64,000 nucleotides of DNA from Candidatus Undinarchaeota archaeon. GTDB lineage: Archaea; SpSt-1190; JASMDC01. The stretch covers positions 1 through 64,000 of the forward strand of contig CAZFHY010000006.1 of the NCBI GenBank assembly GCA_964519305.1. The letters run 5' to 3'. Below the pieces are notes generated by a model that saw only the letters and a program-made list of their open reading frames with translations, had not been told where the DNA came from and ran no database searches. The translations under genes were made by a program, and so were the position numbers. Below, piece by piece: positions 1-64,000 of this stretch; within the stretch, counting starts at the first letter, position 1; every line of letters begins with the position of its first letter.

Positions 1-485
1 GGGGTAGTGGCTACGTCGGTAGAAACCGCGAGTGTGACTTACGTAAGATCTTTGTGGACAACGACTGGGTGGAGGCTGTCATCCTACTTCCTGCAAATTT
101 ATTCTACAACACAACCTCTCCGGGAATTATACTTATTATAAATAAAAAGAAACTAAAAATTGGTGAGGTATTACTTATCAATGCCTCCTTACTCTTCAAG
201 AAAGGGCGTCCAAAGAACTTCCTCCCCAACGAGAACATTGCTCGTATCGCCGACCTCTACCTCGATTGGAAGGAGGAGGAGGGTGTCAGCATCATTGTCA
301 CCAAGGATGAGATAGTCAAGAACGACTACAACATTAGACCATCTAGATACGTGACGCAGGACGATAGTGAGGAAGTGTTGCCTCTGGATGAGGCAGTTAT
401 CCTGCTCAGGGAGGCTGAGGAGGAGCGTGCCGTAGCAAATGATAAGCTCAAAGATGTGCTCAAGCAGCTGGAGTTGACGACATGA
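1..485 (+). CDS. hsdM: Type I R-M methyltransferase subunit, C-terminal part (5' end outside window)
   Basis: VEAVILLPANLFYNT...VLLINAS...EIVKNDYNIRPSRYV, typical HsdM C-terminus; stop overlaps the hsdS start (ATGA). Confidence 0.9.
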   Translation, partial: GSGYVGRNRECDLRKIFVDNDWVEAVILLPANLFYNTTSPGIILIINKKKLKIGEVLLINASLLFKKGRPKNFLPNENIARIADLYLDWKEEEGVSIIVTKDEIVKNDYNIRPSRYVTQDDSEEVLPLDEAVILLREAEEERAVANDKLKDVLKQLELTT

Positions 486-1144
486 ATGAGGATGAGTTCG
501 TCCCCGAAGGTTTCAAGATGACTGAGCTTGGACTACTACCGCGGGAGTGGAAGGTCGTAACATTAGGTTCTCTGAATTCAAGAAAAAAGAAGACGCTGAC
601 ACCTGCGGACTATCCCGAAGAGACATTTGAATACTACAGTATACCTGCATATCAACAAAATGGAAAGCCTGTTCTAACCAAAGGGGGGAAAATCCTTAGT
701 CTTAAACTAATTATTGATGATGATACAGTCTTATTCGGGAAATTAAATCCCCGAGTGGAGAAGGTGTGGAGAGTTAGGTCAAGTAGTGAATATCGTAAGA
801 TTGGATCAACGGAATGGTTACCTATCTTTCCTGATTTATCCCTCGTAGATACTGATTTCCTATTCTATATTGAATGGTCAGAATATGTAATGCCTATCGC
901 AAAGACATTAGTTACAGGATCTACGCCAAGCAGGCAAAGGGTTGATCCAAAATCATTCTATAGAATTAAAATACCGCTTCCCCCTCTCCCCGAGCAGAAG
1001 CGCATTGCCACCGCACTTTCGTCCGTCCAGAATGCCATCGAGCAGACTGAATCTGAGAAAAGAATCCTTGAGGGTTTTTTAAAATCCCTTCTACATAATC
1101 TTATGCTCGGGAAGATCCGGACAACTCACATCGAGGTGGATTAA
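482..1144 (+). CDS. hsdS: Type I R-M specificity subunit, half-length (single TRD)
   Basis: GFKMTELGLLPREWKV and IPLPPLPEQKRIA conserved regions; 220 aa; AT-rich central TRD. Confidence 0.88.
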   Translation: MNEDEFVPEGFKMTELGLLPREWKVVTLGSLNSRKKKTLTPADYPEETFEYYSIPAYQQNGKPVLTKGGKILSLKLIIDDDTVLFGKLNPRVEKVWRVRSSSEYRKIGSTEWLPIFPDLSLVDTDFLFYIEWSEYVMPIAKTLVTGSTPSRQRVDPKSFYRIKIPLPPLPEQKRIATALSSVQNAIEQTESEKRILEGFLKSLLHNLMLGKIRTTHIEVD

Positions 1145-4047
1145 TGAGTCCCTTTGGTGGCGAACGCGCTGCGGTCCAGAATCCCATCCTCGCCTACGCA
1201 CAGGAAGTCGGTTGGCAGTACATCTCGCCCGAGGACGCCCAACGGCTACGCGGCGGTAGGGAGGGGCGCATCCTCAAGGACGTGTTCTTCCGGCAGGTGC
1301 AGAGGCTCAATCCGGACTTCATGGACCAGGTGCTCGCCGAGGAGCTGATCAAGCAGATCGAGCGTATCATACCCAACATGAAGGGAAACCTCGCCATGCT
1401 GGAGTACCTGCAGGGTAAGAGGACGGTGTTTGTCCCCGACGAGCGCCGGGAGCGGAACGCGTGCCTCATCGACTTCGGCGACGTATCCCGCAACGAGTTT
1501 CATGTCACCGACGAGTTCACCTTCATCAGCGGAGAAAATCCACCTATCCGGGCCGACATCGTCTTCCTCGTCAACGGCATCCCCGTGTTCATCGTGGAGA
1601 CCAAAGCCGCCCATAAGCGCGACGGCATAGCCTTTGCTTTCGACCAGATCCGGCGCTACCACCGGCAGGGCCCCGAACTATTAGCCATTTTACAGGTGTT
1701 CGCCCTCACGCACATCATCAAGTTCTACTATGGTCCGACGTGGAACACCACGGGCAAGGCGATGCTCAACTGGAAGGATGAGGGGGCGGGCGAGGACTTC
1801 GAACAGCTGGTGAAGACCTTCTTCGACCGGGAGCGGACCCTACGCCTCATCAGGGACTACATCCTCTTCGCCAACGAGGACGACGAGCTGAAGAAGATCG
1901 TGCTCCGGCCCCACCAGATGCGGGCCATCGAGCGGTGCGTGTCCCGGTCGCTGGAGCCTGAGAAGACACGGGGCCTCGTCTGGCACACCCAAGGCTCAGG
2001 CAAGACCTACACCATGATCATCATAGCCAAGAAGATCCTCTCCGATCCCGTGTTCGAGAATCCTACGGTGCTCATGCTGGTGGACAGGAACGAGCTGGAG
2101 AGCCAGCTGGATATTAACCTCCGGGCCGTGGGATTCGAGAATCTGGAGGTCGCCGGGAGCAAGGCGGACCTCAAGCAGCTGCTTAGGGAGGATCGGCGCG
2201 GCCTTATCGTCTCCATGATCCACAAGTTCGACGACATACCGCAGGACATCAACACCCGCCGCAACATCTTCATCCTCGTGGACGAGGCGCACCGGACCAC
2301 CGGCGGCAAGCTCGGCTCGTTCCTCATGGCGGCCCTGCCCAACGCCACCCTCATCGGCTTCACGGGTACGCCTATCGACATGACCACCAAGGGAAAGGGC
2401 ACCTTCGTGACCTTCGGCATGGACGACCCGAAGCTCGGCTACCTGGATAAGTACTCCATCGCGGAGTCAATAGAAGATAAAACCACGGTCCCCCTCCACT
2501 ACGTGTTGACGCCCAACGAGCTGCGCGTGGACCGGGAGACGCTGGAGCGCGAGTTCCTCGAACGCGCGGACGCCGAGGGCATCACCGACGTGGAAGCGCT
2601 AAACAAGGTGCTTGAGAAGGCCGTCACCCTGCGCAACGAGATGAAGAACAGCGACCGTGTCGACAAGGTCGCCCGCTACATGGCCGACCATTACACCGAG
2701 AACGTCCGGCCCCGGGGCTACAAGGCGTTTCTGGTCGCAGTGGACCGGGAGGCGTGCTGCCTTTACAAGGAGGCCCTCGACAAGATTCTCCCGCCCGAGA
2801 TGTCGAAAGTCGTCATTAGTAAGGGGCCGGATGATGAGGACCATGTCAGGAAGCACCTCATCGATGAGAAGGAGGAGAAGCGCATCCGCAAGGCATTCAG
2901 GAATCCGAAGGAACAGCCGGAAATCCTCATCGTGACGGAGAAGCTCCTCACAGGCTTCGATGCACCTGTGCTCTACTGCATGTACCTCGACAAGCCCATG
3001 CGCGATCACGTACTCCTCCAGGCCATCGCACGGGTCAACCGTCCCTACGAGGACGAGCTGGGGGAGAGGAAGACGACGGGCCTCGTCATCGACTTCGTGG
3101 GTATCTTCGACAAGCTGGAGAAGGCTCTGGCGTTCGACAAGTCCGACATCGAGGGCGTCGTCCAGGACATCGAGCTGCTGAAGAAGGACTTCGCCGATAG
3201 GATGGAGAAGGCCAGGGCCACGTACCTCAAGCTCCACCAGGGGGCGACGAAGGACAAGGCCGTGGAGGCCCTGCTCACGCACTTCCTCGACGAGGAGACG
3301 CGGCAGGCGTTCTACACGTTCTTCAAGGAGCTGTCGGACCAGTACGAGATCATCTCGCCCGACGCCTTCCTCGCACCCTACATCAAGGACTACGAGCAGC
3401 TTGCGAGCATGTACAGGATCCTGAAGGAGAACTTCGAACCTCACACCCTCATCGACAAGGAGTTCGCCAGGAAGACCGCACAACTCGTCCAGGAGCACAC
3501 GCACGCCGGAGATTTACGCGGTATCCAGGAGACCTACGAGATCGATGGCGACACCATCACAAAGATCGAGGAGAGCCAGGCATCCGACATAGAGAAGGTG
3601 TTCAATCTCATCAGGAGCATCGTACGCGACGTGACCAAGAACCGCGACACTGAACCGTTCCTCCTCTCAATTGGCGAGCGAGCGGAGATGATAGCCATCA
3701 TGTTCCAGGAGCGACAGAAGAACACGCACGAGGCGCTGGAAGAACTGAAGGGCATCATCGACGAGATGAACGAGGCGCGACAGGAGGCTGAGCAGAAGGC
3801 GTTCTCACCCGAGGTGTTCACCGTCTACTGGATCATGCGCGAGGAGGCCGTACCTGAGCCTGAGGAGAAGGCAGCAGAGATAAGCTCAGTGCTCACCCTG
3901 TACCCGCACTGGCGGACCAGCGAGAAGCACGAGCGACAGCTGCGGAGAGCATTGTACGGTGTGCTCGTCAAGGGCAAGGTCAAGAACATGAAGGGCATCG
4001 TGGAGAAGGTTCTTCGCATTCTCAAGGGTAACAACCATGACAGGTAG
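1144..4047 (+). CDS. hsdR: Type I restriction endonuclease subunit R
   Basis: RADIVFLVNGIPVFIVETK nuclease motif, WHTQGSGKT Walker A, VDEAHR, FTGTP, LLQAIARVNR. Confidence 0.96.
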   Translation: MSPFGGERAAVQNPILAYAQEVGWQYISPEDAQRLRGGREGRILKDVFFRQVQRLNPDFMDQVLAEELIKQIERIIPNMKGNLAMLEYLQGKRTVFVPDERRERNACLIDFGDVSRNEFHVTDEFTFISGENPPIRADIVFLVNGIPVFIVETKAAHKRDGIAFAFDQIRRYHRQGPELLAILQVFALTHIIKFYYGPTWNTTGKAMLNWKDEGAGEDFEQLVKTFFDRERTLRLIRDYILFANEDDELKKIVLRPHQMRAIERCVSRSLEPEKTRGLVWHTQGSGKTYTMIIIAKKILSDPVFENPTVLMLVDRNELESQLDINLRAVGFENLEVAGSKADLKQLLREDRRGLIVSMIHKFDDIPQDINTRRNIFILVDEAHRTTGGKLGSFLMAALPNATLIGFTGTPIDMTTKGKGTFVTFGMDDPKLGYLDKYSIAESIEDKTTVPLHYVLTPNELRVDRETLEREFLERADAEGITDVEALNKVLEKAVTLRNEMKNSDRVDKVARYMADHYTENVRPRGYKAFLVAVDREACCLYKEALDKILPPEMSKVVISKGPDDEDHVRKHLIDEKEEKRIRKAFRNPKEQPEILIVTEKLLTGFDAPVLYCMYLDKPMRDHVLLQAIARVNRPYEDELGERKTTGLVIDFVGIFDKLEKALAFDKSDIEGVVQDIELLKKDFADRMEKARATYLKLHQGATKDKAVEALLTHFLDEETRQAFYTFFKELSDQYEIISPDAFLAPYIKDYEQLASMYRILKENFEPHTLIDKEFARKTAQLVQEHTHAGDLRGIQETYEIDGDTITKIEESQASDIEKVFNLIRSIVRDVTKNRDTEPFLLSIGERAEMIAIMFQERQKNTHEALEELKGIIDEMNEARQEAEQKAFSPEVFTVYWIMREEAVPEPEEKAAEISSVLTLYPHWRTSEKHERQLRRALYGVLVKGKVKNMKGIVEKVLRILKGNNHDR

Positions 4048-4312
4048 GGACGAGTTCAAGGGACGGATACGGGCCTGGGCCGACAAGATCGGCGTCGAGT
4101 ACCGCGAGGTCCACTTCCGCAAGATGCGTACCAAGTGGGGCTCCTGCTCGACGAGGGGGAGGCTCACCTTTGATCCATCGCTCCTCGAGATGGAAGACAG
4201 GAAGCAGGACGAGATCATCGTCCACGAGCTACTACACTTCAGGTATCCCAAGCACGGGAAGATGTTCGATACGATGATGAAGATGCATCTGAAACGTGGA
4301 TTATCAGACTAG
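4037..4312 (+). CDS. Short YgjP/DUF45-like metallopeptidase (commonly follows hsdR)
   Basis: KMRTKWGSCS and IVHELLH motifs; overlaps the hsdR end. Confidence 0.8.
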   Translation: MTGRDEFKGRIRAWADKIGVEYREVHFRKMRTKWGSCSTRGRLTFDPSLLEMEDRKQDEIIVHELLHFRYPKHGKMFDTMMKMHLKRGLSD

Positions 4313-4365
4313 AGAAATGTTTATAATCCAGCGTGAGAATGAATTTACTAACTTTCCTTCCCCCC

Positions 4366-4388
4366 GGAGGGGGTCGACGACCCCCTCC
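4366..4388. terminator. Perfect inverted repeat after the R-M operon, possible terminator
   Basis: GGAGGGGGTCG-A-CGACCCCCTCC followed by pyrimidine-rich sequence. Confidence 0.45.
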
Positions 4389-4443
4389 ACTTCTTTCTCC
4401 CTAATGAGCTTACCACCAACGAAAGACTTTAATACCGAAAGCG

Positions 4444-4464
4444 ACTTATTAAGCCTTAATAAGT
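4444..4464. promoter_or_regulatory. AT-rich palindrome, putative operator
   Basis: ACTTATTAAG-C-CTTAATAAGT upstream of a small RHH-like gene. Confidence 0.45.
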
Positions 4465-4562
4465 TCCGGGGCGACAGCGACCGGACGGGGTGTCGGGGGG
4501 CGGACGATAGATTGCGCCAGCCCGTATTCTCACCGGCGGCCCGGGGCAGGGGGACTATATTG

Positions 4563-4796
4563 ATGGCCATGCGATTTCTGACCGAACCGATGGGACTCCT
4601 CAACTACGAGTACCTCCTTGACCGCGCTGACGGCTTTTTCGGGCGGGCCAGGGACCTCGTCGACGTGCCCGTCGAGTTCTGCTGGCCGGTCCGCCTCTGG
4701 AAGCGCGTTGTCGAGGACGCGGACGCCCGCGGTATGACTCCACCGCAGCTCGTCCGCCAGATCGTACGCGAGCACTACGAGCGTGAGGGGGCATGA
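4563..4796 (+). CDS. Small protein with a C-terminal ribbon-helix-helix-like motif
   Basis: LWKRVVEDADARGMTPPQLVRQIVREHY; start re-assigned from the longer ORF 4296..4796. Confidence 0.5.
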   Translation: MAMRFLTEPMGLLNYEYLLDRADGFFGRARDLVDVPVEFCWPVRLWKRVVEDADARGMTPPQLVRQIVREHYEREGA

Positions 4797-4910
4797 GATA
4801 ACCATGAGGACGAACTTCTACATTGAGCCGACGGACCTACCGAACATCGACCACTTTCTTGCTAGGAGCGACGTGCCAGCTGGTAGCGTTCCACACATGC
4901 GGATAGGAGG

Positions 4911-5141
4911 ATGACTATGATGAACCGATACCTACTGACCCTGATCCTGTCGGTACTCGCCGGCGGGGTGGGGTTGCTACTACTGCACGTCCTGTGGCCA
5001 CTCATCCGATTGCTCCCGGTGGTCGGACAGTACGCGGTCACCGGTGTAGGGGGCATCGCGCTTGCGATCTACCTCGCAGACAGGGCCCGGGAGGTGTTCC
5101 CGCTACCCCTCGAGCCAGCCGACGATCCCGCGAGCGAATAG
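4911..5141 (+). CDS. Small two-TM membrane protein
   Basis: Two hydrophobic stretches; GGAGG just upstream of the MTMM starts. Confidence 0.55.
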   Translation: MTMMNRYLLTLILSVLAGGVGLLLLHVLWPLIRLLPVVGQYAVTGVGGIALAIYLADRAREVFPLPLEPADDPASE

Positions 5142-5279
5142 GATTAAAATTCGCGATTATTAGGATGCATTACATATACAACAAGTCTACTAGAACCTCG
5201 TGAGTAAATCGTTGTACCGAGTAAGTAACGCATGATAGAGTAACAACAAGTAACGACAGGGTTGTAAAACTAGTAGATC

Positions 5280-5699
5280 TCACGTGTCATCTATTATCTC
5301 AAGATAACATATGATATGGGAAATATCTTCATGTATTTTGTTCAGGTTACAATCCATACGTTTGAGAGCACTACAAATTTCTTTGAACACTTCATTCTGA
5401 CTAAGAACCATGTCTTTAAGGTCCGATAATTGAGAATCCGTCACAAGTCTGAGCAGTGGCTTGGTGTCATGTGTGCCCTTCTCTCTTGGAGGTTGTTCTA
5501 CTACCTTGATAGGGCCTTTTCGAATACTCGATCTTCTTTCCTTAGAGGATGAGTTTGCATGTCCCTTATTGGTCCTGGAGCGTTTCAGGTCTCCCCTCTT
5601 GTTTGATCTACCTGAGCACTTTCTCGAGCAATACGTCCCTCGCCTCCTCACCTGGTCTTTAGTAAGAGGCGTCCCACACTCAGGACAATGTTTGGCCAT
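5280..5699 (-). CDS. Zn-finger protein with a C-terminal coiled coil, coupled to the integrase
   Basis: CPECG...YCSRKCS; start overlaps the integrase stop. Confidence 0.6.
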   Translation of the reverse strand: MAKHCPECGTPLTKDQVRRRGTYCSRKCSGRSNKRGDLKRSRTNKGHANSSSKERRSSIRKGPIKVVEQPPREKGTHDTKPLLRLVTDSQLSDLKDMVLSQNEVFKEICSALKRMDCNLNKIHEDISHIICYLEIIDDT

Positions 5700-7000
5700 T
5701 AATCTCCCTCCCCTTTCTCTTCATCGATGGAAGGTTGTCTCTTGCCAGCATCTCCTCCATCCTTCTCTTTCACAAGCTCTTCCGCAAGCTCCCTCGCCCG
5801 TGCCTCAACTTGTTCATCAATTCTCTTAATGAGGATACTAAGGAGCGATGGATCGACCGTAACATTGGGTTGCTCGACGAGGTTCAGCAGATCCTTGGTG
5901 TCGGTGTCAAGAGCTGACTTGAAATTCAGCGCCATTCCGCACTTTGAGCAGAAGCTGGCGTCCTCGGGATTGCGCTCCCCGCACCGCAGGCACTCGACGG
6001 GGACCGGGAGATGGCTTTTACCGTTCTTCCCCTCCTCTTCATCGATCTTGATGCCGTAGACACCGAGGATGGCACCGTCGATATCCCTGCCAGCAAGGTG
6101 AACGTAGGTGGCGGTCATCTTTGTGCCCGGCTCCCAGCCGAAGTAAGCAGCGAGCTGGGAATCGGTGAGATGGTTGGCCAGAAAGGTCGCTCTGCTGTGC
6201 CTGAAGAGGTGTGCGTGGACGTTCTTCTTGATACCGCTGCGCTTGGTGATGCGCCTGATGAGCCCAGCGACAGTGGAGTACGTCATGGGCTTTCCGTTGT
6301 TCTTCACCCACATGGGGGCGTTGGGATCATCCCGGCGGGGATGCATGTTGAGCCAGGCGCGGAGATACGGGTCGGCAGCGAGGAGACGGACACGGCGCAT
6401 ACCGGTCTTACCTATGAGGATGAGCGCGGCGCCGTGCTGGTCCGGGACGAACTGCCTGATCTTTGCTTCCGCCAGCTCCCCGATGCGCGCCCCCGACTCG
6501 TAGAGCGTGATGAGCAGGGCCTTATCCCGATGGTTGCTAGCGGTGTCGACAAGCAACATGACCTCCTCCTCCGTAAGAATCTCTTGGGGGATTTTCTTAC
6601 GGTCCTTGCGGATGCCCGTCTTGATCCACCTGACCTCTTCGGGGAAGTCGTCGCCGGTACCGAGAAGCCACTTGTAGAACTTCTTGATACACACCCGGAA
6701 GTCCTTCTTGGTCCACTCCGAGTAACCGCGGGGGTGGCGTTCGATCTTCCCCAAGAGCGTCTCGATGTCTTTCTGTTTGGCTGCCTCGAAGTCCATTGTC
6801 AGGATCTGAGCAAGCGTCTTGAGGGTGAACACGTACTTGACGGTCCGCGCCAAGCTCAGCCCCTCGGCAGTGCAGTGGTCGGCGAAGCGAAGGATGACCT
6901 TCTTGTTGCGCTCGGAGACGTCCTCGGCCTTCTCTAGGCCGGCCAGAGCGTCCTCGAGCCTTCCTGCATACCCGTAGAGCTGTTCACCACGCGATGTCAT
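5699..7000 (-). CDS. Tyrosine recombinase/integrase with C-terminal Zn ribbon
   Basis: YESGARIGE (R), GKTG (K), HLFRHS (HxxR), FGW, TYVH (Y); CLRCG..N...FCSKCG. Confidence 0.93.
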   Translation of the reverse strand: MTSRGEQLYGYAGRLEDALAGLEKAEDVSERNKKVILRFADHCTAEGLSLARTVKYVFTLKTLAQILTMDFEAAKQKDIETLLGKIERHPRGYSEWTKKDFRVCIKKFYKWLLGTGDDFPEEVRWIKTGIRKDRKKIPQEILTEEEVMLLVDTASNHRDKALLITLYESGARIGELAEAKIRQFVPDQHGAALILIGKTGMRRVRLLAADPYLRAWLNMHPRRDDPNAPMWVKNNGKPMTYSTVAGLIRRITKRSGIKKNVHAHLFRHSRATFLANHLTDSQLAAYFGWEPGTKMTATYVHLAGRDIDGAILGVYGIKIDEEEGKNGKSHLPVPVECLRCGERNPEDASFCSKCGMALNFKSALDTDTKDLLNLVEQPNVTVDPSLLSILIKRIDEQVEARARELAEELVKEKDGGDAGKRQPSIDEEKGEGD

Positions 7001-7058
7001 AGATTATACTAGTATCTAGGTGGTTATAAGTCTTATGGCATGTTTTAAGAAAAACAAC

Positions 7059-7079
7059 TGCCCCTGCCGGGATTTGAAC
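7059..7079 (-). repeat. 21-bp copy of the tRNA-Glu 3' end (att-like relic)
   Basis: TGCCCCTGCCGGGATTTGAAC vs TGCCCCCGCCGGGATTTGAAC at 7128-7148, 1 mismatch. Confidence 0.85.
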
Positions 7080-7127
7080 TTCTCAGTGTGAAGTGATGAT
7101 CTTCTATGTAGCAAGAAGGGGCTAAAG

Positions 7128-7202
7128 TGCCCCCGCCGGGATTTGAACCCGGGTAATTGGCTCGAAAGGCCAACATGATTGACCGGACTACACCACGGGG
7201 GC
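7128..7202 (-). tRNA. tRNA-Glu (TTC)
   Basis: GCCCCCGTGGTGTAGTCCGGTCAATCATGTTGGC-CTTTCGA-GCCAATTACCCGGGTTCAAATCCCGGCGGGGGCA cloverleaf; CCA not encoded. Confidence 0.96.
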
Positions 7203-7255
7203 AGCCCACGTTTGTCCGGAAGGTCTTTTAAACCTAACCCCCGGGCCGCAGGGAG

Positions 7256-7279
7256 GTTACTGAAATTTATTTCAGTAAC
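7256..7279. repeat. Palindrome of the TTACTG-N10-CAGTAA family
   Basis: GTTACTGAAAT-TT-ATTTCAGTAAC, perfect 11-bp arms. Confidence 0.85.
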
Positions 7280-7305
7280 AGCGGTAAGACCTGCCGCAAG
7301 GCACA

Positions 7306-7650
7306 TTATCTCCCGCCCCCCTGGACCACTGAGGGGCGCACGACGTCAGATGATCTGCCCCCCAGTCGCTTCACATCCTCCGGTGTCAGCACGACCTCCC
7401 GCACGAAAACTTGTGCGCCGTGGCGCTCCAGGAGACCGATGACCTCGCCGGCATGACCGCTGGCGACCACCAGCACCGACCGCACGGGCCGCAGGTGCGG
7501 CACCCGCGTGAGGAGGCCGTCCCGCTCGTAGGTGTACCGGCCGTTGTTGGACCTGTCGGTCCAGCCGTACAGCTCGCGGTCGAGCCTGGCCTTGGCCCTG
7601 CCGGAGAGGCCCGGGGACACGAGGTCGTAGCAGATGATCGTCGCATGCAT
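7306..7650 (-). CDS. Small Cas2/VapD-like (ferredoxin-fold) protein, 114 aa
   Basis: MHATIICYDL N-terminal strand ending in YD, GLL..., SVLVV; start re-assigned to ATG 7650. Confidence 0.55.
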   Translation of the reverse strand: MHATIICYDLVSPGLSGRAKARLDRELYGWTDRSNNGRYTYERDGLLTRVPHLRPVRSVLVVASGHAGEVIGLLERHGAQVFVREVVLTPEDVKRLGGRSSDVVRPSVVQGGGR

Positions 7651-7746
7651 CGCTACAGTAGTATAGAGCGGCGATAGTATGAAAAGCTCCGTATACCCCC
7701 CGGAGGGGTATACGAACACGTATAAGCGGACCCGGGACACGGGAGA

Positions 7747-7916
7747 TTACTGAAATATGTTTCAGTAACCCCCGTCCACCCCCGTCGCATGGCGATTACT
7801 GAAATATGTTTCAGTAACCCCCAACCGATCCGGGACTCAGCAAATTACTGTACTTTAGTACAGTAACCCAGAACACCCCCACCACACCCCGGATTACTGA
7901 ATTTAGGTACAGTAAC
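7747..7916. repeat. Four palindromic 23-bp repeats at an exact 49-bp period
   Basis: TTACTG(N10)CAGTAAC starting at 7747, 7796, 7845, 7894, with different 26-bp intervening sequences. Confidence 0.9.
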
Positions 7917-8016
7917 ATACGGATGCTCCCGTCCGCCCCCATGGACGCCGGAGGGGTACCAACGACGACGGTGCAGGGATCAGGACAGGATGTCGTACGG
8001 GCGATCGTTGATGCGT

Positions 8017-8397
8017 CTACATGATGATCTCTTTAACACCCTGGAGGAATCTATCGGCCTTTGTCATCCATTTCCTGGCATCCGACCTGCTCATTTCCTC
8101 CCCTCTGTAATCGACCTTGCTCTTGGTCTGTACGCTGTCCTGGACGATCTGTTTGAGCCCAGCATAAGAGGAGGGGATCTTGTTCGTGACAAGGAGCTCG
8201 TGAAAGAGCTTGATCGCGTCGTCATGTCGTGATGCTTTCCTTCCAAGGAATTCCATGGTCAGTGCATCATTCGCCCGGATGATGGAGTGGATGCACTCAG
8301 CAACGATGACGGTATATTTCTCGCGATCAGCGGAGCTGGCATTGAACAATCCCCTGGCGCTTATGAGCCAGAATCCGGCTTCACGAAGCTCTCTCGT
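8017..8397 (-). CDS. HEPN-domain protein (toxin partner); start uncertain (ACG 8397 or TTG 8349)
   Basis: IHSIIRANDAL...SRHDDAIKLF...KSKVDY HEPN-like pattern; overlaps the upstream MNT gene. Confidence 0.7.
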   Translation of the reverse strand, partial: TRELREAGFWLISARGLFNASSADREKYTVIVAECIHSIIRANDALTMEFLGRKASRHDDAIKLFHELLVTNKIPSSYAGLKQIVQDSVQTKSKVDYRGEEMSRSDARKWMTKADRFLQGVKEIIM

Positions 8398-9376
8398 ACA
8401 TCACCACCCCCCGGTCCAGCTCCTCTCTGAACTCCGATCCATCGAGCTCTTCCCCGGAGGACATGATCAGGGGTATCACCCGTATCCCCGTTCTATCGAG
8501 CGTGCTGCTGGCGATGGAAGCTACACGCGGTTCCAGCTTCCTGTCATCAATGAACACAGCGAGGTCCACATCGCTCTTCAGGCTTTCCTCGCCTCTGGCG
8601 ACACTACCGAAGAGGATGATCCTTCTTACCCCTTTCAACTCCTTGGCCCTCTTGGTGAAGAGCTCAGCTGCCAGTCTGTGCGGGGATGTTCTGATGTCGA
8701 GGACCTTCTTCACTTCCTCGAGGAACGGCGTCGAGCTGTTCAACTTGCATGCGACGGCCTGTCCGATTCGTTCCTTCATTACTACGCCGGCCGAATACAG
8801 GTCCTCGATAAAGCGCCAGACGGTGGAATATGGTCTGTTGGACAGCCTGGCAAGTTCCCTGATGGTAAAGGACCTTGAAGGATATTCGAGAAGCAGCATG
8901 ACGACCTCTTTGTGTTTGGATATCTTGGCCAGGGTCGTATGACGCAGGTATTTCCTGGCCGTCCCGTCTTCTCTTTTGTTCACAGGACTTCGTGATCCTG
9001 TGCGGATCGAGATCCGGGGCGTCCTCATCTCCGCCTTTACCGATAGATGGACCTTATTGTCCACTTCCATCAATCCGAGGCCGAGGCCTTTGATGATCGA
9101 CCGTATCCGGTCCGAGGAGCTGCTCGAAGGTAATGCAAGATAGGAGTAATGGGAACCCGCGGAATGATCGATGGCCCTGGCGATCCCTGAATGGATGTTA
9201 CCCATCCCCCCCTTAACTTCTATCATGATGATGCGGTCGTTCCTTGTGGCAACGATGTCGGGGATGCTACCTTTTACCTTCACCGTTCCCATTATCGAGT
9301 GGCCCGTGCTGACAAGATACTCCTGCACCATCTCCTTTACCTCTCGTTCTGATAAAGTAATATTATTGTTTTTCAT
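8381..9376 (-). CDS. PD-(D/E)XK nuclease-like + wHTH + minimal nucleotidyltransferase fusion
   Basis: IPDIVA...IEVKG; FTIRELARLS HTH; LFGSVARGE..SDVDL. Confidence 0.8.
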   Translation of the reverse strand: MKNNNITLSEREVKEMVQEYLVSTGHSIMGTVKVKGSIPDIVATRNDRIIMIEVKGGMGNIHSGIARAIDHSAGSHYSYLALPSSSSSDRIRSIIKGLGLGLMEVDNKVHLSVKAEMRTPRISIRTGSRSPVNKREDGTARKYLRHTTLAKISKHKEVVMLLLEYPSRSFTIRELARLSNRPYSTVWRFIEDLYSAGVVMKERIGQAVACKLNSSTPFLEEVKKVLDIRTSPHRLAAELFTKRAKELKGVRRIILFGSVARGEESLKSDVDLAVFIDDRKLEPRVASIASSTLDRTGIRVIPLIMSSGEELDGSEFREELDRGVVMYERAS

Positions 9377-9467
9377 TTTGGTTAGTATTATCCATTACTA
9401 AAATAAATAGTTTCCCAATCCAGATGAGAATGTGCGCTCGCCTCCACAGGCACAATGACACGGCCAT

Positions 9468-9602
9468 GGTATGAATAGCTCTGTAGACCCCCGAACGGAG
9501 TAACGAATACGTATGAGCGGGCCCGGGACATTGAGAATTACTGAATCTTGTTTCATTAACAATGGTACGCCCCTGTCCGCCCCCATGGACGCTGTCGGGA
9601 CG
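9468..9602. repeat. Copy of the intergenic repeat (leader + palindrome 9538-9560 + GC hairpin)
   Basis: GTATGAATAGCTCTGTAGACCCCCG...TTACTGAATCTTGTTTCATTAAC...CCCCTGTCCGCCCCCATGGACGC aligns with 7676-7769/7917-7958 and 14397-14524. Confidence 0.75.
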
Positions 9603-11279
9603 TCACCCCACGCACGAGATTGCCGGGTTCCCGCCCGCAGTGTCCAGCGTCCCCGCGCTGCTCCATTCGCTCCCGTCCCAGGTCGAGGCCTTGATACTGC
9701 CTCCGTCGTACACCACCATGCACGAGCTCGATGTCGTGCAGAAGACGTCGGGACGTTCACCAGTGCCCACCGTCGCCGCCGTCCCCCACGCGGCGCCGTT
9801 CCACGAGGCGGCCTTGACGCTGCTGCCCTCCATCCACGCGGCCATGCAGAAGGACGTCGTGGGGCAGGACACGAAGGGGTACCGATCATCGGCCCCGTTG
9901 TCGGTCAGCGCGCTGTCCGTGCTCCAGGCGGCGCCGTTCCACGTGGCGTAATGGATCTCGTTGTCCCCCCCGTTGTTCCCGTCCCAGGTGGCCATGCAGA
10001 AGGACGTCGTGGGACAGGACAGGTCGGGATCGTAGTCGTGGAACGCATTGTCGTTCATGATGGTCGCAGAGCCCCACGATGCGCCGTTCCACGCGAAGTA
10101 CGCGATCTCGTAGTCCCCGCTGCCCGGGTGCTTGGACCATATCGCCATGCAGGAGCTCGACGAGGGACAGGATACGGAGGACCGGTAATCGTTGTACGAG
10201 TTGTCGGTCAGCGCGGTGACGGAGCTCCACGAGGCGCCGTTCCACGAGGCGGCCCTGACATCGTAGCCCGGCGAGGCCATGGCCTCCCAGGTGAGCATGC
10301 AGGAGCTCGAGGAGGGGCAGGAGAGGGAGGGGTACTGATCAACGACCGCGTTGTCGGTGAGCGCGGTCTCGGCGCTCCAGGCGGCGCCGTTCCACGCGGA
10401 GTACTTGATCTCCGCGCCCCCCGCGGTGTATCCACCCCAGGTGACCATGCAGGAGGATGACGAGGCGCAGGATAGGGAGGAAATAAGGTCATTGTACCCG
10501 TTGTCGCTCACCGCGGCGGCCGTGCTCCAGGAGGCGCCGTTCCACGTGGCGGACATGATCTCTTCGTCGTTCCCGTCGGACTTCCACCAGGTGGCCATGC
10601 AGAATCCCGGCCCGGTGCCCGTGCCCGACCCCGTCCCGGTCCCGCTGCCACTGCCCGTCCCCGACCCGCCGCCGCCCGACGTCGCTGCGACCCCGCCCTC
10701 GATCTTGCCCGAGCACACGGCCGACTCGCTGTGGCCGCCGATGGCGTTGAACACGTCGTACGAGATCTTGACCTTGGCACGGTACACGCTCATCGCCTTC
10801 AGGTCGAGCATCCCCCTGCCCACGTCCTCCATGGAGAAGGTGGCCATCTCGCCCTCGGTGACGTTCTGCTCCTGGCAGCCTGAGTCGGTGTCGTCCGCGG
10901 TGTTGTAGTAGTCGCAGTCGTACCCGCGCTCGGACCATGTCACATGGACGCCCTCGGGGTACTCCACGTCGATGCCCCTGATGCGCAGGGTCTCTCCGGC
11001 ACCGTTCTGCACCCGTAGCTGGAACACGCTCTCGCGCTCGGTCTCTGACGACCACACGGTCCAGAGCCCGGCCGTACCGGTCCCGCGGAACAGGTGGTCC
11101 TTGTAGTGGATGTGATGGAACCCCACGCAGCCCTTCTTCTGGTAGGTGGAGGGGTTGAGGATGCCCATGGCGTACAGGGACGCTCCTGCGATGACCAGGA
11201 TGACCAAAAGCCACCCGTAGGTCATCAGGAACTCCATCGCTGCCTGTGCACGACCTGTCTTGAGTCTCACGAGGGCCAC
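9603..11279 (-). CDS. Class III signal-peptide (pilin-like) surface protein with a C-terminal repeat/beta-propeller domain
   Basis: RAQAAMEFLMTYGWLLVILVIAG; G/S/T linker; about six CMxxW...WNGAxWS...TDN repeats. Confidence 0.85.
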   Translation of the reverse strand: MALVRLKTGRAQAAMEFLMTYGWLLVILVIAGASLYAMGILNPSTYQKKGCVGFHHIHYKDHLFRGTGTAGLWTVWSSETERESVFQLRVQNGAGETLRIRGIDVEYPEGVHVTWSERGYDCDYYNTADDTDSGCQEQNVTEGEMATFSMEDVGRGMLDLKAMSVYRAKVKISYDVFNAIGGHSESAVCSGKIEGGVAATSGGGGSGTGSGSGTGTGSGTGTGPGFCMATWWKSDGNDEEIMSATWNGASWSTAAAVSDNGYNDLISSLSCASSSSCMVTWGGYTAGGAEIKYSAWNGAAWSAETALTDNAVVDQYPSLSCPSSSSCMLTWEAMASPGYDVRAASWNGASWSSVTALTDNSYNDYRSSVSCPSSSSCMAIWSKHPGSGDYEIAYFAWNGASWGSATIMNDNAFHDYDPDLSCPTTSFCMATWDGNNGGDNEIHYATWNGAAWSTDSALTDNGADDRYPFVSCPTTSFCMAAWMEGSSVKAASWNGAAWGTAATVGTGERPDVFCTTSSSCMVVYDGGSIKASTWDGSEWSSAGTLDTAGGNPAISCVG

Positions 11280-11355
11280 CTTCTCGCGGTATATTCAAGT
11301 CCCTCGGGATATAAAACATTTGCGCGAAACGCTCGCGCAACGGTGCGGCTACCGG

Positions 11356-11420
11356 GGATTGTAGTTTAGTACAGTAACACACGGACGCCCCAACAGCCCC
11401 CCTGGACGCGAAAGGGGCCG
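11356..11420. repeat. Degenerate palindrome + GC hairpin repeat copy
   Basis: TTTAGTACAGTAACACACGGACGCCCC...TGGACGCGAAAGGGGC. Confidence 0.75.
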
Positions 11421-11478
11421 CAACGTCGGACATCGCACCCGTCGGGGACAAAAGACAGGTCCCTCGTGCCAGTCCCCC

Positions 11479-11718
11479 TCATTCAGGCCAATCAGGCCAA
11501 CTGGCCTCGCCGCAGTTATACCTCACGCAGCGTGGGTAGCTCGAGCCGTCCGCCATGGTCTGCTCGAGGCAGAGTTTCTCGCATGGGGTCTGGGGTTTGT
11601 TCGCGGGCGCCGGGCCGGTCGCAGCCTGCTGCTGCATCTGGTAGAGCGTGTACACGTTGACCAGCAGGGAAAGTGCCGCCACCAGGAGCACGATGCGCAG
11701 GAGGGTCCGATCGTCCAT
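11479..11718 (-). CDS. Small single-TM PAN-motif protein with a Cys-containing tail
   Basis: MDDRTLLRIVLLVAALSLLVNVYTLYQM...PAPANK; paralogous to the 21084-21625 peptides. Confidence 0.75.
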   Translation of the reverse strand: MDDRTLLRIVLLVAALSLLVNVYTLYQMQQQAATGPAPANKPQTPCEKLCLEQTMADGSSYPRCVRYNCGEASWPDWPE

Positions 11719-11778
11719 GCAGGGCCGAATGCCCAGTAGCTATTTAACAATAGCTAGAGCGGCCCCCCTGCCCCGCCC

Positions 11779-11810
11779 ACCTGCAGCCCCCCTGGACGCG
11801 TAAGGGGCAC
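11779..11810. repeat. GC hairpin repeat copy
   Basis: CTGCAGCCCCC...TGGACGCGTAAGGGGCAC. Confidence 0.7.
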
Positions 11811-11890
11811 TACTGTCACATGAATATGACAAAAAAAGGCCTATACCGTCCAGTCTATAAGACAGCTATATAAATAGAAAAAGACATAGT

Positions 11891-13225
11891 ATGTACATGG
11901 AGCTCATCGACCGGATCGCCCGGTGGAACCCGTGGTGGTCGGAGCGGTGTGTGGACCCCGCGCTCCTCGGCACGGAGCGGGAGGTGGAGGACATCCTCGC
12001 CGCGACCGGTGAGCTCAGGCATATCAAGGACATCATCGGGGTCAGGCGCTCGGGGAAGACGACGGTCCTCCTCCGGACGGTCCAGCGCGCCATCGACGCG
12101 GGCGTCGATCCGCGGGACATCGTGTTCCTCAACTTCGACGACGCCGTCCTTGCGGGAGCGACGTTCGAGGAGCTGGACGACGCGGTCTTCCAGCACAACC
12201 CCGACACGTCGCACATGCTCGTCGACGAGGTGCAGCAGAAAGCGGGATGGGAACGGTGGATGCGGACCCTCCACGACCTGAGGCGGCTCGAGCAGGTCTT
12301 CGTCTCCGGATCGTCCTCGTCCCTGCTCTCCCGGGAGCTCGGTCGCACCCTGACGGGAAGGCACGTCAGCTGTACCGTGCACCCCTTCTCGTTCAGGGAG
12401 TACCTCTGCCATATCGGATGGGATGACCTCTCCCCGGAGCGGTTGCGGGCGGAGAGGGACAGGGTGCAGCACCACCTGGCCCGGTACCTGGAGTACGGGG
12501 GGTTCCCGGAGACGGTGGGCAGGGGCGATCTCTCCAGGAGGATGCTGCTCCTGGACGTGTTCAAGGACATCATGTCCCGTGACGTCGCATCGCGGCACGA
12601 CGCCGAGGCGGACAAGCTCGAGCGCGTGGCGACCTGGCTTTTAACGAACGCCGGCAAGGAGTACACGCTCAGGAGCGTGTCGAGGGCGACGGGTGTGTCG
12701 GTGGCGAGCGTCGAGCGCTACATCTCCCATCTCAAGGAGGCGTTCCTGGTGCTCGAGCTCGAGCTCTTCACCTACAAGCTCAAGACCCGGTTCAGGGCGA
12801 ACAAGAAGGTCTACTGCATCGATACCGGCCTCCGCAACACCGCCTCGCTCCGCTTCTCGTCGGACATGGGGCGTCTTGCAGAGAACGCGCTCTTCCTGGA
12901 GCTGGTCAGGGACCCCTGGAGGAGGGTCTTCTACTGGAAGAGCAGGACGTCCGAGGTGGACTTCGTGGTAACCGACCGTGGGTACACCGTCGAGGAGCTC
13001 GTCCAGGTGTGCTGGGATGTGCGCGATGACGACACGCGGGCGCGGGAGGTGAAGGGTCTTCTCGAGGCGATGCGACTATTCGGGAAGGACGAGGGGACGA
13101 TCGTCACGCGTGACCGCGAGGCAGTGGAGGACGTGGGGGGGATGACCGTCCGCTTCGTACCGCTGTGGAAGCGGTTGCTGGTGCGCGCGAAGGAGAGCGG
13201 ACCGTCGACCGATGTTCGTAGGTAA
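11891..13225 (+). CDS. AAA+ ATPase, AAA_14/DUF4143 family
   Basis: GVRRSGKTT, VDEVQ, SGSSS, LTGR, YGGFPE, KVYCIDTG, SEVDFV. Confidence 0.92.
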   Translation: MYMELIDRIARWNPWWSERCVDPALLGTEREVEDILAATGELRHIKDIIGVRRSGKTTVLLRTVQRAIDAGVDPRDIVFLNFDDAVLAGATFEELDDAVFQHNPDTSHMLVDEVQQKAGWERWMRTLHDLRRLEQVFVSGSSSSLLSRELGRTLTGRHVSCTVHPFSFREYLCHIGWDDLSPERLRAERDRVQHHLARYLEYGGFPETVGRGDLSRRMLLLDVFKDIMSRDVASRHDAEADKLERVATWLLTNAGKEYTLRSVSRATGVSVASVERYISHLKEAFLVLELELFTYKLKTRFRANKKVYCIDTGLRNTASLRFSSDMGRLAENALFLELVRDPWRRVFYWKSRTSEVDFVVTDRGYTVEELVQVCWDVRDDDTRAREVKGLLEAMRLFGKDEGTIVTRDREAVEDVGGMTVRFVPLWKRLLVRAKESGPSTDVRR

Positions 13226-13266
13226 GGACGCTCCTGTCCGCCCCCATGTACGCGAAAGGGGCGCCC
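13226..13266. repeat. GC hairpin repeat copy
   Basis: GACGCTCCTGTCCGCCCCCATGTACGCGAAAGGGGCGCCC. Confidence 0.75.
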
Positions 13267-13321
13267 GTGTCAACGATACTTTCACCGGGACTACCGCTCG
13301 CGCAACGGTAGCGGCGACGAC

Positions 13322-13750
13322 CTACTCAGTAGCGGACGTCCCTTCCAAGAGCTCGAGCAGCCGGGGAGCGTGCTCGATGTAGAACGCCCTGATGTCCTCG
13401 GCGTCCCTGGCCGATACCGTCCTTCCGTAGTACTTGGAGGCGTTCCTGCGCCGGCGGTAGCGGTCGATCCGGGCGACGGTACCCTCGGACACCCCCTTCG
13501 TTCTCAGATAGGCGATGGCCGCCTCGTGCGAGTAGGTCTTGTACCCGTCCCGGGCCAGAAGGGCATCACAGACCTCGCGCAGGCAGTCGTAGAGGTTCTC
13601 GAACACCAGCATCGCGAACCTGCTAGTGTCGAGGGCCAGTGCCATCCCGCACCGCGACCCCACGTCCTTCTCAAGCGACCGGGCGAGCGATGGGTCCGAC
13701 GCCACTTTCCGGACCTTTCCCTGCCTGAGGTAGAGCTCGAAGTCCTTCAG
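13322..13750 (-). CDS. HEPN-domain protein; probable CTG start overlapping the MNT stop
   Basis: YDCLRE..DALL..DGYKTYSHEAAIAYL...RRRRNASKYYG; frame open back to (L)KDFELYLRQGKVRK. Confidence 0.8.
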   Translation of the reverse strand: MKDFELYLRQGKVRKVASDPSLARSLEKDVGSRCGMALALDTSRFAMLVFENLYDCLREVCDALLARDGYKTYSHEAAIAYLRTKGVSEGTVARIDRYRRRRNASKYYGRTVSARDAEDIRAFYIEHAPRLLELLEGTSATE

Positions 13751-14265
13751 AGAGACAGCCTCCCGTGGACGACGATGCCGTTGGCGAGGTTCTCGGTGAA
13801 CTCGTCCGACACAGTTCCCTTCTCGACGACCAGGAGGTGGACGCTCCTCTTGAGGACCGCTTCGAACGTCCCGAGGTCGGGATGCTCGTCCGACGAGGTG
13901 ACGACGGCGATGTCGATATCGCTCTCCGACCAGTCCTCGCCCCGGGAGTAGCTGCCGATGAGCACGACCGCCTCCGGATCGTCGTAGAACGCGACGAGGT
14001 GATCGACAAGACCGCTCGAGTAGAGCCTGCCGATGTTGTCGAGCTGCTTGGCGCGCCGGTACCTTGTCGAGCCGGTCCCGGCCCGTATCTCCACGAGGTG
14101 CTTCCGACGCTCCCTGGCCACGATGCCCTCTTCTTCCAGCCGGTCCACGACCGTGGATACGGTGTTGGGGTTCAGGCCGGTGGCGCGGGCCAGCTCCCGC
14201 AGGTGATACCGATATTCCGGTCTATCGAACAGTGCCTTGAGCACCTGCGATCTACTGTCTGACAT
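13747..14265 (-). CDS. wHTH + minimal nucleotidyltransferase antitoxin
   Basis: YHLRELARATGL HTH; LIGSYSRGEDWSESDIDIAV; start re-assigned to MSDSRSQ. Confidence 0.88.
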   Translation of the reverse strand: MSDSRSQVLKALFDRPEYRYHLRELARATGLNPNTVSTVVDRLEEEGIVARERRKHLVEIRAGTGSTRYRRAKQLDNIGRLYSSGLVDHLVAFYDDPEAVVLIGSYSRGEDWSESDIDIAVVTSSDEHPDLGTFEAVLKRSVHLLVVEKGTVSDEFTENLANGIVVHGRLSL

Positions 14266-14367
14266 ATTATACGCCTGTATAATATATTCTACAGTTGTAT
14301 AAATAATTATCCCTTCTCCTCCCGAGGTGCGGTCGTCACATACCAACCGTGGCCCCGTCCTTCCGCA

Positions 14368-14530
14368 CATCCCTACTGTATCATAGTGCACTGATAGTAT
14401 GAGAAGCTCTGTACACTCCCCGGCGGGGTAACATGAACGTATAAGCCGGACACAGAAAATTACTGTACTTTAGTTCAGTAACACACGGACGCTCCTGTAC
14501 GCCACCATGGACGCTGTCGGGGCACCGACG
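14368..14530. repeat. Intergenic repeat copy A (first 121 bp near-identical to 15470-15590, then GC hairpin)
   Basis: Direct sequence comparison, 1 mismatch; palindrome at 14460-14482. Confidence 0.92.
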
Positions 14531-14552
14531 TCAGGATAACGGATTCTCGTCC

Positions 14553-15041
14553 CTATCCGAGCAAGGAGCGCATCTCGCTCTTTCGGAACCTGAACGAATC
14601 CTCGCTCTCAAGCTCCCTGACGATCCGCTCCATTTCAGGGCGCTCCACGAATCCAGCATCGTGACATGCCAGCAGGAACGAGAACGTGTCTATCACATTA
14701 ACACCGTGCGACCGTGCGGCCTTCATCGCCGCCTTGTCGTTCATGAGCAGGGACGCATCCCTTTCGACGGCCAACGAGATCGCTTCCCGCTCACCCTCTC
14801 CCAGCGGAAGGTTCGTGATGCTCTTGTTCGCCCTTTGCACGAGGAGCGGTCTCTTCATGGTGGCTTCCTCCTCGGAGAACGCCAGAAGGTCATGGTGCTC
14901 CTCAAAGAAGTCCGTCCTGTCGATCTCCTTCAGGACGGCCAGTGGTATGATGACGGACGTGCATCGGAAGAAGGCCAGGATAAGCTCCAGTCTGTTGATC
15001 TTGATGAACGTGCTGAGAAAATCCGTATCGATAACGATCAC
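14553..15041 (-). CDS. PIN-domain toxin (DUF3368-like)
   Basis: IVIDTDFL, LGEGEREAISLA, LLMNDKAA. Confidence 0.88.
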   Translation of the reverse strand: MIVIDTDFLSTFIKINRLELILAFFRCTSVIIPLAVLKEIDRTDFFEEHHDLLAFSEEEATMKRPLLVQRANKSITNLPLGEGEREAISLAVERDASLLMNDKAAMKAARSHGVNVIDTFSFLLACHDAGFVERPEMERIVRELESEDSFRFRKSEMRSLLG

Positions 15042-15385
15042 TTCTTGGACCTTCCCGCGACGGTCATCGCGTGCCTTACCATCTCCTCCATCTCCGCGGC
15101 CGATCCGCCCACCTTTCTCGCGATCCCCCGTTCATGGAGCATGTCCTTCATCTCCTCGATGCTCACGTCGGCTATCTCCGAGGCCTTCCCCAGCGAGATC
15201 TCCTCCTTGTCGTAGAGCGCGCAGGCCAGGGCGGACCTGACGTCCCGCCTCGCCGCCAGTAGGGTGCGGATCGCATCGCGGATGAACTCGCTCTTGTTAT
15301 CGTAGTAGCCCGTGCTCGCAACGACGTCCAGTTCCTTCTTCATCAGCGGGGGGAGCGTGAAGCTCACGGTCATGCTTGCCATCAT
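15038..15385 (-). CDS. RHH + UPF0175 antitoxin
   Basis: GYYDNKSEFIRDAIR; ISLGKASEIA; operator-like CAATACT-AC-AGTATTG just upstream. Confidence 0.85.
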   Translation of the reverse strand: MMASMTVSFTLPPLMKKELDVVASTGYYDNKSEFIRDAIRTLLAARRDVRSALACALYDKEEISLGKASEIADVSIEEMKDMLHERGIARKVGGSAAEMEEMVRHAMTVAGRSKK

Positions 15386-15469
15386 ATCACCAATACTACA
15401 GTATTGTTGTGGTAATATATTAACCTGTCGACCACCGTCCGATGGTGTCGGTGTCCCCTGTCTGGCGCG

Positions 15470-15630
15470 CATCCCTACTGTATCATAGTGCACTGATAGT
15501 ATGAGAAGCTCTGTACACTCCCCGGCGGGGTAACATGAACGTATAAGCCGGACACAGAAAATTACTGTACTTTAGTACAGTAACACACGGTCGCTTCTGC
15601 AGCCACCACGGACGCGGAAGGGGCACCCGT
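15470..15630. repeat. Intergenic repeat copy B
   Basis: 121-bp match to 14368-14488; palindrome 15562-15584; GGACGCGGAAGGGGCAC hairpin. Confidence 0.92.
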
Positions 15631-15642
15631 GACGACGGACCT

Positions 15643-17235
15643 CTACGATATGGTGAACTTCTGCACCCGGTCGTTGCCTATTTCGACCACGTACGCGACA
15701 CTGTTCCCCGAGACCACCACGTCGTTGGGGCCGTTGAGCTCGCCGTCGCCGCTGCCGGATGCGCCCGTCCTCCCGGACCCGGGGTCGTGCCAGCCGGTCC
15801 CGCCCTGGTCGTCCTTTCCCCACCAGCCCAGGAAGGTACCGCTCGTGTCGAACACCTGGATGCGGTGATTGCCCCGGTCCGCCACGTACACACGGTCGCT
15901 GGTGTCGATATGGATGCCCCACGGGGCGGAGAACTCGCCGTCGCCGGTGCCTGAGGCGCCGCCCGTCCTCCCGGACCCGGGCGCGTGCCAGCCGGTCCCG
16001 CCCTGGTCGTCCTTGCCCCACCAGCCCAGGAAGGTGCCGTCGGACGTGAACTTCTGGACACGGTGGGTACTTCCCACCACGTACACGTTGCCGCTGGAGT
16101 CGACGGCGATGCCCAGGGGGAGAGAGAACTGGCCGTCGCCGGTGCCCGACGAGCCCCACTTGATGACGTAGACGCCCGCAGTGGTGAGTTTCTGGATGCG
16201 ATTGTTATACCGATCGGTCACGTACACGTTGCCGCTGCCGTCGAGGACCACGTCGGTGGGCCCGTTCAGATCACCGTCACCGCTTCCCTCAGCGCCCCAC
16301 GTCCGCACGAAGGCGCCAGCGGAGGTGAACACCTGGACGCGATCGTTCCTGATATCCGCCACGTACACGTCCCCGTTCCCGTCGACGTCGAGCCCGAAGG
16401 CACCCTCGAACTCGCCGTTGCCGCTACCCTGCGAGCCCCATTTCCGCAGGAAGGTGCCGTCGGAGTCGAACACCTGGATGCGCTCGTTATCATAGTCGCC
16501 CACGTGCACGTTCCCGCTCCCGTCCAGGGCCAGGTAGAGCGGCGAATCGAACTGACCGTCGCCCGTACCGGTCGAGCCCCACTTGCCCGCGTAGGTCGCC
16601 GACGAACCGCTGCCCGTACCACTGCCGCTGCCCGAGGTGCTTGCGCTCCCGCCCTCGATCTTTCCCGAGCACACCGCCACCTCGGAGTGGTCGGCCAGCG
16701 CGTTGAACGCGTCGAATGTCACCTTGACCTTCATGCGGTACACGGTCCCGTGGCGCAGGTCGAGCGTGCCTCGGCCCACGTCCTCCATGGACAGTGTCGT
16801 TACCTCGGCCTCGGACACGTTCTGCTCCTGGCATCCTGAGTCGGTGTCGTCGGCGGTGTTGTAGTAGTCGCAGTCATAGCCCCGTTCGGACCAGGTGACG
16901 TGCACGCCCACAGGGTACTCCACGTCCACGCCCCTGATACGCAGGGTCTCTCCGGCGCCGTTCTGCACCCGCAGCTGGAACACGCTCTCGCGCTCGGTCT
17001 CACTTGACCACACGGTCCACAGCCCGGTCTCTCCGGTGCCCCGGAACTTGTGGTCCTTGTAGTGGACCTTCTCGAAGCCCACGCACCCGGTCTTCATGTA
17101 GGTGGAGGGGCTGAGGATGCCCATGGCGTACAGTGCAGCGCCCGCTATGACAAGGATGACCAAAAGCCACCCGTAGCTCATGAGGAACTCCATCGCTGCC
17201 TGTGCGCGCCTGTCCTGTGCTCTCAATACTGCCAC
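15643..17235 (-). CDS. Class III signal-peptide (pilin-like) protein with a C-terminal NHL-repeat beta-propeller
   Basis: N-terminal ~195 aa paralogous to 9603..11279; GDGQF..P.GIAVD..GNVYV.D..N.RIQ NHL repeats. Confidence 0.88.
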   Translation of the reverse strand: MAVLRAQDRRAQAAMEFLMSYGWLLVILVIAGAALYAMGILSPSTYMKTGCVGFEKVHYKDHKFRGTGETGLWTVWSSETERESVFQLRVQNGAGETLRIRGVDVEYPVGVHVTWSERGYDCDYYNTADDTDSGCQEQNVSEAEVTTLSMEDVGRGTLDLRHGTVYRMKVKVTFDAFNALADHSEVAVCSGKIEGGSASTSGSGSGTGSGSSATYAGKWGSTGTGDGQFDSPLYLALDGSGNVHVGDYDNERIQVFDSDGTFLRKWGSQGSGNGEFEGAFGLDVDGNGDVYVADIRNDRVQVFTSAGAFVRTWGAEGSGDGDLNGPTDVVLDGSGNVYVTDRYNNRIQKLTTAGVYVIKWGSSGTGDGQFSLPLGIAVDSSGNVYVVGSTHRVQKFTSDGTFLGWWGKDDQGGTGWHAPGSGRTGGASGTGDGEFSAPWGIHIDTSDRVYVADRGNHRIQVFDTSGTFLGWWGKDDQGGTGWHDPGSGRTGASGSGDGELNGPNDVVVSGNSVAYVVEIGNDRVQKFTIS

Positions 17236-17315
17236 CGGTTCTCGCAGGGATGGTTAGGCGCTCGGGGTTTAAAACACTTGCTTGAAACGGTCGCGCAACG
17301 GTGGGTGGACCGACG

Positions 17316-17669
17316 TCAGGTCTCGCGACAGTCGGGCGTACCGTCCCCGTCCGTGTCGACGGTGTCGTCGTTACCGGGACAGATGTCGCACCCGTCAGGG
17401 ATGCTGTCACCGTCCAGGTCGAGATAGTCGTCATGACCCGGGCAGACGTCGCACGCGTCAGGTACGCTGTCACCGTCCGTGTCCATCCCGTCAGAGAACT
17501 GATCGATGCACGCGTCACGCCAGGAGTTCGCGGGCGCCACCGTCCCGTCGATGTCCGGGGGCGTCATCTGGACGTACGCGACGGCCACCACGAACGCCAC
17601 CAGGAACAGTCCCATGAGCGCGTAAACGAGATGGAGGTGGTCATCCGCGGCGTCGATGGTGGCGTCCAT
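17316..17669 (-). CDS. Single-TM PAN-motif protein with thrombospondin type-3-like Ca-binding repeats
   Basis: TM helix, VAPANSW, three DxDGDxxPDxC repeats. Confidence 0.78.
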   Translation of the reverse strand: MDATIDAADDHLHLVYALMGLFLVAFVVAVAYVQMTPPDIDGTVAPANSWRDACIDQFSDGMDTDGDSVPDACDVCPGHDDYLDLDGDSIPDGCDICPGNDDTVDTDGDGTPDCRET

Positions 17670-17723
17670 GGGCGATGAAAGGGGCCACAGTTATTTATGG
17701 GTATTGATGGCTGCCCGCCAGCC

Positions 17724-19817
17724 CTACGGTACCACGAACTCGGTCATCTTGGTCCCCGCCACGTCGCCGAAGTTCTCGGCGTTACGCATCCGCACATGCG
17801 ATCCGACGACCTTGCTGTACACGGTGGTGTACAGGTCCGAGATGTAGATGTTCTGGTTGCGCGACACCGTCATGATCACGTTGTGCGTGAAGTCGTCGGC
17901 CAACCACGCCTTCACCTCGCCGTCATAGTTGGCGCCGAACGACTGCTCGTTCAAAGCCGCACCGGTGAAGTACAGCACGCCGGGCGTGTCGATCCTGAGC
18001 CCGACGCTCTCGCCGAAGCACACCTCTACCATGATGAACATCTTGCGGAACCGTCCCCGCTTGTGCATGGTGTCGGTGATCTCAGCGATCTCTGTCGCCG
18101 AGAGAGGTCCCCCGTGGTCGAAGGGGATGGCGCCGGGCATGCCGTGGTCCACTATGAACAGGAACACGTTGCTCGACTCGTCGCTCTCCACCACCACTGG
18201 CGTCGCCTCGCTCTTCTCGCCGAGCAGCACCGCCCTGAGGTTCTCTACTGTGACCTGCTCGCCCACGTAGTCCACCGTCACGTCCTTGCGCACGTTGGGG
18301 CCCAGCGGGATGTGCCGGACAACGCCCTGCAGCGGGTTCTCGGAAAGGTACGGGATGTCGTCGATCAAAAAGAGGATGATGCGGTCGTCGGGCACGCCGT
18401 TGCTGCGCAACAGCCGGTACATGGCCAGGGCGTCGGCCTGGTGCCGGTAGTTCTTCCAGTCCTTGCTGGTGGCGATGATCACGGTCCACAGGTCGCCCCG
18501 GGCGCCCACCGACGGGCCAGCGGTCGTGCCGTCGAACACCGAGGCAGTTTCCATGCTGGTCCCGGCCAGGGCCATGGACGCTTTGTTGCTCCCGCCGAGC
18601 ACGTCGCCCGAGCTGAGCGTCGCTGCCGTGTGGAACGCGCCGTCGGTAACCTCCCACCGGGCGTAGAAGGCGCCCAAGGGCTCCACACCATGGAGCCGGT
18701 CGAAGGTCAGCGGCCCCGAGGCGCCGGCGATGTCGGGACGTCCGCCATCGACGATCAGAGAGATACCCTCGGTCACCTGGTCCCAGCCGACATGACGGCC
18801 CCGTCCGGCGAGCACGGTCCGCAACGAGTCCTCGGGCCATTCCCAGCCCCGCTTGTGCTGGTGGCGGGCCAGGGCGTACACCGACATGAGGAACGCGTCG
18901 TAGGTGGCGGCGCCATAGGTGTTCGGCTCCTCACCGAACTTCTCGAGGTACGCCTCGGCGAAACCCGCCGTCGGGTCCATGGCGGGCGCAGTGCCCTCCA
19001 GTCCGTTGGCGGCGTCACCCAGCGTCTCGACAAGGTGCGGTGCCTGGGCCGCGTCGGCGAAGAACGGACGGACGTCGCTGCCGGTGGCGGCGAGGTCGGC
19101 GGCTATGGTCGCCGCCTCCCCGGGCAGCGCCACGATCAGCAGGTACTCAGGATCGCCCGCGGTCGCCGTGGCGATCTCGGTGGCATAGCTGTCCTGCCCG
19201 CGTTCGAACGATGACATGCCCGTGAAGTTCACACCCATCTCCAGGGCGAAGAACGGCGTCCAGTCAAGGAACGTCTTGCCGTACCCGGTGTCCTCGTACA
19301 ACAGGCCGATCCGCTCGACACCCCGCAGCTTCAGGATGTGGAGCATGGTCTTGATCTGGGCCACGTCCCCCACGCACGTTCGCCAGAAGTACTTCTTGCG
19401 GCCGAACGCACGGCCCAGGTCGGCCGACGTCGCAGTGGGCGTGATCAGCAGCTTGCGGTGCCGGACGAAAAGAGGTGCCAGGTCGAACGACTCGTCACTG
19501 GTCACCGGGCCGATAACGACCTTTATGTCGTCATCAGCGAGCATCTCACCCGCCAGCGTTCGCAGATCGCCGACGGCAAGGTCGCGGTACACCAGCTCCA
19601 CCGGCCGCCCGCCGATGCCGCCAGCGTCGTTCACCATGGCCACACCCCAGTCCAGTGTCTTGTCGAGGCCCATGTCGATGGGCCCGGTGAGATGGAGCAG
19701 CACGCCGATCCGGTACGGTCGCGCGTCACGGAACCGGAGGTACCCCAGGCCTGCCGAGACAACGATGATCGTGATGGTCAGGTAGAGCAGTGCCCGGTGT
19801 CGCCGGTCGCGTGCCAT
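17724..19817 (-). CDS. Membrane-anchored branched-chain-amino-acid-type solute-binding domain fused to a C13 (legumain/GPI8) cysteine peptidase
   Basis: VNDAGGIGGRPVELV binding domain; WKNYRHQAD, IVDHG, VEVCFGES catalytic His/Cys motifs. Confidence 0.88.
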   Translation of the reverse strand: MARDRRHRALLYLTITIIVVSAGLGYLRFRDARPYRIGVLLHLTGPIDMGLDKTLDWGVAMVNDAGGIGGRPVELVYRDLAVGDLRTLAGEMLADDDIKVVIGPVTSDESFDLAPLFVRHRKLLITPTATSADLGRAFGRKKYFWRTCVGDVAQIKTMLHILKLRGVERIGLLYEDTGYGKTFLDWTPFFALEMGVNFTGMSSFERGQDSYATEIATATAGDPEYLLIVALPGEAATIAADLAATGSDVRPFFADAAQAPHLVETLGDAANGLEGTAPAMDPTAGFAEAYLEKFGEEPNTYGAATYDAFLMSVYALARHQHKRGWEWPEDSLRTVLAGRGRHVGWDQVTEGISLIVDGGRPDIAGASGPLTFDRLHGVEPLGAFYARWEVTDGAFHTAATLSSGDVLGGSNKASMALAGTSMETASVFDGTTAGPSVGARGDLWTVIIATSKDWKNYRHQADALAMYRLLRSNGVPDDRIILFLIDDIPYLSENPLQGVVRHIPLGPNVRKDVTVDYVGEQVTVENLRAVLLGEKSEATPVVVESDESSNVFLFIVDHGMPGAIPFDHGGPLSATEIAEITDTMHKRGRFRKMFIMVEVCFGESVGLRIDTPGVLYFTGAALNEQSFGANYDGEVKAWLADDFTHNVIMTVSRNQNIYISDLYTTVYSKVVGSHVRMRNAENFGDVAGTKMTEFVVP

Positions 19818-19820
19818 GGT

Positions 19821-20990
19821 TCAGTCCTTCTTCTCCTTGTCGCCGCCGTACCCGCGGCCGTAGGCGCCGCGGCGGGCCATCCGGGCCATCTTGGCGGCCT
19901 CCTGGACGCCCATCACCTGCTTGCCCAGTTCGTATGAGGTGAACCCGGCCACAAGTACCGACAGCACCACCATCGCGGCGATTCCGTACATGAGCGTATC
20001 GGCTGTTGTGAAGTCGTCGTAGTACGCCGACACCCAGATAACCCACTCCCAGTCCTCGAACCACGTGACCGCGGCGATCTTCAGCCGTGCCTCCTTCTCG
20101 CCGGGATTCTTCCAGGGGTAGGTTATGAAGTCCACGCCGTGGCCCGCGTCCCGGGCCTTGCGCACGCCCTCCTGGATGAAGTGGTTACCGGCAGTGTCCT
20201 GCGACATGGATATGTCCTCGCCGTCGCGGACCCGGTCCTTGGAGACGATGTACCTGCCGTCCTTGGAGATGATGGCGATGTACCCGCTTCGGCCGATCAC
20301 CTGCCGGGCGATGAGGTCCTTCACCTCTTCCTGCACCCGGCGGCGGTAGTCCATATCGACCACGTCGTCGTAGTACGCACCGACACCGACGACCCAGCCC
20401 GGGCCCGGGAAGTGGAGCATGGCGGCCAGCTTCTCCCGCGGCACGGTCTCGCCGGGATTGAGCCACAAGTACGAGTGGTAGCCGATATCGCCGTCGCCCA
20501 GGGTGCGACCGATACCCACGAGGTCCTGGATGACGAGGTTCCCGTCGGAGTCCACGGTCGCCCAGATGTTCTCGCCATCCCGCGTCCTGCGCTTGGAGAG
20601 GACGTAGTTGCCGTCGTAGTCGAGGATCCACACGTACCCGGTCCGGCCCACGGTATGGCGGGCCAGTCGGTCCAGCAGGTCCTCACGCTCGTCGTCGGGG
20701 AGGGTGCCGTTGTGCTCGTCGAGCATGAGGTCGATGAGCTCGTACACGTACTTGACCTGCTCGGTGATGATCCCCTTGGCAAGTATCTTGGCATCCTCTT
20801 CCTGGTGCCGTATGTTATGGTCATAGGCCTCGAGGAGTATGCGCCAGTCGATGGCCCGGTCCATGAGACGTTCCTGGACGCTGTGGTCCACGACGTCGTT
20901 CACCGTGCCGTAGGCGGTGTAGCCGATGATGAGCCCGGGGCCGGCGACGGCCAGCACCACGAGCAGTACGAGCTCCGTGCGGATCTCCAT
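19821..20990 (-). CDS. Cache-domain membrane sensor without a cytoplasmic output domain
   Basis: Two TM helices flanking repeated G..GY.WI.D..G.Y...Y.W.NPGE...K...W.W.. Cache_2-like units; short basic tail. Confidence 0.82.
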   Translation of the reverse strand: MEIRTELVLLVVLAVAGPGLIIGYTAYGTVNDVVDHSVQERLMDRAIDWRILLEAYDHNIRHQEEDAKILAKGIITEQVKYVYELIDLMLDEHNGTLPDDEREDLLDRLARHTVGRTGYVWILDYDGNYVLSKRRTRDGENIWATVDSDGNLVIQDLVGIGRTLGDGDIGYHSYLWLNPGETVPREKLAAMLHFPGPGWVVGVGAYYDDVVDMDYRRRVQEEVKDLIARQVIGRSGYIAIISKDGRYIVSKDRVRDGEDISMSQDTAGNHFIQEGVRKARDAGHGVDFITYPWKNPGEKEARLKIAAVTWFEDWEWVIWVSAYYDDFTTADTLMYGIAAMVVLSVLVAGFTSYELGKQVMGVQEAAKMARMARRGAYGRGYGGDKEKKD

Positions 20991-21083
20991 GATGGGATGT
21001 CTAGAAATACGCGAGCTATAAATGGTTTAGCGCAACGGCCGCCCGGGCGAGGGCATTTAAAGTTATTCCACTGAGAGGGTGCC

Positions 21084-21329
21084 ATGGCCGAGAAGAAGAA
21101 GGCTGAGAAGAAGGAAAAGGTCGAGGAGAAAGAGGAGAAGATCGAGAAGAAGGAGAAGGTGGACGTCGTGGAGGCCGCTCCCGAAGAGGAAGGGCTCACC
21201 GAGGGCGACAGGAAGCTCCTGTACGCCATCCTTGCGATCTCGCTGCTCTCGCTGCTCATCAGCCTCTACGTGATGTACACTCTCCAGAACCCGCCCGTTG
21301 CCGCGCTCACACCGCCGGCCAACTGGTAA
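21084..21329 (+). CDS. Small single-TM PAN-motif protein 1 (K/E-rich N-terminus)
   Basis: DRKLLYAILAISLLSLLISLYVMYTLQ...PPANW. Confidence 0.8.
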   Translation: MAEKKKAEKKEKVEEKEEKIEKKEKVDVVEAAPEEEGLTEGDRKLLYAILAISLLSLLISLYVMYTLQNPPVAALTPPANW

Positions 21330-21333
21330 GGAC

Positions 21334-21465
21334 GTGGACGACCGCAGGCTCCTGCACGCCATCCTGGCGATCAGCCTGCTCTCGCTGCTGGTCAGCCTGT
21401 ACGTGCTGTACACGCTCAAGAGCGGGCAGGGAGTGGCGATAGCGCTGCCAGCGAACATGGCCTGA
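21334..21465 (+). CDS. Small single-TM PAN-motif protein 2 (43 aa, not in ORF track)
   Basis: GTG start; MDDRRLLHAILAISLLSLLVSLYVLYTLKSGQGVAIALPANMA. Confidence 0.75.
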   Translation: MDDRRLLHAILAISLLSLLVSLYVLYTLKSGQGVAIALPANMA

Positions 21466-21481
21466 TTAGCGTTGTGAATAC

Positions 21482-21625
21482 ATGAAAGACCGCAAGCTCC
21501 TGCACGCCATCCTGGCGATCAGCCTGCTCTCGCTCCTGGTCGGCCTTTACGTGCTGTACACGCTCAAGACCGGGCAGGTCGCGGAGCTCGTGCCCCCGGC
21601 GAATCCCTGGAACAAATTTCATTAA
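21482..21625 (+). CDS. Small single-TM PAN-motif protein 3 (47 aa, not in ORF track)
   Basis: MKDRKLLHAILAISLLSLLVGLYVLYTLKTGQVAELVPPANPWNKFH. Confidence 0.78.
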   Translation: MKDRKLLHAILAISLLSLLVGLYVLYTLKTGQVAELVPPANPWNKFH

Positions 21626-21645
21626 GTCCTTCTAAGGGAGCCCGG

Positions 21646-21725
21646 CCTACAGCCGCTTCTTGGCGCCCTTGGCGATGGAAAGGAGCATGGACAGCTCCAC
21701 GCTCATGTTGAGCAGCGCGCACAGG
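21646..21725. repeat. 80-bp direct repeat of 22788-22867 (3' end of a CDP-alcohol phosphotransferase gene)
   Basis: 79/80 identical by direct comparison. Confidence 0.95.
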
Positions 21726-21738
21726 ACTAGAGTACGGT

Positions 21739-22176
21739 CTATGGCTCCAGCGCCTTCTCGACCAAGGGACCGAGTTCGCTCATGGCAGTCTCGAGGGGGC
21801 GGATGGTGACCTTGGCGACCTCTAGGTCCAGGCGCTTTCCATAGTAGACGAGCGCGTTCCGCTTGTACCTCCCGTCGTCGAACGCCCGGAACAGATCGTC
21901 CCGATCCAGGACATCCCGCAGGTAGTACCCGAGACAGAGGTGGTTGGCCACGTTGAATCCCTTGGCGACGACAAGGGCGTGGACGGTCTCCAACAGGGAC
22001 GTGTAGTACCCCTCGAACACAAAGCTGATGGTGTCCCGTGTCATCGGCCTCGTCGTAACGAACGCCACGCGCGCTCGTGCCGTCTCGAGAAGTGAGCGTG
22101 CCTTCTGTGCATCCGGTGTCACCCGCCGCGATGTTGCCTGGCCGATACAGTCGTCCCATGTCGACGGCCGCATCAT
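21739..22176 (-). CDS. HEPN-domain protein
   Basis: GYYTSLLETVHAL...NHLCLGYYL...RYKRNALVYYG. Confidence 0.82.
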   Translation of the reverse strand: MMRPSTWDDCIGQATSRRVTPDAQKARSLLETARARVAFVTTRPMTRDTISFVFEGYYTSLLETVHALVVAKGFNVANHLCLGYYLRDVLDRDDLFRAFDDGRYKRNALVYYGKRLDLEVAKVTIRPLETAMSELGPLVEKALEP

Positions 22177-22703
22177 AGCACCTCCATGAATCCGTTGAGA
22201 GTGATGCCATTGATGATATTGTTGGCAAGGCGCTCGTTCTCCACGGACCGGAGGTTCGCATACACGAAGGGTTGGATCCTACGACCCAGTCGTTCCTCGA
22301 AAGACGTCAGGTCACTGATGTTCTTATGAGGTGTCTCGACATAGAGGTCGATATCGCTGGTCTCGATGTCCTCTCCGCGCGCATAGGAGCCGAACACTAC
22401 CAGTGTCGGATTGTCGTACATGTGACGGAGGTGCTCGGTCAGTCCAGATTCATGAAGTGAGCGGAGGTTGTACAACGACTTTCCCAGCAGATAGCTCTTG
22501 GACGTCCTGTCGGCGATGAAGAAGGTGGTGTTCCCGATGATCTCCTTCCCGAGGAACCCCTCGTCCACCAGTTCGCCCGTATAGCGGATGACTGACGGTA
22601 GCGCGAGCCCGAGCTCCCGCTCCAGCTGACGGACGCGGTACCTTCCGGTGGGATTCTGGAAGAAGTGCTCGAGTAGACGCTGCTTGACGTTCCGCTGCCG
22701 CAT
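22173..22703 (-). CDS. wHTH + minimal nucleotidyltransferase antitoxin
   Basis: YRVRQLERELGL; VFGSYARGEDIETSDIDL. Confidence 0.88.
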   Translation of the reverse strand: MRQRNVKQRLLEHFFQNPTGRYRVRQLERELGLALPSVIRYTGELVDEGFLGKEIIGNTTFFIADRTSKSYLLGKSLYNLRSLHESGLTEHLRHMYDNPTLVVFGSYARGEDIETSDIDLYVETPHKNISDLTSFEERLGRRIQPFVYANLRSVENERLANNIINGITLNGFMEVL

Positions 22704-22788
22704 ATGATAACATAAAGTATCAACTGATATTAAAAGTTATCGTACCTCGCCCGGGAGTATCTGGTGTATGTACTAGGGAATATGACAC

Positions 22789-23442
22789 CTACAGCCGCTT
22801 CTTGGCACCCTTGGCGATGGAAAGGAGCATGGACAGCTCCACGCTCATGTTGAGCAGCGCGCACAGGGCCACGGCGCCCACCGCCTCCGGGGTGTAGCCG
22901 GCGAGCAGTCCGAGCACCACGAGCTCGCGCCGGGGAGTCCGCGTCACGTCGAAGCCCTCGATACCCAGCGCCTTCCCGTGCACCCGGTTGAACACGATGA
23001 GCGTGCCCGCGAACAGAGCGGTGATGCACATCTCCGGTGACGCCATGTTGGCCGCAGCGACGGCGCCCAGGAGGAGGAACTCGCTCATCCGGTCCACTGC
23101 GAAGTCCAGGATCGCACCGCGCTCGGTCTCCTGGTGCTTTGCCCGGGCCAGAAGGCCGTCGAGCCCGTCGAACACCGTCGCGATCACGAACAGCACGCCG
23201 CCCAGGATGGGTCGCTGGTCCCAGATGAAGTACGCGCCCATCACCGACGCCCACAGGTCGATGAGCGTTGCGCCGTTGGGGGAGAGGGGGATGCGTTCCA
23301 CGAATCCGCCGAACCTGATCAGGGTGTCCTGCTTGATGGCGCCTAGCGTGGCCCTGCTGCCGCCGCGAAGGAGGTACAGGGGCACCCAGAACAGTCCGGT
23401 CGTGCAGAACAGGCCCAGTACGAGATCATCCAATGGTCTCAC
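22789..23442 (-). CDS. CDP-alcohol phosphatidyltransferase family
   Basis: DGLDGLLAR...GAILDFAVDR signature. Confidence 0.9.
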   Translation of the reverse strand: MRPLDDLVLGLFCTTGLFWVPLYLLRGGSRATLGAIKQDTLIRFGGFVERIPLSPNGATLIDLWASVMGAYFIWDQRPILGGVLFVIATVFDGLDGLLARAKHQETERGAILDFAVDRMSEFLLLGAVAAANMASPEMCITALFAGTLIVFNRVHGKALGIEGFDVTRTPRRELVVLGLLAGYTPEAVGAVALCALLNMSVELSMLLSIAKGAKKRL

Positions 23443-24160
23443 CCGTCAACCAGTAGCGCGTGTTCACCCGCAGCTTGGTGACCCACTCGTTCATATAACT
23501 GAGCACTCCGATGCGCCGGGTACGCAGCTCGAACCGGCCCTTGCGCACGGCCTCGAGAACGTCGTCGGTCGAACCGACATCGTCCTCGCTGAACAGCGTT
23601 ACACCGAGGGCCAGCTGGTCGAGCAGGTGAGCGTCGCTGCCGGCCACACCCGGTAGCCCGGCCTTGCGTGCCAGGCGTGCCGCGGCTGAGTTGATCGGCG
23701 GGATCAGAGCGCAGTGCGAGTTGTAGACCTCCACTGCGTCGAACGGTACGGACAATGGCGCCCAGAGCACGCTGGCGCCCCAGAATCCCGCGTAAGGATG
23801 CGCCGCGATGGCGATGCCGCCCTCGTCGTGCACCTTGTCCACGAGCTCGGCGGGCGACAGCCGGCCGGCGTTCTCGATGGTCTCGGCAACACCGAGCACG
23901 ACCACATCGCCGTGCGAGCATCGGGACTCCTGTGCGGGGAGCGCGAGCATGTCGATGCCCTTGTCCTTCACGACCCTGGCGGCCTGCTGACTGCCCGCGG
24001 CGCTGTTGTGGTCGGCGATGGCAAGCCCGCGCAGCCCCCGCCGCGACGACTCGGCCACGATCTCGGGGACGGTGGGGAACCCGTCGTACTTCCACATCCG
24101 GATGCCGGAGTAGCACGAGTGGACGTGAAGGTCGAACGGGACCGTGTACTCTTCACCCAT
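23426..24160 (-). CDS. PHP-domain metal-dependent phosphoesterase
   Basis: DLHVHS, AIADHN, AAHPY, GSDAH. Confidence 0.9.
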   Translation of the reverse strand: MGEEYTVPFDLHVHSCYSGIRMWKYDGFPTVPEIVAESSRRGLRGLAIADHNSAAGSQQAARVVKDKGIDMLALPAQESRCSHGDVVVLGVAETIENAGRLSPAELVDKVHDEGGIAIAAHPYAGFWGASVLWAPLSVPFDAVEVYNSHCALIPPINSAAARLARKAGLPGVAGSDAHLLDQLALGVTLFSEDDVGSTDDVLEAVRKGRFELRTRRIGVLSYMNEWVTKLRVNTRYWLTGETIG

Positions 24161-25289
24161 CCAGAAGCCACCTCAGCGAGCGTGTGTACCCTGCAGCCCC
24201 TTCAACGGGGCAGGCGTTCCAGCATATGCCGCAGCACAGGCACTTAGAAGAGGTCACCTGTGGCGGCTTCCCATCCGTCAGGGCGTCGGCGGGGCATGCT
24301 TCCACGCAGTCGCCGCAACCGGTACATTTCCCGGTGAACCTCGGGTACTGGAGGATCAGCCCGCCAGTGTTCTTGTTGATGCGGCGCAGGTCGATACCGA
24401 ACCTGCGGACCATGAAGTACTGTACTCTGGTCCAGTACTGCTGGGTGAGGAGCATGGGAGTGATGAACCGCGCACGCGCGAAACGTCGCGGTTCGGGAGC
24501 GTCGCCCTCCACCGCGTACTCGAGCTGGCCCAGGCCCGCGTCGCGGGCGAGGACCAGGTGTCGCACGTCCTTCGGCTCGTACCCGGTGAGGCGGGCGATG
24601 AAGGCGTCGATCGCCACCGGATCAAGGCACGCGGCCACCGCGTCCAGCGGAACCGGGTCGCCCGTCATTGGTCCGTGGCCCTCTAGGCACGTGGTCATGT
24701 CCAGCACCGAAAGGTCCGGCCGGGCGGCCTGTGCGATGTCGACGATAGCCTCGTTCACACCGGAGAGGTGGGTGCGCCACTTCTCGGTGTCGGGGACGGT
24801 ACCGTGCATGTTCTTCACGGCGCCGGTGATGGTGGTGACGTTGTGGGTCTTTGCCACTGGGACGGAGATGACCGAGTCCACCTCATCGAGCAGGGACGTC
24901 AGGTGGACCGTGTCCAGTGTCTGGGGTCGGGGTACATCGTAGTCCTTGGCAGGGTACGTGTCCAGGTCGACCAGCCGAACGTCCAGCCTTTCTGCCAGCG
25001 CGTCCACGCCCAGGGCGGAGAACACGTCGGCCGTCCTGAAAGGTACGCCGCAGGATTCGCCTATCACTGGAGTAGCTCCAAGGGAGCGGACCACATCGAT
25101 GATGCCCTCCACTACCTCGAGGTTGGTGGTGACGCCGGTGGCGCTCACGGCCGGGCGTACGAGGTTGGGCTTCACGAGCACTACGTCGCCTTCGGCGACC
25201 ACTTCGCGCACGCCCGCGGCCTCCATGACCTCGCGCACCATGAATTGTACCGGACCGCCCTTGCGGACGCACACCGTAGGGATGGTCAC
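24153..25289 (-). CDS. DUF362 + 4Fe-4S dicluster protein
   Basis: VLVKPNL, KTH...TGAVKNM, CTGCGDCVEACP, CLCCGICWNACP; GTG start overlapping the upstream stop. Confidence 0.85.
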   Translation of the reverse strand: MTIPTVCVRKGGPVQFMVREVMEAAGVREVVAEGDVVLVKPNLVRPAVSATGVTTNLEVVEGIIDVVRSLGATPVIGESCGVPFRTADVFSALGVDALAERLDVRLVDLDTYPAKDYDVPRPQTLDTVHLTSLLDEVDSVISVPVAKTHNVTTITGAVKNMHGTVPDTEKWRTHLSGVNEAIVDIAQAARPDLSVLDMTTCLEGHGPMTGDPVPLDAVAACLDPVAIDAFIARLTGYEPKDVRHLVLARDAGLGQLEYAVEGDAPEPRRFARARFITPMLLTQQYWTRVQYFMVRRFGIDLRRINKNTGGLILQYPRFTGKCTGCGDCVEACPADALTDGKPPQVTSSKCLCCGICWNACPVEGAAGYTRSLRWLLDG

Positions 25290-25882
25290 GCGGCCAGCTC
25301 CTTGCGCAGGGTGTTGGCCTGGAGGGCCAGCAGTGCCACGCATGTGATGGTGAACGCGTAGAAGGCCAGGTCGAACCTGCCCAGGACCCAACCGAGCACG
25401 ACGACAGCGCGACCGCCGGTGGATTCCACGGTGTCGATACCCCAGTCGAGCTTGAACCGCAGGCGCACGTAGTCGATGAGCATGAACAGGAACAGCGCCG
25501 TCAGAGCGATGATGGGCTCCACGCGTTCGGTGGCGGCCAATGCTGCGAACAGAGCGTACACAGTCACCCGGTCCACAAGCCGGTCGAGCAGCGCACCGCT
25601 CTTGGAGGTGGTATCGGTCAGTCTTGCGAGCGAGCCGTCGAACCCGTCGAGCACCCATGAGAGGACGACCAGACCGATGGCCAGGTCGAGCTGGTCACTG
25701 GTCACGAGAACATGGACCGCGAGCAGAGTCACCAGTAGAGAGAGCAGTGTGACGATGTTGGGCGTGACGCCAAGACGGGCCAGCACCCGACAGAGGGGAG
25801 TGAGGTACGGATCGAAGAACGACTCGCGCAGTTCCTCGCCCCCACCCGGGGCACCCATGAGCTTGACGGCCAGATCAGCCAT
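25286..25882 (-). CDS. CDP-alcohol phosphatidyltransferase family
   Basis: TPNIVT, DGFDGSLAR...GALLDRLVDR. Confidence 0.9.
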   Translation of the reverse strand: MADLAVKLMGAPGGGEELRESFFDPYLTPLCRVLARLGVTPNIVTLLSLLVTLLAVHVLVTSDQLDLAIGLVVLSWVLDGFDGSLARLTDTTSKSGALLDRLVDRVTVYALFAALAATERVEPIIALTALFLFMLIDYVRLRFKLDWGIDTVESTGGRAVVVLGWVLGRFDLAFYAFTITCVALLALQANTLRKELAA

Positions 25883-26267
25883 TATCCACGCGGAACTTGT
25901 AGCCGTAATGGATGATGCCGGTCTTCCCGTCCTCGATGATCTTGCGGAAGGTCATGACCACCCTGTCACCGATCTTGATGGTCTCGGGATCGGTACCGAC
26001 GACCTGGGACGTGATCATGGGACCCTCGTCCAGCTTCACGACGGCCACGGCGTACGGTGCGTCCTTGCCAAAGCCCGCAGGGGCTACACGGACGACCGTG
26101 TTGGCGTACACCTTGCCCTTCCCCGAGAACGTGAAGTCCTCGATGTCGGTGGAGCCGCAGTCGCAGAAGATGGTCCGCGGGAAGTGGAGCTTGTTGCACT
26201 TCGCGCACTTGGAACCTGTCAGGTTGTACTTGCCGAACTTCTCTCTCCAGAGGCTTGCAACGCGCAT
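25875..26267 (-). CDS. DUF35 Zn-ribbon/OB-fold scaffold protein
   Basis: GSKCAKC..HFPR..CDC; IIHYGYKFR. Confidence 0.92.
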   Translation of the reverse strand: MRVASLWREKFGKYNLTGSKCAKCNKLHFPRTIFCDCGSTDIEDFTFSGKGKVYANTVVRVAPAGFGKDAPYAVAVVKLDEGPMITSQVVGTDPETIKIGDRVVMTFRKIIEDGKTGIIHYGYKFRVDNG

Positions 26268-26268
26268 T

Positions 26269-27429
26269 TTAGTCCCTCCCCAAGATGTTGACGATCGCTG
26301 TCCCGCCCGATCCGCCGACGTTGTGTGTCATGGCACGGGTGGCACCGTCGACCTGACGGCCGCCGGCCTCGCCACGGAGCTGGACCATGGCCTCGTAGAT
26401 CTGGGCGATGCCCGTAGCGCCTACGGGGTGACCCTTGGCCTTGAGACCGCCGGAGGCGTTGACCGGGATCTTGCCGTCCCGGGCGGTGACGCCATCCTCG
26501 GTGGCGGGTCCTGCCTTGCCCTTCTCGATGAACCCGAGGTCCTCGATAGCCAGGAGCTCGGCGATGGTGAAACAGTCGTGCACCTCGACCAGGTCGATGT
26601 CCTTGGGGGTGAGCTTGGCGTTCTTGAAGGCCATCTTCCCCGCGGCCACCGTGGCCTCGAGCGTGGTGAGTGTCGCCCTGTTGTGGAGGGCGATCGAGTC
26701 CGAACCCTGCCCGGAGCCATGGATGTAGACGGGCGTATCGGTGAGCTTCTTGGCGATTGACTCCTTGGAGATCACTACGGCCGCTGCACCGTCCGATATC
26801 GGCGAGCAGTTCAGGAGCCTGAGCGGGTCGGAGACCAGCGTCGACTTCAGCACCTTCTCGACGGTGAGGGGGAACCGGAACTGCGCGTGTGGATTGAGCG
26901 CCCCGTTCGCGTGGTTCTTGACCGCGACCGCGGCCATCTGCTCCTCAGTGGTGCCGAACTCGTGCATGTGCCGTCGCGCCAGCATGGCGTAGAGGGCGGG
27001 GAACGTAACGCCGAAGTATGCCTCCCAGTCACCGTCGGCGGCCATGGCAAGGCCGCTGGTGACGTTCTCGGGGGGCAGGTCGGTCATCTTCTCGACGCCC
27101 AGGCACAGCACGGTATCGTACGCGCCAGCGAGAATGGATAGGTAGCCCATGCGCGCGGCCAGACCGCCGGATGCGCAAGCGGACTCGACCCTCGTCGATG
27201 GTTTGGGGGCCAGGTGCAGTTCGCGGGGGATCAGGGAGGCCAGGTGCTCCTGGCCGTTGAAGTATCCTCCCGCCATATTGCCTATGAACAGTGCGTCCAC
27301 GTCCTTGGGACTGACGCCTGCGTTCTTCATGGCCTTTCTTCCGGCCTCTACGGCGAGCTCCCTCAAAGAGAGGTTCCAGTGCTCACCGAAGCTGGTCATG
27401 GCACCGTCCACGACTGCGACTCGTTCCAT
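26269..27429 (-). CDS. Archaeal acetoacetyl-CoA thiolase
   Basis: VESACASG, SDGAAA, EVHDCF, KGHPVGATG. Confidence 0.95.
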   Translation of the reverse strand: MERVAVVDGAMTSFGEHWNLSLRELAVEAGRKAMKNAGVSPKDVDALFIGNMAGGYFNGQEHLASLIPRELHLAPKPSTRVESACASGGLAARMGYLSILAGAYDTVLCLGVEKMTDLPPENVTSGLAMAADGDWEAYFGVTFPALYAMLARRHMHEFGTTEEQMAAVAVKNHANGALNPHAQFRFPLTVEKVLKSTLVSDPLRLLNCSPISDGAAAVVISKESIAKKLTDTPVYIHGSGQGSDSIALHNRATLTTLEATVAAGKMAFKNAKLTPKDIDLVEVHDCFTIAELLAIEDLGFIEKGKAGPATEDGVTARDGKIPVNASGGLKAKGHPVGATGIAQIYEAMVQLRGEAGGRQVDGATRAMTHNVGGSGGTAIVNILGRD

Positions 27430-27431
27430 CT

Positions 27432-28487
27432 TCAGTCCTCCATCATCAGGAGCTTCCCACGGTTCTTGGTGTACATACCGTAGGAGACGTACTCCTTGTT
27501 GTCTATGTAACTGCGCACCAAAGGTGCGAGCTCGCGCTTCTTCTCGATGCCGTCGAGCACCTCAATGGAGAATGCGTCGCTGCCGGCGCCAGAGCCGAAG
27601 CTGGTGACAAGGATGCGGTCGCCGGGCTTGGCGACGTCGAGCACAGCGGCGAGCCCCAGGATCGAGGCGCCCGAGTAGGTGTTGCCGATCTCGCCCACGA
27701 GGATACCGGGTGTGATCTGTTCCTTGGTGAACCCGAGCATCTTGGCCACGTTCCGGGGGAACTTGCCGTTGGGCTGGTGGAACACCGCGTAATCGAAGTC
27801 CTTGGGTCCGACGTCCAGGTCCGCGAACAGGCCCTGAGTGGCGGAGACTATGTGGTTGAAGTACGCGGGTTTGCCTGTGAACCGGAATCCGTGTCGAGGG
27901 TACGGTACGTTCTCACGGCGCCAGAAGTCGGGTGTATCTGTCGTGTACGAGTGGGTGCCGATGAACTTCGCGATGCTGTTCTTGTGGGTCTTGCCTATGA
28001 CGTACATGGCCCCGCCGGAAGCGGCGGTGTACTCGAGGGGATCGCCGGGTGCGCCCTGGGCCGTGTCGGCCCCGCCGCCCAGTCCGTACTCGATGAGACC
28101 CGAGCCCACCATGCCGATGCATGTCTGGATGGCGGCCGTGCCGGCCTTGCACGCGAACTGGTAGTCCGCGGAGGTGAGGTCGGGGGTCGCTCCCACGGCC
28201 TCGGCCACGATCGTCCCGCTGGGTTTCACCGCGTATGGATGGGATTCGCTTCCCACGAACACGGCGCCGATGCGCGTCGGGTCGATACGCGCTCGCGCGA
28301 CCGCGTTCCTCGACGCCTCAACAGCGATGGTGACAGTGTCCTCATCGGAGTCGGCGACCGCCTTCTCCTTGACGAGGAGGCCCTTTGAGAGCACGTTTGG
28401 ATCCTGGCCCCACACCGCGGCGATTGAGTCCACCGTGATGCGGGTGCGTGGGATATAGATGCCGTAACCTTCGATACCTACGTTCAA
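27432..28487 (-). CDS. Hydroxymethylglutaryl-CoA synthase (archaeal)
   Basis: [41 protein letters not shown]; TTG start re-assigned. Confidence 0.95.
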
Positions 28488-28515
28488 ATCGATCCGCCTC
28501 TTTATTGATAATATC

Positions 28516-28674
28516 CTAGACGTTCTGGAGCGACAGGTCGCATATCTGGACCTTCTCTGCCAAGAACCGCTCCTGGATGGCACACTTCACGTCATCATCG
28601 ATCCACAGGGCCGCAGTATCGAGGTCCTCACGTGCATTTTCAATGTACGCCTCGATGATGAGCTTGATGGCCAT
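28516..28674 (-). CDS. 52-aa hypothetical protein at the head of the HMG-CoA synthase operon (not in ORF track)
   Basis: [52 protein letters not shown]; fills the intergenic gap, TATA-like sequence upstream. Confidence 0.55.
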
Positions 28675-28731
28675 GTTGCTGAGGGTAGTACGTTGCTTTT
28701 TATCTTTATCCCGTGCTTAAAAGATGGTACC

Positions 28732-29283
28732 ATGGCGTTAAGCGAGTCCCTGGCCCGGCGATTGCACCCGGACGTGTTCAAGGCGTTGGAGCAGTCCAGT
28801 TCCAAAGCTGAGGAGTTGGAGACAGAGCTCGCCGCCGTGAAAGAGGAGGGCGGACGGCTCTCCGGGCGCGTGGTGGACCTGGAAGGACAGGTCGCGACGC
28901 TCACGGAGGAGATGAACGGCGTCGCCGTCTACGTCTGGCGTTCATCCGACCTCAACGAGGTGGACCGCATCATCCTCTCAAAGATCCATGCTGCGGGGGG
29001 CACGCTCCATACGGGCGAGATCCTGCGCGACATTGCCGCCACCAAGACACTTACTATGGGGACCCTGGACAAGCTCTTCAGGCTGGGGCTGCTGTCCGAG
29101 AAGGACGAGGATGCCAAGTTGTCGCCATGGGCAAAGCGCCTCATGGACCTCTCCGCGGACTACCGCGCTGCTGTGGGCACCGGTGTGGGCGGAAAGGAGG
29201 ACGAAGAGGACACCGCGGACGAAGAGGAAGGGACTGAAGACGGTCCTGAAGAAGGACCGGCCATCACCGTTCCGGGCGCGTAG
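28732..29283 (+). CDS. Hypothetical protein: coiled coil + wHTH-like region + acidic tail
   Basis: Heptad N-terminus, LNEVDRIIL...LDKLFRLGLL. Confidence 0.65.
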   Translation: MALSESLARRLHPDVFKALEQSSSKAEELETELAAVKEEGGRLSGRVVDLEGQVATLTEEMNGVAVYVWRSSDLNEVDRIILSKIHAAGGTLHTGEILRDIAATKTLTMGTLDKLFRLGLLSEKDEDAKLSPWAKRLMDLSADYRAAVGTGVGGKEDEEDTADEEEGTEDGPEEGPAITVPGA

Positions 29284-29293
29284 GGGTGCGATC

Positions 29294-29761
29294 CTACCGC
29301 CTGCAACGACCGCTGGAGAAGTACATATGCTCGCTCTGTTCGGTGAGCTCCTTCTTCGTGGCGAGGTCGTAGAGGTTCCGGGTCTTCTGGAGGGCCGCGA
29401 TGGCGTCGTTGCTGAAGCACTTGCCGTCGTCCCAGCCCCATCCTCGCATGATGCAGCATGCGCACTTCAGGCCCTCGTCCTCTGAGAGCTTGTAGCAGTC
29501 GCCCCACTTGCTGTACCCGTTGTCGAGGTGCACGTACAGGGTCTTCTCGTTCCCCAGGACGTTCAGCTGCTTCTTCTCCAGACACCATTCCTGCTGCCCG
29601 GAGCGTTCTAAGATCTGGTAGCACCGGTCGCACGAGGTCGAGGCATCGAGCCCCATGCTCTTAACGCCCTTGCAGACCTCGTTCTCCACGTTGTGGAGGC
29701 AGCCTGCCATCAGGATGGTGGCTAGTATCAGGAGCACGAGCAGTGTTGTACGTCCGGCCAT
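29294..29761 (-). CDS. Cys-rich putative lipoprotein
   Basis: LLVLLILATILMAGC lipobox. Confidence 0.7.
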   Translation of the reverse strand: MAGRTTLLVLLILATILMAGCLHNVENEVCKGVKSMGLDASTSCDRCYQILERSGQQEWCLEKKQLNVLGNEKTLYVHLDNGYSKWGDCYKLSEDEGLKCACCIMRGWGWDDGKCFSNDAIAALQKTRNLYDLATKKELTEQSEHMYFSSGRCRR

Positions 29762-29872
29762 GTCGGTCCTCTCTATACTATCTGTACCTCGCATTTGAAA
29801 AAGATTGCCCCCCCGCGGACATTTCGGCCCACCGCAACCTTAATATACCGCTTATCCTGCAGGAGGTCGTCA

Positions 29873-30505
29873 ATGCCTGTAATATGTGTCGGTGGTGTCG
29901 CTGGTGTTGGCAAGAGCACTGTCATCGGCGAGGCACGGGACCGGCTCGAGGCAGACGGGTACAACGTCTACAGCGTGGGTTCTTTCATGTTCGAGGAGGC
30001 CGAGCGCAGGGGTCTGGTTGAGGACCGGGACCAGATGCGTTTTCTGGAAGAGGAACTCCAGGACCAGCTGAAGGACTACGCCGTGAACCAGCTCGTAGAA
30101 CGGTCGGCGGCGGGCGAGAACATCGTGCTCGACTCGCACTACGTCATCCCGACGCCCGACGGGTACCTGCCGGGACTGCCCAACGAGGACCTGGAGCGTA
30201 TCGGTGTGGACGCTTACGTGCTCCTGTTCGCGGACGCCCAGGTGATATCCGAGCGTCGTATGAGCGATCCATCCCGCCAGCGGGACATGGACCCTCTCGA
30301 CGAGATCGGCCGGGACCTGTACCACGAAAGCCAGATGGCGCACGAGGTCGCAGCACAAACGAACGTCCCGCTCTACGTGATCGACACTACCCACAACAAC
30401 CCGAGCGGGTACGGTGAGCGGTTGATCGCGGTCGTCGACGACATCAGCGAGCGTACAGAGTACGATCCCGGTAGCGACGGGCCGGACACCTACGCCCTGT
30501 GCTGA
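29873..30505 (+). CDS. adkA: Archaeal-type adenylate kinase
   Basis: GGVAGVGKST, DRDQMR, DSH..IPTPDGYLPGLP, RR.SD.SR.RD. Confidence 0.85.
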   Translation: MPVICVGGVAGVGKSTVIGEARDRLEADGYNVYSVGSFMFEEAERRGLVEDRDQMRFLEEELQDQLKDYAVNQLVERSAAGENIVLDSHYVIPTPDGYLPGLPNEDLERIGVDAYVLLFADAQVISERRMSDPSRQRDMDPLDEIGRDLYHESQMAHEVAAQTNVPLYVIDTTHNNPSGYGERLIAVVDDISERTEYDPGSDGPDTYALC

Positions 30506-30517
30506 GCGGGCCCGGAC

Positions 30518-31306
30518 CTACTGCTTGACACCCACTTTCTTCGGTTTACGGACCAGTGTACCGTCGGGCAGCTTGATGGTCCCGTCCGGGAGAATGACCG
30601 GCCGGCCCTTGGGCGGAGGACGCTTCCGCTGTTTCTTACGCTCCGGCGGCCCTTCCCGTCGCTCGATCCGGATGTCCCGACGCTTCCCCCGCGGAGCACG
30701 CTCTTCCCGTTCGCGTTCCTCGGAGCCTGCAATGATAAGGAGGAATAGGCCGCCGACGATGGCCGTCAGTAAGATGATGGGCACCAGCCCGCTCCCCAGC
30801 AGGTCCTGGGCGTCCCCCAGTGGTTCGAAGATGAACCTGAACCCCCGGTCCCCGGGAGCCTCCCACAGCCACCACAGATCGTCCCATACATTGACCGCGG
30901 TGACAAGAATGCTTGCCAGGAGGAGGAGCGCGCCCAGGGCCTGGAGGATGTCCGAGCTGGAAAGGAGCTTGCGAAGCGCTCCGGCGATGATGGCGCAAGC
31001 GGGCGCCACCAGGGTGATCCCGAGGACCATCGCAGCCACGAGGGTGATCCCCAGCCGCATCCAGATGATCCACAGGACGACGACCACCTTGACGAGCCAG
31101 TGGGCCCAAGCCAGCCCGCCGGAGCCCCCGAAGAACGTGAGCACCAGCATGGGGATGTAGGAGAGAGCGGCAACGACGAAGAGCACCATGGCGCCACCGA
31201 ACACGCCCACGGCCAGCGCCGCGACCTCACCTAGGGACAGCTCCTCTTCCAGGGAGACCACGCCCACGGCGAGGGCAAGTGCCGCCAGCTCAACGAGGAA
31301 CGACAT
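30518..31306 (-). CDS. Multi-pass membrane protein with a basic tail
   Basis: Several hydrophobic helices. Confidence 0.65.
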   Translation of the reverse strand: MSFLVELAALALAVGVVSLEEELSLGEVAALAVGVFGGAMVLFVVAALSYIPMLVLTFFGGSGGLAWAHWLVKVVVVLWIIWMRLGITLVAAMVLGITLVAPACAIIAGALRKLLSSSDILQALGALLLLASILVTAVNVWDDLWWLWEAPGDRGFRFIFEPLGDAQDLLGSGLVPIILLTAIVGGLFLLIIAGSEEREREERAPRGKRRDIRIERREGPPERKKQRKRPPPKGRPVILPDGTIKLPDGTLVRKPKKVGVKQ

Positions 31307-31422
31307 CCTGATGGACGTACCTTCGCACAGCTTCAAATGATTACCTGTACCCGCTCACCCACGAAGGGCCCAACCCCGGTGAACGTATCTTGAAATAATA
31401 GTACAATCGGTCTCTGGGCACC

Positions 31423-32511
31423 ATGGCCCTACCGTCGCTCCACCGGACCCTGGCAGAGCTGGTGCGCATTCCCAGCGTGACGGGCGAGGAGGGAGCGATC
31501 GCGGACCATGTCTGTGCCCGGCTCAAGGATGCAGGGGTCGTGTTCGAGCGCGACGCCGATAACAACATCACCGCATTCCTGGGCCCTGAAGGGGGCGATC
31601 CGATATGTCTGTGCGGGCACCTGGACACGGTGCCGGCAGGGAAGGGCTGGGACCACGATCCCCTCGAACCACAGGTGGCCGACGGCGTGATGACCGGTCT
31701 TGGTGTCTCGGACATGAAGGCCGGGCTGACGCTGATGCTCGATGCCGTCACATGGGACCTGAAAGAGCCCGTTGTGCTGGCCTTCGTCACCAACGAGGAG
31801 GAGGGGACACAAGAGGATCCCGACGGTGTCGCACCATTCCTGGCGCGTCACAGGCCGCGGGCCGCGGTTGTGCTGGAGCCCACCGCCGTGGACGGCCGGG
31901 TCATGGTGGAGGCAGGATGTCAGGGTGATCTGGTGGCTCGGTACGTGTTCGAGGGACGTGCTGCTCATTCGTCCCGGCCAGAGCTTGGCGATAACGCCAT
32001 CACCAAGGCCACCCGGCTTATCGCTGACGTGGAACGCCGCGCTACAGAGCTGCGGTCCATCCCTCTGCATACCGGGATGATCGCCCATCCCTCGCTAGCG
32101 GCGACCCTCATCGATGCCGGTATCAGGTCCAACGTCATCCCTGACCGCGCCACGGTGACCGTCAACCGCCGTGTCGCCCCGGTCGAGGACATGGATAAAG
32201 TGATTGAAGGGCTGGCGGCACTTGGACCGGCCGAGTTCCCCATGGTGTGTCCTGGCTTCGTCCTGCCCGAGAACGATGCCTTTCTCGAAGAGATGTTGGA
32301 CGCTTGCAGGGATACGCTGGGGTACGCTGAAGCGTACTGCTCCCGCGGTTGGAGCGATGCTACGGAGTTCGCGGTGGCCGGCATCCCTGCAGTATCTCTG
32401 GGACCGGGCACGCTCAGTGCCTGCCATGAGCCCAACGAGGCCTGCGTGCTCGCTGATCTGGACCGGTGCAAAGCAGTGCTGCAACGGTTGCTCGACAGGT
32501 CCGCGCGATAG
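31423..32511 (+). CDS. M20 family metallopeptidase (ArgE/DapE-like)
   Basis: GHLDTV, GVSDMKAG, NEEEG, GRAAHSS, HEPNE. Confidence 0.92.
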   Translation: MALPSLHRTLAELVRIPSVTGEEGAIADHVCARLKDAGVVFERDADNNITAFLGPEGGDPICLCGHLDTVPAGKGWDHDPLEPQVADGVMTGLGVSDMKAGLTLMLDAVTWDLKEPVVLAFVTNEEEGTQEDPDGVAPFLARHRPRAAVVLEPTAVDGRVMVEAGCQGDLVARYVFEGRAAHSSRPELGDNAITKATRLIADVERRATELRSIPLHTGMIAHPSLAATLIDAGIRSNVIPDRATVTVNRRVAPVEDMDKVIEGLAALGPAEFPMVCPGFVLPENDAFLEEMLDACRDTLGYAEAYCSRGWSDATEFAVAGIPAVSLGPGTLSACHEPNEACVLADLDRCKAVLQRLLDRSAR

Positions 32512-32595
32512 TCGCAGACCCATTTAAATATACGACGAACCATAGGGTTTTCATTGGACAGGGGGTGCTCCGTCGGTCGACGGGGCGATGGGATA

Positions 32596-35500
32596 ATGGC
32601 AGGACGTCTGGTTAGATCGGCAGCAGTATTGATCTGCTCATGGCTAGTACTGGTAGCCATAGCAGCGGACGGTCCTGCAAGTGGCGATACCGTATGCTGC
32701 GACGGGTCCGGCGGCGCGAGCATGACCTCGCGACAGGAGTGCACGTCCGGCGGTGGGACCGTCTCGTCCGATACCGTCCAGGCCCCTGCGAAGCCAGAGG
32801 ACGATCTCATCTCCGGCAGCGGGACTGGCCCTGCTGCTCTGAACGTCGAGGACCTCAAGTGCGACTCGGACAAGATGGACAACATCGATGCCCGTAACAT
32901 GTGCGAGCATCTCAAGAAGATGGGCTCGTCCTACGACAGCATCGACGGCTTCATGTACGGCAAGGACGGGAAAGGGGGTATCCAGGGACACCTGGAGGAG
33001 CTGCACGCCGCGCTAGTAAAGCAGTGCGATAACTGCACTGAGACCCATAAGGACTTTCAGGCGACCCTGTACGACGACTGTGCCAAGGCCGGCGGCGGTC
33101 GTACCGGCAACCTGGCCTTCGATATCAACGCCATCGCCGCGGCCACCACCGACCAGTTCGGACCGGCCATCTGCGACGATGCAGGGAAGTTCGTCTGCCT
33201 CGCCGATGATGCGCACAAGTGCCAGGCACGAGAGGATGGAAAGGGCGGCGCGCTCGAGGGCGCACGTCAGTGCGGCGTGTGCGTGGTCGCGTCCTGCTGT
33301 GCAGGGAAGAAGGTCCTGCCCGGCGGTTTCGAGGACCCGGACGCGGCGGCAGGTGCCTGCAGCGAGGACAAGATCAATCCGAAGGAGGGTCCGTGCCCTA
33401 ATTCCCGGACGTGGGAGTGCACCATCAAGGACGGTCCCCTCAAGAAGAAGCAGAACGACGACCTGGGTATACATGGTGCCCGTGGCCTGTGCGAAAAACC
33501 GGGTGACGCCGCCTCGTGCTCGAAGACGGGGCAGGGAAAGGCGCCCGCCGGCTGCACCAGCTCGTCGTCCGGTGCGTGCTCACAGACGGGCAATCCTAAG
33601 CGATGCAAGAGCAAGATCTGGGGCGACAGCCCGTCCACCGATTCAGGGAAGAGCGACAACTCGGCGATGAAGTGGTGCACGGACGATGGTGGCGACGGGA
33701 AGCGCAGGCCGGCCGTGTGCAAGCACAAGGACGCGTGCAGCGGGTGCAACTGGAAGGAGGGCAGCTCCAGTGAGCAGCGCAGCGAGGACTACGACAAGAA
33801 CGTTCTCGAGTGCTACGGGTACAAGGAGGCCAATCCCAAGTGCGAGCAGGAGGGCATCAGCGAGGACGAGGTGAAGAAGCACACCTACTGCTTCGCCAAC
33901 ACGGACCAGTACCACCGGTACACCTGCGACGAGGACGGGAAGTGCAAGGACAAGGACTCAGTGGGCGCCGTCGTGGAGGTGACGCCCTCGGAGAACGCCG
34001 TGGTGCTCCCCGCGGCACTTGCCGAGTGCCAGGTGCGTGTGGCGAACCTCAAGGACGTGTGCACCGTCTCCGGCTCAAAGACGTTCGGCAAGGGCGGGAC
34101 CGATATAACCCCCTGCGCCATGGCCCCGCTCATCAAGGAGATGATGGAGTTCACCGAGAACTTCCATTACCGTTACCTGGGCTCGGGCGGTGTGAAGGAC
34201 CAGATCCGGACCATGTGGGACAAACTGGAATGCCCCGGTGAGCTGGGCGGTCCCGGGACCGATTCGGCCGCTGCGATGAAGGGCGACGGGACGGGCAACG
34301 ACCAGATCGCCACCCAGGTGGCAGAGGATGAGAAGAAGAAGGCGGAGGAGCGGGCCGCGAAAGGTTCCGCCGACTCCAACGCCATCGTGAGCGAAGCGAA
34401 CTCCTGGAAGGGCACGCCCTACGTGTTCGGAGGGAACACCCGAAGCGGCATCGATTGCTCCGGTTTCACCCAGCAGGTCATGCGCAAGAACGGTGTGAAC
34501 ATCCCCCGGACGGCGGCCAGCCAGTGGGCGGCCTGTCAGCGGAGCGGCGGGACGTACGTGAACGCCAACGAGCTCCAGCCCGGCGACGTCCTCTACTTCC
34601 AGAACACCTACAAGAAGGGTGTCAGCCACACGGGCTTCTATGTGGGCAACGACCAGTACATCCACGCGCCCAAGACCGGTGACGTGGTGCGGACCGTGCG
34701 GTTCTCCACCTCGCGACACTACAAGAGCCATTGGAAGGGAGCGTGCAGGTTCACTGGACTGAAGGGCGGCAGCCCACCGGGCGGGACAAAGGGCCCGGGG
34801 GCCACGCCCGAGCAGCTCAAGGCGAACACCGTCACCAACGAGATGCGCACCGTGGGCTCGCTGCGGAACGAGCAGGCCGAGTTCGGTATCGGGATGAAGG
34901 AGTTCCAGGACCGGATCAAGAAGCTCATCGCCCTTACCAAGGCCGAGAAGGGGCTGCACTGGGACATCACGACCAAGCACGACGACTTCGGTAAGGCCTA
35001 CGATCCCGCGACCTTCGCCACCGAGGAGGGCCACCTCCGGCCCACGATGAACTCGGGCGAGCACAAGGACGCACCCATGTACGAGGGGTATGCCTGGTCG
35101 ATCGCCAAGGAGGATGATACCCTGTGCCAGCTGGAGGCCTCCAAGTGCACGGACGCCGATGGCGAGGCCCTGGGTGACACCGAGAAGGCGAGGACCAAGC
35201 TCGTCGAGCGCACCAAGGCCGCTGTGGAGGAGAAATGCAAGGGCTGCCATCTCCTGCCCCAGGTCATAGGTAAGTGCAAGAACCCGTCGAAATCATGCAG
35301 GTCCGAGAAGGACAAGTGCGAGGTGGACGGGCTCTCCTCTTCCGTGGACTTCGACCGCCATCGCAACACGGACGCCTGGGGCGGTTCCGCGCTGAAGGCC
35401 GTGGAGAACATCAAGGGGCTGCCCGAAGAGGTGTTCACCCGGATCGACGGATGCTACGATTACGCCATCGACAAGACCAATTCAGCGCAGGAGTGCAAGG

Positions 35501-38500
35501 GACAGGGCGAGGGGTCCGCTTGCTCCGACGGTATCTGCTGCTCGGGAGAGTGCACCGATGCCACGGCCTGCAATGCGTACGGCCCTCAGGGCCCTGGTGG
35601 TCCCGGCGGCCCCGATGGCCCCGGACAGGACCAGCAGCAGCCACCGGGCGATCATCCCCCCGGCTGCTCGTGCCAGGCCTGCAGCGGCGGTCAGCAGCCC
35701 AGCGCCACTCCACCCGCCGACGAGGAGGAGGAGGGGCCTGGCGGAGAAGAAGAGGAAGAGCCCGGTGATGAGGAAGAAGGGGATGAGCCCGGCGAGGAAG
35801 AGGAATCCGGTGATGAGGAGGAAGAAGAAGAGGAAGAGGGTCCGGACGATCCCGAGGCCCGTCTCTCGTGCCACGGTTCGAAGCGCACCGATCCCTGCAC
35901 GCTGGACGACAAGGACGGATTGTGCTGCACCGGGGACGACAAGCTCTATTGTCTCGCTGACGAGGACGAGTGCCCGGACGACCCGACGTTCGCTCAGGAG
36001 TGCGAAGGCCAGGACGACGGTGCCCCCTGCTTCGAGGAGAACGGGGAGCCGCAGGGCATATGCTGCATACCTCCGGACAGCGATGTGTCCGTGTGCCGGC
36101 TCGGCGCTTCCTACTGTCGGACACGCATCGACGAGGAGGACCTGGATTCGACCAATCCCACCGAGTGCACCGATGCCTGTCAGCAGTGCTTCGACACTTC
36201 CAACTCGCACTGTCAGGCCCGCGCCGGGGTGTGCGTTTGCGAGATGGGACGCGAGTGGCGGACAACTGGCAAGCAGTGCCCGCAGAGCGTCCCCCCGCCC
36301 ATGAAGGCCCGATATCAGGCGTGCTGTGAGGCGCTGTTCGCCGACGTGCTCGTGATCGAACCGCCCGAGGCCATGGACGGACCTTTCATCGAGGGTGACG
36401 CCACTTATGCGGCAGGGACCGTCATGACCTTGCGTCTCAGGAACCCTGACGAGTCGTCGGTGCACGTCTGCGGTGAATGGTGGCGCGCGTTCGCGTCCGT
36501 CGAGGGCTGGACCGAAGTGAAACAGGTGGAGAAGGACCTTCCTGTCGGGTGCATGGCCGTGCCGTCGAGCGCGGCGGTCACCTGGGACCTGGAGGGCGTC
36601 CTCGACGAGGAGGACGAGCCCGGGCCGATGGGGATCGGGAGCTACAAGGTCGAGATGTGCTACTGCACGTCCGTGGTCGGTGACGATTGTCTGACCGGCG
36701 CGAAGCGGTGCGTCGAGCACAGGTTCCGGGTCGTGGACCCCGGGACGACGTTCGGCGAGGGTGACCTGTCCATGTGCATGACGCCCTCGGGGCTAACTAC
36801 CGGTGTCAGCTACGACCGGTGCCGTACCGTCAGCTCGGACACGGGATTCTGCTGCTCGCTAGGGTTCGAGGAACGGGCCCTTCCCCTGGACTGCAGCGGT
36901 GTCGAGGACGGTTACGAGGACCCGGTGCTCGACGAGTGCAACGTCCGGAACCCGGGAGAGGCGCGTCTGGCCGAGCGTTGCCGCGACCTTGCCATGGACG
37001 AGGACGTGGCCTGCGAGGAACGGTGCCTGACCGATCATCCGGGACTGTCCTCACAGGAGGTGTGCCTCAGCGATGAGTGCGAGGCAGATCCACTCCTCAC
37101 CGACCGCCTGGTCGGGTGCGGAGCACACGAGGAGTGCCTGCGGGTAGAGAAGGCGCTCCATCCCGATCTAAAGGTGACCGTGGGTATGGTGAGGGGTGGT
37201 GAGTTCGCCACGACGTTCTATGCGGGCGAGCCCGCTCAGGTCGAGGTGGAGGTGTACAACGCCGGCCAGTTCGGCTTCTCGGGCGCCGTGGAGACCGCGA
37301 TACTACATCTGGTCGCGTGCGACTGCCCGGCCTGTCCCGCGGGTTACACTTGCGATTGCGAGTGCCAGGAGGAGCGCACCGCTACCGTATCCCGCGAGCT
37401 TTCGCTGCTCCGCCCGGGAGAGACGTTCAGGTACCGTACCGACACCATGTCGCTGGCAGAGAGCATGGCCAACGGGACCGTCCAGCCGGTGGCGACGGTG
37501 GCCCGGACCGGTTCGCCAGTGGCCGAGGCACGTGGTGAGCTCGTACACGTGCTTGAGATGGGCCAGCTGGAGGTCACCGAGGCCTGGTTCGAGATGGGCG
37601 GTGAGCGTGCCACCAGCGCCTATCCGGGCGCAGAGATAACGGGTGTGGCCGAGCTTTCCTCGCGATGGTTCCCGTTGAACGTGAGCCTTTATCTGGAGAT
37701 AGGTGGTGTCGAGATCGATGGCACCCGTGCTACCGTGGAGGTCACCGGACCCGTGAGCAGCCTGTCCATGACCACTCTTCCCTGGGAGGTGACCGCCGAA
37801 AAGATCGAGGCGGTGACCCGCTTGGGCGTTGAAGTGGTGTCGCCTGAAGGCGACGTGCTAATGAAGCGGACGCTGCTAGAACAGGGAACGGGCGCCGCGG
37901 ACTGCGCTGGTTCGGTGATGACCACTGCTTGCCACGATGGCAGGGGACGCGTTCTCCGTTCCTACCCCGCAGGTTATCTTGAGGTGCGGCCTCTCAGGCT
38001 TCGCGTGACGGACGCCTACTTCATCGACGCTGACGGCAACGCTGTCAACACCCTCTACGAGGACACCGAGATGCGGGCAATAGTGGTCGTCGACAACGGC
38101 GCACCCATCGCGTTCACAGGCGTTCTGGAGGCCATAGTCGCCGGGGATGACGGGGCCGATGTGGCCGAGGGCCATGCCCTGGTCGATACCGAGCTCCCGG
38201 CCCGTGGCGGCACGAAACGTCTCGAGACACCCTCGTTCCAGGCCACAAAGGGCTCGACCTACACGATCAGGGTCCGTGCGGCCGGGACGGACGGTACGGT
38301 CTGGAACGACCAGCTCGTAAGCAAGTACCTCTTCCCGCACGGGACGCTGGTCGTGATCGACGAAGAGGAGATGACCGACGAGCGAAATGACGTCAGCACG
38401 CACCTGATATTCACAGCTTGCGAGGTGCGGGTGTCGTGTGGGGCGTGCCTGCCGGTGTGCGAGCTACACGTGGACCCTACGACCTGTTCCCTATCGACCC

Positions 38501-38532
38501 AGCACTGCGGATGCGAGTGCGAGCTCAAATAG
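32596..38532 (+). CDS. Giant secreted Cys-rich protein with an NlpC/P60 domain and C-terminal Ig-like regions
   Basis: Signal peptide; GTPYVFGG...IDCSGF...PGDVLYF...HTGFY...IHA at ~34381-34752; acidic linker. Confidence 0.85.
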   Translation: MAGRLVRSAAVLICSWLVLVAIAADGPASGDTVCCDGSGGASMTSRQECTSGGGTVSSDTVQAPAKPEDDLISGSGTGPAALNVEDLKCDSDKMDNIDARNMCEHLKKMGSSYDSIDGFMYGKDGKGGIQGHLEELHAALVKQCDNCTETHKDFQATLYDDCAKAGGGRTGNLAFDINAIAAATTDQFGPAICDDAGKFVCLADDAHKCQAREDGKGGALEGARQCGVCVVASCCAGKKVLPGGFEDPDAAAGACSEDKINPKEGPCPNSRTWECTIKDGPLKKKQNDDLGIHGARGLCEKPGDAASCSKTGQGKAPAGCTSSSSGACSQTGNPKRCKSKIWGDSPSTDSGKSDNSAMKWCTDDGGDGKRRPAVCKHKDACSGCNWKEGSSSEQRSEDYDKNVLECYGYKEANPKCEQEGISEDEVKKHTYCFANTDQYHRYTCDEDGKCKDKDSVGAVVEVTPSENAVVLPAALAECQVRVANLKDVCTVSGSKTFGKGGTDITPCAMAPLIKEMMEFTENFHYRYLGSGGVKDQIRTMWDKLECPGELGGPGTDSAAAMKGDGTGNDQIATQVAEDEKKKAEERAAKGSADSNAIVSEANSWKGTPYVFGGNTRSGIDCSGFTQQVMRKNGVNIPRTAASQWAACQRSGGTYVNANELQPGDVLYFQNTYKKGVSHTGFYVGNDQYIHAPKTGDVVRTVRFSTSRHYKSHWKGACRFTGLKGGSPPGGTKGPGATPEQLKANTVTNEMRTVGSLRNEQAEFGIGMKEFQDRIKKLIALTKAEKGLHWDITTKHDDFGKAYDPATFATEEGHLRPTMNSGEHKDAPMYEGYAWSIAKEDDTLCQLEASKCTDADGEALGDTEKARTKLVERTKAAVEEKCKGCHLLPQVIGKCKNPSKSCRSEKDKCEVDGLSSSVDFDRHRNTDAWGGSALKAVENIKGLPEEVFTRIDGCYDYAIDKTNSAQECKGQGEGSACSDGICCSGECTDATACNAYGPQGPGGPGGPDGPGQDQQQPPGDHPPGCSCQACSGGQQPSATPPADEEEEGPGGEEEEEPGDEEEGDEPGEEEESGDEEEEEEEEGPDDPEARLSCHGSKRTDPCTLDDKDGLCCTGDDKLYCLADEDECPDDPTFAQECEGQDDGAPCFEENGEPQGICCIPPDSDVSVCRLGASYCRTRIDEEDLDSTNPTECTDACQQCFDTSNSHCQARAGVCVCEMGREWRTTGKQCPQSVPPPMKARYQACCEALFADVLVIEPPEAMDGPFIEGDATYAAGTVMTLRLRNPDESSVHVCGEWWRAFASVEGWTEVKQVEKDLPVGCMAVPSSAAVTWDLEGVLDEEDEPGPMGIGSYKVEMCYCTSVVGDDCLTGAKRCVEHRFRVVDPGTTFGEGDLSMCMTPSGLTTGVSYDRCRTVSSDTGFCCSLGFEERALPLDCSGVEDGYEDPVLDECNVRNPGEARLAERCRDLAMDEDVACEERCLTDHPGLSSQEVCLSDECEADPLLTDRLVGCGAHEECLRVEKALHPDLKVTVGMVRGGEFATTFYAGEPAQVEVEVYNAGQFGFSGAVETAILHLVACDCPACPAGYTCDCECQEERTATVSRELSLLRPGETFRYRTDTMSLAESMANGTVQPVATVARTGSPVAEARGELVHVLEMGQLEVTEAWFEMGGERATSAYPGAEITGVAELSSRWFPLNVSLYLEIGGVEIDGTRATVEVTGPVSSLSMTTLPWEVTAEKIEAVTRLGVEVVSPEGDVLMKRTLLEQGTGAADCAGSVMTTACHDGRGRVLRSYPAGYLEVRPLRLRVTDAYFIDADGNAVNTLYEDTEMRAIVVVDNGAPIAFTGVLEAIVAGDDGADVAEGHALVDTELPARGGTKRLETPSFQATKGSTYTIRVRAAGTDGTVWNDQLVSKYLFPHGTLVVIDEEEMTDERNDVSTHLIFTACEVRVSCGACLPVCELHVDPTTCSLSTQHCGCECELK

Positions 38533-38721
38533 CGGTGTGGCTTACGGGGATGATGACAGGAAAGCAGGGGGACCGGGAGATACGGTGAATCAGCCGTTAC
38601 GGAAGCGCTCAGAGGTCGCCCCCGATCACCCTGCTATTGAATATGCTGCTAATTATAAAGTCCGACCGACTTAATAACTATTGCCATAATCAACCCCACA
38701 CGTCGCGGTCAGGGGCTTGGA

Positions 38722-40179
38722 TCACTTCTCTTCCTGGTTGCGCTCCAACTCTTCGCGCCAGAGCCGCGCCGTGGCCTTGATGTGGCCCACGCGGTCGCCC
38801 AGTGCTGTCCAGGTGTCGGGTACCTGGCCGTCGTAGCGCTCACCTGTCCGCAGGACGAGGTCCTCGATGCCCTCAGCGACATGCTCCAGCTCGCCTGCTT
38901 CCGCAGGATCGGAGATGTTCTCGATGGCGTCGTCCCAGTCGCGACCGGTCCATACCTCGAGGGCGTGGGTCAGCGCGGCCACGTAGTCCCCACGCTTGGT
39001 CTCCAGCTCCTCCCGGACCACCTTCTCGTGGACCTGGGCGTAGCCGTGCATCCGCTCGAGCGCTCCCGTGTTCTCGACACGGAGCACCTCGAACACGCGC
39101 GAGTAATCGGCGTTGCTTTCCACGAGCTCGTCGAACACAGAAGCATCCTGGGAGTACACCCGGGACATGGTGTCGGTGACCTCGTCGATATCCTCGAGCA
39201 TCTTGAAAGCGGCGTTCCCGGCCACCAGAAGCTCCTTGCCCTCGATATCCCTGTTGGTGAGGGTGCCCAGCTCGTGTACGTTGAGCCGGGTCATGAGGTC
39301 GGTAACGCCCTCGTAGACGTCCTCGACAGCTCCCTTGTAGGGGTCGAGCGCGCCACCGAAGCTGGAACGGAACACCTTCTTGCCGATGGTCTTCCATACC
39401 TTCAGGCCGTCGCCACCGTCCGCCTCGTTCTTTGTGCGTCGGAGCGACTCTACCAGGTAGGTGTTGAAGTCGGCGGGGACGGTGAAGTCCAGCGCCTTCT
39501 GGGGGAGAGGGATGACCACATCGGCGTTCTCCGTCTTGCCGAAGCGCTCGGTCTTCACGTCCGAGAGCTGGAGATAACCTTCGCTGTAGTCGGTGAGGAT
39601 GCCACGGTACTCGCGGCCACTGGGGTCCTTGACGGCGACGCCGTACCCGACCAGGTGCTCGAGATTGTCGTCCCAGCTGCCGCCGATGTTGTCGAACACC
39701 GCCTGAGCGCCTTCGGTGGTCACCGAGCCGCCCATGTACATGCTGGCGCCGGCCGTGGTCACACGGCTGACGGCGTTCACGGAGTTGGCAAGAGGTGCCT
39801 TGGTACGGTCCCAGAACTTGTGGAGCCAGCCCCTGCCTGTCCCGTTCTGCACGATCTTTGAGAGCTCCGAGTCGCGCTTGGCGAGCTTCTTGTCGCCAAG
39901 GTCCTGCTCGAACCGGGTGACGGAGTACACCTCGTTGGAGGAGTAGATGGCCTGGTTGGCGGCCACGTAGGAGCCGTTGACGTCGAGGAGGATGTTGTCG
40001 TGGTCGTCGATCTGGAGCACCTTGCCCCTGATCTGGTAGTCCTCCGAGGCGGTGTTGAGCGATACGTAATCGCCGTCGAAGTCACCGAGGCACCTGTCAG
40101 TGCCGTTGTATAGGAAACCACGTGCCAGCAGACCGGCGGTCACCGCGCCGAGCACGAAATGGCCTGGATCGAGAGACAT
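38722..40179 (-). CDS. Hypothetical protein (N-terminal TM, possible Sm-like segments, helical C-terminus)
   Basis: 485-aa ORF with strong GC3 coding pattern. Confidence 0.7.
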   Translation of the reverse strand: MSLDPGHFVLGAVTAGLLARGFLYNGTDRCLGDFDGDYVSLNTASEDYQIRGKVLQIDDHDNILLDVNGSYVAANQAIYSSNEVYSVTRFEQDLGDKKLAKRDSELSKIVQNGTGRGWLHKFWDRTKAPLANSVNAVSRVTTAGASMYMGGSVTTEGAQAVFDNIGGSWDDNLEHLVGYGVAVKDPSGREYRGILTDYSEGYLQLSDVKTERFGKTENADVVIPLPQKALDFTVPADFNTYLVESLRRTKNEADGGDGLKVWKTIGKKVFRSSFGGALDPYKGAVEDVYEGVTDLMTRLNVHELGTLTNRDIEGKELLVAGNAAFKMLEDIDEVTDTMSRVYSQDASVFDELVESNADYSRVFEVLRVENTGALERMHGYAQVHEKVVREELETKRGDYVAALTHALEVWTGRDWDDAIENISDPAEAGELEHVAEGIEDLVLRTGERYDGQVPDTWTALGDRVGHIKATARLWREELERNQEEK

Positions 40180-40291
40180 GATGTATCACCATTACTCTGT
40201 GAGTGACAGACCGCGCTCCGGGGCCGCTATTTATAGTTTCCCATGATGATTGGTTATAAGGGGAAATAGAGGTGGGACCGCTAGTTCCTGT

Positions 40292-43200
40292 CTAGGGATG
40301 GAAACTGTGCAGCCCTTTGTCCTCTCCGCCCTCCTTCTTCTTCGGCTGCTCCCCGGTCACACCCTCGGGCTGCTGCGGTGGTTGGGGGTGCTGCGGCACC
40401 TGCGGCCGTCCCATGGCCCCTGGATGGAGACCGTGCGCTGCCTGCTGGGCCCCTTGGCCGCTCGTCGGCTGCTGCCCGGGCGTACCCCACCCGTGCTGCT
40501 GCTGATGCTGGCTTTGCATCTGCGGTGAATGGACCGTCTGTGCACCGTAGTACGCCCGCTGGCCGTAGTACTGGCCCCCGCCGTAGTACTGCTGTTGCGG
40601 GCCATAGTAACGCTGCTGCCCCTGTGCCTGCTGGGACCCGTCCAGGGCCGCACCACCGACCGCCTTGTCCACAGCTGCTCCGGGGAACAGCGCCCGCTTG
40701 AAGGCGAGGAGCAGGGCGCCGATGACCACGATCACCTCGATGAAGTCCTTGATGTTGGCGAGCTCACCGATCCGCTCGATAACGGCCACTGCTCCGATCT
40801 CGACGGTGACCTTGTGCTCGGTGGTGGCGTTGGGCATACCAAGGGGCCGTATCCTGATGGTGAGCTCATGCTCACCGGGCACGATCCCCTGGACGTCGAC
40901 CGAGAGCGGCAGGGTGGCGTCCTCCTCGATGACCACCTTGTGCCTGGCATTCCATGATAGCCCCATGGCGTTGCTGTCCGCCTCCAGAGCGATATCGAAC
41001 GCTTCTCGTAGCGACCCTGTGTTCTTCAGCGTGAAGGCAAGCAGACGCGTCTCCTTTTCTATCATCTCGATCGAGCCCGGACCCTCGATATCGGCCGAGC
41101 ATACACAGTCCGGCGAGGTGCGGCAGTCCTCGCCGACACCCGGCTCGCAAGCACCATCGACGCACTGATCGGGACCGCAGTCCAAGGCACACGTCACGCA
41201 CTCGGTGGCGTTCTCGCACGTACCGTCACCGCACCCGCCACGGCAGGAATGGCTCTCCGCGTCGCACGTCATTGTGCTCGGGCAGCCACAGTCCTCGCAG
41301 CACGAGCTCGAGCCCTCGTCGGGGCTGTCGCAGTGAGCGTCGCCGCAGGTGATCCGGTTGCACCCTATCTCGTTGGAACCGGCACGGGACGTGTCGCAGA
41401 TGAAACCGAGCATGCACAGGCAGTCCTTGGGAGCGAGGATGCAGTCCTCTCCCAGGGCCGTGTCGCACACGCCGTTCCCGCGACAGTCCAGGATCGAGCA
41501 GTCGGCCGGGCACTGACCGCACTCGTTCTGGCACTTACCATCACCGCACTCGGCGGTGGCGCACCGGCCGGAGGCGTCGCATGTGAAACCCTTCTCGCAC
41601 ATACCCTCGCATAAGCATGAGTCGCCACCGGCACCACGGACCAAGCACCACCCCGCACCGTCGCACACGCCCAGCTCGCACACGCTACCGCACGGCCGTT
41701 CCTCGGGGACGCACTGGCCGCCGATGCACAGGTCCTCAGTGCAGGGGTTCCCGTCATCACATCCACAGTCCTCGGGACAGGTGTTACAGTCCTCGGTGGC
41801 CTCGCACACGCTGTTGGGGCACTCGGCGGTGCAGGCGTTGTGCGGGTCGGAGGGACATGGGTCCTCGTCGTCCGGGATACCGTCCAGATCGCGGTCCGAC
41901 AGGCACGCGTCGTCGGCACAGATGAACGTGACCTCGAAAGCGGCCCTGCAGGCCGTGTCGGGCTCGGTCATGTTGCCGCATCGTGCGCACCCTGCCGATG
42001 GTTCGCACACGAGCCCTTCCTCAGTGCAAGTCCTCTCCAGACCGGGGGTGCACACGCCTTCCACGCAAGAGAACGTTATGTGGGCGTTCTGGTGGCAGAG
42101 ACCGGCGCAGTCGTCATCCACGGCGCATGACTTGCAGGCGTTCTTGGGATCGCGCGGGCACGGGTCCGTGTCGTCGCCGAACCCGTCGCCGTCGAAGTCA
42201 GGAGCACATCCTCGGGGCCTGTCCGAGGACGGATCGCACGTCTCGCCCTCATGACACCCGCAATCCTCCTGGCAACGACCACAGTTCTCGTTGGGATCAC
42301 ACACACCGTTCCCGCACAATCGCTGGCACGTGCCGTCGCGACAGCCGAATGCAGAGCCGTAGGTGAGGGATGCTGTGCAGTTGATGTCTGCGATGCATCC
42401 AACGCATCCTTCACGGGAACAGACGGTACCCGATTCCGTGCAGTTGGTCGATGGTCGCTCCTTGCACACGTAGTTGTCGCATCCCTGCCCGCTGAACACG
42501 TTATGCTCGCAGGAGTAGCGGCAGTTATCGTTACGGAAGCATGAGGCTACCTTGCAGAAGAGCCCTTCGATGTCACAGGCGTAGTTGGGTCCGTACTGCG
42601 ACTGGCACTGCTCGTTGGATATACAGGAGAGGCAACCGGATGGGAGCTGACATACCTGGTTGATGCCGGTGGCGGAGCAGTCGTGGATGTTCTCGACCTG
42701 GATCTCGCACCGCATGTCGCCACAGGAATAGTCGAGGAAGGAGTAGCGCTGGCAGGTGTCCTCGCAATGGTCGTCCTCGAGGCAGGACACGCACCCACGC
42801 TCGCTGTTGCATTGGAGGTCCAGATCGCTGCAGGACGACTCGGTCACGTTGCAGACGCCAGCGGTGCAGGTGCTGTTGAGGTATGTGCGTCCGTCCGCCC
42901 CTCCGCATGTATCGGCGCACCCTGGCGCTGTGGCGCTGCACTCGCCCACCTCGGAGCACGCACCGGGCGCGTTCCCGGAGCAGCAGGGCTGGGCCAGGGA
43001 CGAACAAGCCAGCTGAGCTGTCTCCTGGGCGCACCGCACCTCGCCCGCGCATCCCGCGCTGCCGCACACCTTCCCGGGCTCGAAGCCCGGTGGTGGGGCC
43101 ACGCACTGGCCGCTGCAGCAGAAACCGCTCCCAGATGCGGTGACGCAGGGGGCGTGGTCGGGTTCGCACGAGGCCTTGCACAGCCAGTCCTTGTTGGGAT

Positions 43201-46200
43201 CGTCCACGCACATGGGCGCCGCCTCCCCGCAGTTGTCGACCTGTCCGCCGGGACAGGTGACGGCCTGGCTGCACGTTCCTGAACCGGGATCGCACACCAG
43301 CTCCCCGCCGCACTCACAGTCCTTCGTGCACGGATCGCCAGCGCCCTTTGTCTGGATCGGGACGCAAGCGCCTGTCACACAGCACTGGGAGGCACAGTGC
43401 GTCTCGGACGAGCAGCCGGTCATGCACGTACCCACGGTACCGTCGCACACATAATCACCGCACTCCTGCGCCGTCGTCCCATCGAACGCGCCGAGGAGTG
43501 TACAGACGGAGGTCATGGTCCGCTCCTCGTTGCACACGTCACGGCCGACAGTATCGCACTGCCACGCGTTGCTCTGACATGCGACGAGGCCCTCGGGGCA
43601 CGGGCCGGTCCCGCACGCCCCCCGGGGCGTCCACAGGAGGTCGGGCATGACCTCGCAGCCTGTCCCGCAGCAGTAACCGGTCGTGACGCCGTGCTCACAG
43701 GCGGCCGCGCCGAAAGCTGCGCACGATGCGCAGCGGTCGAGGCCGCCGGTACCGTCCGTATCGAGGCAGGGGAAGATGTCCTGACAATGGAGGCTCGATG
43801 TGCAGGCCTCCCGGCACTGGCCGGCGGACGGATCACATCGGTAGGGCGAGCAGTCACCTCTGCTCTCGAAGGTCCCTGTGGTCGAGCACTGGCCCTTTCG
43901 GGCGAGATCATCGGAGCACACAGGATCGCCCAGGGAGTCGCAGGCCCAGTCGCCGTCCCTACAGGTCACCGCTCCGGTGCAGTTGCCCTCACCGCACGCG
44001 TTACTGGGGGTCCATGGGGCCAGAGGCATGCCCTGACAGGTGTCACCACAGCAGAAGCCCGTGGCGCCGTCCAGGTCGCATACCGACGCCTCGTGCTCGG
44101 CGCAACCCCCGCAGGTGTCGGGTGCCCGGTCGCCGTCCACGTCTATGCAGGCAGCGGGCGCGAGGCAGTGCTCGTTGGACACGCACCCGGTGAAGCAGCT
44201 ACCGGAAGCATCGTCGCACTGGTAGGGAGCGCACAGCTTTGCCTGTGCGGCGTTGAACACTCCCGTCAGAGTGCATGTGGACGATTTGTCCTGTGAGCAT
44301 GCTGCTTGTCCCGCGGAACTGCACTGCCAGGTACCCGTCCCGCACGTCACCGAACCCTCGCATGGCACCTCCCCGCAGGCCGCGCCCGGTGTCCAGTCGA
44401 AGATGAGCATGCCTGCGCACTCTCCGCCACAGCAGTACCCTGCCTGGATACCTTCCTGACACTGCTTGGTAGCGTGCTTGGAGCATGTGGAGCAGGTGTC
44501 CAGCCCGCCAGCACCGTCCGTGTCGATGCACGACAGACCCCCCTGACAGTCGGTGTCCGATGCGCACGCGGCCCCTTCTCCCGCAAGGTCCGTGCAGGTG
44601 CCGGTGTTGGCATCGCAGAACCCGGCCGCGCACTCGCAGTCGAGGTCGCATTCCGCATCGTTGGGGAGCTTGGTGACGTAGCACAGGTCGTTGCAGCAGG
44701 CACCCTCGCCGTCGTCCGTGTAGCACAACCGGCCCGTCTCCATCCCCGCACAGGAGCTGCAAGCGTCAACTAGATTGTCGCCGTCGCTGTCCCTGCACAC
44801 GTCGGTACATAGAGATCCGACGCAGCACACACCGCTCTGGCCCGCGTTGTCGGTGGCCGGTTTGCCGTTATCATCACCGGGATGGCATGTACCGCACTGG
44901 CCGCCGGCACCCGTCTTGTCGATGCACAGACCGCTGGCGCACTGACCGCCGTCGGTACAGGTCTGGCCGTCGCGGAGGAGACAGGCGTCCACTATGCACT
45001 CATAGCCGGCCTGACAGGGGCAGTCAAGGAGACAGGCACCGCAGTCCTCGCCGGTCTCGCATTTCCCGTTGCCGCAGCAGACGAGGGCCGCCTCTCCGGT
45101 CTCGTCGCAATCCGGGTCCGTTCCGAAACACTCGGCCGACAGGCAGACGGCGTCGCAGACCGCGGGGCACGCGGTGCACTGGGGAGGAGCCGTGGCGCAG
45201 AACTCGCCCCCGCTACAAGTGACGCACGTACCGCCAACACAGGAACAGGACCCGGCGTCACCGTCACACTCGCTGGAGTCGTCCACGGTGCACGCTCCAC
45301 CGCTGCAGTCGCTGCATCCGGGGCAGGCGGTGTAGTCACAGGTGGCCGAGCAGGTCCCCTCCGTCGCGGAGCAGATAGCACCGCCGTCCACATCGAGACC
45401 GTCGCACTGAGCGGACACCGTGGCGCCGTTCTGACCGTTGCACGACAAGTGACATACTGTGTCACCTTCAGCCGTCCCGTCCCCCTCACAACAGTCCTGG
45501 GGGCAGCTGGTGTGGTCCTCACCTACACCCTCGTCACAGGACCCGTCGCCGCACATGGCGCCCTGTAGGTAGGTGATGGAGACATCGTACAGCTCTGGGG
45601 AGCTGGTATGCGGTGTTGACAGATCGAACTGGTACTGGAAGTACCGGTTGTCGGCAACGTCCGGGTTCTGTGGTGATGTGACGTCGATGGTCGTGAACGC
45701 CTCGCCCGTGCACGACGGATCGTCGCAGCTCCGCACCTTTGGAGTGAACAGTAGGAAGCCCCGCTCGTAGTGGTCCTGGATCTCGGTGGCGGTGAGCGCT
45801 CTGTTGTAGATGGCCACCTCGTCGAAGGTGTTGGTGTCGTGCCTGCCCACAAGTAGATCGTACGAGTTGGTGACGATGGTATCGGAGAGCGCCTTCGATT
45901 TCTGCACCTGGCCATTGACGTAGATGTTCTGCTGGGATTCTGCGGGACCGGTCCGGTCGTAGGTGAGCGCTACGTGGTACCATCCGGATGACAGTGTGGC
46001 CGATATCTTCTGCCGGTTGACCCTGCCGACTACCGAATCGGAGTCGATGGTGAGCGCGTAGGCTCCGGGCTTGACGATACCCCGGTCCGGTCGCAACCAA
46101 ACGGTATTCAGGAACCCGTCGTCATTGGGCCCGCGGTAGGCGATGGCGAACACGGTGTCGGTGACCGGGACGATGGCCGGCCTTCGTGCGTAAGTGCCCT

Positions 46201-47737
46201 CGAACTGATTGGTATTGATGACGGAGAGCCCGCTCGTACCGTCCTCGCCGATGGACACCATCTTCACTACCCCTCTTGTGTTGTGATTGGAGTAGACGAG
46301 AGCGAACCGGTCGTGGGCGATGTGGACTATGTCGGGTTCGTACCCTTTCTGGGGACTGGTGGCGAACTGCAGGAGGCCGAGCTCCTTGTCCTCGATCTGG
46401 CCGTTGTCGGCGATGGACACGGTCCTGATCTCCCCGATATCGCTGACGCCCCGATGGACTATGGCGAACACATCCCCAGCCACGTGCACGATCTCCGGCT
46501 CGTAGACCTTCTGGCAGGCACCCTCTCGGTCGGTGTTGATCGACAGAGTGTCTATGACCGCACCGATGGTCCCTTTATTATCGATGGACACGGTCTTGAG
46601 GAATCCGCAGTCGTTGTCCCCCCGGTAGACGATGGCGAACACGGTACCGTCCACGTGGATGATGCGCGGCTCATATCCCTTTGTTCCGTCGAACTCCAGG
46701 GAGGAGTCGGTCTGGTCCACTCCTACCCCGTTCGCCGGGATGGTCACGGTCTCTACCATCCCTGCATCGTTGTCCGTCCGGTAGACCACGGCGTACATAG
46801 TACCTGCGACATGGACGATGTCCGGGTCCAATCCCGTACCGTCGAACTTAAGGTCACTGAGGAACTTAGAGCCGAAAGCTCCCGCGGCGCTGATGGAAAC
46901 GGTCTTGATCTTCCCGTCCTGGTTGTCGAACTTGCTGAATGCGACGGCATAGATGTCGCCCGCGACATGGATGAGGTCCGGTTGGTCGCCGTGCCCGTCG
47001 AACTCCTTGGTAGCGAGTGTCCTGGTGCCGATCTGCCCGTCATCTGCGATGGTCACTGTACTAATGTACCCCTTGTCGGAGTTGGCGCCGCGGTAGGCGA
47101 CGGCGTATGTTGTCCCGCTCACGTGGATGATGCTCGCGCTCGAGGCGGCACCAGTGTCGAACTCGAGGGAATCCACGTTATTATCAGGATGCTCCCACTC
47201 CGCCCCGAGCTTCACAAATGCTTCGATCGTGATGGCATCGGCGATGTCCAGGCTCGCAGCGTCCGCGATGGTGACAACATCGTCCTCCCCGCCGAACTGG
47301 AGGCCCGTCCCGAACCGTCCCTCGGCCCCGTACGTGGGATCCCCTGACGCGGTACCGTGGTTCCCCTGGCCCGAGGCGTCCTGGGGCGCTCCGCCCGTTT
47401 CGTCAAGGTGTAAGAGGAGCACGTTGTCCGTCATGTCCGCTCCGCCCCTCACGGTCTCGATCCCCCTGTTGTCCGGGAAGGGCTTACCGTAGGGCGCTCC
47501 CCGGGTCCACGTGATGGACTGCCACTGGGAGGTCGTCAGGGCGTCGAACACCTTGGATGTGTAGGTGCCGGCGGTCTGACCGGATGCGAGCTTCACATGG
47601 TCGGTGCTCCACTGGGTGCTGGAATAGGTCCCCTCGTCGAACGTCGTTTTGTCATCCGTCTCCCAGATGTCGGCCGCGACGAGGGCAATGAGCAATAAGA
47701 GGACGACCACAGGCCGGACAAACCTCCCACTACTCAT
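40292..47737 (-). CDS. Giant surface protein: split LamG, 7-repeat propeller, long Cys-rich region, C-terminal TM and Q/Y/G-rich tail
   Basis: Signal peptide; LHLDE..DASG.GNHG and WYHVALTYD..DEVAIYNRAL LamG halves; CGNG.C..E.C..C..DC repeats. Confidence 0.85.
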   Translation of the reverse strand: MSSGRFVRPVVVLLLLIALVAADIWETDDKTTFDEGTYSSTQWSTDHVKLASGQTAGTYTSKVFDALTTSQWQSITWTRGAPYGKPFPDNRGIETVRGGADMTDNVLLLHLDETGGAPQDASGQGNHGTASGDPTYGAEGRFGTGLQFGGEDDVVTIADAASLDIADAITIEAFVKLGAEWEHPDNNVDSLEFDTGAASSASIIHVSGTTYAVAYRGANSDKGYISTVTIADDGQIGTRTLATKEFDGHGDQPDLIHVAGDIYAVAFSKFDNQDGKIKTVSISAAGAFGSKFLSDLKFDGTGLDPDIVHVAGTMYAVVYRTDNDAGMVETVTIPANGVGVDQTDSSLEFDGTKGYEPRIIHVDGTVFAIVYRGDNDCGFLKTVSIDNKGTIGAVIDTLSINTDREGACQKVYEPEIVHVAGDVFAIVHRGVSDIGEIRTVSIADNGQIEDKELGLLQFATSPQKGYEPDIVHIAHDRFALVYSNHNTRGVVKMVSIGEDGTSGLSVINTNQFEGTYARRPAIVPVTDTVFAIAYRGPNDDGFLNTVWLRPDRGIVKPGAYALTIDSDSVVGRVNRQKISATLSSGWYHVALTYDRTGPAESQQNIYVNGQVQKSKALSDTIVTNSYDLLVGRHDTNTFDEVAIYNRALTATEIQDHYERGFLLFTPKVRSCDDPSCTGEAFTTIDVTSPQNPDVADNRYFQYQFDLSTPHTSSPELYDVSITYLQGAMCGDGSCDEGVGEDHTSCPQDCCEGDGTAEGDTVCHLSCNGQNGATVSAQCDGLDVDGGAICSATEGTCSATCDYTACPGCSDCSGGACTVDDSSECDGDAGSCSCVGGTCVTCSGGEFCATAPPQCTACPAVCDAVCLSAECFGTDPDCDETGEAALVCCGNGKCETGEDCGACLLDCPCQAGYECIVDACLLRDGQTCTDGGQCASGLCIDKTGAGGQCGTCHPGDDNGKPATDNAGQSGVCCVGSLCTDVCRDSDGDNLVDACSSCAGMETGRLCYTDDGEGACCNDLCYVTKLPNDAECDLDCECAAGFCDANTGTCTDLAGEGAACASDTDCQGGLSCIDTDGAGGLDTCSTCSKHATKQCQEGIQAGYCCGGECAGMLIFDWTPGAACGEVPCEGSVTCGTGTWQCSSAGQAACSQDKSSTCTLTGVFNAAQAKLCAPYQCDDASGSCFTGCVSNEHCLAPAACIDVDGDRAPDTCGGCAEHEASVCDLDGATGFCCGDTCQGMPLAPWTPSNACGEGNCTGAVTCRDGDWACDSLGDPVCSDDLARKGQCSTTGTFESRGDCSPYRCDPSAGQCREACTSSLHCQDIFPCLDTDGTGGLDRCASCAAFGAAACEHGVTTGYCCGTGCEVMPDLLWTPRGACGTGPCPEGLVACQSNAWQCDTVGRDVCNEERTMTSVCTLLGAFDGTTAQECGDYVCDGTVGTCMTGCSSETHCASQCCVTGACVPIQTKGAGDPCTKDCECGGELVCDPGSGTCSQAVTCPGGQVDNCGEAAPMCVDDPNKDWLCKASCEPDHAPCVTASGSGFCCSGQCVAPPPGFEPGKVCGSAGCAGEVRCAQETAQLACSSLAQPCCSGNAPGACSEVGECSATAPGCADTCGGADGRTYLNSTCTAGVCNVTESSCSDLDLQCNSERGCVSCLEDDHCEDTCQRYSFLDYSCGDMRCEIQVENIHDCSATGINQVCQLPSGCLSCISNEQCQSQYGPNYACDIEGLFCKVASCFRNDNCRYSCEHNVFSGQGCDNYVCKERPSTNCTESGTVCSREGCVGCIADINCTASLTYGSAFGCRDGTCQRLCGNGVCDPNENCGRCQEDCGCHEGETCDPSSDRPRGCAPDFDGDGFGDDTDPCPRDPKNACKSCAVDDDCAGLCHQNAHITFSCVEGVCTPGLERTCTEEGLVCEPSAGCARCGNMTEPDTACRAAFEVTFICADDACLSDRDLDGIPDDEDPCPSDPHNACTAECPNSVCEATEDCNTCPEDCGCDDGNPCTEDLCIGGQCVPEERPCGSVCELGVCDGAGWCLVRGAGGDSCLCEGMCEKGFTCDASGRCATAECGDGKCQNECGQCPADCSILDCRGNGVCDTALGEDCILAPKDCLCMLGFICDTSRAGSNEIGCNRITCGDAHCDSPDEGSSSCCEDCGCPSTMTCDAESHSCRGGCGDGTCENATECVTCALDCGPDQCVDGACEPGVGEDCRTSPDCVCSADIEGPGSIEMIEKETRLLAFTLKNTGSLREAFDIALEADSNAMGLSWNARHKVVIEEDATLPLSVDVQGIVPGEHELTIRIRPLGMPNATTEHKVTVEIGAVAVIERIGELANIKDFIEVIVVIGALLLAFKRALFPGAAVDKAVGGAALDGSQQAQGQQRYYGPQQQYYGGGQYYGQRAYYGAQTVHSPQMQSQHQQQHGWGTPGQQPTSGQGAQQAAHGLHPGAMGRPQVPQHPQPPQQPEGVTGEQPKKKEGGEDKGLHSFHP

Positions 47738-47876
47738 GGGAATATTTCTAGGTTTGACGATTATTAAAGCTTGGGCCGGCAGTGCCATGCAGATAGTATT
47801 CCTGAGTCCGGACCGTTTTACACGTTTTTCACAATCTTTTTACATATTGTCCGGATAGACAGATGGAGGGGGCGAT

Positions 47877-50800
47877 GTGACCATGGTCAGCAGAAATGGG
47901 AGCGACAGGAAGGAAAAGAAAGGGGGGGAAAAGCCCGGGAAAGGCAGGACCGTCCTCGTCGTTGATGACATGAAGGACAACCGCCTCCTGCTCGAGACCG
48001 TGCTGAAGGCCAAGGGCTACACCGTGCACCTCGCCGCGAACGGGGAAGAGGCACTGGAGGGTCTGAGTTCCCATGCCGTGGACCTCATCATCTCCGACAT
48101 CCTGATGCCTGTTATGGACGGGTTCCAGCTGTGCAGGGCGTGCAAGGATGATAAGAAGCTGCAAGGCATCCCGTTCGTGTTCTACAGCGCCACCTATACA
48201 TCCGAGAAGGACCGGGATTTCGCACTGAGCCTGGGCGCCGAGCGCTTCATCCTCAAACCCGCGAAGCCGAAGGTGTTCCTCGCGGCCATCGAGGAGGTTC
48301 TTGCCGAGCATAGGGACGGGACCCTCGTCGCTGGTGAGGGACCGACGAAGGAGGAAGGCGAGATCCTGGTCCTGTACAACCAGAGGCTGATCAACAAGCT
48401 AGAGGACAAGATGTTCGAGCTGGAGGATAGGAACAAGCTCCTCGAGTCGGTCTTTGACCACACGCATATCCTGGTCGCCTACCTGGACCGGGAATTCACC
48501 ATCATTAGGGTCAACCGCGCCTATGCCGATGCTAGTGGACGAGAGCCTGAGTACTACTCCGGGAAGAACCTCTTCGAGGTCCTGTCAGATGGGACCTGCG
48601 AGGACGTGTTCCGGCAGGTCGTAACGACGGGCAAACCCTACTTCCACACATCTCATTCCTTCGCGTTCACAGAGCAGAAGGAAGGGGGGATGAGGTACTG
48701 GGACATGGGCCTCATACCGATCAAGAACGCTGAAGGCAGCATCACCCACGCGCTGCTGACGCTGGTCGAGGCTACCGAACGCAAGAGTGTCAATGAAGAG
48801 CTAATCGTCAGCAAGGAGCGGTACGAGCTCTGCACCCGTGCTGGGAGAGTGGGGGTGTGGGACTGGGACATCGTCAACGGAACGTTCTACCTGGACCCGG
48901 TCATCAAGGACTTCCTGGGCTATACCGACGAGGAGATTCCCAACGAACTCGAGAAGTGGGTGCCCTACGTGCATCCTGACGACAGCGGACCGGTGATGCA
49001 GGCGGCCCAGGACTGCCTTGACGGGAAGACGCCAGAGTACGTGTACGAGCACCGCATGCTCCACAAGGACGGCTCCGTCCGGTGGGTGCAGGTGGACGGC
49101 CGTGTCATCCGTGATGAGAAGGGCGAGCCCGTCCGCATGCTGGGCACCGACACGGACATCACCGAACGTAGGAATGCCGAGGAGGATGTGGAATACCTTT
49201 CACGGTTTCCGGAGGAGAACCCGGATCCCGTGCTACGCATCAGCAACAAGGGCATCATCATCTATTCCAACGAGGCGGGACGCAAGCAGATCCTCGAACC
49301 CATGGGATGCCGTGTGGGTCACCCTCCAAAAAAGCAGTGTGTCGAGCTCATCAGTAAGGCGACCAAGGGCAGTAAGAAGGGTATATTCGAGATAGCGATC
49401 GGGGACCGCTTGTACTCATTCGTGGTTGCCCCTGTGAAGGGTGCAGGGTATACCAATCTCTACGCCCAGGACATAACCGAGCGGAAGAAGACCGAAGAAA
49501 GGCTCCAGGAAGCGTTCACGATCATCAACCGTAGCGCATCGGTAGCGTTCACTTGGCGTAACATGGAAGGCTGGCCTGTCGAGTTCGTTTCTGACAACGT
49601 CACAGCGTTGTTCGGTCATAGCGCCAATGACTTCCTGACGGGCAAGGTCGCGTACGACAAGGTCGTGCATCCGGACGACCTCGCTCGGGTCGCTGAGGAG
49701 ATTGCCACGTACAGTGGAGAGAAGGACCGTACGGAGTTCACACACATACCTTACCGTATCATATCCAAGGACGGCACCGTTCGCTGGGTGGAGGACTGGA
49801 CGTTCATCGTGCGTGACGCTGAAGGGAAAGTCACGCATTTCAAAGGCATTGTCACAGATATCACCCACCGGAAGCGGGCTGAGGGGGAGCTGCGTCGGGA
49901 GAGGGACAACCTCATCAACATGTTCGAATCCATGCGGGATGGTATCTACATAGTAGACAAGTCGCACAAGATCCATTACACGAATCCCGTGCTGGTCAAG
50001 GAGTTCGGCAAGTACGAGGGACGGAAGTGCTACGAGTACTTCCACGACCGCAAGAGATCATGTCCATGGTGCAAGAACAAGGACGTGTTCGCCGGAAAGA
50101 CCGTGCGGTGGGAATGGACCTCTTCCAAGAACAAAAGGACATACGACCTTATCGACACACCTATGAAAGGCCCCGACGGTCAGATATTGAAGCTGGAGAT
50201 ATTCCGTGATATCACCGACCGCAAGCTCGCAGAGGGGGAACTGGAGCGCCATCGTCAGCATCTCGAGGAGATGGTCGCCGCGAGGACAGAGGAGTTATCA
50301 GAGATGGGCGAGCGGTTCCGTCAGCTCTTCGAGAGCTCGCCTGACGCTGTGTTCGTGATCGGGCTCACGTCGAACGGTAAGCCTGGGAAGTTCATTGAGG
50401 TGAACAACGTTGCATGCGAGCGGCTCGGATACACACACGAGGAGATGCTCGCGCTCTCACCCGACGACATCCACGATCGGGACGTGAATTGGGACCTACT
50501 ACCACGGATGGTCAAGCAGATAATCGCGAGTGGACAGGGCGTGGTCCGTGCCGTACATGTCGCCAAGGACGGAAGCCGGATACCTGTGGAGGTCCGCGGG
50601 AGCCGTATCAAGCTGAAGGGTGGATCGGCGATCATCGCTATCGCCCGGGACGTCACCGATCGTGAACGGGCCGAGGCCGTGCTCCGCGAGTCCGCTGAGG
50701 AGTGGAAGGCCACGTTCGATGCCGTTGATGAGATGGTGTTCCTCCAAGACCGCGATATGAAGATAATCCGGGTGAACCGTGCTTTCGCCAAGGGGCTCGG

Positions 50801-52118
50801 GGCCGAGCCTGATGACTTCGTGGGGAAGTACTGCTACGAGGTGGTCCACGGGACGAAGGAGCCGCCCAAGGAGTGCCCCCACAGCCACACGCTGGAGACG
50901 GGATCACCTGCCAACGCAGAGTTATTCGAGCCCAAACTGGGCCGCCACCTTGAGGTGTCCGTTTCCCCCATTTACGATGATAAGGGCAAGGTGTGCAGCA
51001 CGGTCCATGTAGCCCGTGATATCACGGAACGTGTGCAGGCTGAAGGTGCGCTGCGCGAGTCGGAAGAGCGTTACCGCACTCTTTTCGAAAGTGTACCTGT
51101 GGGCATCGGTATCGCCACCCGCGACGGCCGTACCATCGCTGGTAACAGCACGATCTGTTCCCTGATGGGCTACACCCTCGAGGAGCTTAAGCGGCGTTCC
51201 ATCACCGATGTCTATCGTAATCCTGATGATCGTCAACGGATAATGCGCCTCCTGTCGCAGGACGGGCACGTCAATGGTGAGGGGGTCGAGATGGTCCGCA
51301 AGGACGGATCGACCTTTATCGCATCCCTAACCGTAATGCCCTTCACCGCAGCGGGCGAGGACGTTAACTTCACGTTGATAGAGGATATCACCGAGCGAGT
51401 ACGCTCGGAAGAAAGGTTGCGATGGCAGCTCATGCGCTTCAGGCTCGATGAGGGGGGGACCTACCTCGTGAAGGAGAGCGCACCGACAGTCGCAATAGAG
51501 GCTTTCGCCGATCTCATGAAGGCCGGGCATCCTGGCCATGTCGTCTCACGGACACCATCCGTGGAGCACTCGCTGGACGTATCTACGCTCTCGAGCTTTA
51601 TGTGGCTGGCAGAGATAGAGGGTGAAGGAACCGTTCCACCCCGCGTCGATGTGCTCGTCTCCCGTCTTGACGCGCTCCCGGATAAGAGCGCAGTGCTCAT
51701 CGACCGGCTGGACTATCTGGCCTTGAAGAACGGTACGGACGCCACGCTCGGTTTCGTGCAGCACGTCCGTGAGCTGGCCTACCTGCGGCGCCACATAATC
51801 GTCCTCTCTCTAGACCCTGCTGCTGTGGACAAGCATCTCCTCCATCTACTTGAGAAGGAGACGCTGGAAGTGGAACGCCAGGTCGGCGGAGCGTTGGGCG
51901 AGGACCTGCTAGAGGTCCTCCGGTACATACGCCGGGAGAACATGACGGGGTTGAAGCCTTCTTACACCGAGGTCGCTGGTGGTGTAGGCCTTAGTCGCCC
52001 CACGGTCCTGGTGCGTATGAAACGGCTCGAGGCCGCAGGATATGTGGTGGTCCACAAGACCGGCCGTCGTAAGGCCGTGGAGCTCACCGAGCGGGGTCGA
52101 AGACTGTTCGAGCGCTGA
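47877..52118 (+). CDS. Receiver + multiple PAS/PAC + DUF835-like + C-terminal wHTH regulator
   Basis: VLVVDD..SDILMPVMDG REC; repeated DITERK; IDRLDYLALKNG; PSYTEVA..VGLSRPTV..LEAAGYV. Confidence 0.9.
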   Translation: MTMVSRNGSDRKEKKGGEKPGKGRTVLVVDDMKDNRLLLETVLKAKGYTVHLAANGEEALEGLSSHAVDLIISDILMPVMDGFQLCRACKDDKKLQGIPFVFYSATYTSEKDRDFALSLGAERFILKPAKPKVFLAAIEEVLAEHRDGTLVAGEGPTKEEGEILVLYNQRLINKLEDKMFELEDRNKLLESVFDHTHILVAYLDREFTIIRVNRAYADASGREPEYYSGKNLFEVLSDGTCEDVFRQVVTTGKPYFHTSHSFAFTEQKEGGMRYWDMGLIPIKNAEGSITHALLTLVEATERKSVNEELIVSKERYELCTRAGRVGVWDWDIVNGTFYLDPVIKDFLGYTDEEIPNELEKWVPYVHPDDSGPVMQAAQDCLDGKTPEYVYEHRMLHKDGSVRWVQVDGRVIRDEKGEPVRMLGTDTDITERRNAEEDVEYLSRFPEENPDPVLRISNKGIIIYSNEAGRKQILEPMGCRVGHPPKKQCVELISKATKGSKKGIFEIAIGDRLYSFVVAPVKGAGYTNLYAQDITERKKTEERLQEAFTIINRSASVAFTWRNMEGWPVEFVSDNVTALFGHSANDFLTGKVAYDKVVHPDDLARVAEEIATYSGEKDRTEFTHIPYRIISKDGTVRWVEDWTFIVRDAEGKVTHFKGIVTDITHRKRAEGELRRERDNLINMFESMRDGIYIVDKSHKIHYTNPVLVKEFGKYEGRKCYEYFHDRKRSCPWCKNKDVFAGKTVRWEWTSSKNKRTYDLIDTPMKGPDGQILKLEIFRDITDRKLAEGELERHRQHLEEMVAARTEELSEMGERFRQLFESSPDAVFVIGLTSNGKPGKFIEVNNVACERLGYTHEEMLALSPDDIHDRDVNWDLLPRMVKQIIASGQGVVRAVHVAKDGSRIPVEVRGSRIKLKGGSAIIAIARDVTDRERAEAVLRESAEEWKATFDAVDEMVFLQDRDMKIIRVNRAFAKGLGAEPDDFVGKYCYEVVHGTKEPPKECPHSHTLETGSPANAELFEPKLGRHLEVSVSPIYDDKGKVCSTVHVARDITERVQAEGALRESEERYRTLFESVPVGIGIATRDGRTIAGNSTICSLMGYTLEELKRRSITDVYRNPDDRQRIMRLLSQDGHVNGEGVEMVRKDGSTFIASLTVMPFTAAGEDVNFTLIEDITERVRSEERLRWQLMRFRLDEGGTYLVKESAPTVAIEAFADLMKAGHPGHVVSRTPSVEHSLDVSTLSSFMWLAEIEGEGTVPPRVDVLVSRLDALPDKSAVLIDRLDYLALKNGTDATLGFVQHVRELAYLRRHIIVLSLDPAAVDKHLLHLLEKETLEVERQVGGALGEDLLEVLRYIRRENMTGLKPSYTEVAGGVGLSRPTVLVRMKRLEAAGYVVVHKTGRRKAVELTERGRRLFER

Positions 52119-52120
52119 GG

Positions 52121-52148
52121 TTTACACGTTTTTACACGTTTCTTTACG
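52121..52148 (+). promoter_or_regulatory. TTTACACGTT direct repeats next to a TATA-like sequence
   Basis: TTTACACGTT-TTTACACGTT-TCTTTACG; related repeats at 47815-47844. Confidence 0.5.
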
Positions 52149-52615
52149 TATATATAACGGGATGTAAAGCCCTCTATATTACCGAGGGGTGCTTTCGTTC
52201 CATTTATTGGCACGTCGGCCGGTGGCTACCCAAACCCCAAGGAAGAGATGGAGAGTAATACGGTGGTCGCGTTCCAACAAACTTCATGCTATTGTGGTCC
52301 GGGCATGCACTGTTCAGAGGAAGGACACCCAAGGTTAAGCTGTCATGCCACCGCAGCACTTCCGAGACCTTTCACCCGATCGTTCTTCCAGACTGAAAGC
52401 TGTATGTCCGGGCCCAATTCTTCGCGGGAGGGGAGCATACCCCTTCCTGCCCCTTCTCCTCACTCATCGCACAGATCACATATCATGGTTTCCTCCATCT
52501 TTCTGAGCGCGAAGTGCCACCCGCGCCTATTGGAGGACGCGACCTACCCTTGTTGGGGGGGACGAGCTGCCACCCGTTCCCTCCCACCTTTTTTCTTTTC
52601 TGAGGAGGTATCCTG

Positions 52616-52696
52616 ATGTACATGCTAAGTGTTGTGATAGGCGGTGCTCTGGTGATCTACATATCGATCACTCAGTACCTCGCTTTCAAGGCGTGA
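52616..52696 (+). CDS. 26-aa hydrophobic peptide (not in ORF track)
   Basis: MYMLSVVIGGALVIYISITQYLAFKA preceded by a GAGGAGGT Shine-Dalgarno. Confidence 0.45.
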   Translation: MYMLSVVIGGALVIYISITQYLAFKA

Positions 52697-52769
52697 ATCC
52701 GGGACCGAGCTCGCGCCCCCGCTCTCGTGAGCTTCCAAATAAATAGCTACGTGCCTTGAGAACTTTCAC

Positions 52770-53294
52770 GTGGAGCAGATGGCCGATCTCCCGGACGATG
52801 ATGCAAGCTCGCTCGTGCGGAAGAGCGACAGCGTCATCGCTGACAAGCTCGAGGAGGGGGAGAAGGTCATCGACAGTCTCGAGGACCGCGTATTCCTCAC
52901 GGACCGTCGCGTGCTACTCCGGGGCCATCCGCGCACGATCATCGGTGTGCTCGAGCGGCTCCGCTACGGGGAACTGGACGCTGAGCTCGAGCTGGGCCGC
53001 ATCGTGAGGATACGTTCAACCTCGGAGCGACCGTTCCTGTACATGGTGCTCACCGCCATCTCGATAACTCTGGCGATCATCAGCTGGGTCACCTCGCTCA
53101 CCGCCCTAGTCGGTATCGGTGTCCTGGTCGGGCTCGTCTTCCAATGCGCAGGGCTGATATTCCTGTACTTGTGGATCAGGGGGGGTCCCATACTCGTGAT
53201 CGAGGGAAGGGGGGTCCGCCTAAAGGCGCGGGACCTGGCCGCTGATCCGGTGGACTTCATCGAACAGGTCGAGGAGCGGAAGAAGCGACGGTGA
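52770..53294 (+). CDS. Two-TM membrane protein
   Basis: VFLTDRRVL segment and two TM helices. Confidence 0.65.
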   Translation: MEQMADLPDDDASSLVRKSDSVIADKLEEGEKVIDSLEDRVFLTDRRVLLRGHPRTIIGVLERLRYGELDAELELGRIVRIRSTSERPFLYMVLTAISITLAIISWVTSLTALVGIGVLVGLVFQCAGLIFLYLWIRGGPILVIEGRGVRLKARDLAADPVDFIEQVEERKKRR

Positions 53295-53403
53295 TCGCTC
53301 CCCGGTCAGCTGGATACTGTTATAAACCATCCCACCTGAATGATTCAATACGGAGGGGTCCGGTATGTCCCGACCCCCTCCTATGTGCGGAGGCGGTTAC
53401 CCC

Positions 53404-56244
53404 ATGTCATCCTGGAACGTCCTATCAAGAAAGATAGTAATACGATCGATCGTGCTGCTTGTCATTGCCTGCATCCTGTTCGCGGACGCGACGGCCTTCT
53501 TCGGCTCAAGTGATCGGCGAGAAGGCAGGGGGAAGCGATGGAAGCGGTTCAATCCCGACGCCCGGCCGAGGACCTTCCGGAGGATGATGGAGCCGGATAC
53601 TGCGCGCGCCGTAGGTCTAGGAAAGAAGGGGGAGTGCCCCGAATGCCCCCCTCCCGAATGTCCCGAGAAGGAGTGTCCCACCTGCCCCGAGCCGGAGCCT
53701 TGCCCAGAATGCTCCCCTACCGTTACGTGCGGTACGGGCACCAACTTGGTGGGAGGTATATGTGTCCCATCCTATCCGGAAGTGAAATGCGGCAATGGCA
53801 CCACCTTGGTGGGTGGTGTATGCGTTGTGACAGCACCGCCGGTCAGCACCGGCGGGTTCGGCGATACGTGTACCGCGGATGCTAACTGTGGTGCGGGCAC
53901 GTACTGCAACACTGAGCTTGGCCTATGCGGCATGAGCGGTGGCGGCATGTGCAGCCCTTCGATGGGCGGCAGCATCGGTTCCCACCCCATCACGAATAAT
54001 TACGGCGTTCCGACCGGTGGTACATGCCCTGCCGGGTACCTCGTCATCGGTGGCGGCGGCGGTGTGGCGTGCTGTGCTACCTGGTCCAACTGCACGACAG
54101 CGCTCGATTGCTGCCTTAGCGACAGCGACTGCACGGGCGGCAAGAGCTGCGACCAGATCGGTATCGGTTATCCGGGCCGTTGCGTCCTCATAGGCGGGTT
54201 CGGCGATGCGTGCACCACTAACGCGGATTGCGGGAGTAGCACGTACTGCAACACTGAGCTTGGCCTATGCGGCATGAGCGGTGGCGGCATGTGCAGCCCT
54301 TCGATGGGCGGCAGCATCGGTTCCCACCCCATCACGAATAATTACGGCGTTCCGACCGGTGGTACATGCCCTGCCGGGTACCTCGTCATCGGTGGCGGCG
54401 GCGGTGTGGCGTGCTGTGCTACCTGGTCCAACTGCACGACAGCGCTCGATTGCTGCCTTAGCGACAGCGACTGCACGGGCGGCAAGAGCTGCGACCAGAT
54501 CGGTATCGGTTATCCGGGCCGTTGCGTCCTCATAGGCGGGTTCGGCGATGCGTGCACCACTAACGCGGATTGCGGGAGTAGCACGTACTGCAACACTGAG
54601 CTTGGCCTATGCGGCATGAGCGGTGGCGGCATGTGCAGCCCTTCGATGGGCGGCAGCATCGGTTCCCACCCCATCACGAATAATTACGGCGTTCCGACCG
54701 GTGGTACATGCCCTGCCGGGTACCTCGTCATCGGTGGCGGCGGCGGTGTGGCGTGCTGTGCTACCTGGTCCAACTGCACGACAGCGCTCGATTGCTGCCT
54801 TAGCGACAGCGACTGCACGGGCGGCAAGAGCTGCGACCAGATCGGTATCGGTTATCCGGGCCGTTGCGTCCTCATAGGCGGGTTCGGCGATGCGTGCACC
54901 ACTAACGCGGATTGCGGGAGTAGCACGTACTGCAACACTGAGCTTGGCCTATGCGGCATGAGCGGTGGCGGCATGTGCAGCCCTTCGATGGGCGGCAGCA
55001 TCGGTTCCCACCCCATCACGAATAATTACGGCGTTCCGACCGGTGGTACATGCCCTGCCGGGTACCTCGTCATCGGTGGCGGCGGTGGTGTAGCGTGCTG
55101 TGCTACCTGGTCCAACTGCACGACAGCGCTCGACTGTTGCCTTAGCGACAGCGACTGCACGGGCGGTAAGAGCTGCGACCAGATCGGTATCGGCTATCCG
55201 GGCCGTTGCGTCCTCGTGGGCGGATTCGGCGATGCGTGCACTACTAATGCGGATTGCGGGAGTAGCACGTACTGCAACACTGAGCTTGGCCTATGCGGCA
55301 TGAGCGGTGGCGGCATGTGCAGCCCTTCGATGGGCGGCAGCATCGGTTCCCACCCCATCACGAATAATTACGGCGTTCCGACCGGTGGTACATGCCCTGC
55401 CGGGTACCTCGTCATCGGTGGCGGCGGCGGTGTGGCGTGCTGTGCTACCTGGTCCAACTGCACGACAGCGCTCGATTGCTGCCTTAGCGACAGCGACTGC
55501 ACGGGCGGCAAGAGCTGCGACCAGATCGGTATCGGTTATCCGGGCCGTTGCGTCCTCATAGGCGGGTTCGGCGATGCGTGCACCACTAACGCGGATTGCG
55601 GGAGTAGCACGTACTGCAACACTGAGCTTGGCCTATGCGGCATGAGCGGTGGCGGCATGTGCAGCCCTTCGATGGGCGGCAGCATCGGTTCCCACCCCAT
55701 CACGAATAATTACGGCGTTCCGACCGGTGGTACATGCCCTGCCGGGTACCTCGTCATCGGTGGCGGCGGTGGTGTAGCGTGCTGTGCTACCTGGTCCAAC
55801 TGCACGACTGCGCTGGACTGCTGCCTTAGCGACAGCGACTGCACCGGCGGCAAGAGCTGCGATCAGATCGGTATCGGCTATCCCGGCCGGTGTGTTTTGG
55901 TCGGCGGTTTTGGTGATACGTGCACGTCCGATGCTAACTGTGGAGGCAGCACGTACTGCAACACGGGGCTTGGCCTCTGTGGTATGAGCGGTGGCGGCAT
56001 GTGCAGCCCGTCGATGGGCGGTAGCATCGGTTCCCACCCCATCACGAATAATTACGGCGTCCCGACCGGCGGGACATGCCCTGCCGGGTACCTCGTCATC
56101 GGCGGCGGTGGCGGTGTGGCGTGCTGTGCGACCTGGTCTGACTGCACCACAGCCCTTGATTGCTGTCTTAGCGACAGCGACTGCACGGGCGGCAAGAGCT
56201 GCGACCAGATCGGTATAGGTTATCCTGGCCGGTGTATCGATTAG
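53404..56244 (+). CDS. Secreted Cys/Gly-rich tandem-repeat protein
   Basis: Signal peptide, CPECP linker, 7 x 114-aa units. Confidence 0.85.
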   Translation: MSSWNVLSRKIVIRSIVLLVIACILFADATAFFGSSDRREGRGKRWKRFNPDARPRTFRRMMEPDTARAVGLGKKGECPECPPPECPEKECPTCPEPEPCPECSPTVTCGTGTNLVGGICVPSYPEVKCGNGTTLVGGVCVVTAPPVSTGGFGDTCTADANCGAGTYCNTELGLCGMSGGGMCSPSMGGSIGSHPITNNYGVPTGGTCPAGYLVIGGGGGVACCATWSNCTTALDCCLSDSDCTGGKSCDQIGIGYPGRCVLIGGFGDACTTNADCGSSTYCNTELGLCGMSGGGMCSPSMGGSIGSHPITNNYGVPTGGTCPAGYLVIGGGGGVACCATWSNCTTALDCCLSDSDCTGGKSCDQIGIGYPGRCVLIGGFGDACTTNADCGSSTYCNTELGLCGMSGGGMCSPSMGGSIGSHPITNNYGVPTGGTCPAGYLVIGGGGGVACCATWSNCTTALDCCLSDSDCTGGKSCDQIGIGYPGRCVLIGGFGDACTTNADCGSSTYCNTELGLCGMSGGGMCSPSMGGSIGSHPITNNYGVPTGGTCPAGYLVIGGGGGVACCATWSNCTTALDCCLSDSDCTGGKSCDQIGIGYPGRCVLVGGFGDACTTNADCGSSTYCNTELGLCGMSGGGMCSPSMGGSIGSHPITNNYGVPTGGTCPAGYLVIGGGGGVACCATWSNCTTALDCCLSDSDCTGGKSCDQIGIGYPGRCVLIGGFGDACTTNADCGSSTYCNTELGLCGMSGGGMCSPSMGGSIGSHPITNNYGVPTGGTCPAGYLVIGGGGGVACCATWSNCTTALDCCLSDSDCTGGKSCDQIGIGYPGRCVLVGGFGDTCTSDANCGGSTYCNTGLGLCGMSGGGMCSPSMGGSIGSHPITNNYGVPTGGTCPAGYLVIGGGGGVACCATWSDCTTALDCCLSDSDCTGGKSCDQIGIGYPGRCID
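53851..56244 (+). repeat. Seven tandem 342-bp repeats
   Basis: Units start at 53851, 54193, 54535, 54877, 55219, 55561, 55903. Confidence 0.95.
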
Positions 56245-56439
56245 GACCGTTCTCGATGTCAGTCCACCATCGGGTTTGCTCCAGTACCTAGAGGAATATG
56301 AACGCGTCCCGGACAGGATTCGTACTAATGGGGAGAACGGTAGGTATAATCGACAGCGGGCCGTACACATAGGGCCGTCCTCGCGGACCTCTGACGTCTT
56401 TTTATTAATTGGGCATCCACAGCGCCCCGGCGATCTCCC

Positions 56440-57297
56440 ATGGTCATCTATGTCAAGGACCTTAAATACACCTACCCCGGCGCTCACGAGCCCGCTCTGC
56501 AGGGCCTCGACTTCGCCATCGAGGAGGGGGAGATATTCGGGTTCCTCGGCCCCAATGGCGCCGGGAAGACAACCACCCAGAAAGTGCTCATCAACATATT
56601 CAAGGACTACAAGGGGAACGTGTCCATCAAGGGGAAGGACCTTCCCGACTGGGGCCCCGCTCTCTACGAGCGCATCGGGGTTTGCTTCGAGCTACCTGCC
56701 CTCTACACCAAGCTCACGGGAATGGAGAACCTCCGGTTCTTCTCGTCGTTCTACGAGGAAGGGACCGAGGACCTCGACGATCTCCTTGCCATGGTGGGGC
56801 TCGCCGACGCTGCTGACCGACGTGTGGGTGAGTACTCCAAGGGCATGAAGATGAAGCTGGAGTTCGCCCGGGCCTTCATTAACAAGCCCGAGATCCTGTT
56901 CCTGGACGAGCCCACCACCGGGCTGGACCCTATCAGCGCCCGCAGCATTAAGGACATCATCCTTGAGAAGAAGAAGGAGGGACGGACCATATTCCTCACC
57001 ACCCACAACATGAACGTCGCCGACGAGCTGTGCGACCGGGTGGCCCTCATCGCCGATGGTCAGCTCAAGCTCATTGGGAACCCCCGGGAGCTCAAGCTCG
57101 CGAAGGCCAGCCACGTGGTGCGGGTGGAGTACTTGGAGGGTAAGGAGGAGAAAGAGGCCGAGTTCCCCCTCAAGGGGCTCGGTACCAACAAGGACTTCCT
57201 CACCCTCCTCTCGGATAAGACGGTCCAGCGCATCTACACCGTGGAGCCCACCCTGGAGGAGATATTCATCGACACGACGGGAAGGAAGCTTACATGA
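56440..57297 (+). CDS. ABC exporter ATP-binding protein
   Basis: GPNGAGKTT, YSKGMK, LFLDEPT. Confidence 0.95.
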   Translation: MVIYVKDLKYTYPGAHEPALQGLDFAIEEGEIFGFLGPNGAGKTTTQKVLINIFKDYKGNVSIKGKDLPDWGPALYERIGVCFELPALYTKLTGMENLRFFSSFYEEGTEDLDDLLAMVGLADAADRRVGEYSKGMKMKLEFARAFINKPEILFLDEPTTGLDPISARSIKDIILEKKKEGRTIFLTTHNMNVADELCDRVALIADGQLKLIGNPRELKLAKASHVVRVEYLEGKEEKEAEFPLKGLGTNKDFLTLLSDKTVQRIYTVEPTLEEIFIDTTGRKLT

Positions 57298-58004
57298 CGG
57301 GGCTCGCTGATGTTGTGAAGTGGGACGTGCTCCTGCAGGTGCGGTACTACTTCTACCACGCCTACGCCCTCCTCGCCGCCTTCTACATATTCCTCCTCTA
57401 CGTCATGCCCGCGAGCATCAAGCCCTTTGCTGCGTTGCTTATCATCTTCAGCGATCCGTCGGTGCTAGGATTCGCTTTCCTGGGGGGACTGGTGCTCTTC
57501 GAGAAGCGCCAGGGCACCCTGGAGGCCATGACCGTGACCCCGCTGCGCATCCGCGACTATCTGATCTCGAAGGTAGTCTCCCTCACGGCGCTCGCCCTCG
57601 TCACGAGCCTCGTCATCGTGGTGGCGGGCTTCGGGACCGCCGTCAACTGGCCTATCCTGGCCGCAGGCGTGGTCCTCACCTCCATCATCTACGTGCTCAT
57701 CGGTGTGGTCGCAGTGGTGCGCTTTCGCACCCTCAACGAGTACTTCCTCTCGGCCTTGATCTACCTCGCCGTGCTGGAGGTTCCGCTCCTGGGGCTGTTC
57801 GGGATCTGGGAGCATCCGGTGTTCTACCTGTTCCCTGCCCAGGCGTCCATCATCCTCATCCGCGCGGCGTTTCAGGCGACCGCTCAGTGGCAGCTGGCGT
57901 ATGCGATCCTGTACCTTATGGTCTGGTGCGGGATTGCCTATAGGCTGGCCCACCACCAGTTCGTCAAACACATCGTCCAGGGAGCGGGGGGGAGCGCCCG
58001 ATGA
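57294..58004 (+). CDS. ABC-2-type permease (fluoroquinolone-exporter-like)
   Basis: DPSVLGFAFLGGLVLFEK..TPL; multi-TM. Confidence 0.85.
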   Translation: MTGLADVVKWDVLLQVRYYFYHAYALLAAFYIFLLYVMPASIKPFAALLIIFSDPSVLGFAFLGGLVLFEKRQGTLEAMTVTPLRIRDYLISKVVSLTALALVTSLVIVVAGFGTAVNWPILAAGVVLTSIIYVLIGVVAVVRFRTLNEYFLSALIYLAVLEVPLLGLFGIWEHPVFYLFPAQASIILIRAAFQATAQWQLAYAILYLMVWCGIAYRLAHHQFVKHIVQGAGGSAR

Positions 58005-58714
58005 GCAGGTACAGCACCCTCCTGGCCTACGACCTGCGGAAGCTGAGCCGGGACTTCATCGTCATATATTCCGTGGTTGCCACCCTGATGATGGTCCTAC
58101 TGGTCAGATGGTTCGCCCCGCGGATCATCATCCCCGGGCTCGGGCCGCTGGCGCCCTACTACCCGGTCATCGTCGTCCTCATCGCCGTGGTCTACGGCCC
58201 CCTCGTGTACGGCTTCATCTCCGGGTTCATGCTCCTTGACGAGAAGGACGACAACGTGGCCATCGCCCTTCGGGTGCTCCCGTTGCCCCCGGAGACGTTC
58301 ATCACCTATCGCATGATCATCTCGGCCGTGGGTGCCTTCGTGTTCAGCACCTTCGCCCTGGTGGGCACCGGCCTCGTCCCCGTGCCGGCCCCGGCCGTAC
58401 TGGGTGCGGCCCTCCTCATCGCCACAGAGGGCCCCATGCTGGCCCTCTTCCTAGCCGCCACCGCCGGGAACAAGGTCGAGGGGATCGCCATCCTCAAGGT
58501 CCTGGGCATCCCGTTCATGCTCCCCCTGCTCAGCTTCTTCGTGACAGCCCCCTTGCACTATCCCCTGGCCATCCTCCCCATGTACTGGCCAACAAGGATC
58601 CTCTTCCTGGCCATGGAGGGGGCTGTATGGTGGCACCATTTCGCCATAGGTGCTGTGGTCCATGCCCTGTTCCTGCGGGAGTTCGTCCGGCGCTTTGCGA
58701 ACCGGGCGCTCTAG
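58001..58714 (+). CDS. ABC-2-type permease, second subunit
   Basis: GFMLLDEKDD, NKVEG, P.YWP; multi-TM. Confidence 0.85.
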   Translation: MSRYSTLLAYDLRKLSRDFIVIYSVVATLMMVLLVRWFAPRIIIPGLGPLAPYYPVIVVLIAVVYGPLVYGFISGFMLLDEKDDNVAIALRVLPLPPETFITYRMIISAVGAFVFSTFALVGTGLVPVPAPAVLGAALLIATEGPMLALFLAATAGNKVEGIAILKVLGIPFMLPLLSFFVTAPLHYPLAILPMYWPTRILFLAMEGAVWWHHFAIGAVVHALFLREFVRRFANRAL

Positions 58715-58751
58715 TGCTGCGTGAACGCACCGCTAACTAGGGAGAAAAACG

Positions 58752-58824
58752 CGCCCTGGACAGGATTTGAACCTGCGACCTGCAGATTAACAGTCTGCCG
58801 CTCTACCTACTAAGCTACCAGGGC
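58752..58824 (-). tRNA. tRNA-Asn (GTT)
   Basis: GCCCTGGTAGCTTAGTAGGTAGAGCGGCAGA-CTGTTAA-TCTGCAGGTCGCAGGTTCAAATCCTGTCCAGGGCG. Confidence 0.96.
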
Positions 58825-58886
58825 TCTTTTCCAGCAGGCCGCTTTTCTTTTTTTAAACCTTTCGACACCCGTCCTATCGTATCCTT

Positions 58887-59558
58887 ATGGCCGATGCCAG
58901 CATCGCGCACAGGCCCCTGTCCGAGGACGTCCAGGAGCTGCTCAATTCTTTCGGTGGAAAGGACATACCGGTGTCAGCGCTCATGGAGCGCATCGAGGAC
59001 CGGGGATTCGGTTTCATCCTCATGCTTGTGGCGCTCCCCTCCGGTCTGCCCATCCCTGCCGCTGGTTACTCCATACCATTCGGCCTCGTGATAATCCTCC
59101 TGGGCCTCCAGCTCATAACGGGGCGGCATGTCCCCTGGATCCCGGCCTTCCTGCGCAAGAAGAGCATCCCCCACTCTTTCGTGACCTCCTTCCTTGAGAA
59201 GGGCATAGGTGTGCTGCGCTTCACAGAAAGGTTCACTCGCCCCCGGTTCACCGTCCTCACGACCAACCACCTCTTCCGGTCGTTCTTCTCGCTGTTCATC
59301 ATGCTCATGGGCACGAGCATGCTCATCCCCATCCCGCTCACAAACACCGCTCCCGCCTTCTCGGTTTTCGTCATGGGGCTCGGGCTGCTCTACGCCGACG
59401 GTCTGGTCATGGCGGCAGGGTTCTGCTGCTCGCTCATCGCGGGCACGATCTCCCTTTCAGTGCTCTATTTCACCTACTATATCGGACTTGAGGTTGGGCA
59501 TTCCCTGGTAGGGTTCGTGCGCTACCTGCTGGGGCTCGGTCCGGCGCCGTGGGCATAG
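58887..59558 (+). CDS. exoD: Exopolysaccharide synthesis ExoD-family membrane protein
   Basis: RGFGFIL..ALP..LPIP, PWIP, IPIPLTNTAP, DG. Confidence 0.85.
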   Translation: MADASIAHRPLSEDVQELLNSFGGKDIPVSALMERIEDRGFGFILMLVALPSGLPIPAAGYSIPFGLVIILLGLQLITGRHVPWIPAFLRKKSIPHSFVTSFLEKGIGVLRFTERFTRPRFTVLTTNHLFRSFFSLFIMLMGTSMLIPIPLTNTAPAFSVFVMGLGLLYADGLVMAAGFCCSLIAGTISLSVLYFTYYIGLEVGHSLVGFVRYLLGLGPAPWA

Positions 59559-59596
59559 TAAAAGCCCTTAAACCTTGAGCGTCCCCTTTCTTCCCC

Positions 59597-60613
59597 GTGG
59601 ACCCGCGCCTCGCCGACGCAATCCAGGAGAAGCATCTGAACGCGCTCCTCGCAGCTGACGAGGATACGGTGTTCTATCTGACCGGCTGCCTGCGGCAGGA
59701 GGCTGCGCTGGCGGTGGTAACCCCCGAGCGTATCGCGGTCGTTGTCCCCAAGTTCGAGCGCACGCGTGCCGAGGAGGACGCTCGTGAGGGGGTCGAGGTA
59801 CTGCTGTATGAGGACTTCGATAGCAAGCTCTACAAAGCTGCAAGGGCCTTGATGCCCGGTCAGCCTCATCCGAGGGTCGCGTTCCCTCACAAGCTCACCC
59901 CGCACCACACGGCCCGGACACTTCGCAACCGGCTGCGCTCGGTGCGCTGGACCGATGCCACTGCCTTGCTCGACGGCCTGCGCTCGTGCAAGACCGACGA
60001 CGAGGTCGCCCGCCTGCGTCGCGCGTGTGAGGTTACCCGTGGTGTGCTCGACCGTTTGATGGAGAACGGACCGGGAGATGCTACCACCGAGGGCGAGCTT
60101 CGGGCCGAGGTGGAGGGCTCCTTCCTCCGCGAGGGCTGTGAGATCGCCTTCCCATCGATCGTGGCGGCCGGACGCAACAGCCGGTTGCCCCACGCCAGTA
60201 CCACAACTGCACCTCTAGAGGGGGTCGTGCTGGTGGACTGTGGCGCACGATATGCCGGCTACTGTGGGGACATGACACGTACCATCCCGCGGACCGGGGA
60301 ACAGGAGGATGTCCTCGCCCGCGTCAAGGAGGCGCAGCAGGCCGCCCTGCGAGCGATCAAGCCCGGAGTTCCCCTAGTGGACGTCGATGCGGCGGCGAGG
60401 GAGGCATTGGGCGAGCTCGCTGAGCGCTTCACCCATAGTCTGGGTCACGGTGTGGGCATCGCTGTGCATGAGGCGCCCACGGTGAGCTCGAAGGCGGAGG
60501 GCACTGTGGAACGTGGAATGGTGTTCACGGTCGAGCCCGGTGTCTATATGGATGACTGGGGCGTCCGATGGGAGGACTGTGTCCACGTCACCGACCGGGC
60601 CCGACCGCTCTAA
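59597..60613 (+). CDS. M24 Xaa-Pro peptidase
   Basis: VDCGA..GYCGDMTRT, HSLGHGVGIAVHE, TVEPGVY, VRWED. Confidence 0.93.
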   Translation: MDPRLADAIQEKHLNALLAADEDTVFYLTGCLRQEAALAVVTPERIAVVVPKFERTRAEEDAREGVEVLLYEDFDSKLYKAARALMPGQPHPRVAFPHKLTPHHTARTLRNRLRSVRWTDATALLDGLRSCKTDDEVARLRRACEVTRGVLDRLMENGPGDATTEGELRAEVEGSFLREGCEIAFPSIVAAGRNSRLPHASTTTAPLEGVVLVDCGARYAGYCGDMTRTIPRTGEQEDVLARVKEAQQAALRAIKPGVPLVDVDAAAREALGELAERFTHSLGHGVGIAVHEAPTVSSKAEGTVERGMVFTVEPGVYMDDWGVRWEDCVHVTDRARPL

Positions 60614-60653
60614 AACGGAAGATTTTAACTACTTGGCCCCTTTTGCACATCCC

Positions 60654-61970
60654 ATGGCCTCGGAGGATATCTTCCAGCTAAGCGAAAAGCTCAGCCAGTT
60701 CAAGACCACTCAGGATACCGTGGTCACCAAGCTCACTTCCATCAGTTCTGACATCTCCAAGCAGCTCAAGGACGTGCGAGGCGAGCTCGTCCAGTTCACG
60801 AAGGAGAAGCAGAACATCCAGAACATGGGGTTCAAGCTCGAAGTGATGGAGGCCGAACTGGGCAAGCTCAGGACAAAGCTCGACCAGTCCGATGATACCA
60901 TCGAGACCACCCTCAAGGACGAGACCACCATCCGCGCCAAGGTTTCCGAGCTCATCGGCAAGGTCGTTGACCTGGAGACGAGGCTCAACGAGGCCGAGTC
61001 CAGCTTCCTGTCGAGACTTGCGCACATCGATGCCGTGTCCGCCGAGGTATCCAAGATCCATCTCACCATAGAGCACATGGAGAACGTGCTCGACTATCAC
61101 GAGAACGATTCAGAGGGTCACAAGACCCGTATCGAGCTCGCTCACGAGCAGCTCGACGAGGTCCAGGAGGCGCTGACCAAGTCAACGACGTCCGCCCTGG
61201 AGACGGCTAAAGAAGTGGGCATCTTCAAGAAGTCGCTCACCGGCTTCACCGAGGACATCTCCCGTGTCGACGGGAAGCTCGCGGAATTTGGCTCACGGCT
61301 GGACAATGCGTCTTCCGAGCGCAACGCCATCACCGGGGACGTGAAGGAGCTGACCTCACGTTTCGACGGCCTGCAGGAGAACGTGTCCACCGCCTTCCTC
61401 GTCAAGGACGAGGTGAACCGGAACAAGCGCGAGCTGGAGGAGCACCGGGACCGGATAAAGGACCTCCAGCGCGTGAGCACCCAGATCATCTCACGGCTCC
61501 AGGCAGAGGAGGAGACGGTAAAGGAGGTGCTGGAGCGCGAGTCCAAGAAGCGACTGACCGCCCTGGAGAAGGACCTGAGCGGTATGGTCGACGAGCGTAT
61601 CAAGACGTTCACTGCCCGCCTCGACGAGGAGGCCAAGGCCGTAGAGGCCCGCGCTGCCACGCTCGAGGAGTGGAGCAAGCGCATGGCCGCCAAGGAGAAG
61701 GAGATAGACTCCGGACTGGCCCGCCTCGGCGTGGTGAAGGAGGGCGAGTTCGAGACCCTGAAGGGGACCGTGAGCGCCCTGAACACCTCTGTGTCGAAGC
61801 TGGAGAAGGGGCAGGCGAAGGAGATCAAGCAGACGTCCGAGCGTCAGGAGCGCGACCACGGACGCCTCAAGAAGCTCGAGACCAAGATGGACAAGACCCT
61901 TGAGATGATCAAGGGGCTGTCGGATCACATCAACAAGGTCAACGACAAGGTCGACCTGCTGCAGTTCTGA
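60654..61970 (+). CDS. Long coiled-coil protein
   Basis: Heptad-rich, essentially no Pro; start re-assigned to MASEDIF. Confidence 0.75.
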   Translation: MASEDIFQLSEKLSQFKTTQDTVVTKLTSISSDISKQLKDVRGELVQFTKEKQNIQNMGFKLEVMEAELGKLRTKLDQSDDTIETTLKDETTIRAKVSELIGKVVDLETRLNEAESSFLSRLAHIDAVSAEVSKIHLTIEHMENVLDYHENDSEGHKTRIELAHEQLDEVQEALTKSTTSALETAKEVGIFKKSLTGFTEDISRVDGKLAEFGSRLDNASSERNAITGDVKELTSRFDGLQENVSTAFLVKDEVNRNKRELEEHRDRIKDLQRVSTQIISRLQAEEETVKEVLERESKKRLTALEKDLSGMVDERIKTFTARLDEEAKAVEARAATLEEWSKRMAAKEKEIDSGLARLGVVKEGEFETLKGTVSALNTSVSKLEKGQAKEIKQTSERQERDHGRLKKLETKMDKTLEMIKGLSDHINKVNDKVDLLQF

Positions 61971-61973
61971 GAC

Positions 61974-63653
61974 CTAAGCTCCGATCTTTGCGAACACCAG
62001 ATTGGTGACAGCGTCCAGGTCCTCGCGGGATTCGACGCGAAGCCGTTCCACCTCGGTCCGAAGGTCTCTTACGTAGGCCTCGTCGGTGATGTCGGCGAGG
62101 TTGATGAGCACGTTCATGGCCGCGCCCTCTACACCCGCGAAGGCAGTGAGCGCACCGACACCAGCGTCAGTGATGGACGCGGTGTGACCCTTCTCGGCAG
62201 CGAACCGTGCCTCGGCCAGTGCCTTCCGGCAGTCGCGCAGGGTGGTCAGAGGCACGTTGGCGGCCTCCTTGTAGGCGTCCTGGATGGCCTGCGAGCGTAC
62301 CGCCCGCTCCTCATCTGTCGCCTTGGGCATCCGCATGGCGGTGATTACACAGTTGAACGCCTCGGTGTCCCGGTCCACGGCGTCCACGAGCCGCTCCCGC
62401 AGCACGTGGGCCGCAGCGCCGTGCTCGAGCATGACCTTGCGCTTGTCCCGGAGCCGGGGCTTGCCCGCGGTGATGGCGTCCACCATGGAGGCCAGTCCGG
62501 CGCCAAGAGCACCGGTCAGCGCGGCCACTGAGCCGCCGCCGGGAGCCACCGTGTCCCTCGAGACCTCCTCCACGAGGCAAGAGGCGGACAGGTCCATGAG
62601 CGGTGAGACGCGGGGCAGGCGGTACTCCACTACCTTCATGTCAGGATCAAAGGGAGCGACCGAGTCGAGCCCCAGCGACTGGCGCGCAGTGGTGACCAGG
62701 TCGCGACGGGGCACTGAAGTGGACCTGCCCTGTCGCTCAAGGTAGTACTGTCCTGCGACCAGAAGGGCGTCCTCGGGCACGAGCCCTACGACCTCCGAGC
62801 CAGTGACCACGACGCCGAGCTTCTCGGCCTCCTCCCTGCACGCTTCGTACACGACATGGACCGGAGTCGCCCGGTGGTCTGTGATGTTGATGGACACCTG
62901 GGCGCATCCGTACTCCTCGATATACCAACCGATGGCCTTCACACCCTTCAACCGGCCCTTGGTCCAGACGAAGCTGCCGTCCTTGTTACGCAGCGGCTCG
63001 TGGAACTCGTTGTACTCGGGAAGGCCCTTCTCACGAACAGCGCCCCCGATGCGGCGAGCGAGCTTGGCGTTGGTAGTGTTGAGATTGACGTTGTAGGCTA
63101 TGAGGAACGCCCGGGCGCCGATGACCGTGGCGCCGCTCCTGGCGTTGAAGGTCGCCGGACCCAAGTCGGGCTTCCACTCTTTGTCCTTGAGCTTCTCGGC
63201 CAGCCCCTCGTACTCGCCATCGCGGATGTCGGCAAGGTTCTTGCGCTTGGGGCTGGAGGCCGCGTGCTCGTAGAGATAAACAGGGATATCCAGCTCCTTA
63301 CCCACGCGTTCACCGACGCGACGGGCGATGGCCGCGCACTCGTCCATGGTGACGCCCCGGACCGGGACGAACGGGCACACGTCACAGGCGCCCATGCGGG
63401 GGTGGGCCCCCGAGTGGCCGGCCATGTCGATTACTTCGCTGGCGGCCTTGATGCCCTGGAAAGCGGCCTCCGCAACGGCCTCTGGTGTGCCGACGAGCGT
63501 GACGACGGTGCGGTTGGTGTCCGCTCCCGGGTCCACGTCCAGCAGGACCGCGCCATCGACCGCGCTGATTGCATCGGTGATGTGCTTGATCTTGGCCTTG
63601 TCCCGTCCCTCGCTGAAGTTCGGTACACATTCGACGACCTTGTCCATTGACAT
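61974..63653 (-). CDS. ftcd: Glutamate formiminotransferase-cyclodeaminase (bifunctional)
   Basis: VECVPNFSEGRD, HPRMGACDVCPFVP, APGGGSVAAL. Confidence 0.93.
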   Translation of the reverse strand: MSMDKVVECVPNFSEGRDKAKIKHITDAISAVDGAVLLDVDPGADTNRTVVTLVGTPEAVAEAAFQGIKAASEVIDMAGHSGAHPRMGACDVCPFVPVRGVTMDECAAIARRVGERVGKELDIPVYLYEHAASSPKRKNLADIRDGEYEGLAEKLKDKEWKPDLGPATFNARSGATVIGARAFLIAYNVNLNTTNAKLARRIGGAVREKGLPEYNEFHEPLRNKDGSFVWTKGRLKGVKAIGWYIEEYGCAQVSINITDHRATPVHVVYEACREEAEKLGVVVTGSEVVGLVPEDALLVAGQYYLERQGRSTSVPRRDLVTTARQSLGLDSVAPFDPDMKVVEYRLPRVSPLMDLSASCLVEEVSRDTVAPGGGSVAALTGALGAGLASMVDAITAGKPRLRDKRKVMLEHGAAAHVLRERLVDAVDRDTEAFNCVITAMRMPKATDEERAVRSQAIQDAYKEAANVPLTTLRDCRKALAEARFAAEKGHTASITDAGVGALTAFAGVEGAAMNVLINLADITDEAYVRDLRTEVERLRVESREDLDAVTNLVFAKIGA

Positions 63654-63796
63654 CCCGGCGCGGCACACCCGGACGAGGTTTAAGAACGTTTCCCCGCCGC
63701 CTGCCACCGGCCCCCACGGAGCTCAGGATGGTCCAAGAATGGTACTAAAGCATGTTTTAGTACTCTTCATCCGATTTGATAGATAACAGGTACTGA

Positions 63797-64000
63797 CTAA
63801 GGTGTCACCCGGATGACCTGGAGGTAGGTGACGTCGCCCTCCGAGTCCACAACGCCCATCCAGATGCGCTTTTTTACCGAGTGGGCCAGGCGCACAAGGC
63901 GTGTGAGCTCGGGCACTGAGCACTGGTAGCTCTCTGACGTGGCGTGGACCAGGAACTTGGCATGCTCCTGGACGGAGCGACGGCCTTTGCGCGGGCGTAC
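63797..64000 (-). CDS. endA: tRNA-intron endonuclease, C-terminal part (not in ORF track)
   Basis: ...EHAKFLVH...RLVRLAHSVKKRIWMGVVDSEGDVTYLQVIRVTP*. Confidence 0.85.
   Translation of the reverse strand, partial: VRPRKGRRSVQEHAKFLVHATSESYQCSVPELTRLVRLAHSVKKRIWMGVVDSEGDVTYLQVIRVTP

Follow-up and report, generated by a model that had tools for sequence, protein, structure and literature searches.

A repeat-linked array adjoining tRNA-Glu

The window (the whole 64,000-nucleotide stretch of DNA that was analysed) comes from an uncultured marine archaeon of the Candidatus Undinarchaeota, labelled G000. Its positions 7257-15640 harbour a repeat-linked array that adjoins a tRNA-Glu gene and in which a single conserved linker, with a 22-base palindrome at its core, connects toxin-antitoxin (TA), defence-like and surface-protein modules. 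Each module comprises one gene or one TA pair and in most cases has an AT-rich proximal promoter of its own. The features are as follows, 5' to 3' in the window.

5699..7000 (-): 433-aa tyrosine recombinase that has a zinc ribbon at its C terminus (PF00589, 9.2e-21; Zn_Ribbon_1), adjoining the array
7056..7079 (no strand): 24-nt copy of the tRNA-Glu 3' end, 92% identical to 7125-7148, absent from the sister species G001; putative att remnant on the integrase side
7127..7202 (-): tRNA-Glu (UUC) (ARAGORN; Rfam tRNA, 63.8 bits), proximal anchor of the array
7257..7278 (no strand): palindrome u1, exact motif; first junction, ~55 nt upstream of tRNA-Glu
7310..7340 (+): GC block of cassette 1 (repeat family D11 and motif)
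7306..7650 (-): cassette 1, small ferredoxin-fold protein of an uncharacterised family
7647..7727 (+): leader (nhmmer, 4e-16)
7747..7915 (no strand): palindromes u2-u5, exact motif, 49-bp period
7921..7969 (+): GC block (nhmmer, 2.8e-7)
8017..9376 (-): cassette 2, HEPN-like protein (8017-8349) and wHTH-MNT nucleotidyltransferase (8381-9376; Polbeta, NTP_transf_2; PDC-M05A, 3e-17)
9438..9611 (+): linker with leader (9438-9518), palindrome u6 (9538-9559, one mismatch) and GC block (9565-9611)
9603..11279 (-): cassette 3, pilin-like ORF with W-rich repeats of ~50 aa
11356..11428 (+): degenerate palindrome u7 (right arm) and GC block, without leader
11479..11718 (-): cassette 4, membrane-anchored small protein of 79 aa (ORF)
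11780..11820 (+): GC block without palindrome (nhmmer, 0.002, and motif match)
11891..13225 (+): cassette 5, AAA_14/DUF4143 ATPase on the opposite strand (PF13173, 6e-28; PF13635, 1e-19; PDC-S01, 2e-95)
13226..13274 (+): GC block without palindrome, abutting the ATPase stop codon (nhmmer, 1.2e-7)
13322..14268 (-): cassette 6, HEPN-like protein (13322-13705) and wHTH-MNT protein (13747-14268) (Pfam HTH, Polbeta; PDC-M05B, 3e-7; PDC-M05A, 1e-17)
14366..14538 (+): linker with leader (14366-14446), palindrome u8 (14460-14481) and GC block (14487-14538) (nhmmer composite, 2e-58)
14553..15388 (-): cassette 7, PIN-like toxin (14553-15041) and RHH/UPF0175 antitoxin (15038-15388) (UPF0175, 3.9e-11; PDC-S70, 3e-17)
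15467..15639 (+): linker with leader (15467-15548), palindrome u9 (15562-15583) and GC block (15590-15639) (nhmmer composite, 3e-54)
15643..17235 (-): cassette 8, pilin-like protein with NHL repeats (4e-29), the last linker-bounded module in G000

The cargo assignments made in an earlier note on this DNA were borne out in part. Pfam identified the MNT domains, the AAA_14/DUF4143 ATPase, UPF0175/RHH and the NHL repeats, as well as wHTH domains in several cargo proteins, whereas the PIN and HEPN partners were recognised solely through PADLOC candidate-defence families (PDC-S70, 3e-17; PDC-M05B, 3e-7) and a weak PIN_4 match (E 0.013). The description of the cassette 1 product as Cas2-like was not supported: its AlphaFold2 model (pLDDT 88) adopts a generic ferredoxin-like fold with no significant match to Cas2 or to any PDB entry. 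Pfam and NCBIfam models do not match this protein, and 343 cluster representatives do at E<=1e-3. The cassette 3 product has no Pfam match, and its N-terminal ~195 residues are common to at least 12 paralogs; weak paralogs of the cassette 4 protein are encoded elsewhere in the G000 genome. Chromosomal integrons carry cargo of a comparable candidate-defence and TA kind.

The linker and its distribution

Read along the minus-strand genes, the linker consists of a GC-rich block in the 3' flank of the upstream module, the palindrome TTACTG-N10-CAGTAA and a leader of ~80 nt in which promoter-like elements and another small inverted repeat are found. All palindromes, GC blocks and leaders of the array have the same orientation. 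Motif counts and nhmmer searches confirm that repeated non-coding parts bound the modules. The motif TTACTG-N8-12-CAGTAAC has eight exact matches in the window against 0.00 expected from shuffles (at least eight matches in 0/100). They correspond to seven sites (7257, 7747, 7796, 7845, 7894, 14460 and 15562), that at 7257 being read on the minus strand too. Two further positions reported earlier are imperfect, since 9538 has one mismatch (CATTAA) and 11356 retains the right arm alone. The inverted arms (6-9 bp) are conserved and the centre (4-6 bp) is free. Palindromes u2-u5 are spaced by 49 bp, the spacers being pieces of the GC block and of the stretch that precedes the palindrome.

A relaxed motif retrieved eight copies of the GC block on the plus strand (7316, 7936, 9580, 11397, 11787, 13241, 14502 and 15603), the first of which had escaped the earlier note, and one unrelated minus-strand match in the window (43617); nhmmer also found eight copies there (E 7e-12 to 0.2). 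This element had been described as a hairpin, but DNA folds of four units on both strands gave z values from +0.27 to -3.26; it is a conserved sequence block rather than a dependable hairpin. The leader, previously put at ~90 bp, was recovered by nhmmer as four copies of ~80 nt (7647-7727, 9438-9518, 14366-14446 and 15467-15548; E 4e-16 to 9e-25), found only beside minus-strand TA-type cassettes. In the minus-strand reading, the 7647-7727 copy runs up to the cassette 1 start codon and so probably contains the promoter region of that gene.

According to profile searches of the 3.63-Mb genome, the composite linker is almost confined to the array. The absence of further copies holds for the window, whereas the rest of the genome contains one partial unit (C6:94953-95049), an inverted GC block (C6:97408-97447) and three solitary palindromes (C9:86229, C12:85845 and C42:1503); the repeats are thus not scattered genome-wide. 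The C12 palindrome, 83 nt upstream of a gene, is orthologous to one at C20:20385 in G001, with the arms kept and the centre changed. Those of C9 and C42 lie 3' of ordinary or housekeeping genes, between or after gene 3' ends, and the dph2 site of G001 has a different palindrome; a role as a terminator or a protein-binding site is therefore possible. The composite linker family was found in one genus and not outside it.

Turnover of modules between lineages

Two other lineages were compared: G001, the sole same-genus genome available, and that of sequencing run X9, a third lineage ~90% identical. In G001, the same tRNA-Glu, again with an adjoining integrase, is accompanied by a homologous array that comprises seven palindromes and five GC blocks by motif, oriented as in G000. 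Its cassettes are largely different. Nucleotide-level overlap between the two arrays is limited to cassette 1 (81%), the RHH-PIN cassette (cassette 7; 81% to C67 3780-4501 of G001) and a 49-bp palindrome-to-palindrome unit (7796-7866, 83% to C67 5151-5221) whose array position differs between the species. The HEPN-MNT pair of cassette 2 (8027-9434) is 81% identical to C82 5288-6696 of G001, an unrelated locus outside any array and without these linkers; in G000, the homology stops 4 nt short of the leader. For the MNT gene of cassette 6, just 53 nt of start and promoter are left in G001, which also has a truncated PIN gene; plain deletions have shaped the arrays as well.

In one contig of run X9, the PIN-RHH pair is joined to the first MNT-HEPN pair through ~245 nt. 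Run X9 also has a joint that links position 7769, where the first leader-side palindrome has its right edge, with a pilin-like gene; in the same run, the upstream or promoter region of the NHL-pilin gene is followed by a further pre-palindrome stretch and palindrome that G000 lacks. Cassette content and order thus differ in the three lineages and gene order is not fixed, which supports the cassette array with turnover at the repeats proposed earlier. With other modules and neighbour orders in its relatives, the locus resembles a gene-shuffling array of a hitherto undescribed type.

The palindrome is under selection: the u1 segment (7256-7279) is identical at 24/24 positions between G000 and G001, with flanks at 67-83%. 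Several homology breaks fall on it. Past cassette 1, G000 and G001 are homologous as far as 7768, where a palindrome has its right edge. Between units u8 and u9, a tract of 107 nt (14368-14474) is free of mismatches; it ends inside the palindrome (centre 14470/14471), and seven mismatches plus gaps follow within ~45 nt. For units v3 and v5, similarity is 43% in the 30 nt to the left of the centre, as opposed to 93% on its right. As the best statistical change point for u8/u9 is at alignment column 197, away from the palindrome, this tract-end observation rests on two pairs. Among the 16 unit pairs with permutation p<=0.0067, the mismatch rate changes at the right palindrome edge or the adjacent gap block in 13, all of which include u2 or v7. 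Leaderless cassettes come within ~6 nt of the palindrome, as in G001 with a stop codon at 2027 and a palindrome at 2034. The junctions at 11780 and 13226 have a GC block and no palindrome.

Possible mechanisms and related systems

We tentatively favour a lineage-specific cassette array at tRNA-Glu in which crossovers centre on the palindrome, probably by means of a tyrosine recombinase, i.e. an attC-independent analogue of integrons and dif modules. We infer both the role of the palindrome as a site-specific crossover site and the recombinase class. The palindrome would be the core site of a site-specific enzyme, most likely a tyrosine recombinase; modules would leave as circles and re-insert at any other palindrome, leading to cassette loss, gain and re-ordering, with the leader and GC block as accessory arms and also as expression or insulation elements. 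Such an array would store and shuffle TA or candidate-defence modules and surface adhesins. Constant flanks also surround the conserved cassette 1, so that the other modules look like gene-body replacements between flanks. The palindrome-less junctions, the plain deletions, the u8/u9 change point away from the palindrome, the solitary palindromes 3' of ordinary genes, the lack of a recombinase tied to the site and the restriction to a single genus speak against crossover at the palindrome, and no excision products were seen.

The main rival, which the earlier note had raised and which is still live although we consider it less probable, is homologous recombination or gene conversion between ~190-nt direct-repeat linkers (3' flank, terminator-like or protein-bound palindrome, promoter) copied with an ancestral cassette. 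No dedicated recombinase would be needed, and breaks at the palindrome might be stimulating. Within-genome homogenisation (u8 and u9 share 93-96% identity over 147-149 nt, whereas with the orthologous G001 unit the figure is ~80%) fits this, as do the promoter within a leader that ends at a start codon, the restriction of leaders to TA-type cassettes, the junctions devoid of palindrome, the plain deletions and the solitary palindromes 3' of housekeeping genes. However, the palindrome is conserved far better than the remaining linker, homology breaks at its edge or centre, the T-run after its hairpin is not conserved, and the 49-bp unit found at different positions in the two species offers little homology for RadA-type exchange. 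Nor does this process alone explain unrelated modules between constant flanks.

It is improbable that the palindrome is a transcription factor operator co-regulating the modules and a few other genes, the array structure being incidental. The free centre and conserved arms of the orthologous solitary site, the location of sites ~100-200 nt upstream of minus-strand operons and 83 nt upstream of the C12 gene, and the wHTH domains of the cargo would suit an operator, but it would leave unexplained the ~190 nt of homology around the site, the single orientation and the cassette turnover, and the C9 and C42 sites lie between or after gene 3' ends. Repeated insertion of a small non-autonomous mobile element (MITE, PATE or REP-like), also suggested earlier, appears very unlikely: the unit is short, structured and non-coding with palindromes, and the G001 copy of the cassette 2 pair lacks it as if it had been added in G000, yet the copies sit in one locus in one orientation, with one further partial copy in 3.63 Mb, and a self-BLAST of G000 revealed no abundant short repeat families. 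The units also differ in the parts that they carry, and unsystematic inspection showed neither terminal inverted repeats nor target duplications. We give equally little credence to small RNA genes or a degenerate CRISPR-like array, in spite of a leader followed by one to four partly palindromic repeats with a 49-bp period beside a small ferredoxin-fold gene. The 'spacers' are linker fragments, one of them conserved between species; Rfam matched no family except tRNA, RNAalifold on nine units gave -7.6 kcal/mol with a covariation term of +0.3, and Cas1 was not found in this 99.83%-complete genome.

If the favoured crossover at the palindrome is correct, candidate enzymes are the adjoining integrase, its paralog on C17, a bona fide XerA on C14 (233 bits for a cut-off of 220) and an Xer-like protein on C29. 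The adjoining integrase is kept beside tRNA-Glu in G001 and found in X9; its top-scoring NCBIfam model, XerA_Arch, gives 95 bits and so misses the cut-off of 220. The suggestion that it serves the array fared poorly. It faces the tRNA 3' end while the array is on the 5' side, and the 24-nt tRNA-end copy, read as its own att remnant, makes a footprint unlike the palindrome. All three members of the family examined sit 3' of tRNA genes, and both the C17 paralog and a 38%-identical homolog in G005 are beside tRNA-Cys genes without an array. It is thus a weak candidate. As an integron integrase it was rejected (TIGR02249, 36.6 bits for a cut-off of 265).

The locus resembles integrons, especially sedentary chromosomal ones and including the archaeal integrons of PMC9668308, in its tandem, mostly co-oriented small modules with a repeated recombination-site-like element between them, its adjoining tyrosine recombinase gene and its cargo rich in TA or defence-type genes that differs between close relatives. 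In contrast, it has no IntI, its element, rather than attC, is a composite of ~190 nt surrounding a perfect 22-bp palindrome, its cassettes have their own promoter-like regions and some are two-gene or opposite-strand, and a tRNA gene separates recombinase and array. The attC core has the consensus GTTRRRY/RYYYAAC, which the palindrome ends (GTTACTG/CAGTAAC) do not fit.

The dif (pdif) modules of Acinetobacter plasmids (PMC13141974, PMC6449649 and PMC7399989) are likewise discrete and often TA-encoding, are flanked by short palindromic sites of the tyrosine-recombinase type and move between replicons or positions; their enzyme is a housekeeping Xer encoded elsewhere, and G000 has its XerA on C14. 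Here, however, the linkers are all direct repeats that have long conserved flanks, the array is on an archaeal chromosome, and the palindrome has no established relation to chromosomal dif. The dif site is of 28 bp in an 11-6-11 arrangement, unlike the 22-bp site with its arms of 8-9 bp. In CIME/IME tandem accretion, integrase-less elements accumulate serially at an att site. The array shares with it units in series without integrases, the same bounding site and the proximity of a tRNA gene and an integrase, but its repeated site is not tRNA-derived, it lies on the 5' side of the tRNA gene, and each of its units is a single gene or a TA pair of 0.4-1.7 kb, not an element of several kb.

Linkers, modules and cargo of the array

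Three recurrent non-coding parts lie between window positions 7257 and 15640, all in a single shared orientation. The exact palindrome TTACTG-N8-12-CAGTAAC has eight matches (seven sites) as against none in dinucleotide shuffles, and relaxed matching adds a site at 9538 (one mismatch) and a copy at 11356 that comprises the right arm only. A GC-rich block with the core CCCCC[AC]TGGACGC...GGGGC occurs in eight copies on the plus strand, and a leader of ~80 nt in four (nhmmer E values 4e-16 to 9e-25). The leader contains the invariant GATAGTATGA and a further small inverted repeat, TACCCC-N5-GGGGTA. On the plus strand, the parts usually follow one another as leader, 12-nt pre-palindrome, palindrome and GC block; at 7747-7915 a single leader is followed by four palindromes with a 49-bp period. 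Among 19 units compared, six have a degenerate left palindrome arm, and the right arm is intact in nearly all. A GC block nearly always lies to the right of the palindrome; to its left there may be a leader, the end of a gene, a promoter or the tRNA promoter. The earlier note had called this block a hairpin, but eight single-strand folds were inconsistent (z from +0.27 to -3.26) and gave no reliable hairpin. By eye, we also saw a short motif, CGCTCGCGCAACGGT, inside a small inverted repeat near two linkers (window 11318-11345 and 13293-13318).

The linkers separate eight modules, seven of which are on the minus strand:

Modules of the array (minus strand unless stated)
Module 1: 114-aa protein
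Module 2: HEPN-like protein and wHTH-MNT protein
Module 3: pilin-like protein
Module 4: 79-aa membrane protein
Module 5: AAA_14/DUF4143 ATPase, plus strand
Module 6: second HEPN-like protein and wHTH-MNT protein
Module 7: PIN-like protein and RHH/UPF0175 protein
Module 8: NHL-repeat pilin-like protein

Read along the minus strand, a module is followed by a GC block, a palindrome and a leader before the next module, which carries its own AT-rich region directly before its start codon. At the first cassette, the leader extends up to the start codon and therefore holds the promoter region of that gene; its first ~60 nt are ~90% conserved relative to the sister species (G001, the only other genome of the genus among those compared). 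The first cassette thus has the same flanks as every other module, and those modules look as if they had taken the place of its gene body. Leaders occur only with minus-strand toxin-antitoxin-type modules; plus-strand modules and pilins are in direct contact with a palindrome or a GC block.

The cargo comprises paired small genes with recognised domains of type II and type VII toxin-antitoxin systems. The MNT domains (2.8e-8 and 3.5e-8) bear out that part of the earlier assignment of two MNT-HEPN pairs and a PIN pair, whose PIN and HEPN partners are supported through PDC-S70 and PDC-M05B; the HEPN-like protein encoded at 8017-8349 has no family match. The UPF0175/RHH domain was found at 3.9e-11, and the G001 array adds a ParE at 2.5e-10. 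PADLOC assigns candidate-defence families to the PIN pair (PDC-S70, 3e-17), to the MNT/HEPN pairs (PDC-M05A, 1e-17, and PDC-M05B, 3e-7) and to the ATPase (PDC-S01, 2e-95).

The product of the first cassette had been considered Cas2-like, which we could not substantiate: no PDB structure matches it significantly (best Foldseek E value 0.0087, best VIA Z score 7.4), and Cas2 is absent from the 50 highest VIA rows. It belongs to a family of ~100-aa proteins (343 cluster representatives at E<=1e-3) and is predicted to fold as a ferredoxin-like sandwich (pLDDT 88). It has no Pfam match, nor do 63 of 64 scanned family members, the remaining match being attributable to chance. Its best hit in a PDB profile search has an E value of 0.59, and the ESM Atlas returned only archaeal clusters without names.

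The pilin-like proteins form a family of at least 12 members with a common N-terminal domain of ~195 aa (motif QAAMEFLM..GW) and unrelated C-terminal parts, for example NHL repeats or W-rich 50-aa repeats. Two of these proteins are encoded by array cassettes (window 9603-11279 and 15643-17235), and others are encoded at C6:95211-97402, on the same contig, and on contigs C1, C2, C10, C13, C14 and C20. A third HEPN-like/wHTH-MNT pair is located at the distal edge of the variable region (window 21739-22703), and its MNT gene (22173-22703) is conserved in G001 (C67 8219-8981, 82%).

Distribution of the linkers and turnover in related lineages

nhmmer searches with four profiles confined the composite to C6:7254-15639 in the 3.63-Mb source genome (42 contigs, 99.83% complete), with one exception, a partial unit at C6:94953-95049 in front of a pilin paralog. 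The stop codon of this paralog (C6:95211) is followed at once by an inverted GC block, so that the gene has a palindrome with a GC block on one side and the inverted block on the other. Solitary palindromes are found at C9:86229, C12:85845 and C42:1503. The assembly break at the end of C42 (1503-1525) falls exactly at a perfect palindrome, 28 nt past a dph2-like gene; C42 continues into the end of C2, and the palindrome copy explains the break. The orthologous dph2-like place in G001 (L067, on its contig C42) has a different palindrome, TTATCAG-N7-CTGATAA.

Outside the arrays, palindrome matches with one mismatch are at control level (controls 3 and 6). A scan for the exact palindrome gave matches in six of 61 genomes, including the source genome; G001 alone has a palindrome identical to one of those in the source genome, and the other four have one unrelated site each. 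A 34-nt pattern searched against one genome per GTDB species retrieved the G001 record alone and two chance-level bacterial matches, and it had no match in viral contigs. In metagenomes it matched eight distinct loci, three of which (L053, L057 and L058) contain the composite by nhmmer; these have the order of G001 and hence contribute no new arrangement. The evidence covers one genus, in the form of draft genomes and contig-level population data.

Within this scope, the comparisons reveal a cassette array that is specific to one locus and turns over at its conserved linkers. The cassettes are co-oriented, and their content and neighbour order differ between the source genome, G001 and a third lineage present in run X9. 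In G001, contig C67 has the integrase and tRNA-Glu followed by an array of 5.5 kb that contains, by motif, seven palindromes and five GC blocks:

Cassettes of the G001 array
Ortholog of cassette 1
277-aa gene, plus strand
Another HEPN/wHTH pair
Truncated PIN and RHH
ParE/DUF7557 pair
RHH/UPF0175 gene

At the nucleotide level, the two arrays have in common only cassette 1 (7127-7768, 81%), RHH-PIN (14905-15624, 81%), the linkers and a 49-bp palindrome-to-palindrome unit (83%) that occupies different array positions in the two species. Synteny resumes at window ~22073. Of the second MNT gene, G001 retains only a 53-nt stretch from its start and promoter (45/53 identical, score 66 versus a shuffle maximum of 27), and therefore plain deletions occurred too. 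The first HEPN-MNT module (8027-9434) has an 81% identical counterpart among ordinary genes of G001 contig C82, where these linkers are lacking, and the homology ends in the source genome 4 nt short of the leader.

Run X9 comes from a third study, and its contigs are ~90% alike. There, a single contig connects PIN-RHH via ~245 nt to the first MNT-HEPN module; further arrangements are a joint from 7769 into a pilin-like gene, the GC block of the ATPase followed by a leader, and a pre-palindrome and palindrome after the NHL-pilin promoter that are absent from the source genome. The Logan contigs of three source-like runs (X1, X3 and X8) contain only the order of the window, without alternative linker joints; as contigs drop rare variants, these runs are silent on excision. 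The paralogous pilin locus at C6:94953-95340 accounts for an apparent joint of opposite strands (9561/11246) in the same runs.

On the integrase side of the tRNA, window 1144-4312 contains an ORF resembling the R subunit of type I restriction enzymes (967 aa) and a YgjP-like metallopeptidase gene. This segment has no counterpart on G001 contig C88, so the integrase side is also variable.

The palindrome as putative crossover site

Several breaks in homology coincide with the palindrome. Past cassette 1, the homology between the two species stops at 7768, which is the right edge of a palindrome. Units v3 and v5 of the G001 array are unrelated to the left of the palindrome centre (43%) and 93% identical to its right. 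The palindrome copy upstream of the tRNA is identical between the species over 24 of 24 positions, with adjacent stretches at 67-83%. Of 16 pairs that reached p<=0.0067 when tested for a change point, 13 have it at the palindrome's right edge or immediately beyond, and each of the 13 includes unit u2 or v7. Units u8 and u9 of the window match without a difference over 107 nt up to a point within the palindrome and diverge after it; for this pair, the test puts the split further right. Our preferred reading, to which we give slightly less than even weight, is that crossovers centre on the palindrome and are made by a putative site-specific (tyrosine) recombinase. Circular excision and re-insertion would then move single genes as well as toxin-antitoxin or defence pairs.

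The main rival, which we regard as possible but rather unlikely, supposes that the linkers act as terminator-promoter modules and that the array changes by homologous recombination or gene conversion between them. The palindrome might also be an operator, which we consider a minor alternative.

For site-specific crossovers, there are four candidate tyrosine recombinases in the genome: the adjacent integrase (window 5699-7000), its paralog on C17, XerA on C14 and a Xer-like protein encoded at C29:16472-17344. The adjacent one is Xer-like with a zinc ribbon; its best model is XerA_Arch (95 bits, cut-off 220), whereas the XerA of this genome is a separate gene (C14:109173-109943; NF040815 XerA_Arch, 232.9 bits). 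The integrase gene faces the 3' end of tRNA-Glu, and the array is on the 5' side of the tRNA. Between the tRNA and the integrase start, 7056-7079 is a 24-nt copy of the tRNA-Glu 3' end that is absent from G001 and has the sequence variant of the tRNA of that species. It looks like the att remnant of an integration event at the tRNA. No such copies were detected in or beyond the array, the three window matches at <=2 mismatches being two at tRNA-Glu and one at tRNA-Asn; repeats of the tRNA end, which bound tRNA-targeting elements, are thus present on the integrase side only.

A paralogous integrase (C17:10284-11597, locus L046; 39% identity) and a homolog in another genome (G005) both adjoin tRNA-Cys genes, at 11619-11691 in C17, and both lack an array. 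On C17, a 174-nt direct repeat (92%; 259-432 and 10272-10445) covers the 3' end of the integrase gene and suggests an integrated element of ~10 kb; unlike this paralog, the array-adjacent integrase has no second copy of its 3' end in the genome. A phylum-wide search gave integrase matches in three of 17 genomes. The idea that the neighbouring recombinase serves the array gained little from these analyses, its sole argument being conservation beside the array in three lineages.

Relation to known systems

The array works like a chromosomal integron or the dif modules of Acinetobacter. It shares with integrons the co-oriented cassettes separated by a recombination site and variable between relatives, but an IntI-type integrase is absent (TIGR02249, 36.6 bits versus a cut-off of 265). 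The attC core consensus is GTTRRRY/RYYYAAC, which the palindrome ends GTTACTG and CAGTAAC do not fit. As for dif/Xer modules, the genome has a Xer recombinase above the cut-off (XerA on C14). The sites bounding such modules resemble the dif of the host, with two ~11-bp arms and a 6-bp centre; the palindrome has arms of 8-9 bp and a centre of 4-6 bp, and might be related to a dif site. The solitary C12 palindrome, at most a candidate dif, recurs at the orthologous position in G001 within 5 kb of 84.6% identity; its arms are conserved and its centre differs.

Other repeat systems fit less well. MITE or REP elements have many dispersed copies in both orientations, whereas the composite is local by nhmmer and a self-BLAST of the genome yielded no abundant short repeat families; the MITE reading offered earlier is therefore a minor one. 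We give similarly little weight to units being RNA or CRISPR elements. Rfam (E<=1) matched only the tRNA in 5000-18000, and RNAalifold on nine units gave no covariation support. The four repeats with a 49-bp period recall a CRISPR array, but their three spacers are GC-block/pre-palindrome fragments rather than unique sequences, one being 83% conserved in G001 at another array position, and of the adaptation genes of such arrays, cas1 (PF01867) has no match in this 99.83%-complete genome.

Returning to palindrome-centred crossovers, we propose only tentatively, and with some doubt, that this is an attC-independent archaeal cassette system not previously described, an integron analogue of independent origin whose putative crossover site is a 22-bp palindromic core with ~190-bp conserved arms and whose recombinase is of the XerA type or the tRNA-linked integrase. 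The known archaeal integrons have canonical IntI and attC (PMC9668308), and literature searches, at the level of titles and abstract openings, retrieved no archaeal cassette array of a non-attC type. Should the palindrome prove to be a genuine crossover site, cassette capture and shuffling would have been invented independently outside IntI/attC in an archaeal lineage. This would bear on the exchange and re-ordering of defence, toxin-antitoxin and adhesin genes in uncultured marine archaea and would provide a second model, beside integrons and dif modules, for how cassettes form; the site is short and easily tested, with only the four candidate recombinases. If the linkers merely guide homologous recombination, the locus would still be a clean natural case of modular island evolution with three comparable lineages.

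Finally, a second repeat family of ~100 nt ('R2') lies at rearrangement junctions. It is strongly structured (RNA fold -43 to -46 kcal/mol, z -3.8 and -4.5), has no Rfam match, and occurs in the source genome at C8:129923-130030 and C17:88920-89025. In G001, copies at 4977-5079 and 6713-6815 of locus L044 (C82) are direct repeats flanking the HEPN-MNT module. R2 may serve as a target, att-like or ncRNA, at which modules insert.

Follow-up and report, generated by a model that had tools for sequence, protein, structure and literature searches.

Gene organization of the locus

The window analyzed here is a stretch of 64,000 nucleotides (contig CAZFHY010000006.1, positions 1 to 64,000 of the forward strand) from a Candidatus Undinarchaeota archaeon. 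The genes and features at the locus are as follows.

9603..11279, minus strand: protein with a class III signal, paralogous to 15643..17235 (N-domains 80% identical); repeat C-domain, no Pfam match
11479..11718, minus strand: leader-cargo gene, 79 aa; Asn40 at 11599-11601; 39-aa cargo; 6 kb from the enzyme gene
15643..17235, minus strand: protein with a class III signal (read from the sequence) and an NHL propeller (NHL repeats by Pfam)
17316..17669, minus strand: leader-cargo gene directly downstream of the enzyme gene; Asn48 at 17526-17528
17724..19817, minus strand: candidate processing enzyme of 697 aa, comprising a membrane helix at the N-terminus, a type I binding domain (LivJ/LivK-like) and a legumain-type C13 peptidase
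19821..20990, minus strand: stand-alone double-Cache membrane protein with two helices (sCache_2, E 9.8e-46; dCache_2, E 7.2e-42)
21084..21329, plus strand: leader gene whose N-terminus carries a charged extension; Asn80 at 21321-21323; one-residue tail (Trp)
21334..21465, plus strand: leader gene, 43 aa, GTG start; Asn41 at 21454-21456; two-residue tail
21482..21625, plus strand: leader gene, 47 aa; Asn41 at 21602-21604, followed by Pro; the 6-residue tail contains a second P-x-N

The five small membrane proteins that the earlier note described at this locus were recovered as open reading frames (ORFs). In each of them P-A-N comes after a single hydrophobic helix, and a hexamer gene model scored each as coding. 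From the Tyr near the helix end to the Asn, the distances are 15, 17, 16, 16, and 16 residues, and the tails past the Asn comprise 39 aa (4 Cys), 69 aa (6 Cys), 1, 2, and 6 aa, respectively. The tails differ from one another as that note had claimed, but the parts preceding the motif, which it also took as unrelated, are those of paralogues of a single leader family. A Pfam search was blank for four of the five; the remaining match was to the acidic, TSP3-like cargo of 17316..17669 (TSP_3, E 0.0012, weak and under the cut-off). In P0184, a relative of the latter protein, this leader is joined to an IglC-fold cargo, and two relatives of 21084..21329 (P0163 and P0178) bear aromatic tails of 6 and 4 residues, respectively. 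Tails of one or two residues are odd products for an endopeptidase.

The Cache gene lies upstream of the enzyme gene at a distance of 3 bases, and the two are therefore probably co-transcribed. Pfam recognized no signalling output domain in its product, which may be an accessory sensor. No tblastn homologue of this gene was found in the 80 related loci compared in this study (49 of clade A and 31 of its sister clade B), while other stand-alone Cache-family proteins adjoin the enzyme in three of them (L046, L047, and L055).

The two class III-signal genes were examined for a tie to pilus display, as proposed in the earlier note. Two of the 30 leader genes of this genome have a pilin-like gene at a distance of no more than 200 bases, compared with approximately 1% of all genes within 1 kb as counted with a narrow search pattern, which would fit leaders and enzyme serving the display of the adjoining type IV pilin-like adhesins. 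On the other hand, the pilin-like family occupies 14 places in this genome, 12 of which have no leader neighbour, and it is present in G001, a genome of the same genus (98% complete) in which the enzyme, the leaders, and the gene block are all missing. Furthermore, no homologue of the family was found in the 80 related loci, and each pilin-like gene at the locus has a TATA-like box of its own. Neither the enzyme nor the leaders proved to be consistently linked to class III-signal genes; the tie to an archaeal type IV pilus is not supported, and the display reading is largely refuted and extremely improbable.

The LivJ-like/C13 fusion enzyme

The product of 17724..19817 matched Peripla_BP_6 (PF13458; E 2.5e-31, 110 bits) and Peptidase_C13 (PF01650; E 1.8e-50). 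The latter match scored 172 bits against a cut-off of 22.8, which places the protein in the C13 (legumain) family, and the C13 domain is closer in sequence to legumain than to GPI8. The binding domain is of the HAAT/LivJ type (match to 3td9, E 1.9e-15; Foldseek TM 0.80), is nearest to branched-chain amino-acid binding proteins, and is fused in all 38 aligned homologues.

By alignment to human legumain, the S1 pocket consists of Arg458, His459, Asp557, Glu598, Ser626, and Asp641, and the catalytic residues are His558 (in His558-Gly559) and Cys600, both invariant in 38/38 homologues. The equivalents of legumain Arg44, His45, His148, and Cys189 were found in all 38 homologues, that of Ser216 in 34, and that of Asp231 in 37. 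The Asn specificity of legumain is set by these pocket residues (PMC4357240). Judged from the alignment and its conservation, the enzyme keeps the legumain catalytic pair and an intact Asn pocket, which supports the reading of the earlier note in this respect. The AF2 model (pLDDT 90.4) has the caspase-haemoglobinase fold and superposes on 4awb with a TM of 0.92 and an rmsd of 1.8. The protein ends approximately 20 residues past the Pfam match and has no C-terminal pro-domain. We thus rejected the eukaryotic prolegumain type, which is characterized by an activation peptide and an LSAM domain.

The plant ligase-activity positions were transferred to the human legumain numbering by a residue mapping that, in part, we take to be correct. 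LAD1 is Gly in 28 of the 38 homologues (Gly628 in the window enzyme) and Ala in the other 10, and LAD2 of the window enzyme is Met560-Pro561. Peptide asparaginyl ligases (PALs) have a bulky LAD1, with Gly-Ala or Ala-X at LAD2 (10.1101/2022.09.26.509423). The enzyme was thus not assigned to the PAL type, and Gly or Ala at LAD1 means that the plant determinants point to hydrolysis.

The leader family in this genome

The leader family comprises 30 paralogues on 10 contigs of this archaeal genome, with a conserved membrane leader ending in Pro-x-Asn. The family motif is P-x-N rather than P-A-N: x is Ala in 20 of the 30 members, and a further Pro precedes the motif in 22. Asn conservation in relatives had been named in the earlier note as a check, and both Pro and Asn turned out to be invariant across the 29 aligned leaders while the rest of the linker varies. 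All 30 members have P-x-N within residues 27-60 (shuffle mean 5.5, maximum 14; 2000 shuffles), a contrast that is inflated because 18 seeds were chosen for PAN and the motif lies inside the profile. The motif is encoded with every one of the four codons for Pro and the two for Asn, implying that selection acts on the protein. Basic residues are equally frequent on either side of the helix, so that the topology would rest on the cargo.

Outside the leader family, P-x-N after N-terminal helices is not enriched in this genome (19/564 against 19.3 expected), and the difference in P-x-N frequency between small ORFs here (22/179) and in a sample of G001 (1/30) was not significant (p 0.21). No NCBIfam model, including sorting-signal models, matched the 30 members above cut-off, and the leader was accordingly not assigned to any known type of sorting signal or RiPP leader. 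The conserved Asn was in an N-x-S/T sequon in 0/29, 5/61, 3/114, and 2/37 cases in four partly overlapping sets; the counts of 0/29 and 3/114 exclude N-glycosylation as its role.

Linkage of the enzyme and P-x-N across lineages

The co-occurrence of the motif and the C13 fusion predicted by the earlier note held in clade A, to which the window enzyme belongs. Of the 88 small ORFs with one helix at these loci, 38 carry P-x-N (500 shuffles gave 8.8 on average and at most 17), although these 38 ORFs are not independent and Methanoregula-like loci supply most of them. The corresponding counts were 1/48 in clade B (one of the 31 loci) and 1/66 in control genomes without the fusion (1.02 Mb), so that the motif is rare where the fusion is absent, a situation in which its abundance would have spoken against the note. 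Large anchored ORFs showed no enrichment (6/63 against 4/77). A small P-x-N ORF was present in 18 of the 49 clade A loci, and at 14 of these 18 the nearest one is less than 450 bases away from the enzyme; many of the 31 loci showing none are short contigs. In this genome, 25 of the 30 leaders are far from the enzyme gene. P-x-Q is also frequent (24/88 clade A ORFs), being part of the Methanoregula-like leader.

The leaders beside clade A enzymes are of different kinds in at least five lineages, drawn from unrelated archaea and bacteria (the window, methanogen, Actinomycetota, L061, and L065 types). The methanogen leaders gave no Pfam match above E 0.003, and a profile comparison with the window family reached just 43% probability. 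At five loci, Yip1 proteins adjoining the enzyme end in a helix, a linker, and P-x-N plus 2-3 residues. P0002 (enzyme 84% identical) and P0163, the orthologue of 21084..21329, agree in the length of the longest contig (61673), an agreement that is circumstantial as a sign of kept synteny.

Clade B fusions have the same pocket without P-x-N neighbours, and the enzyme can therefore exist without these substrates. This, together with a binding domain nearest to branched-chain amino-acid binders and Bmp binding-protein genes matching in 27 of the 80 loci, would suit a nutritional surface peptidase that cuts only incidentally while the cargoes remain tethered. Such a role leaves the invariant Asn in a disordered linker and the enrichment confined to clade A unexplained, and Pfam found no ABC permease gene beside the window enzyme gene; we regard it as very unlikely.

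The clade B enzymes are also consistent with P-x-N not being the site of this enzyme at all: the motif could be a structural cap, the site of another protease, or a place of Asn self-cleavage, with surface genes merely co-located in variable islands. The gene block indeed lies in a variable region behind tRNA-Glu and an integrase, amid toxin-antitoxin-like genes. Moreover, Pro directly follows the Asn in 2 of the 30 members and in P0130, and Asn-Pro bonds are poor legumain substrates. However, it is only next to clade A enzymes that the differing anchors of at least five lineages have arrived at the same motif, which is also found after lipoboxes and after the final helix of Yip1. The residue before the Asn can be Glu, Leu, Asp, Pro, or Lys, which signal peptidase I would refuse at -1, and use as a sequon is excluded. 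We thus consider this explanation quite unlikely.

Cargo behind the leaders

Cargo is mostly unrelated between members and often Cys-rich, with cores from 1 to >300 residues. The 26 cargoes of at least 25 aa fell into 19 unrelated groups; 20 of the 26 have four or more Cys, the number being even in 17 of these 20. Recurrent cargoes include Hcp (PF05638) and an IglC-fold tube protein, the latter matching IglC (PDB 2QWU) in a structure comparison (Z 15.9, rmsd 2.7 over 176 residues). This IglC-fold cargo is found behind four anchor types, lipoproteins included, with P-x-N at the start of the domain in each case, and two of its genes are separated from the enzyme gene by 25 and 34 bases. In three anchored IglC-fold proteins, the Asn aligns with the start Met of an anchor-less homologue; fusion at the start codon alone would likewise place the Asn at the native start of the cargo, a point in favour of P-x-N not being a site of this enzyme. 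The two sheath families searched, PF05943 and PF04984, were not found in this genome (G000; 99.8% complete), the controls of the search having matched, and type VI secretion or a contractile injection system was accordingly rejected.

Proposed mechanism

We propose, as the probable reading of the gene arrangement and the pocket, that a surface asparaginyl endopeptidase sheds cargo from P-x-N anchors. Precursors would be inserted with the N-terminus inside, the uncleaved helix (or a lipobox in some bacteria) serving as an anchor, followed by a short flexible linker ending in P-x-N, and the cargo would fold on the outer side, in many cases forming disulfides. The C13 enzyme, tethered to that side of the membrane, would accommodate the Asn in an S1 pocket of the legumain type and hydrolyse the next peptide bond, which would release the cargo with a newly made, defined N-terminus. 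Behind the leader, cargo is exchanged freely, the kinds being short aromatic peptides, disulfide-rich miniproteins, and Hcp- and IglC-fold tube proteins, and the fused LivJ-like domain may replace the missing pro-domain as a ligand-dependent control. No such anchor-release route by an Asn-cutting protease was found described for microbes in the literature.

The enzyme could instead be a transpeptidase, a "reverse sortase" that cuts after the Asn and passes the membrane-anchored half to an amine (the N-terminus of another protein, a lipid head group, or a bound amino acid); the helix would then be the product, a transferable anchor, and short tails the leaving groups. Three lineages, and Yip1 proteins as well, repeatedly show tails of 1-3 residues, and among methanogen members of at most 86 aa, 55/117 have tails of at most 13 residues. 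The C13 family includes ligases and GPI8, Asp147 is present in the window enzyme, and Gly/Ser are commonest after the Asn in the methanogen family (50/117); Gly at P1' favours transpeptidation by human legumain (PMC13052201). In contrast, LAD1 (Gly/Ala) and LAD2 (Met-Pro) are not of the ligase types, although plant rules may not transfer, and the Asp147 position varies, with Asp in 14 of the 38 homologues. No conserved acceptor gene was seen, and neither the window nor the methanogen leaders have a conserved hydrophobic P2', which is crucial for transpeptidation according to PMC8106488. By analogy with the plant determinants, ligation is less likely than hydrolysis, and we hold the transpeptidase to be unlikely.

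Release by hydrolysis may be part of a larger scheme, which as a whole is speculative and rather doubtful. In it, archaea and bacteria would have passed on, through gene transfer, a shedding platform gated by a ligand, and a single surface legumain would set free an entire library of cassettes when triggered. The smallest products, which are single amino acids and short aromatic peptides, would be signals and may feed back on the binding domain of the enzyme; disulfide-rich miniproteins would be released, and freed Hcp/IglC-fold subunits would assemble outside the cell into tubes that have no sheath. For the shortest precursors, ligation may take the place of hydrolysis and join the anchor to other molecules of the surface, as a prokaryotic counterpart of GPI transamidation with reversed polarity.

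If true, the proposal would assign a physiological role and definite substrates to the legumains of prokaryotes, and anchor-linker-P-x-N would be a new export-and-release signal marking hundreds of unannotated small proteins. It would also reveal, in archaea, a group in which little is known of such systems, a library of disulfide-rich peptides and of candidate signalling peptides, and, in exported T6SS-tube folds without a sheath, a new use of the fold. A pro-domain-free legumain working at the cell surface could serve as an Asn-specific tool enzyme.

Comparison with known systems

The enzyme shares the fold, the His-Cys pair, and the S1 pocket with legumain (MEROPS C13; human LGMN, PDB 4AW9 and 4AWB), but it is prokaryotic, membrane-tethered, fused to a LivJ-like domain, free of the C-terminal activation peptide/LSAM, and linked to dedicated precursor genes. 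Sortase, exosortase, archaeosortase, rhombosortase, and GPI transamidase likewise combine a short motif by a membrane helix, many substrates, and one dedicated peptidase. In these systems and GPI8, unlike here, the anchor does not come first and the cargo last; GPI transamidase has a C-terminal omega-site signal, whereas the leader substrates have N-terminal anchors, so that cleavage would release rather than attach.

In the maturation of cyclotides and other precursor peptides by plant AEP/PAL (PMC8106488), a conserved leader, a variable Cys-rich core, and C13 processing at Asn are also found. Here, in contrast, the Asn closes a leader that is a membrane anchor, the core of widely varying length comes after it, and neither a conserved P2' leaving group nor ligase determinants are present. 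Polymorphic toxins share a constant N-terminal trafficking part, variable C-terminal domains, and proteolytic release, including by caspase-like domains (PMC3482391); the words 'legumain' and 'C13' are absent from the first 300,000 of the 357,715 characters of its main text. Unlike in those toxins, the peptidase would act in trans, none of the cargoes gave a match to a toxin family, and immunity genes were not recognised. Cargo folds are like those of the T6SS tube proteins Hcp (by Pfam) and IglC (by structure), but they are fused to export anchors with a P-x-N site and no sheath gene was found in the genome.

Type V pilins, finally, are anchored precursors cut by a surface clan CD protease (Arg-gingipain, C25), and their release permits polymerisation (PMC5954841). 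They differ from the present system in the residue cut (Arg, not Asn), in the anchors (helices as well as lipids here), in the cargo folds, and in the many tiny peptides found here. The tube-fold cargoes invite, by analogy, the type V pilin logic.

The gene block and its host

The host is an uncultured archaeon with a genome of 3.63 Mb (59.6% G+C, 99.8% complete). The genomes of 15 other members of the class are of 0.6-1.2 Mb, while that of a same-genus relative, G001, is of 3.8 Mb. All of the genes described in the earlier note were found where it had placed them:

9603-11279, gene with a class III (pilin-like) signal
11479-11718, leader gene
15643-17235, gene with a class III signal
17316-17669, leader gene
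17724-19817 (-), LivJ-like/C13 (legumain-like) fusion, the enzyme
19821-20990 (-), Cache gene
21084-21329, leader gene
21334-21465, leader gene
21482-21625, leader gene

The region in which the block lies is variable and follows a tRNA-Glu gene and an integrase. In G001, the flanking genes are collinear on one contig, but leader genes, enzyme and Cache gene are all missing from that place, and no match to the leader family was found genome-wide. A tyrosine integrase with a zinc ribbon adjoining tRNA-Glu, together with type I restriction-modification genes (window 5699-7202 and 54-4047), likely represents an integrated element. Toxin-antitoxin-like genes, namely pairs of a nucleotidyltransferase and a small partner plus an RHH/UPF0175 pair, are interspersed among the system genes (8017-9376, 13322-14391, 14553-15493 and 21739-22703). 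The window also encodes three very large proteins:

32554-38532, 1992 aa, NlpC/P60
40292-47788, 2498 aa, laminin G
53365-56244, 959 aa, Dickkopf-like Cys-rich repeats

A C13 enzyme with an intact Asn pocket

In the enzyme, a member of C13 with 697 aa, a basic stretch and one N-terminal helix are followed by a LivJ/LivK-like and a C13 domain; the C-terminal pro-domain is missing. Its structure model (pLDDT 90.4) fits legumain at a TM of 0.92. The catalytic His and Cys, as well as the S1 residues to which PMC4357240 ascribes the Asn specificity of legumain, are present and conserved over the 38 homologues aligned. A second C13-like gene of this genome (C16) was ruled out as the processing enzyme; it has neither the helix nor Arg44/His45, and its orthologue occurs in the leader-less G001.

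We detected 179 full-length homologues among 8000 scored, the named ones being from Methanoregula, Methanospirillum, Thermoplasmata, Chloroflexota, Coriobacteriaceae and Armatimonadota. This patchy taxonomic spread suggests gene transfer of the enzyme. A scan of species genomes with the single enzyme query yielded one distant Prevotella locus and nothing else, and a search of viral contigs one distant C13. Plasmids gave matches to the binding domain only. Searches of the ESM Atlas returned low-score matches or none. No fusion was found in 400 other archaeal genomes, seven of which matched the binding domain only, although this blank says little as no Methanoregula-like genome was seen in the sample. 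In one related locus (L072:7404-9347 and 10271-12214), the fusion is duplicated in tandem along with its small P-x-N gene.

The leader family

A six-frame scan for a helix followed by PAN and two rounds of profile search, with two weak additional matches excluded, defined a family of 30 paralogues on 10 contigs of this genome, beyond which the score falls sharply. The five window proteins are members. The leader consists of 38-49 residues (57 in one member). It has an acidic start and a helix in which a Ser and an Asn are conserved, and its variable linker ends in the invariant P-x-N. The codons at the Pro and Asn vary, and thus selection acts on the protein; a mobile cassette at the DNA level was considered and rejected. 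None of the 30 proteins reached the cut-off of an NCBIfam model.

The tail after the Asn ranges from 1 to 305 residues. The 26 cargoes of at least 25 aa fell into 19 unrelated groups; 20 of them contain at least four Cys, and the number of Cys is even in 17 of these 20. When 1.84 billion representatives were searched with the family profile, 64 matches were returned, 43 of them from outside this genome. The Asn, on the conservation of which the earlier note had made its proposal depend, is retained in these homologues, as P-x-N was kept in 42 of the 43, albeit the profile itself favors the motif. In two of the relatives, P0161 (PF05184, E 2.8e-11) and P0180, the cargo is saposin-like, which is unusual for a fold in archaea.

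Further small membrane proteins of this genome have different helices followed by PP-x-N (L014:2575-3614, +; L013:4030-4494, -) and are probably additional substrates. Among them are three tandem paralogues on contig C1, two of which bear the motif.

Linkage of the enzyme and P-x-N genes across lineages

We analyzed 80 loci encoding homologous fusions, namely 79 out of 586 confirmed metagenome matches and one genome locus. A quick tree of the C13 domains, computed without bootstrap, separated clade A, which contains the window enzyme, from its sister clade B (SH-aLRT 100); the partial loci L087, L094, L095, L103 and L105 stood outside the tree and were assigned to group A by identity. ORFs and helices were called by simple scripts, with some false ORFs included, and we counted small single-helix ORFs with P-x-N 4-30 residues after the helix. 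In clade A, the motif was found in 38 of 88 such small ORFs (shuffle mean 8.8, maximum 17 of 500) and in 18 of 49 loci, these ORFs being non-independent and amounting to about five lineages as independent units. The corresponding figures were 1/48 ORFs and 1/31 loci in clade B, and 1/66 ORFs in eight genomes without the fusion (1.02 Mb sampled). The co-occurrence of the Asn motif with the C13 fusion, which the earlier note had proposed to check, was thus borne out. No more than 450 bases separated the enzyme from the nearest P-x-N ORF in 14 of these 18 loci; the remaining 31 clade A loci had no small P-x-N ORF. P-x-N was enriched neither in the large anchored ORFs of clade A loci nor, in this genome, among the 564 anchored proteins outside the leader family.

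The leaders differ among lineages. A Methanoregula-type leader gave 444 matches of at most 86 aa, with P-x-N in 117 of the 120 matches listed, and aligned with the window leader family at a profile probability of 43% only. Its search in 400 other archaeal genomes gave one weak helix-only match, a blank that again says little in a sample where no Methanoregula-like genome was seen. Further types were found in Actinomycetota and at loci L061, L065 and L053. The leaders of L047, L053 and L065 share a helix-end pattern with the window leader and may be its remote kin.

Proposed processing after the P-x-N Asn

Altogether, the C13 fusion and the P-x-N leaders are likely enzyme and substrates. As the simplest account, we propose that the membrane-tethered enzyme would hydrolyze, on the outer face, the bond after the P-x-N Asn, and that this would free the cargo from its membrane leader; we regard such hydrolysis as reasonably probable. 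The Asn avoids glycosylation sequons, the behavior expected of a cleavage site, and N-glycosylation was rejected as its role. Signal peptidase I was also considered as the cleaver and rejected. In silico, human legumain accepts Ala, Ser, Asp or Thr as the P2 residue, and Pro is among those tolerated at P3 (PMC13052201). This is consistent with P-x-N yet leaves the invariant Pro unexplained, which must be peculiar to this clade.

In two of the 30 members, Pro directly follows the leader Asn, although the window case has a second P-x-N three residues on. These members and the recurring tails of 1-3 residues speak against uniform release of cargo. Also on the negative side are the missing enrichment of P-x-N in the two sets of anchored proteins described above and the 31 clade A loci that have no small P-x-N ORF. 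Such short tails suit small signals or, equally, the leaving groups of a ligation, in which the enzyme would join rather than hydrolyze after the Asn. Nevertheless, we consider ligation unlikely, as the enzyme lacks the plant ligase determinants (10.1101/2022.09.26.509423) and the substrates have no conserved P2' residue (PMC8106488). The protease acting on PAN|X substrates in the earlier note is partly supported, namely by the motif-enzyme linkage and the intact Asn pocket, with coupling less likely than hydrolysis, and without the tie to pili (see below).

In sortase-type systems, the polarity is opposite to that of the present leader system. Precursor maturation by plant asparaginyl endopeptidases works alike, as does the release of type V pilins by gingipains (PMC5954841), albeit the present system is a member of neither. 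No description of this system was found in the literature searched, which consisted mostly of open texts and included PMC4357240, PMC8106488, PMC13052201, PMC3482391, PMC5954841 and 10.1101/2022.09.26.509423.

The motif behind unrelated anchors

P-x-N does not depend on the kind of anchor. One cargo of 190 aa, with no Pfam match, was found behind four anchors, always with P-x-N at the domain start. In this genome, it sits behind an unrelated helix and behind the family leader; in the relative P0184, it follows the same leader that carries TSP3-like cargo at window 17316. It also occurs in two bacterial lipoproteins, the genes of which lie 34 (L082) and 25 (L059) bases from clade A enzymes. In three of the proteins, the Asn takes the position of the start Met in an anchor-less plasmid homologue. 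The model of the cargo (pLDDT 91.4) matched IglC best (Z 15.9), followed by Hcp proteins (Z 8-9). The fold search alone gave IglC, as a PDB search with the sequence profile had no match, and no such cargo was found in viral contigs. Two cargoes of this genome are true Hcp (PF05638), and another such cargo was found in L053, where 137 bases separate it from the enzyme. No anchored Hcp fusion was found in G001, and no sheath gene (VipB and phage-sheath families) in the host genome.

Anchored IglC-fold and Hcp proteins
L005:4985-5686 (-), IglC-fold, predicted exported membrane-anchored protein, no Pfam model for family
L009:10811-11566 (+), as L005:4985-5686
L082:1233-1889 (+), as L005:4985-5686
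L059:10038-11072 (-), as L005:4985-5686
L012:4620-5306 (-), Hcp (PF05638) behind membrane anchor with P-x-N
L005:14983-16029 (-), as L012:4620-5306
L053:858-1364 (+), as L012:4620-5306

In five methanogen loci (L051, L069, L073, L075 and L077), Yip1 proteins adjoining the C13 gene end with the last helix, a linker, P-x-N and 2-3 residues.

Sensor and pilin-like neighbors

The enzyme invariably carries the binding domain, and control by a ligand is thus plausible. The window Cache gene had no tblastn homologue in the 80 related loci at E 1e-4. Stand-alone Cache proteins adjoin three clade A enzymes (Pfam scan of 45 neighbor proteins, drawn in part from a list of 106), and genes for Bmp/PnrA-like binding proteins matched in 27 of the 80 loci, in both clades and often abutting the fusion (e.g., L049:10016-11029). 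A second ligand-binding neighbor is therefore common but interchangeable.

The link to pilus display suggested in the earlier note did not hold. The class III-signal family occurs at 14 places in the genome, only two of which are beside leader genes, persists in G001, which has no leaders, and had no homologue in the 80 related loci; the pilin-like genes also have their own TATA-like boxes. The two window members (9603-11279 and 15643-17235) belong to a family in which the N-domain of 190 aa is conserved and the C-terminal domains, either propellers or repeats, are swapped.
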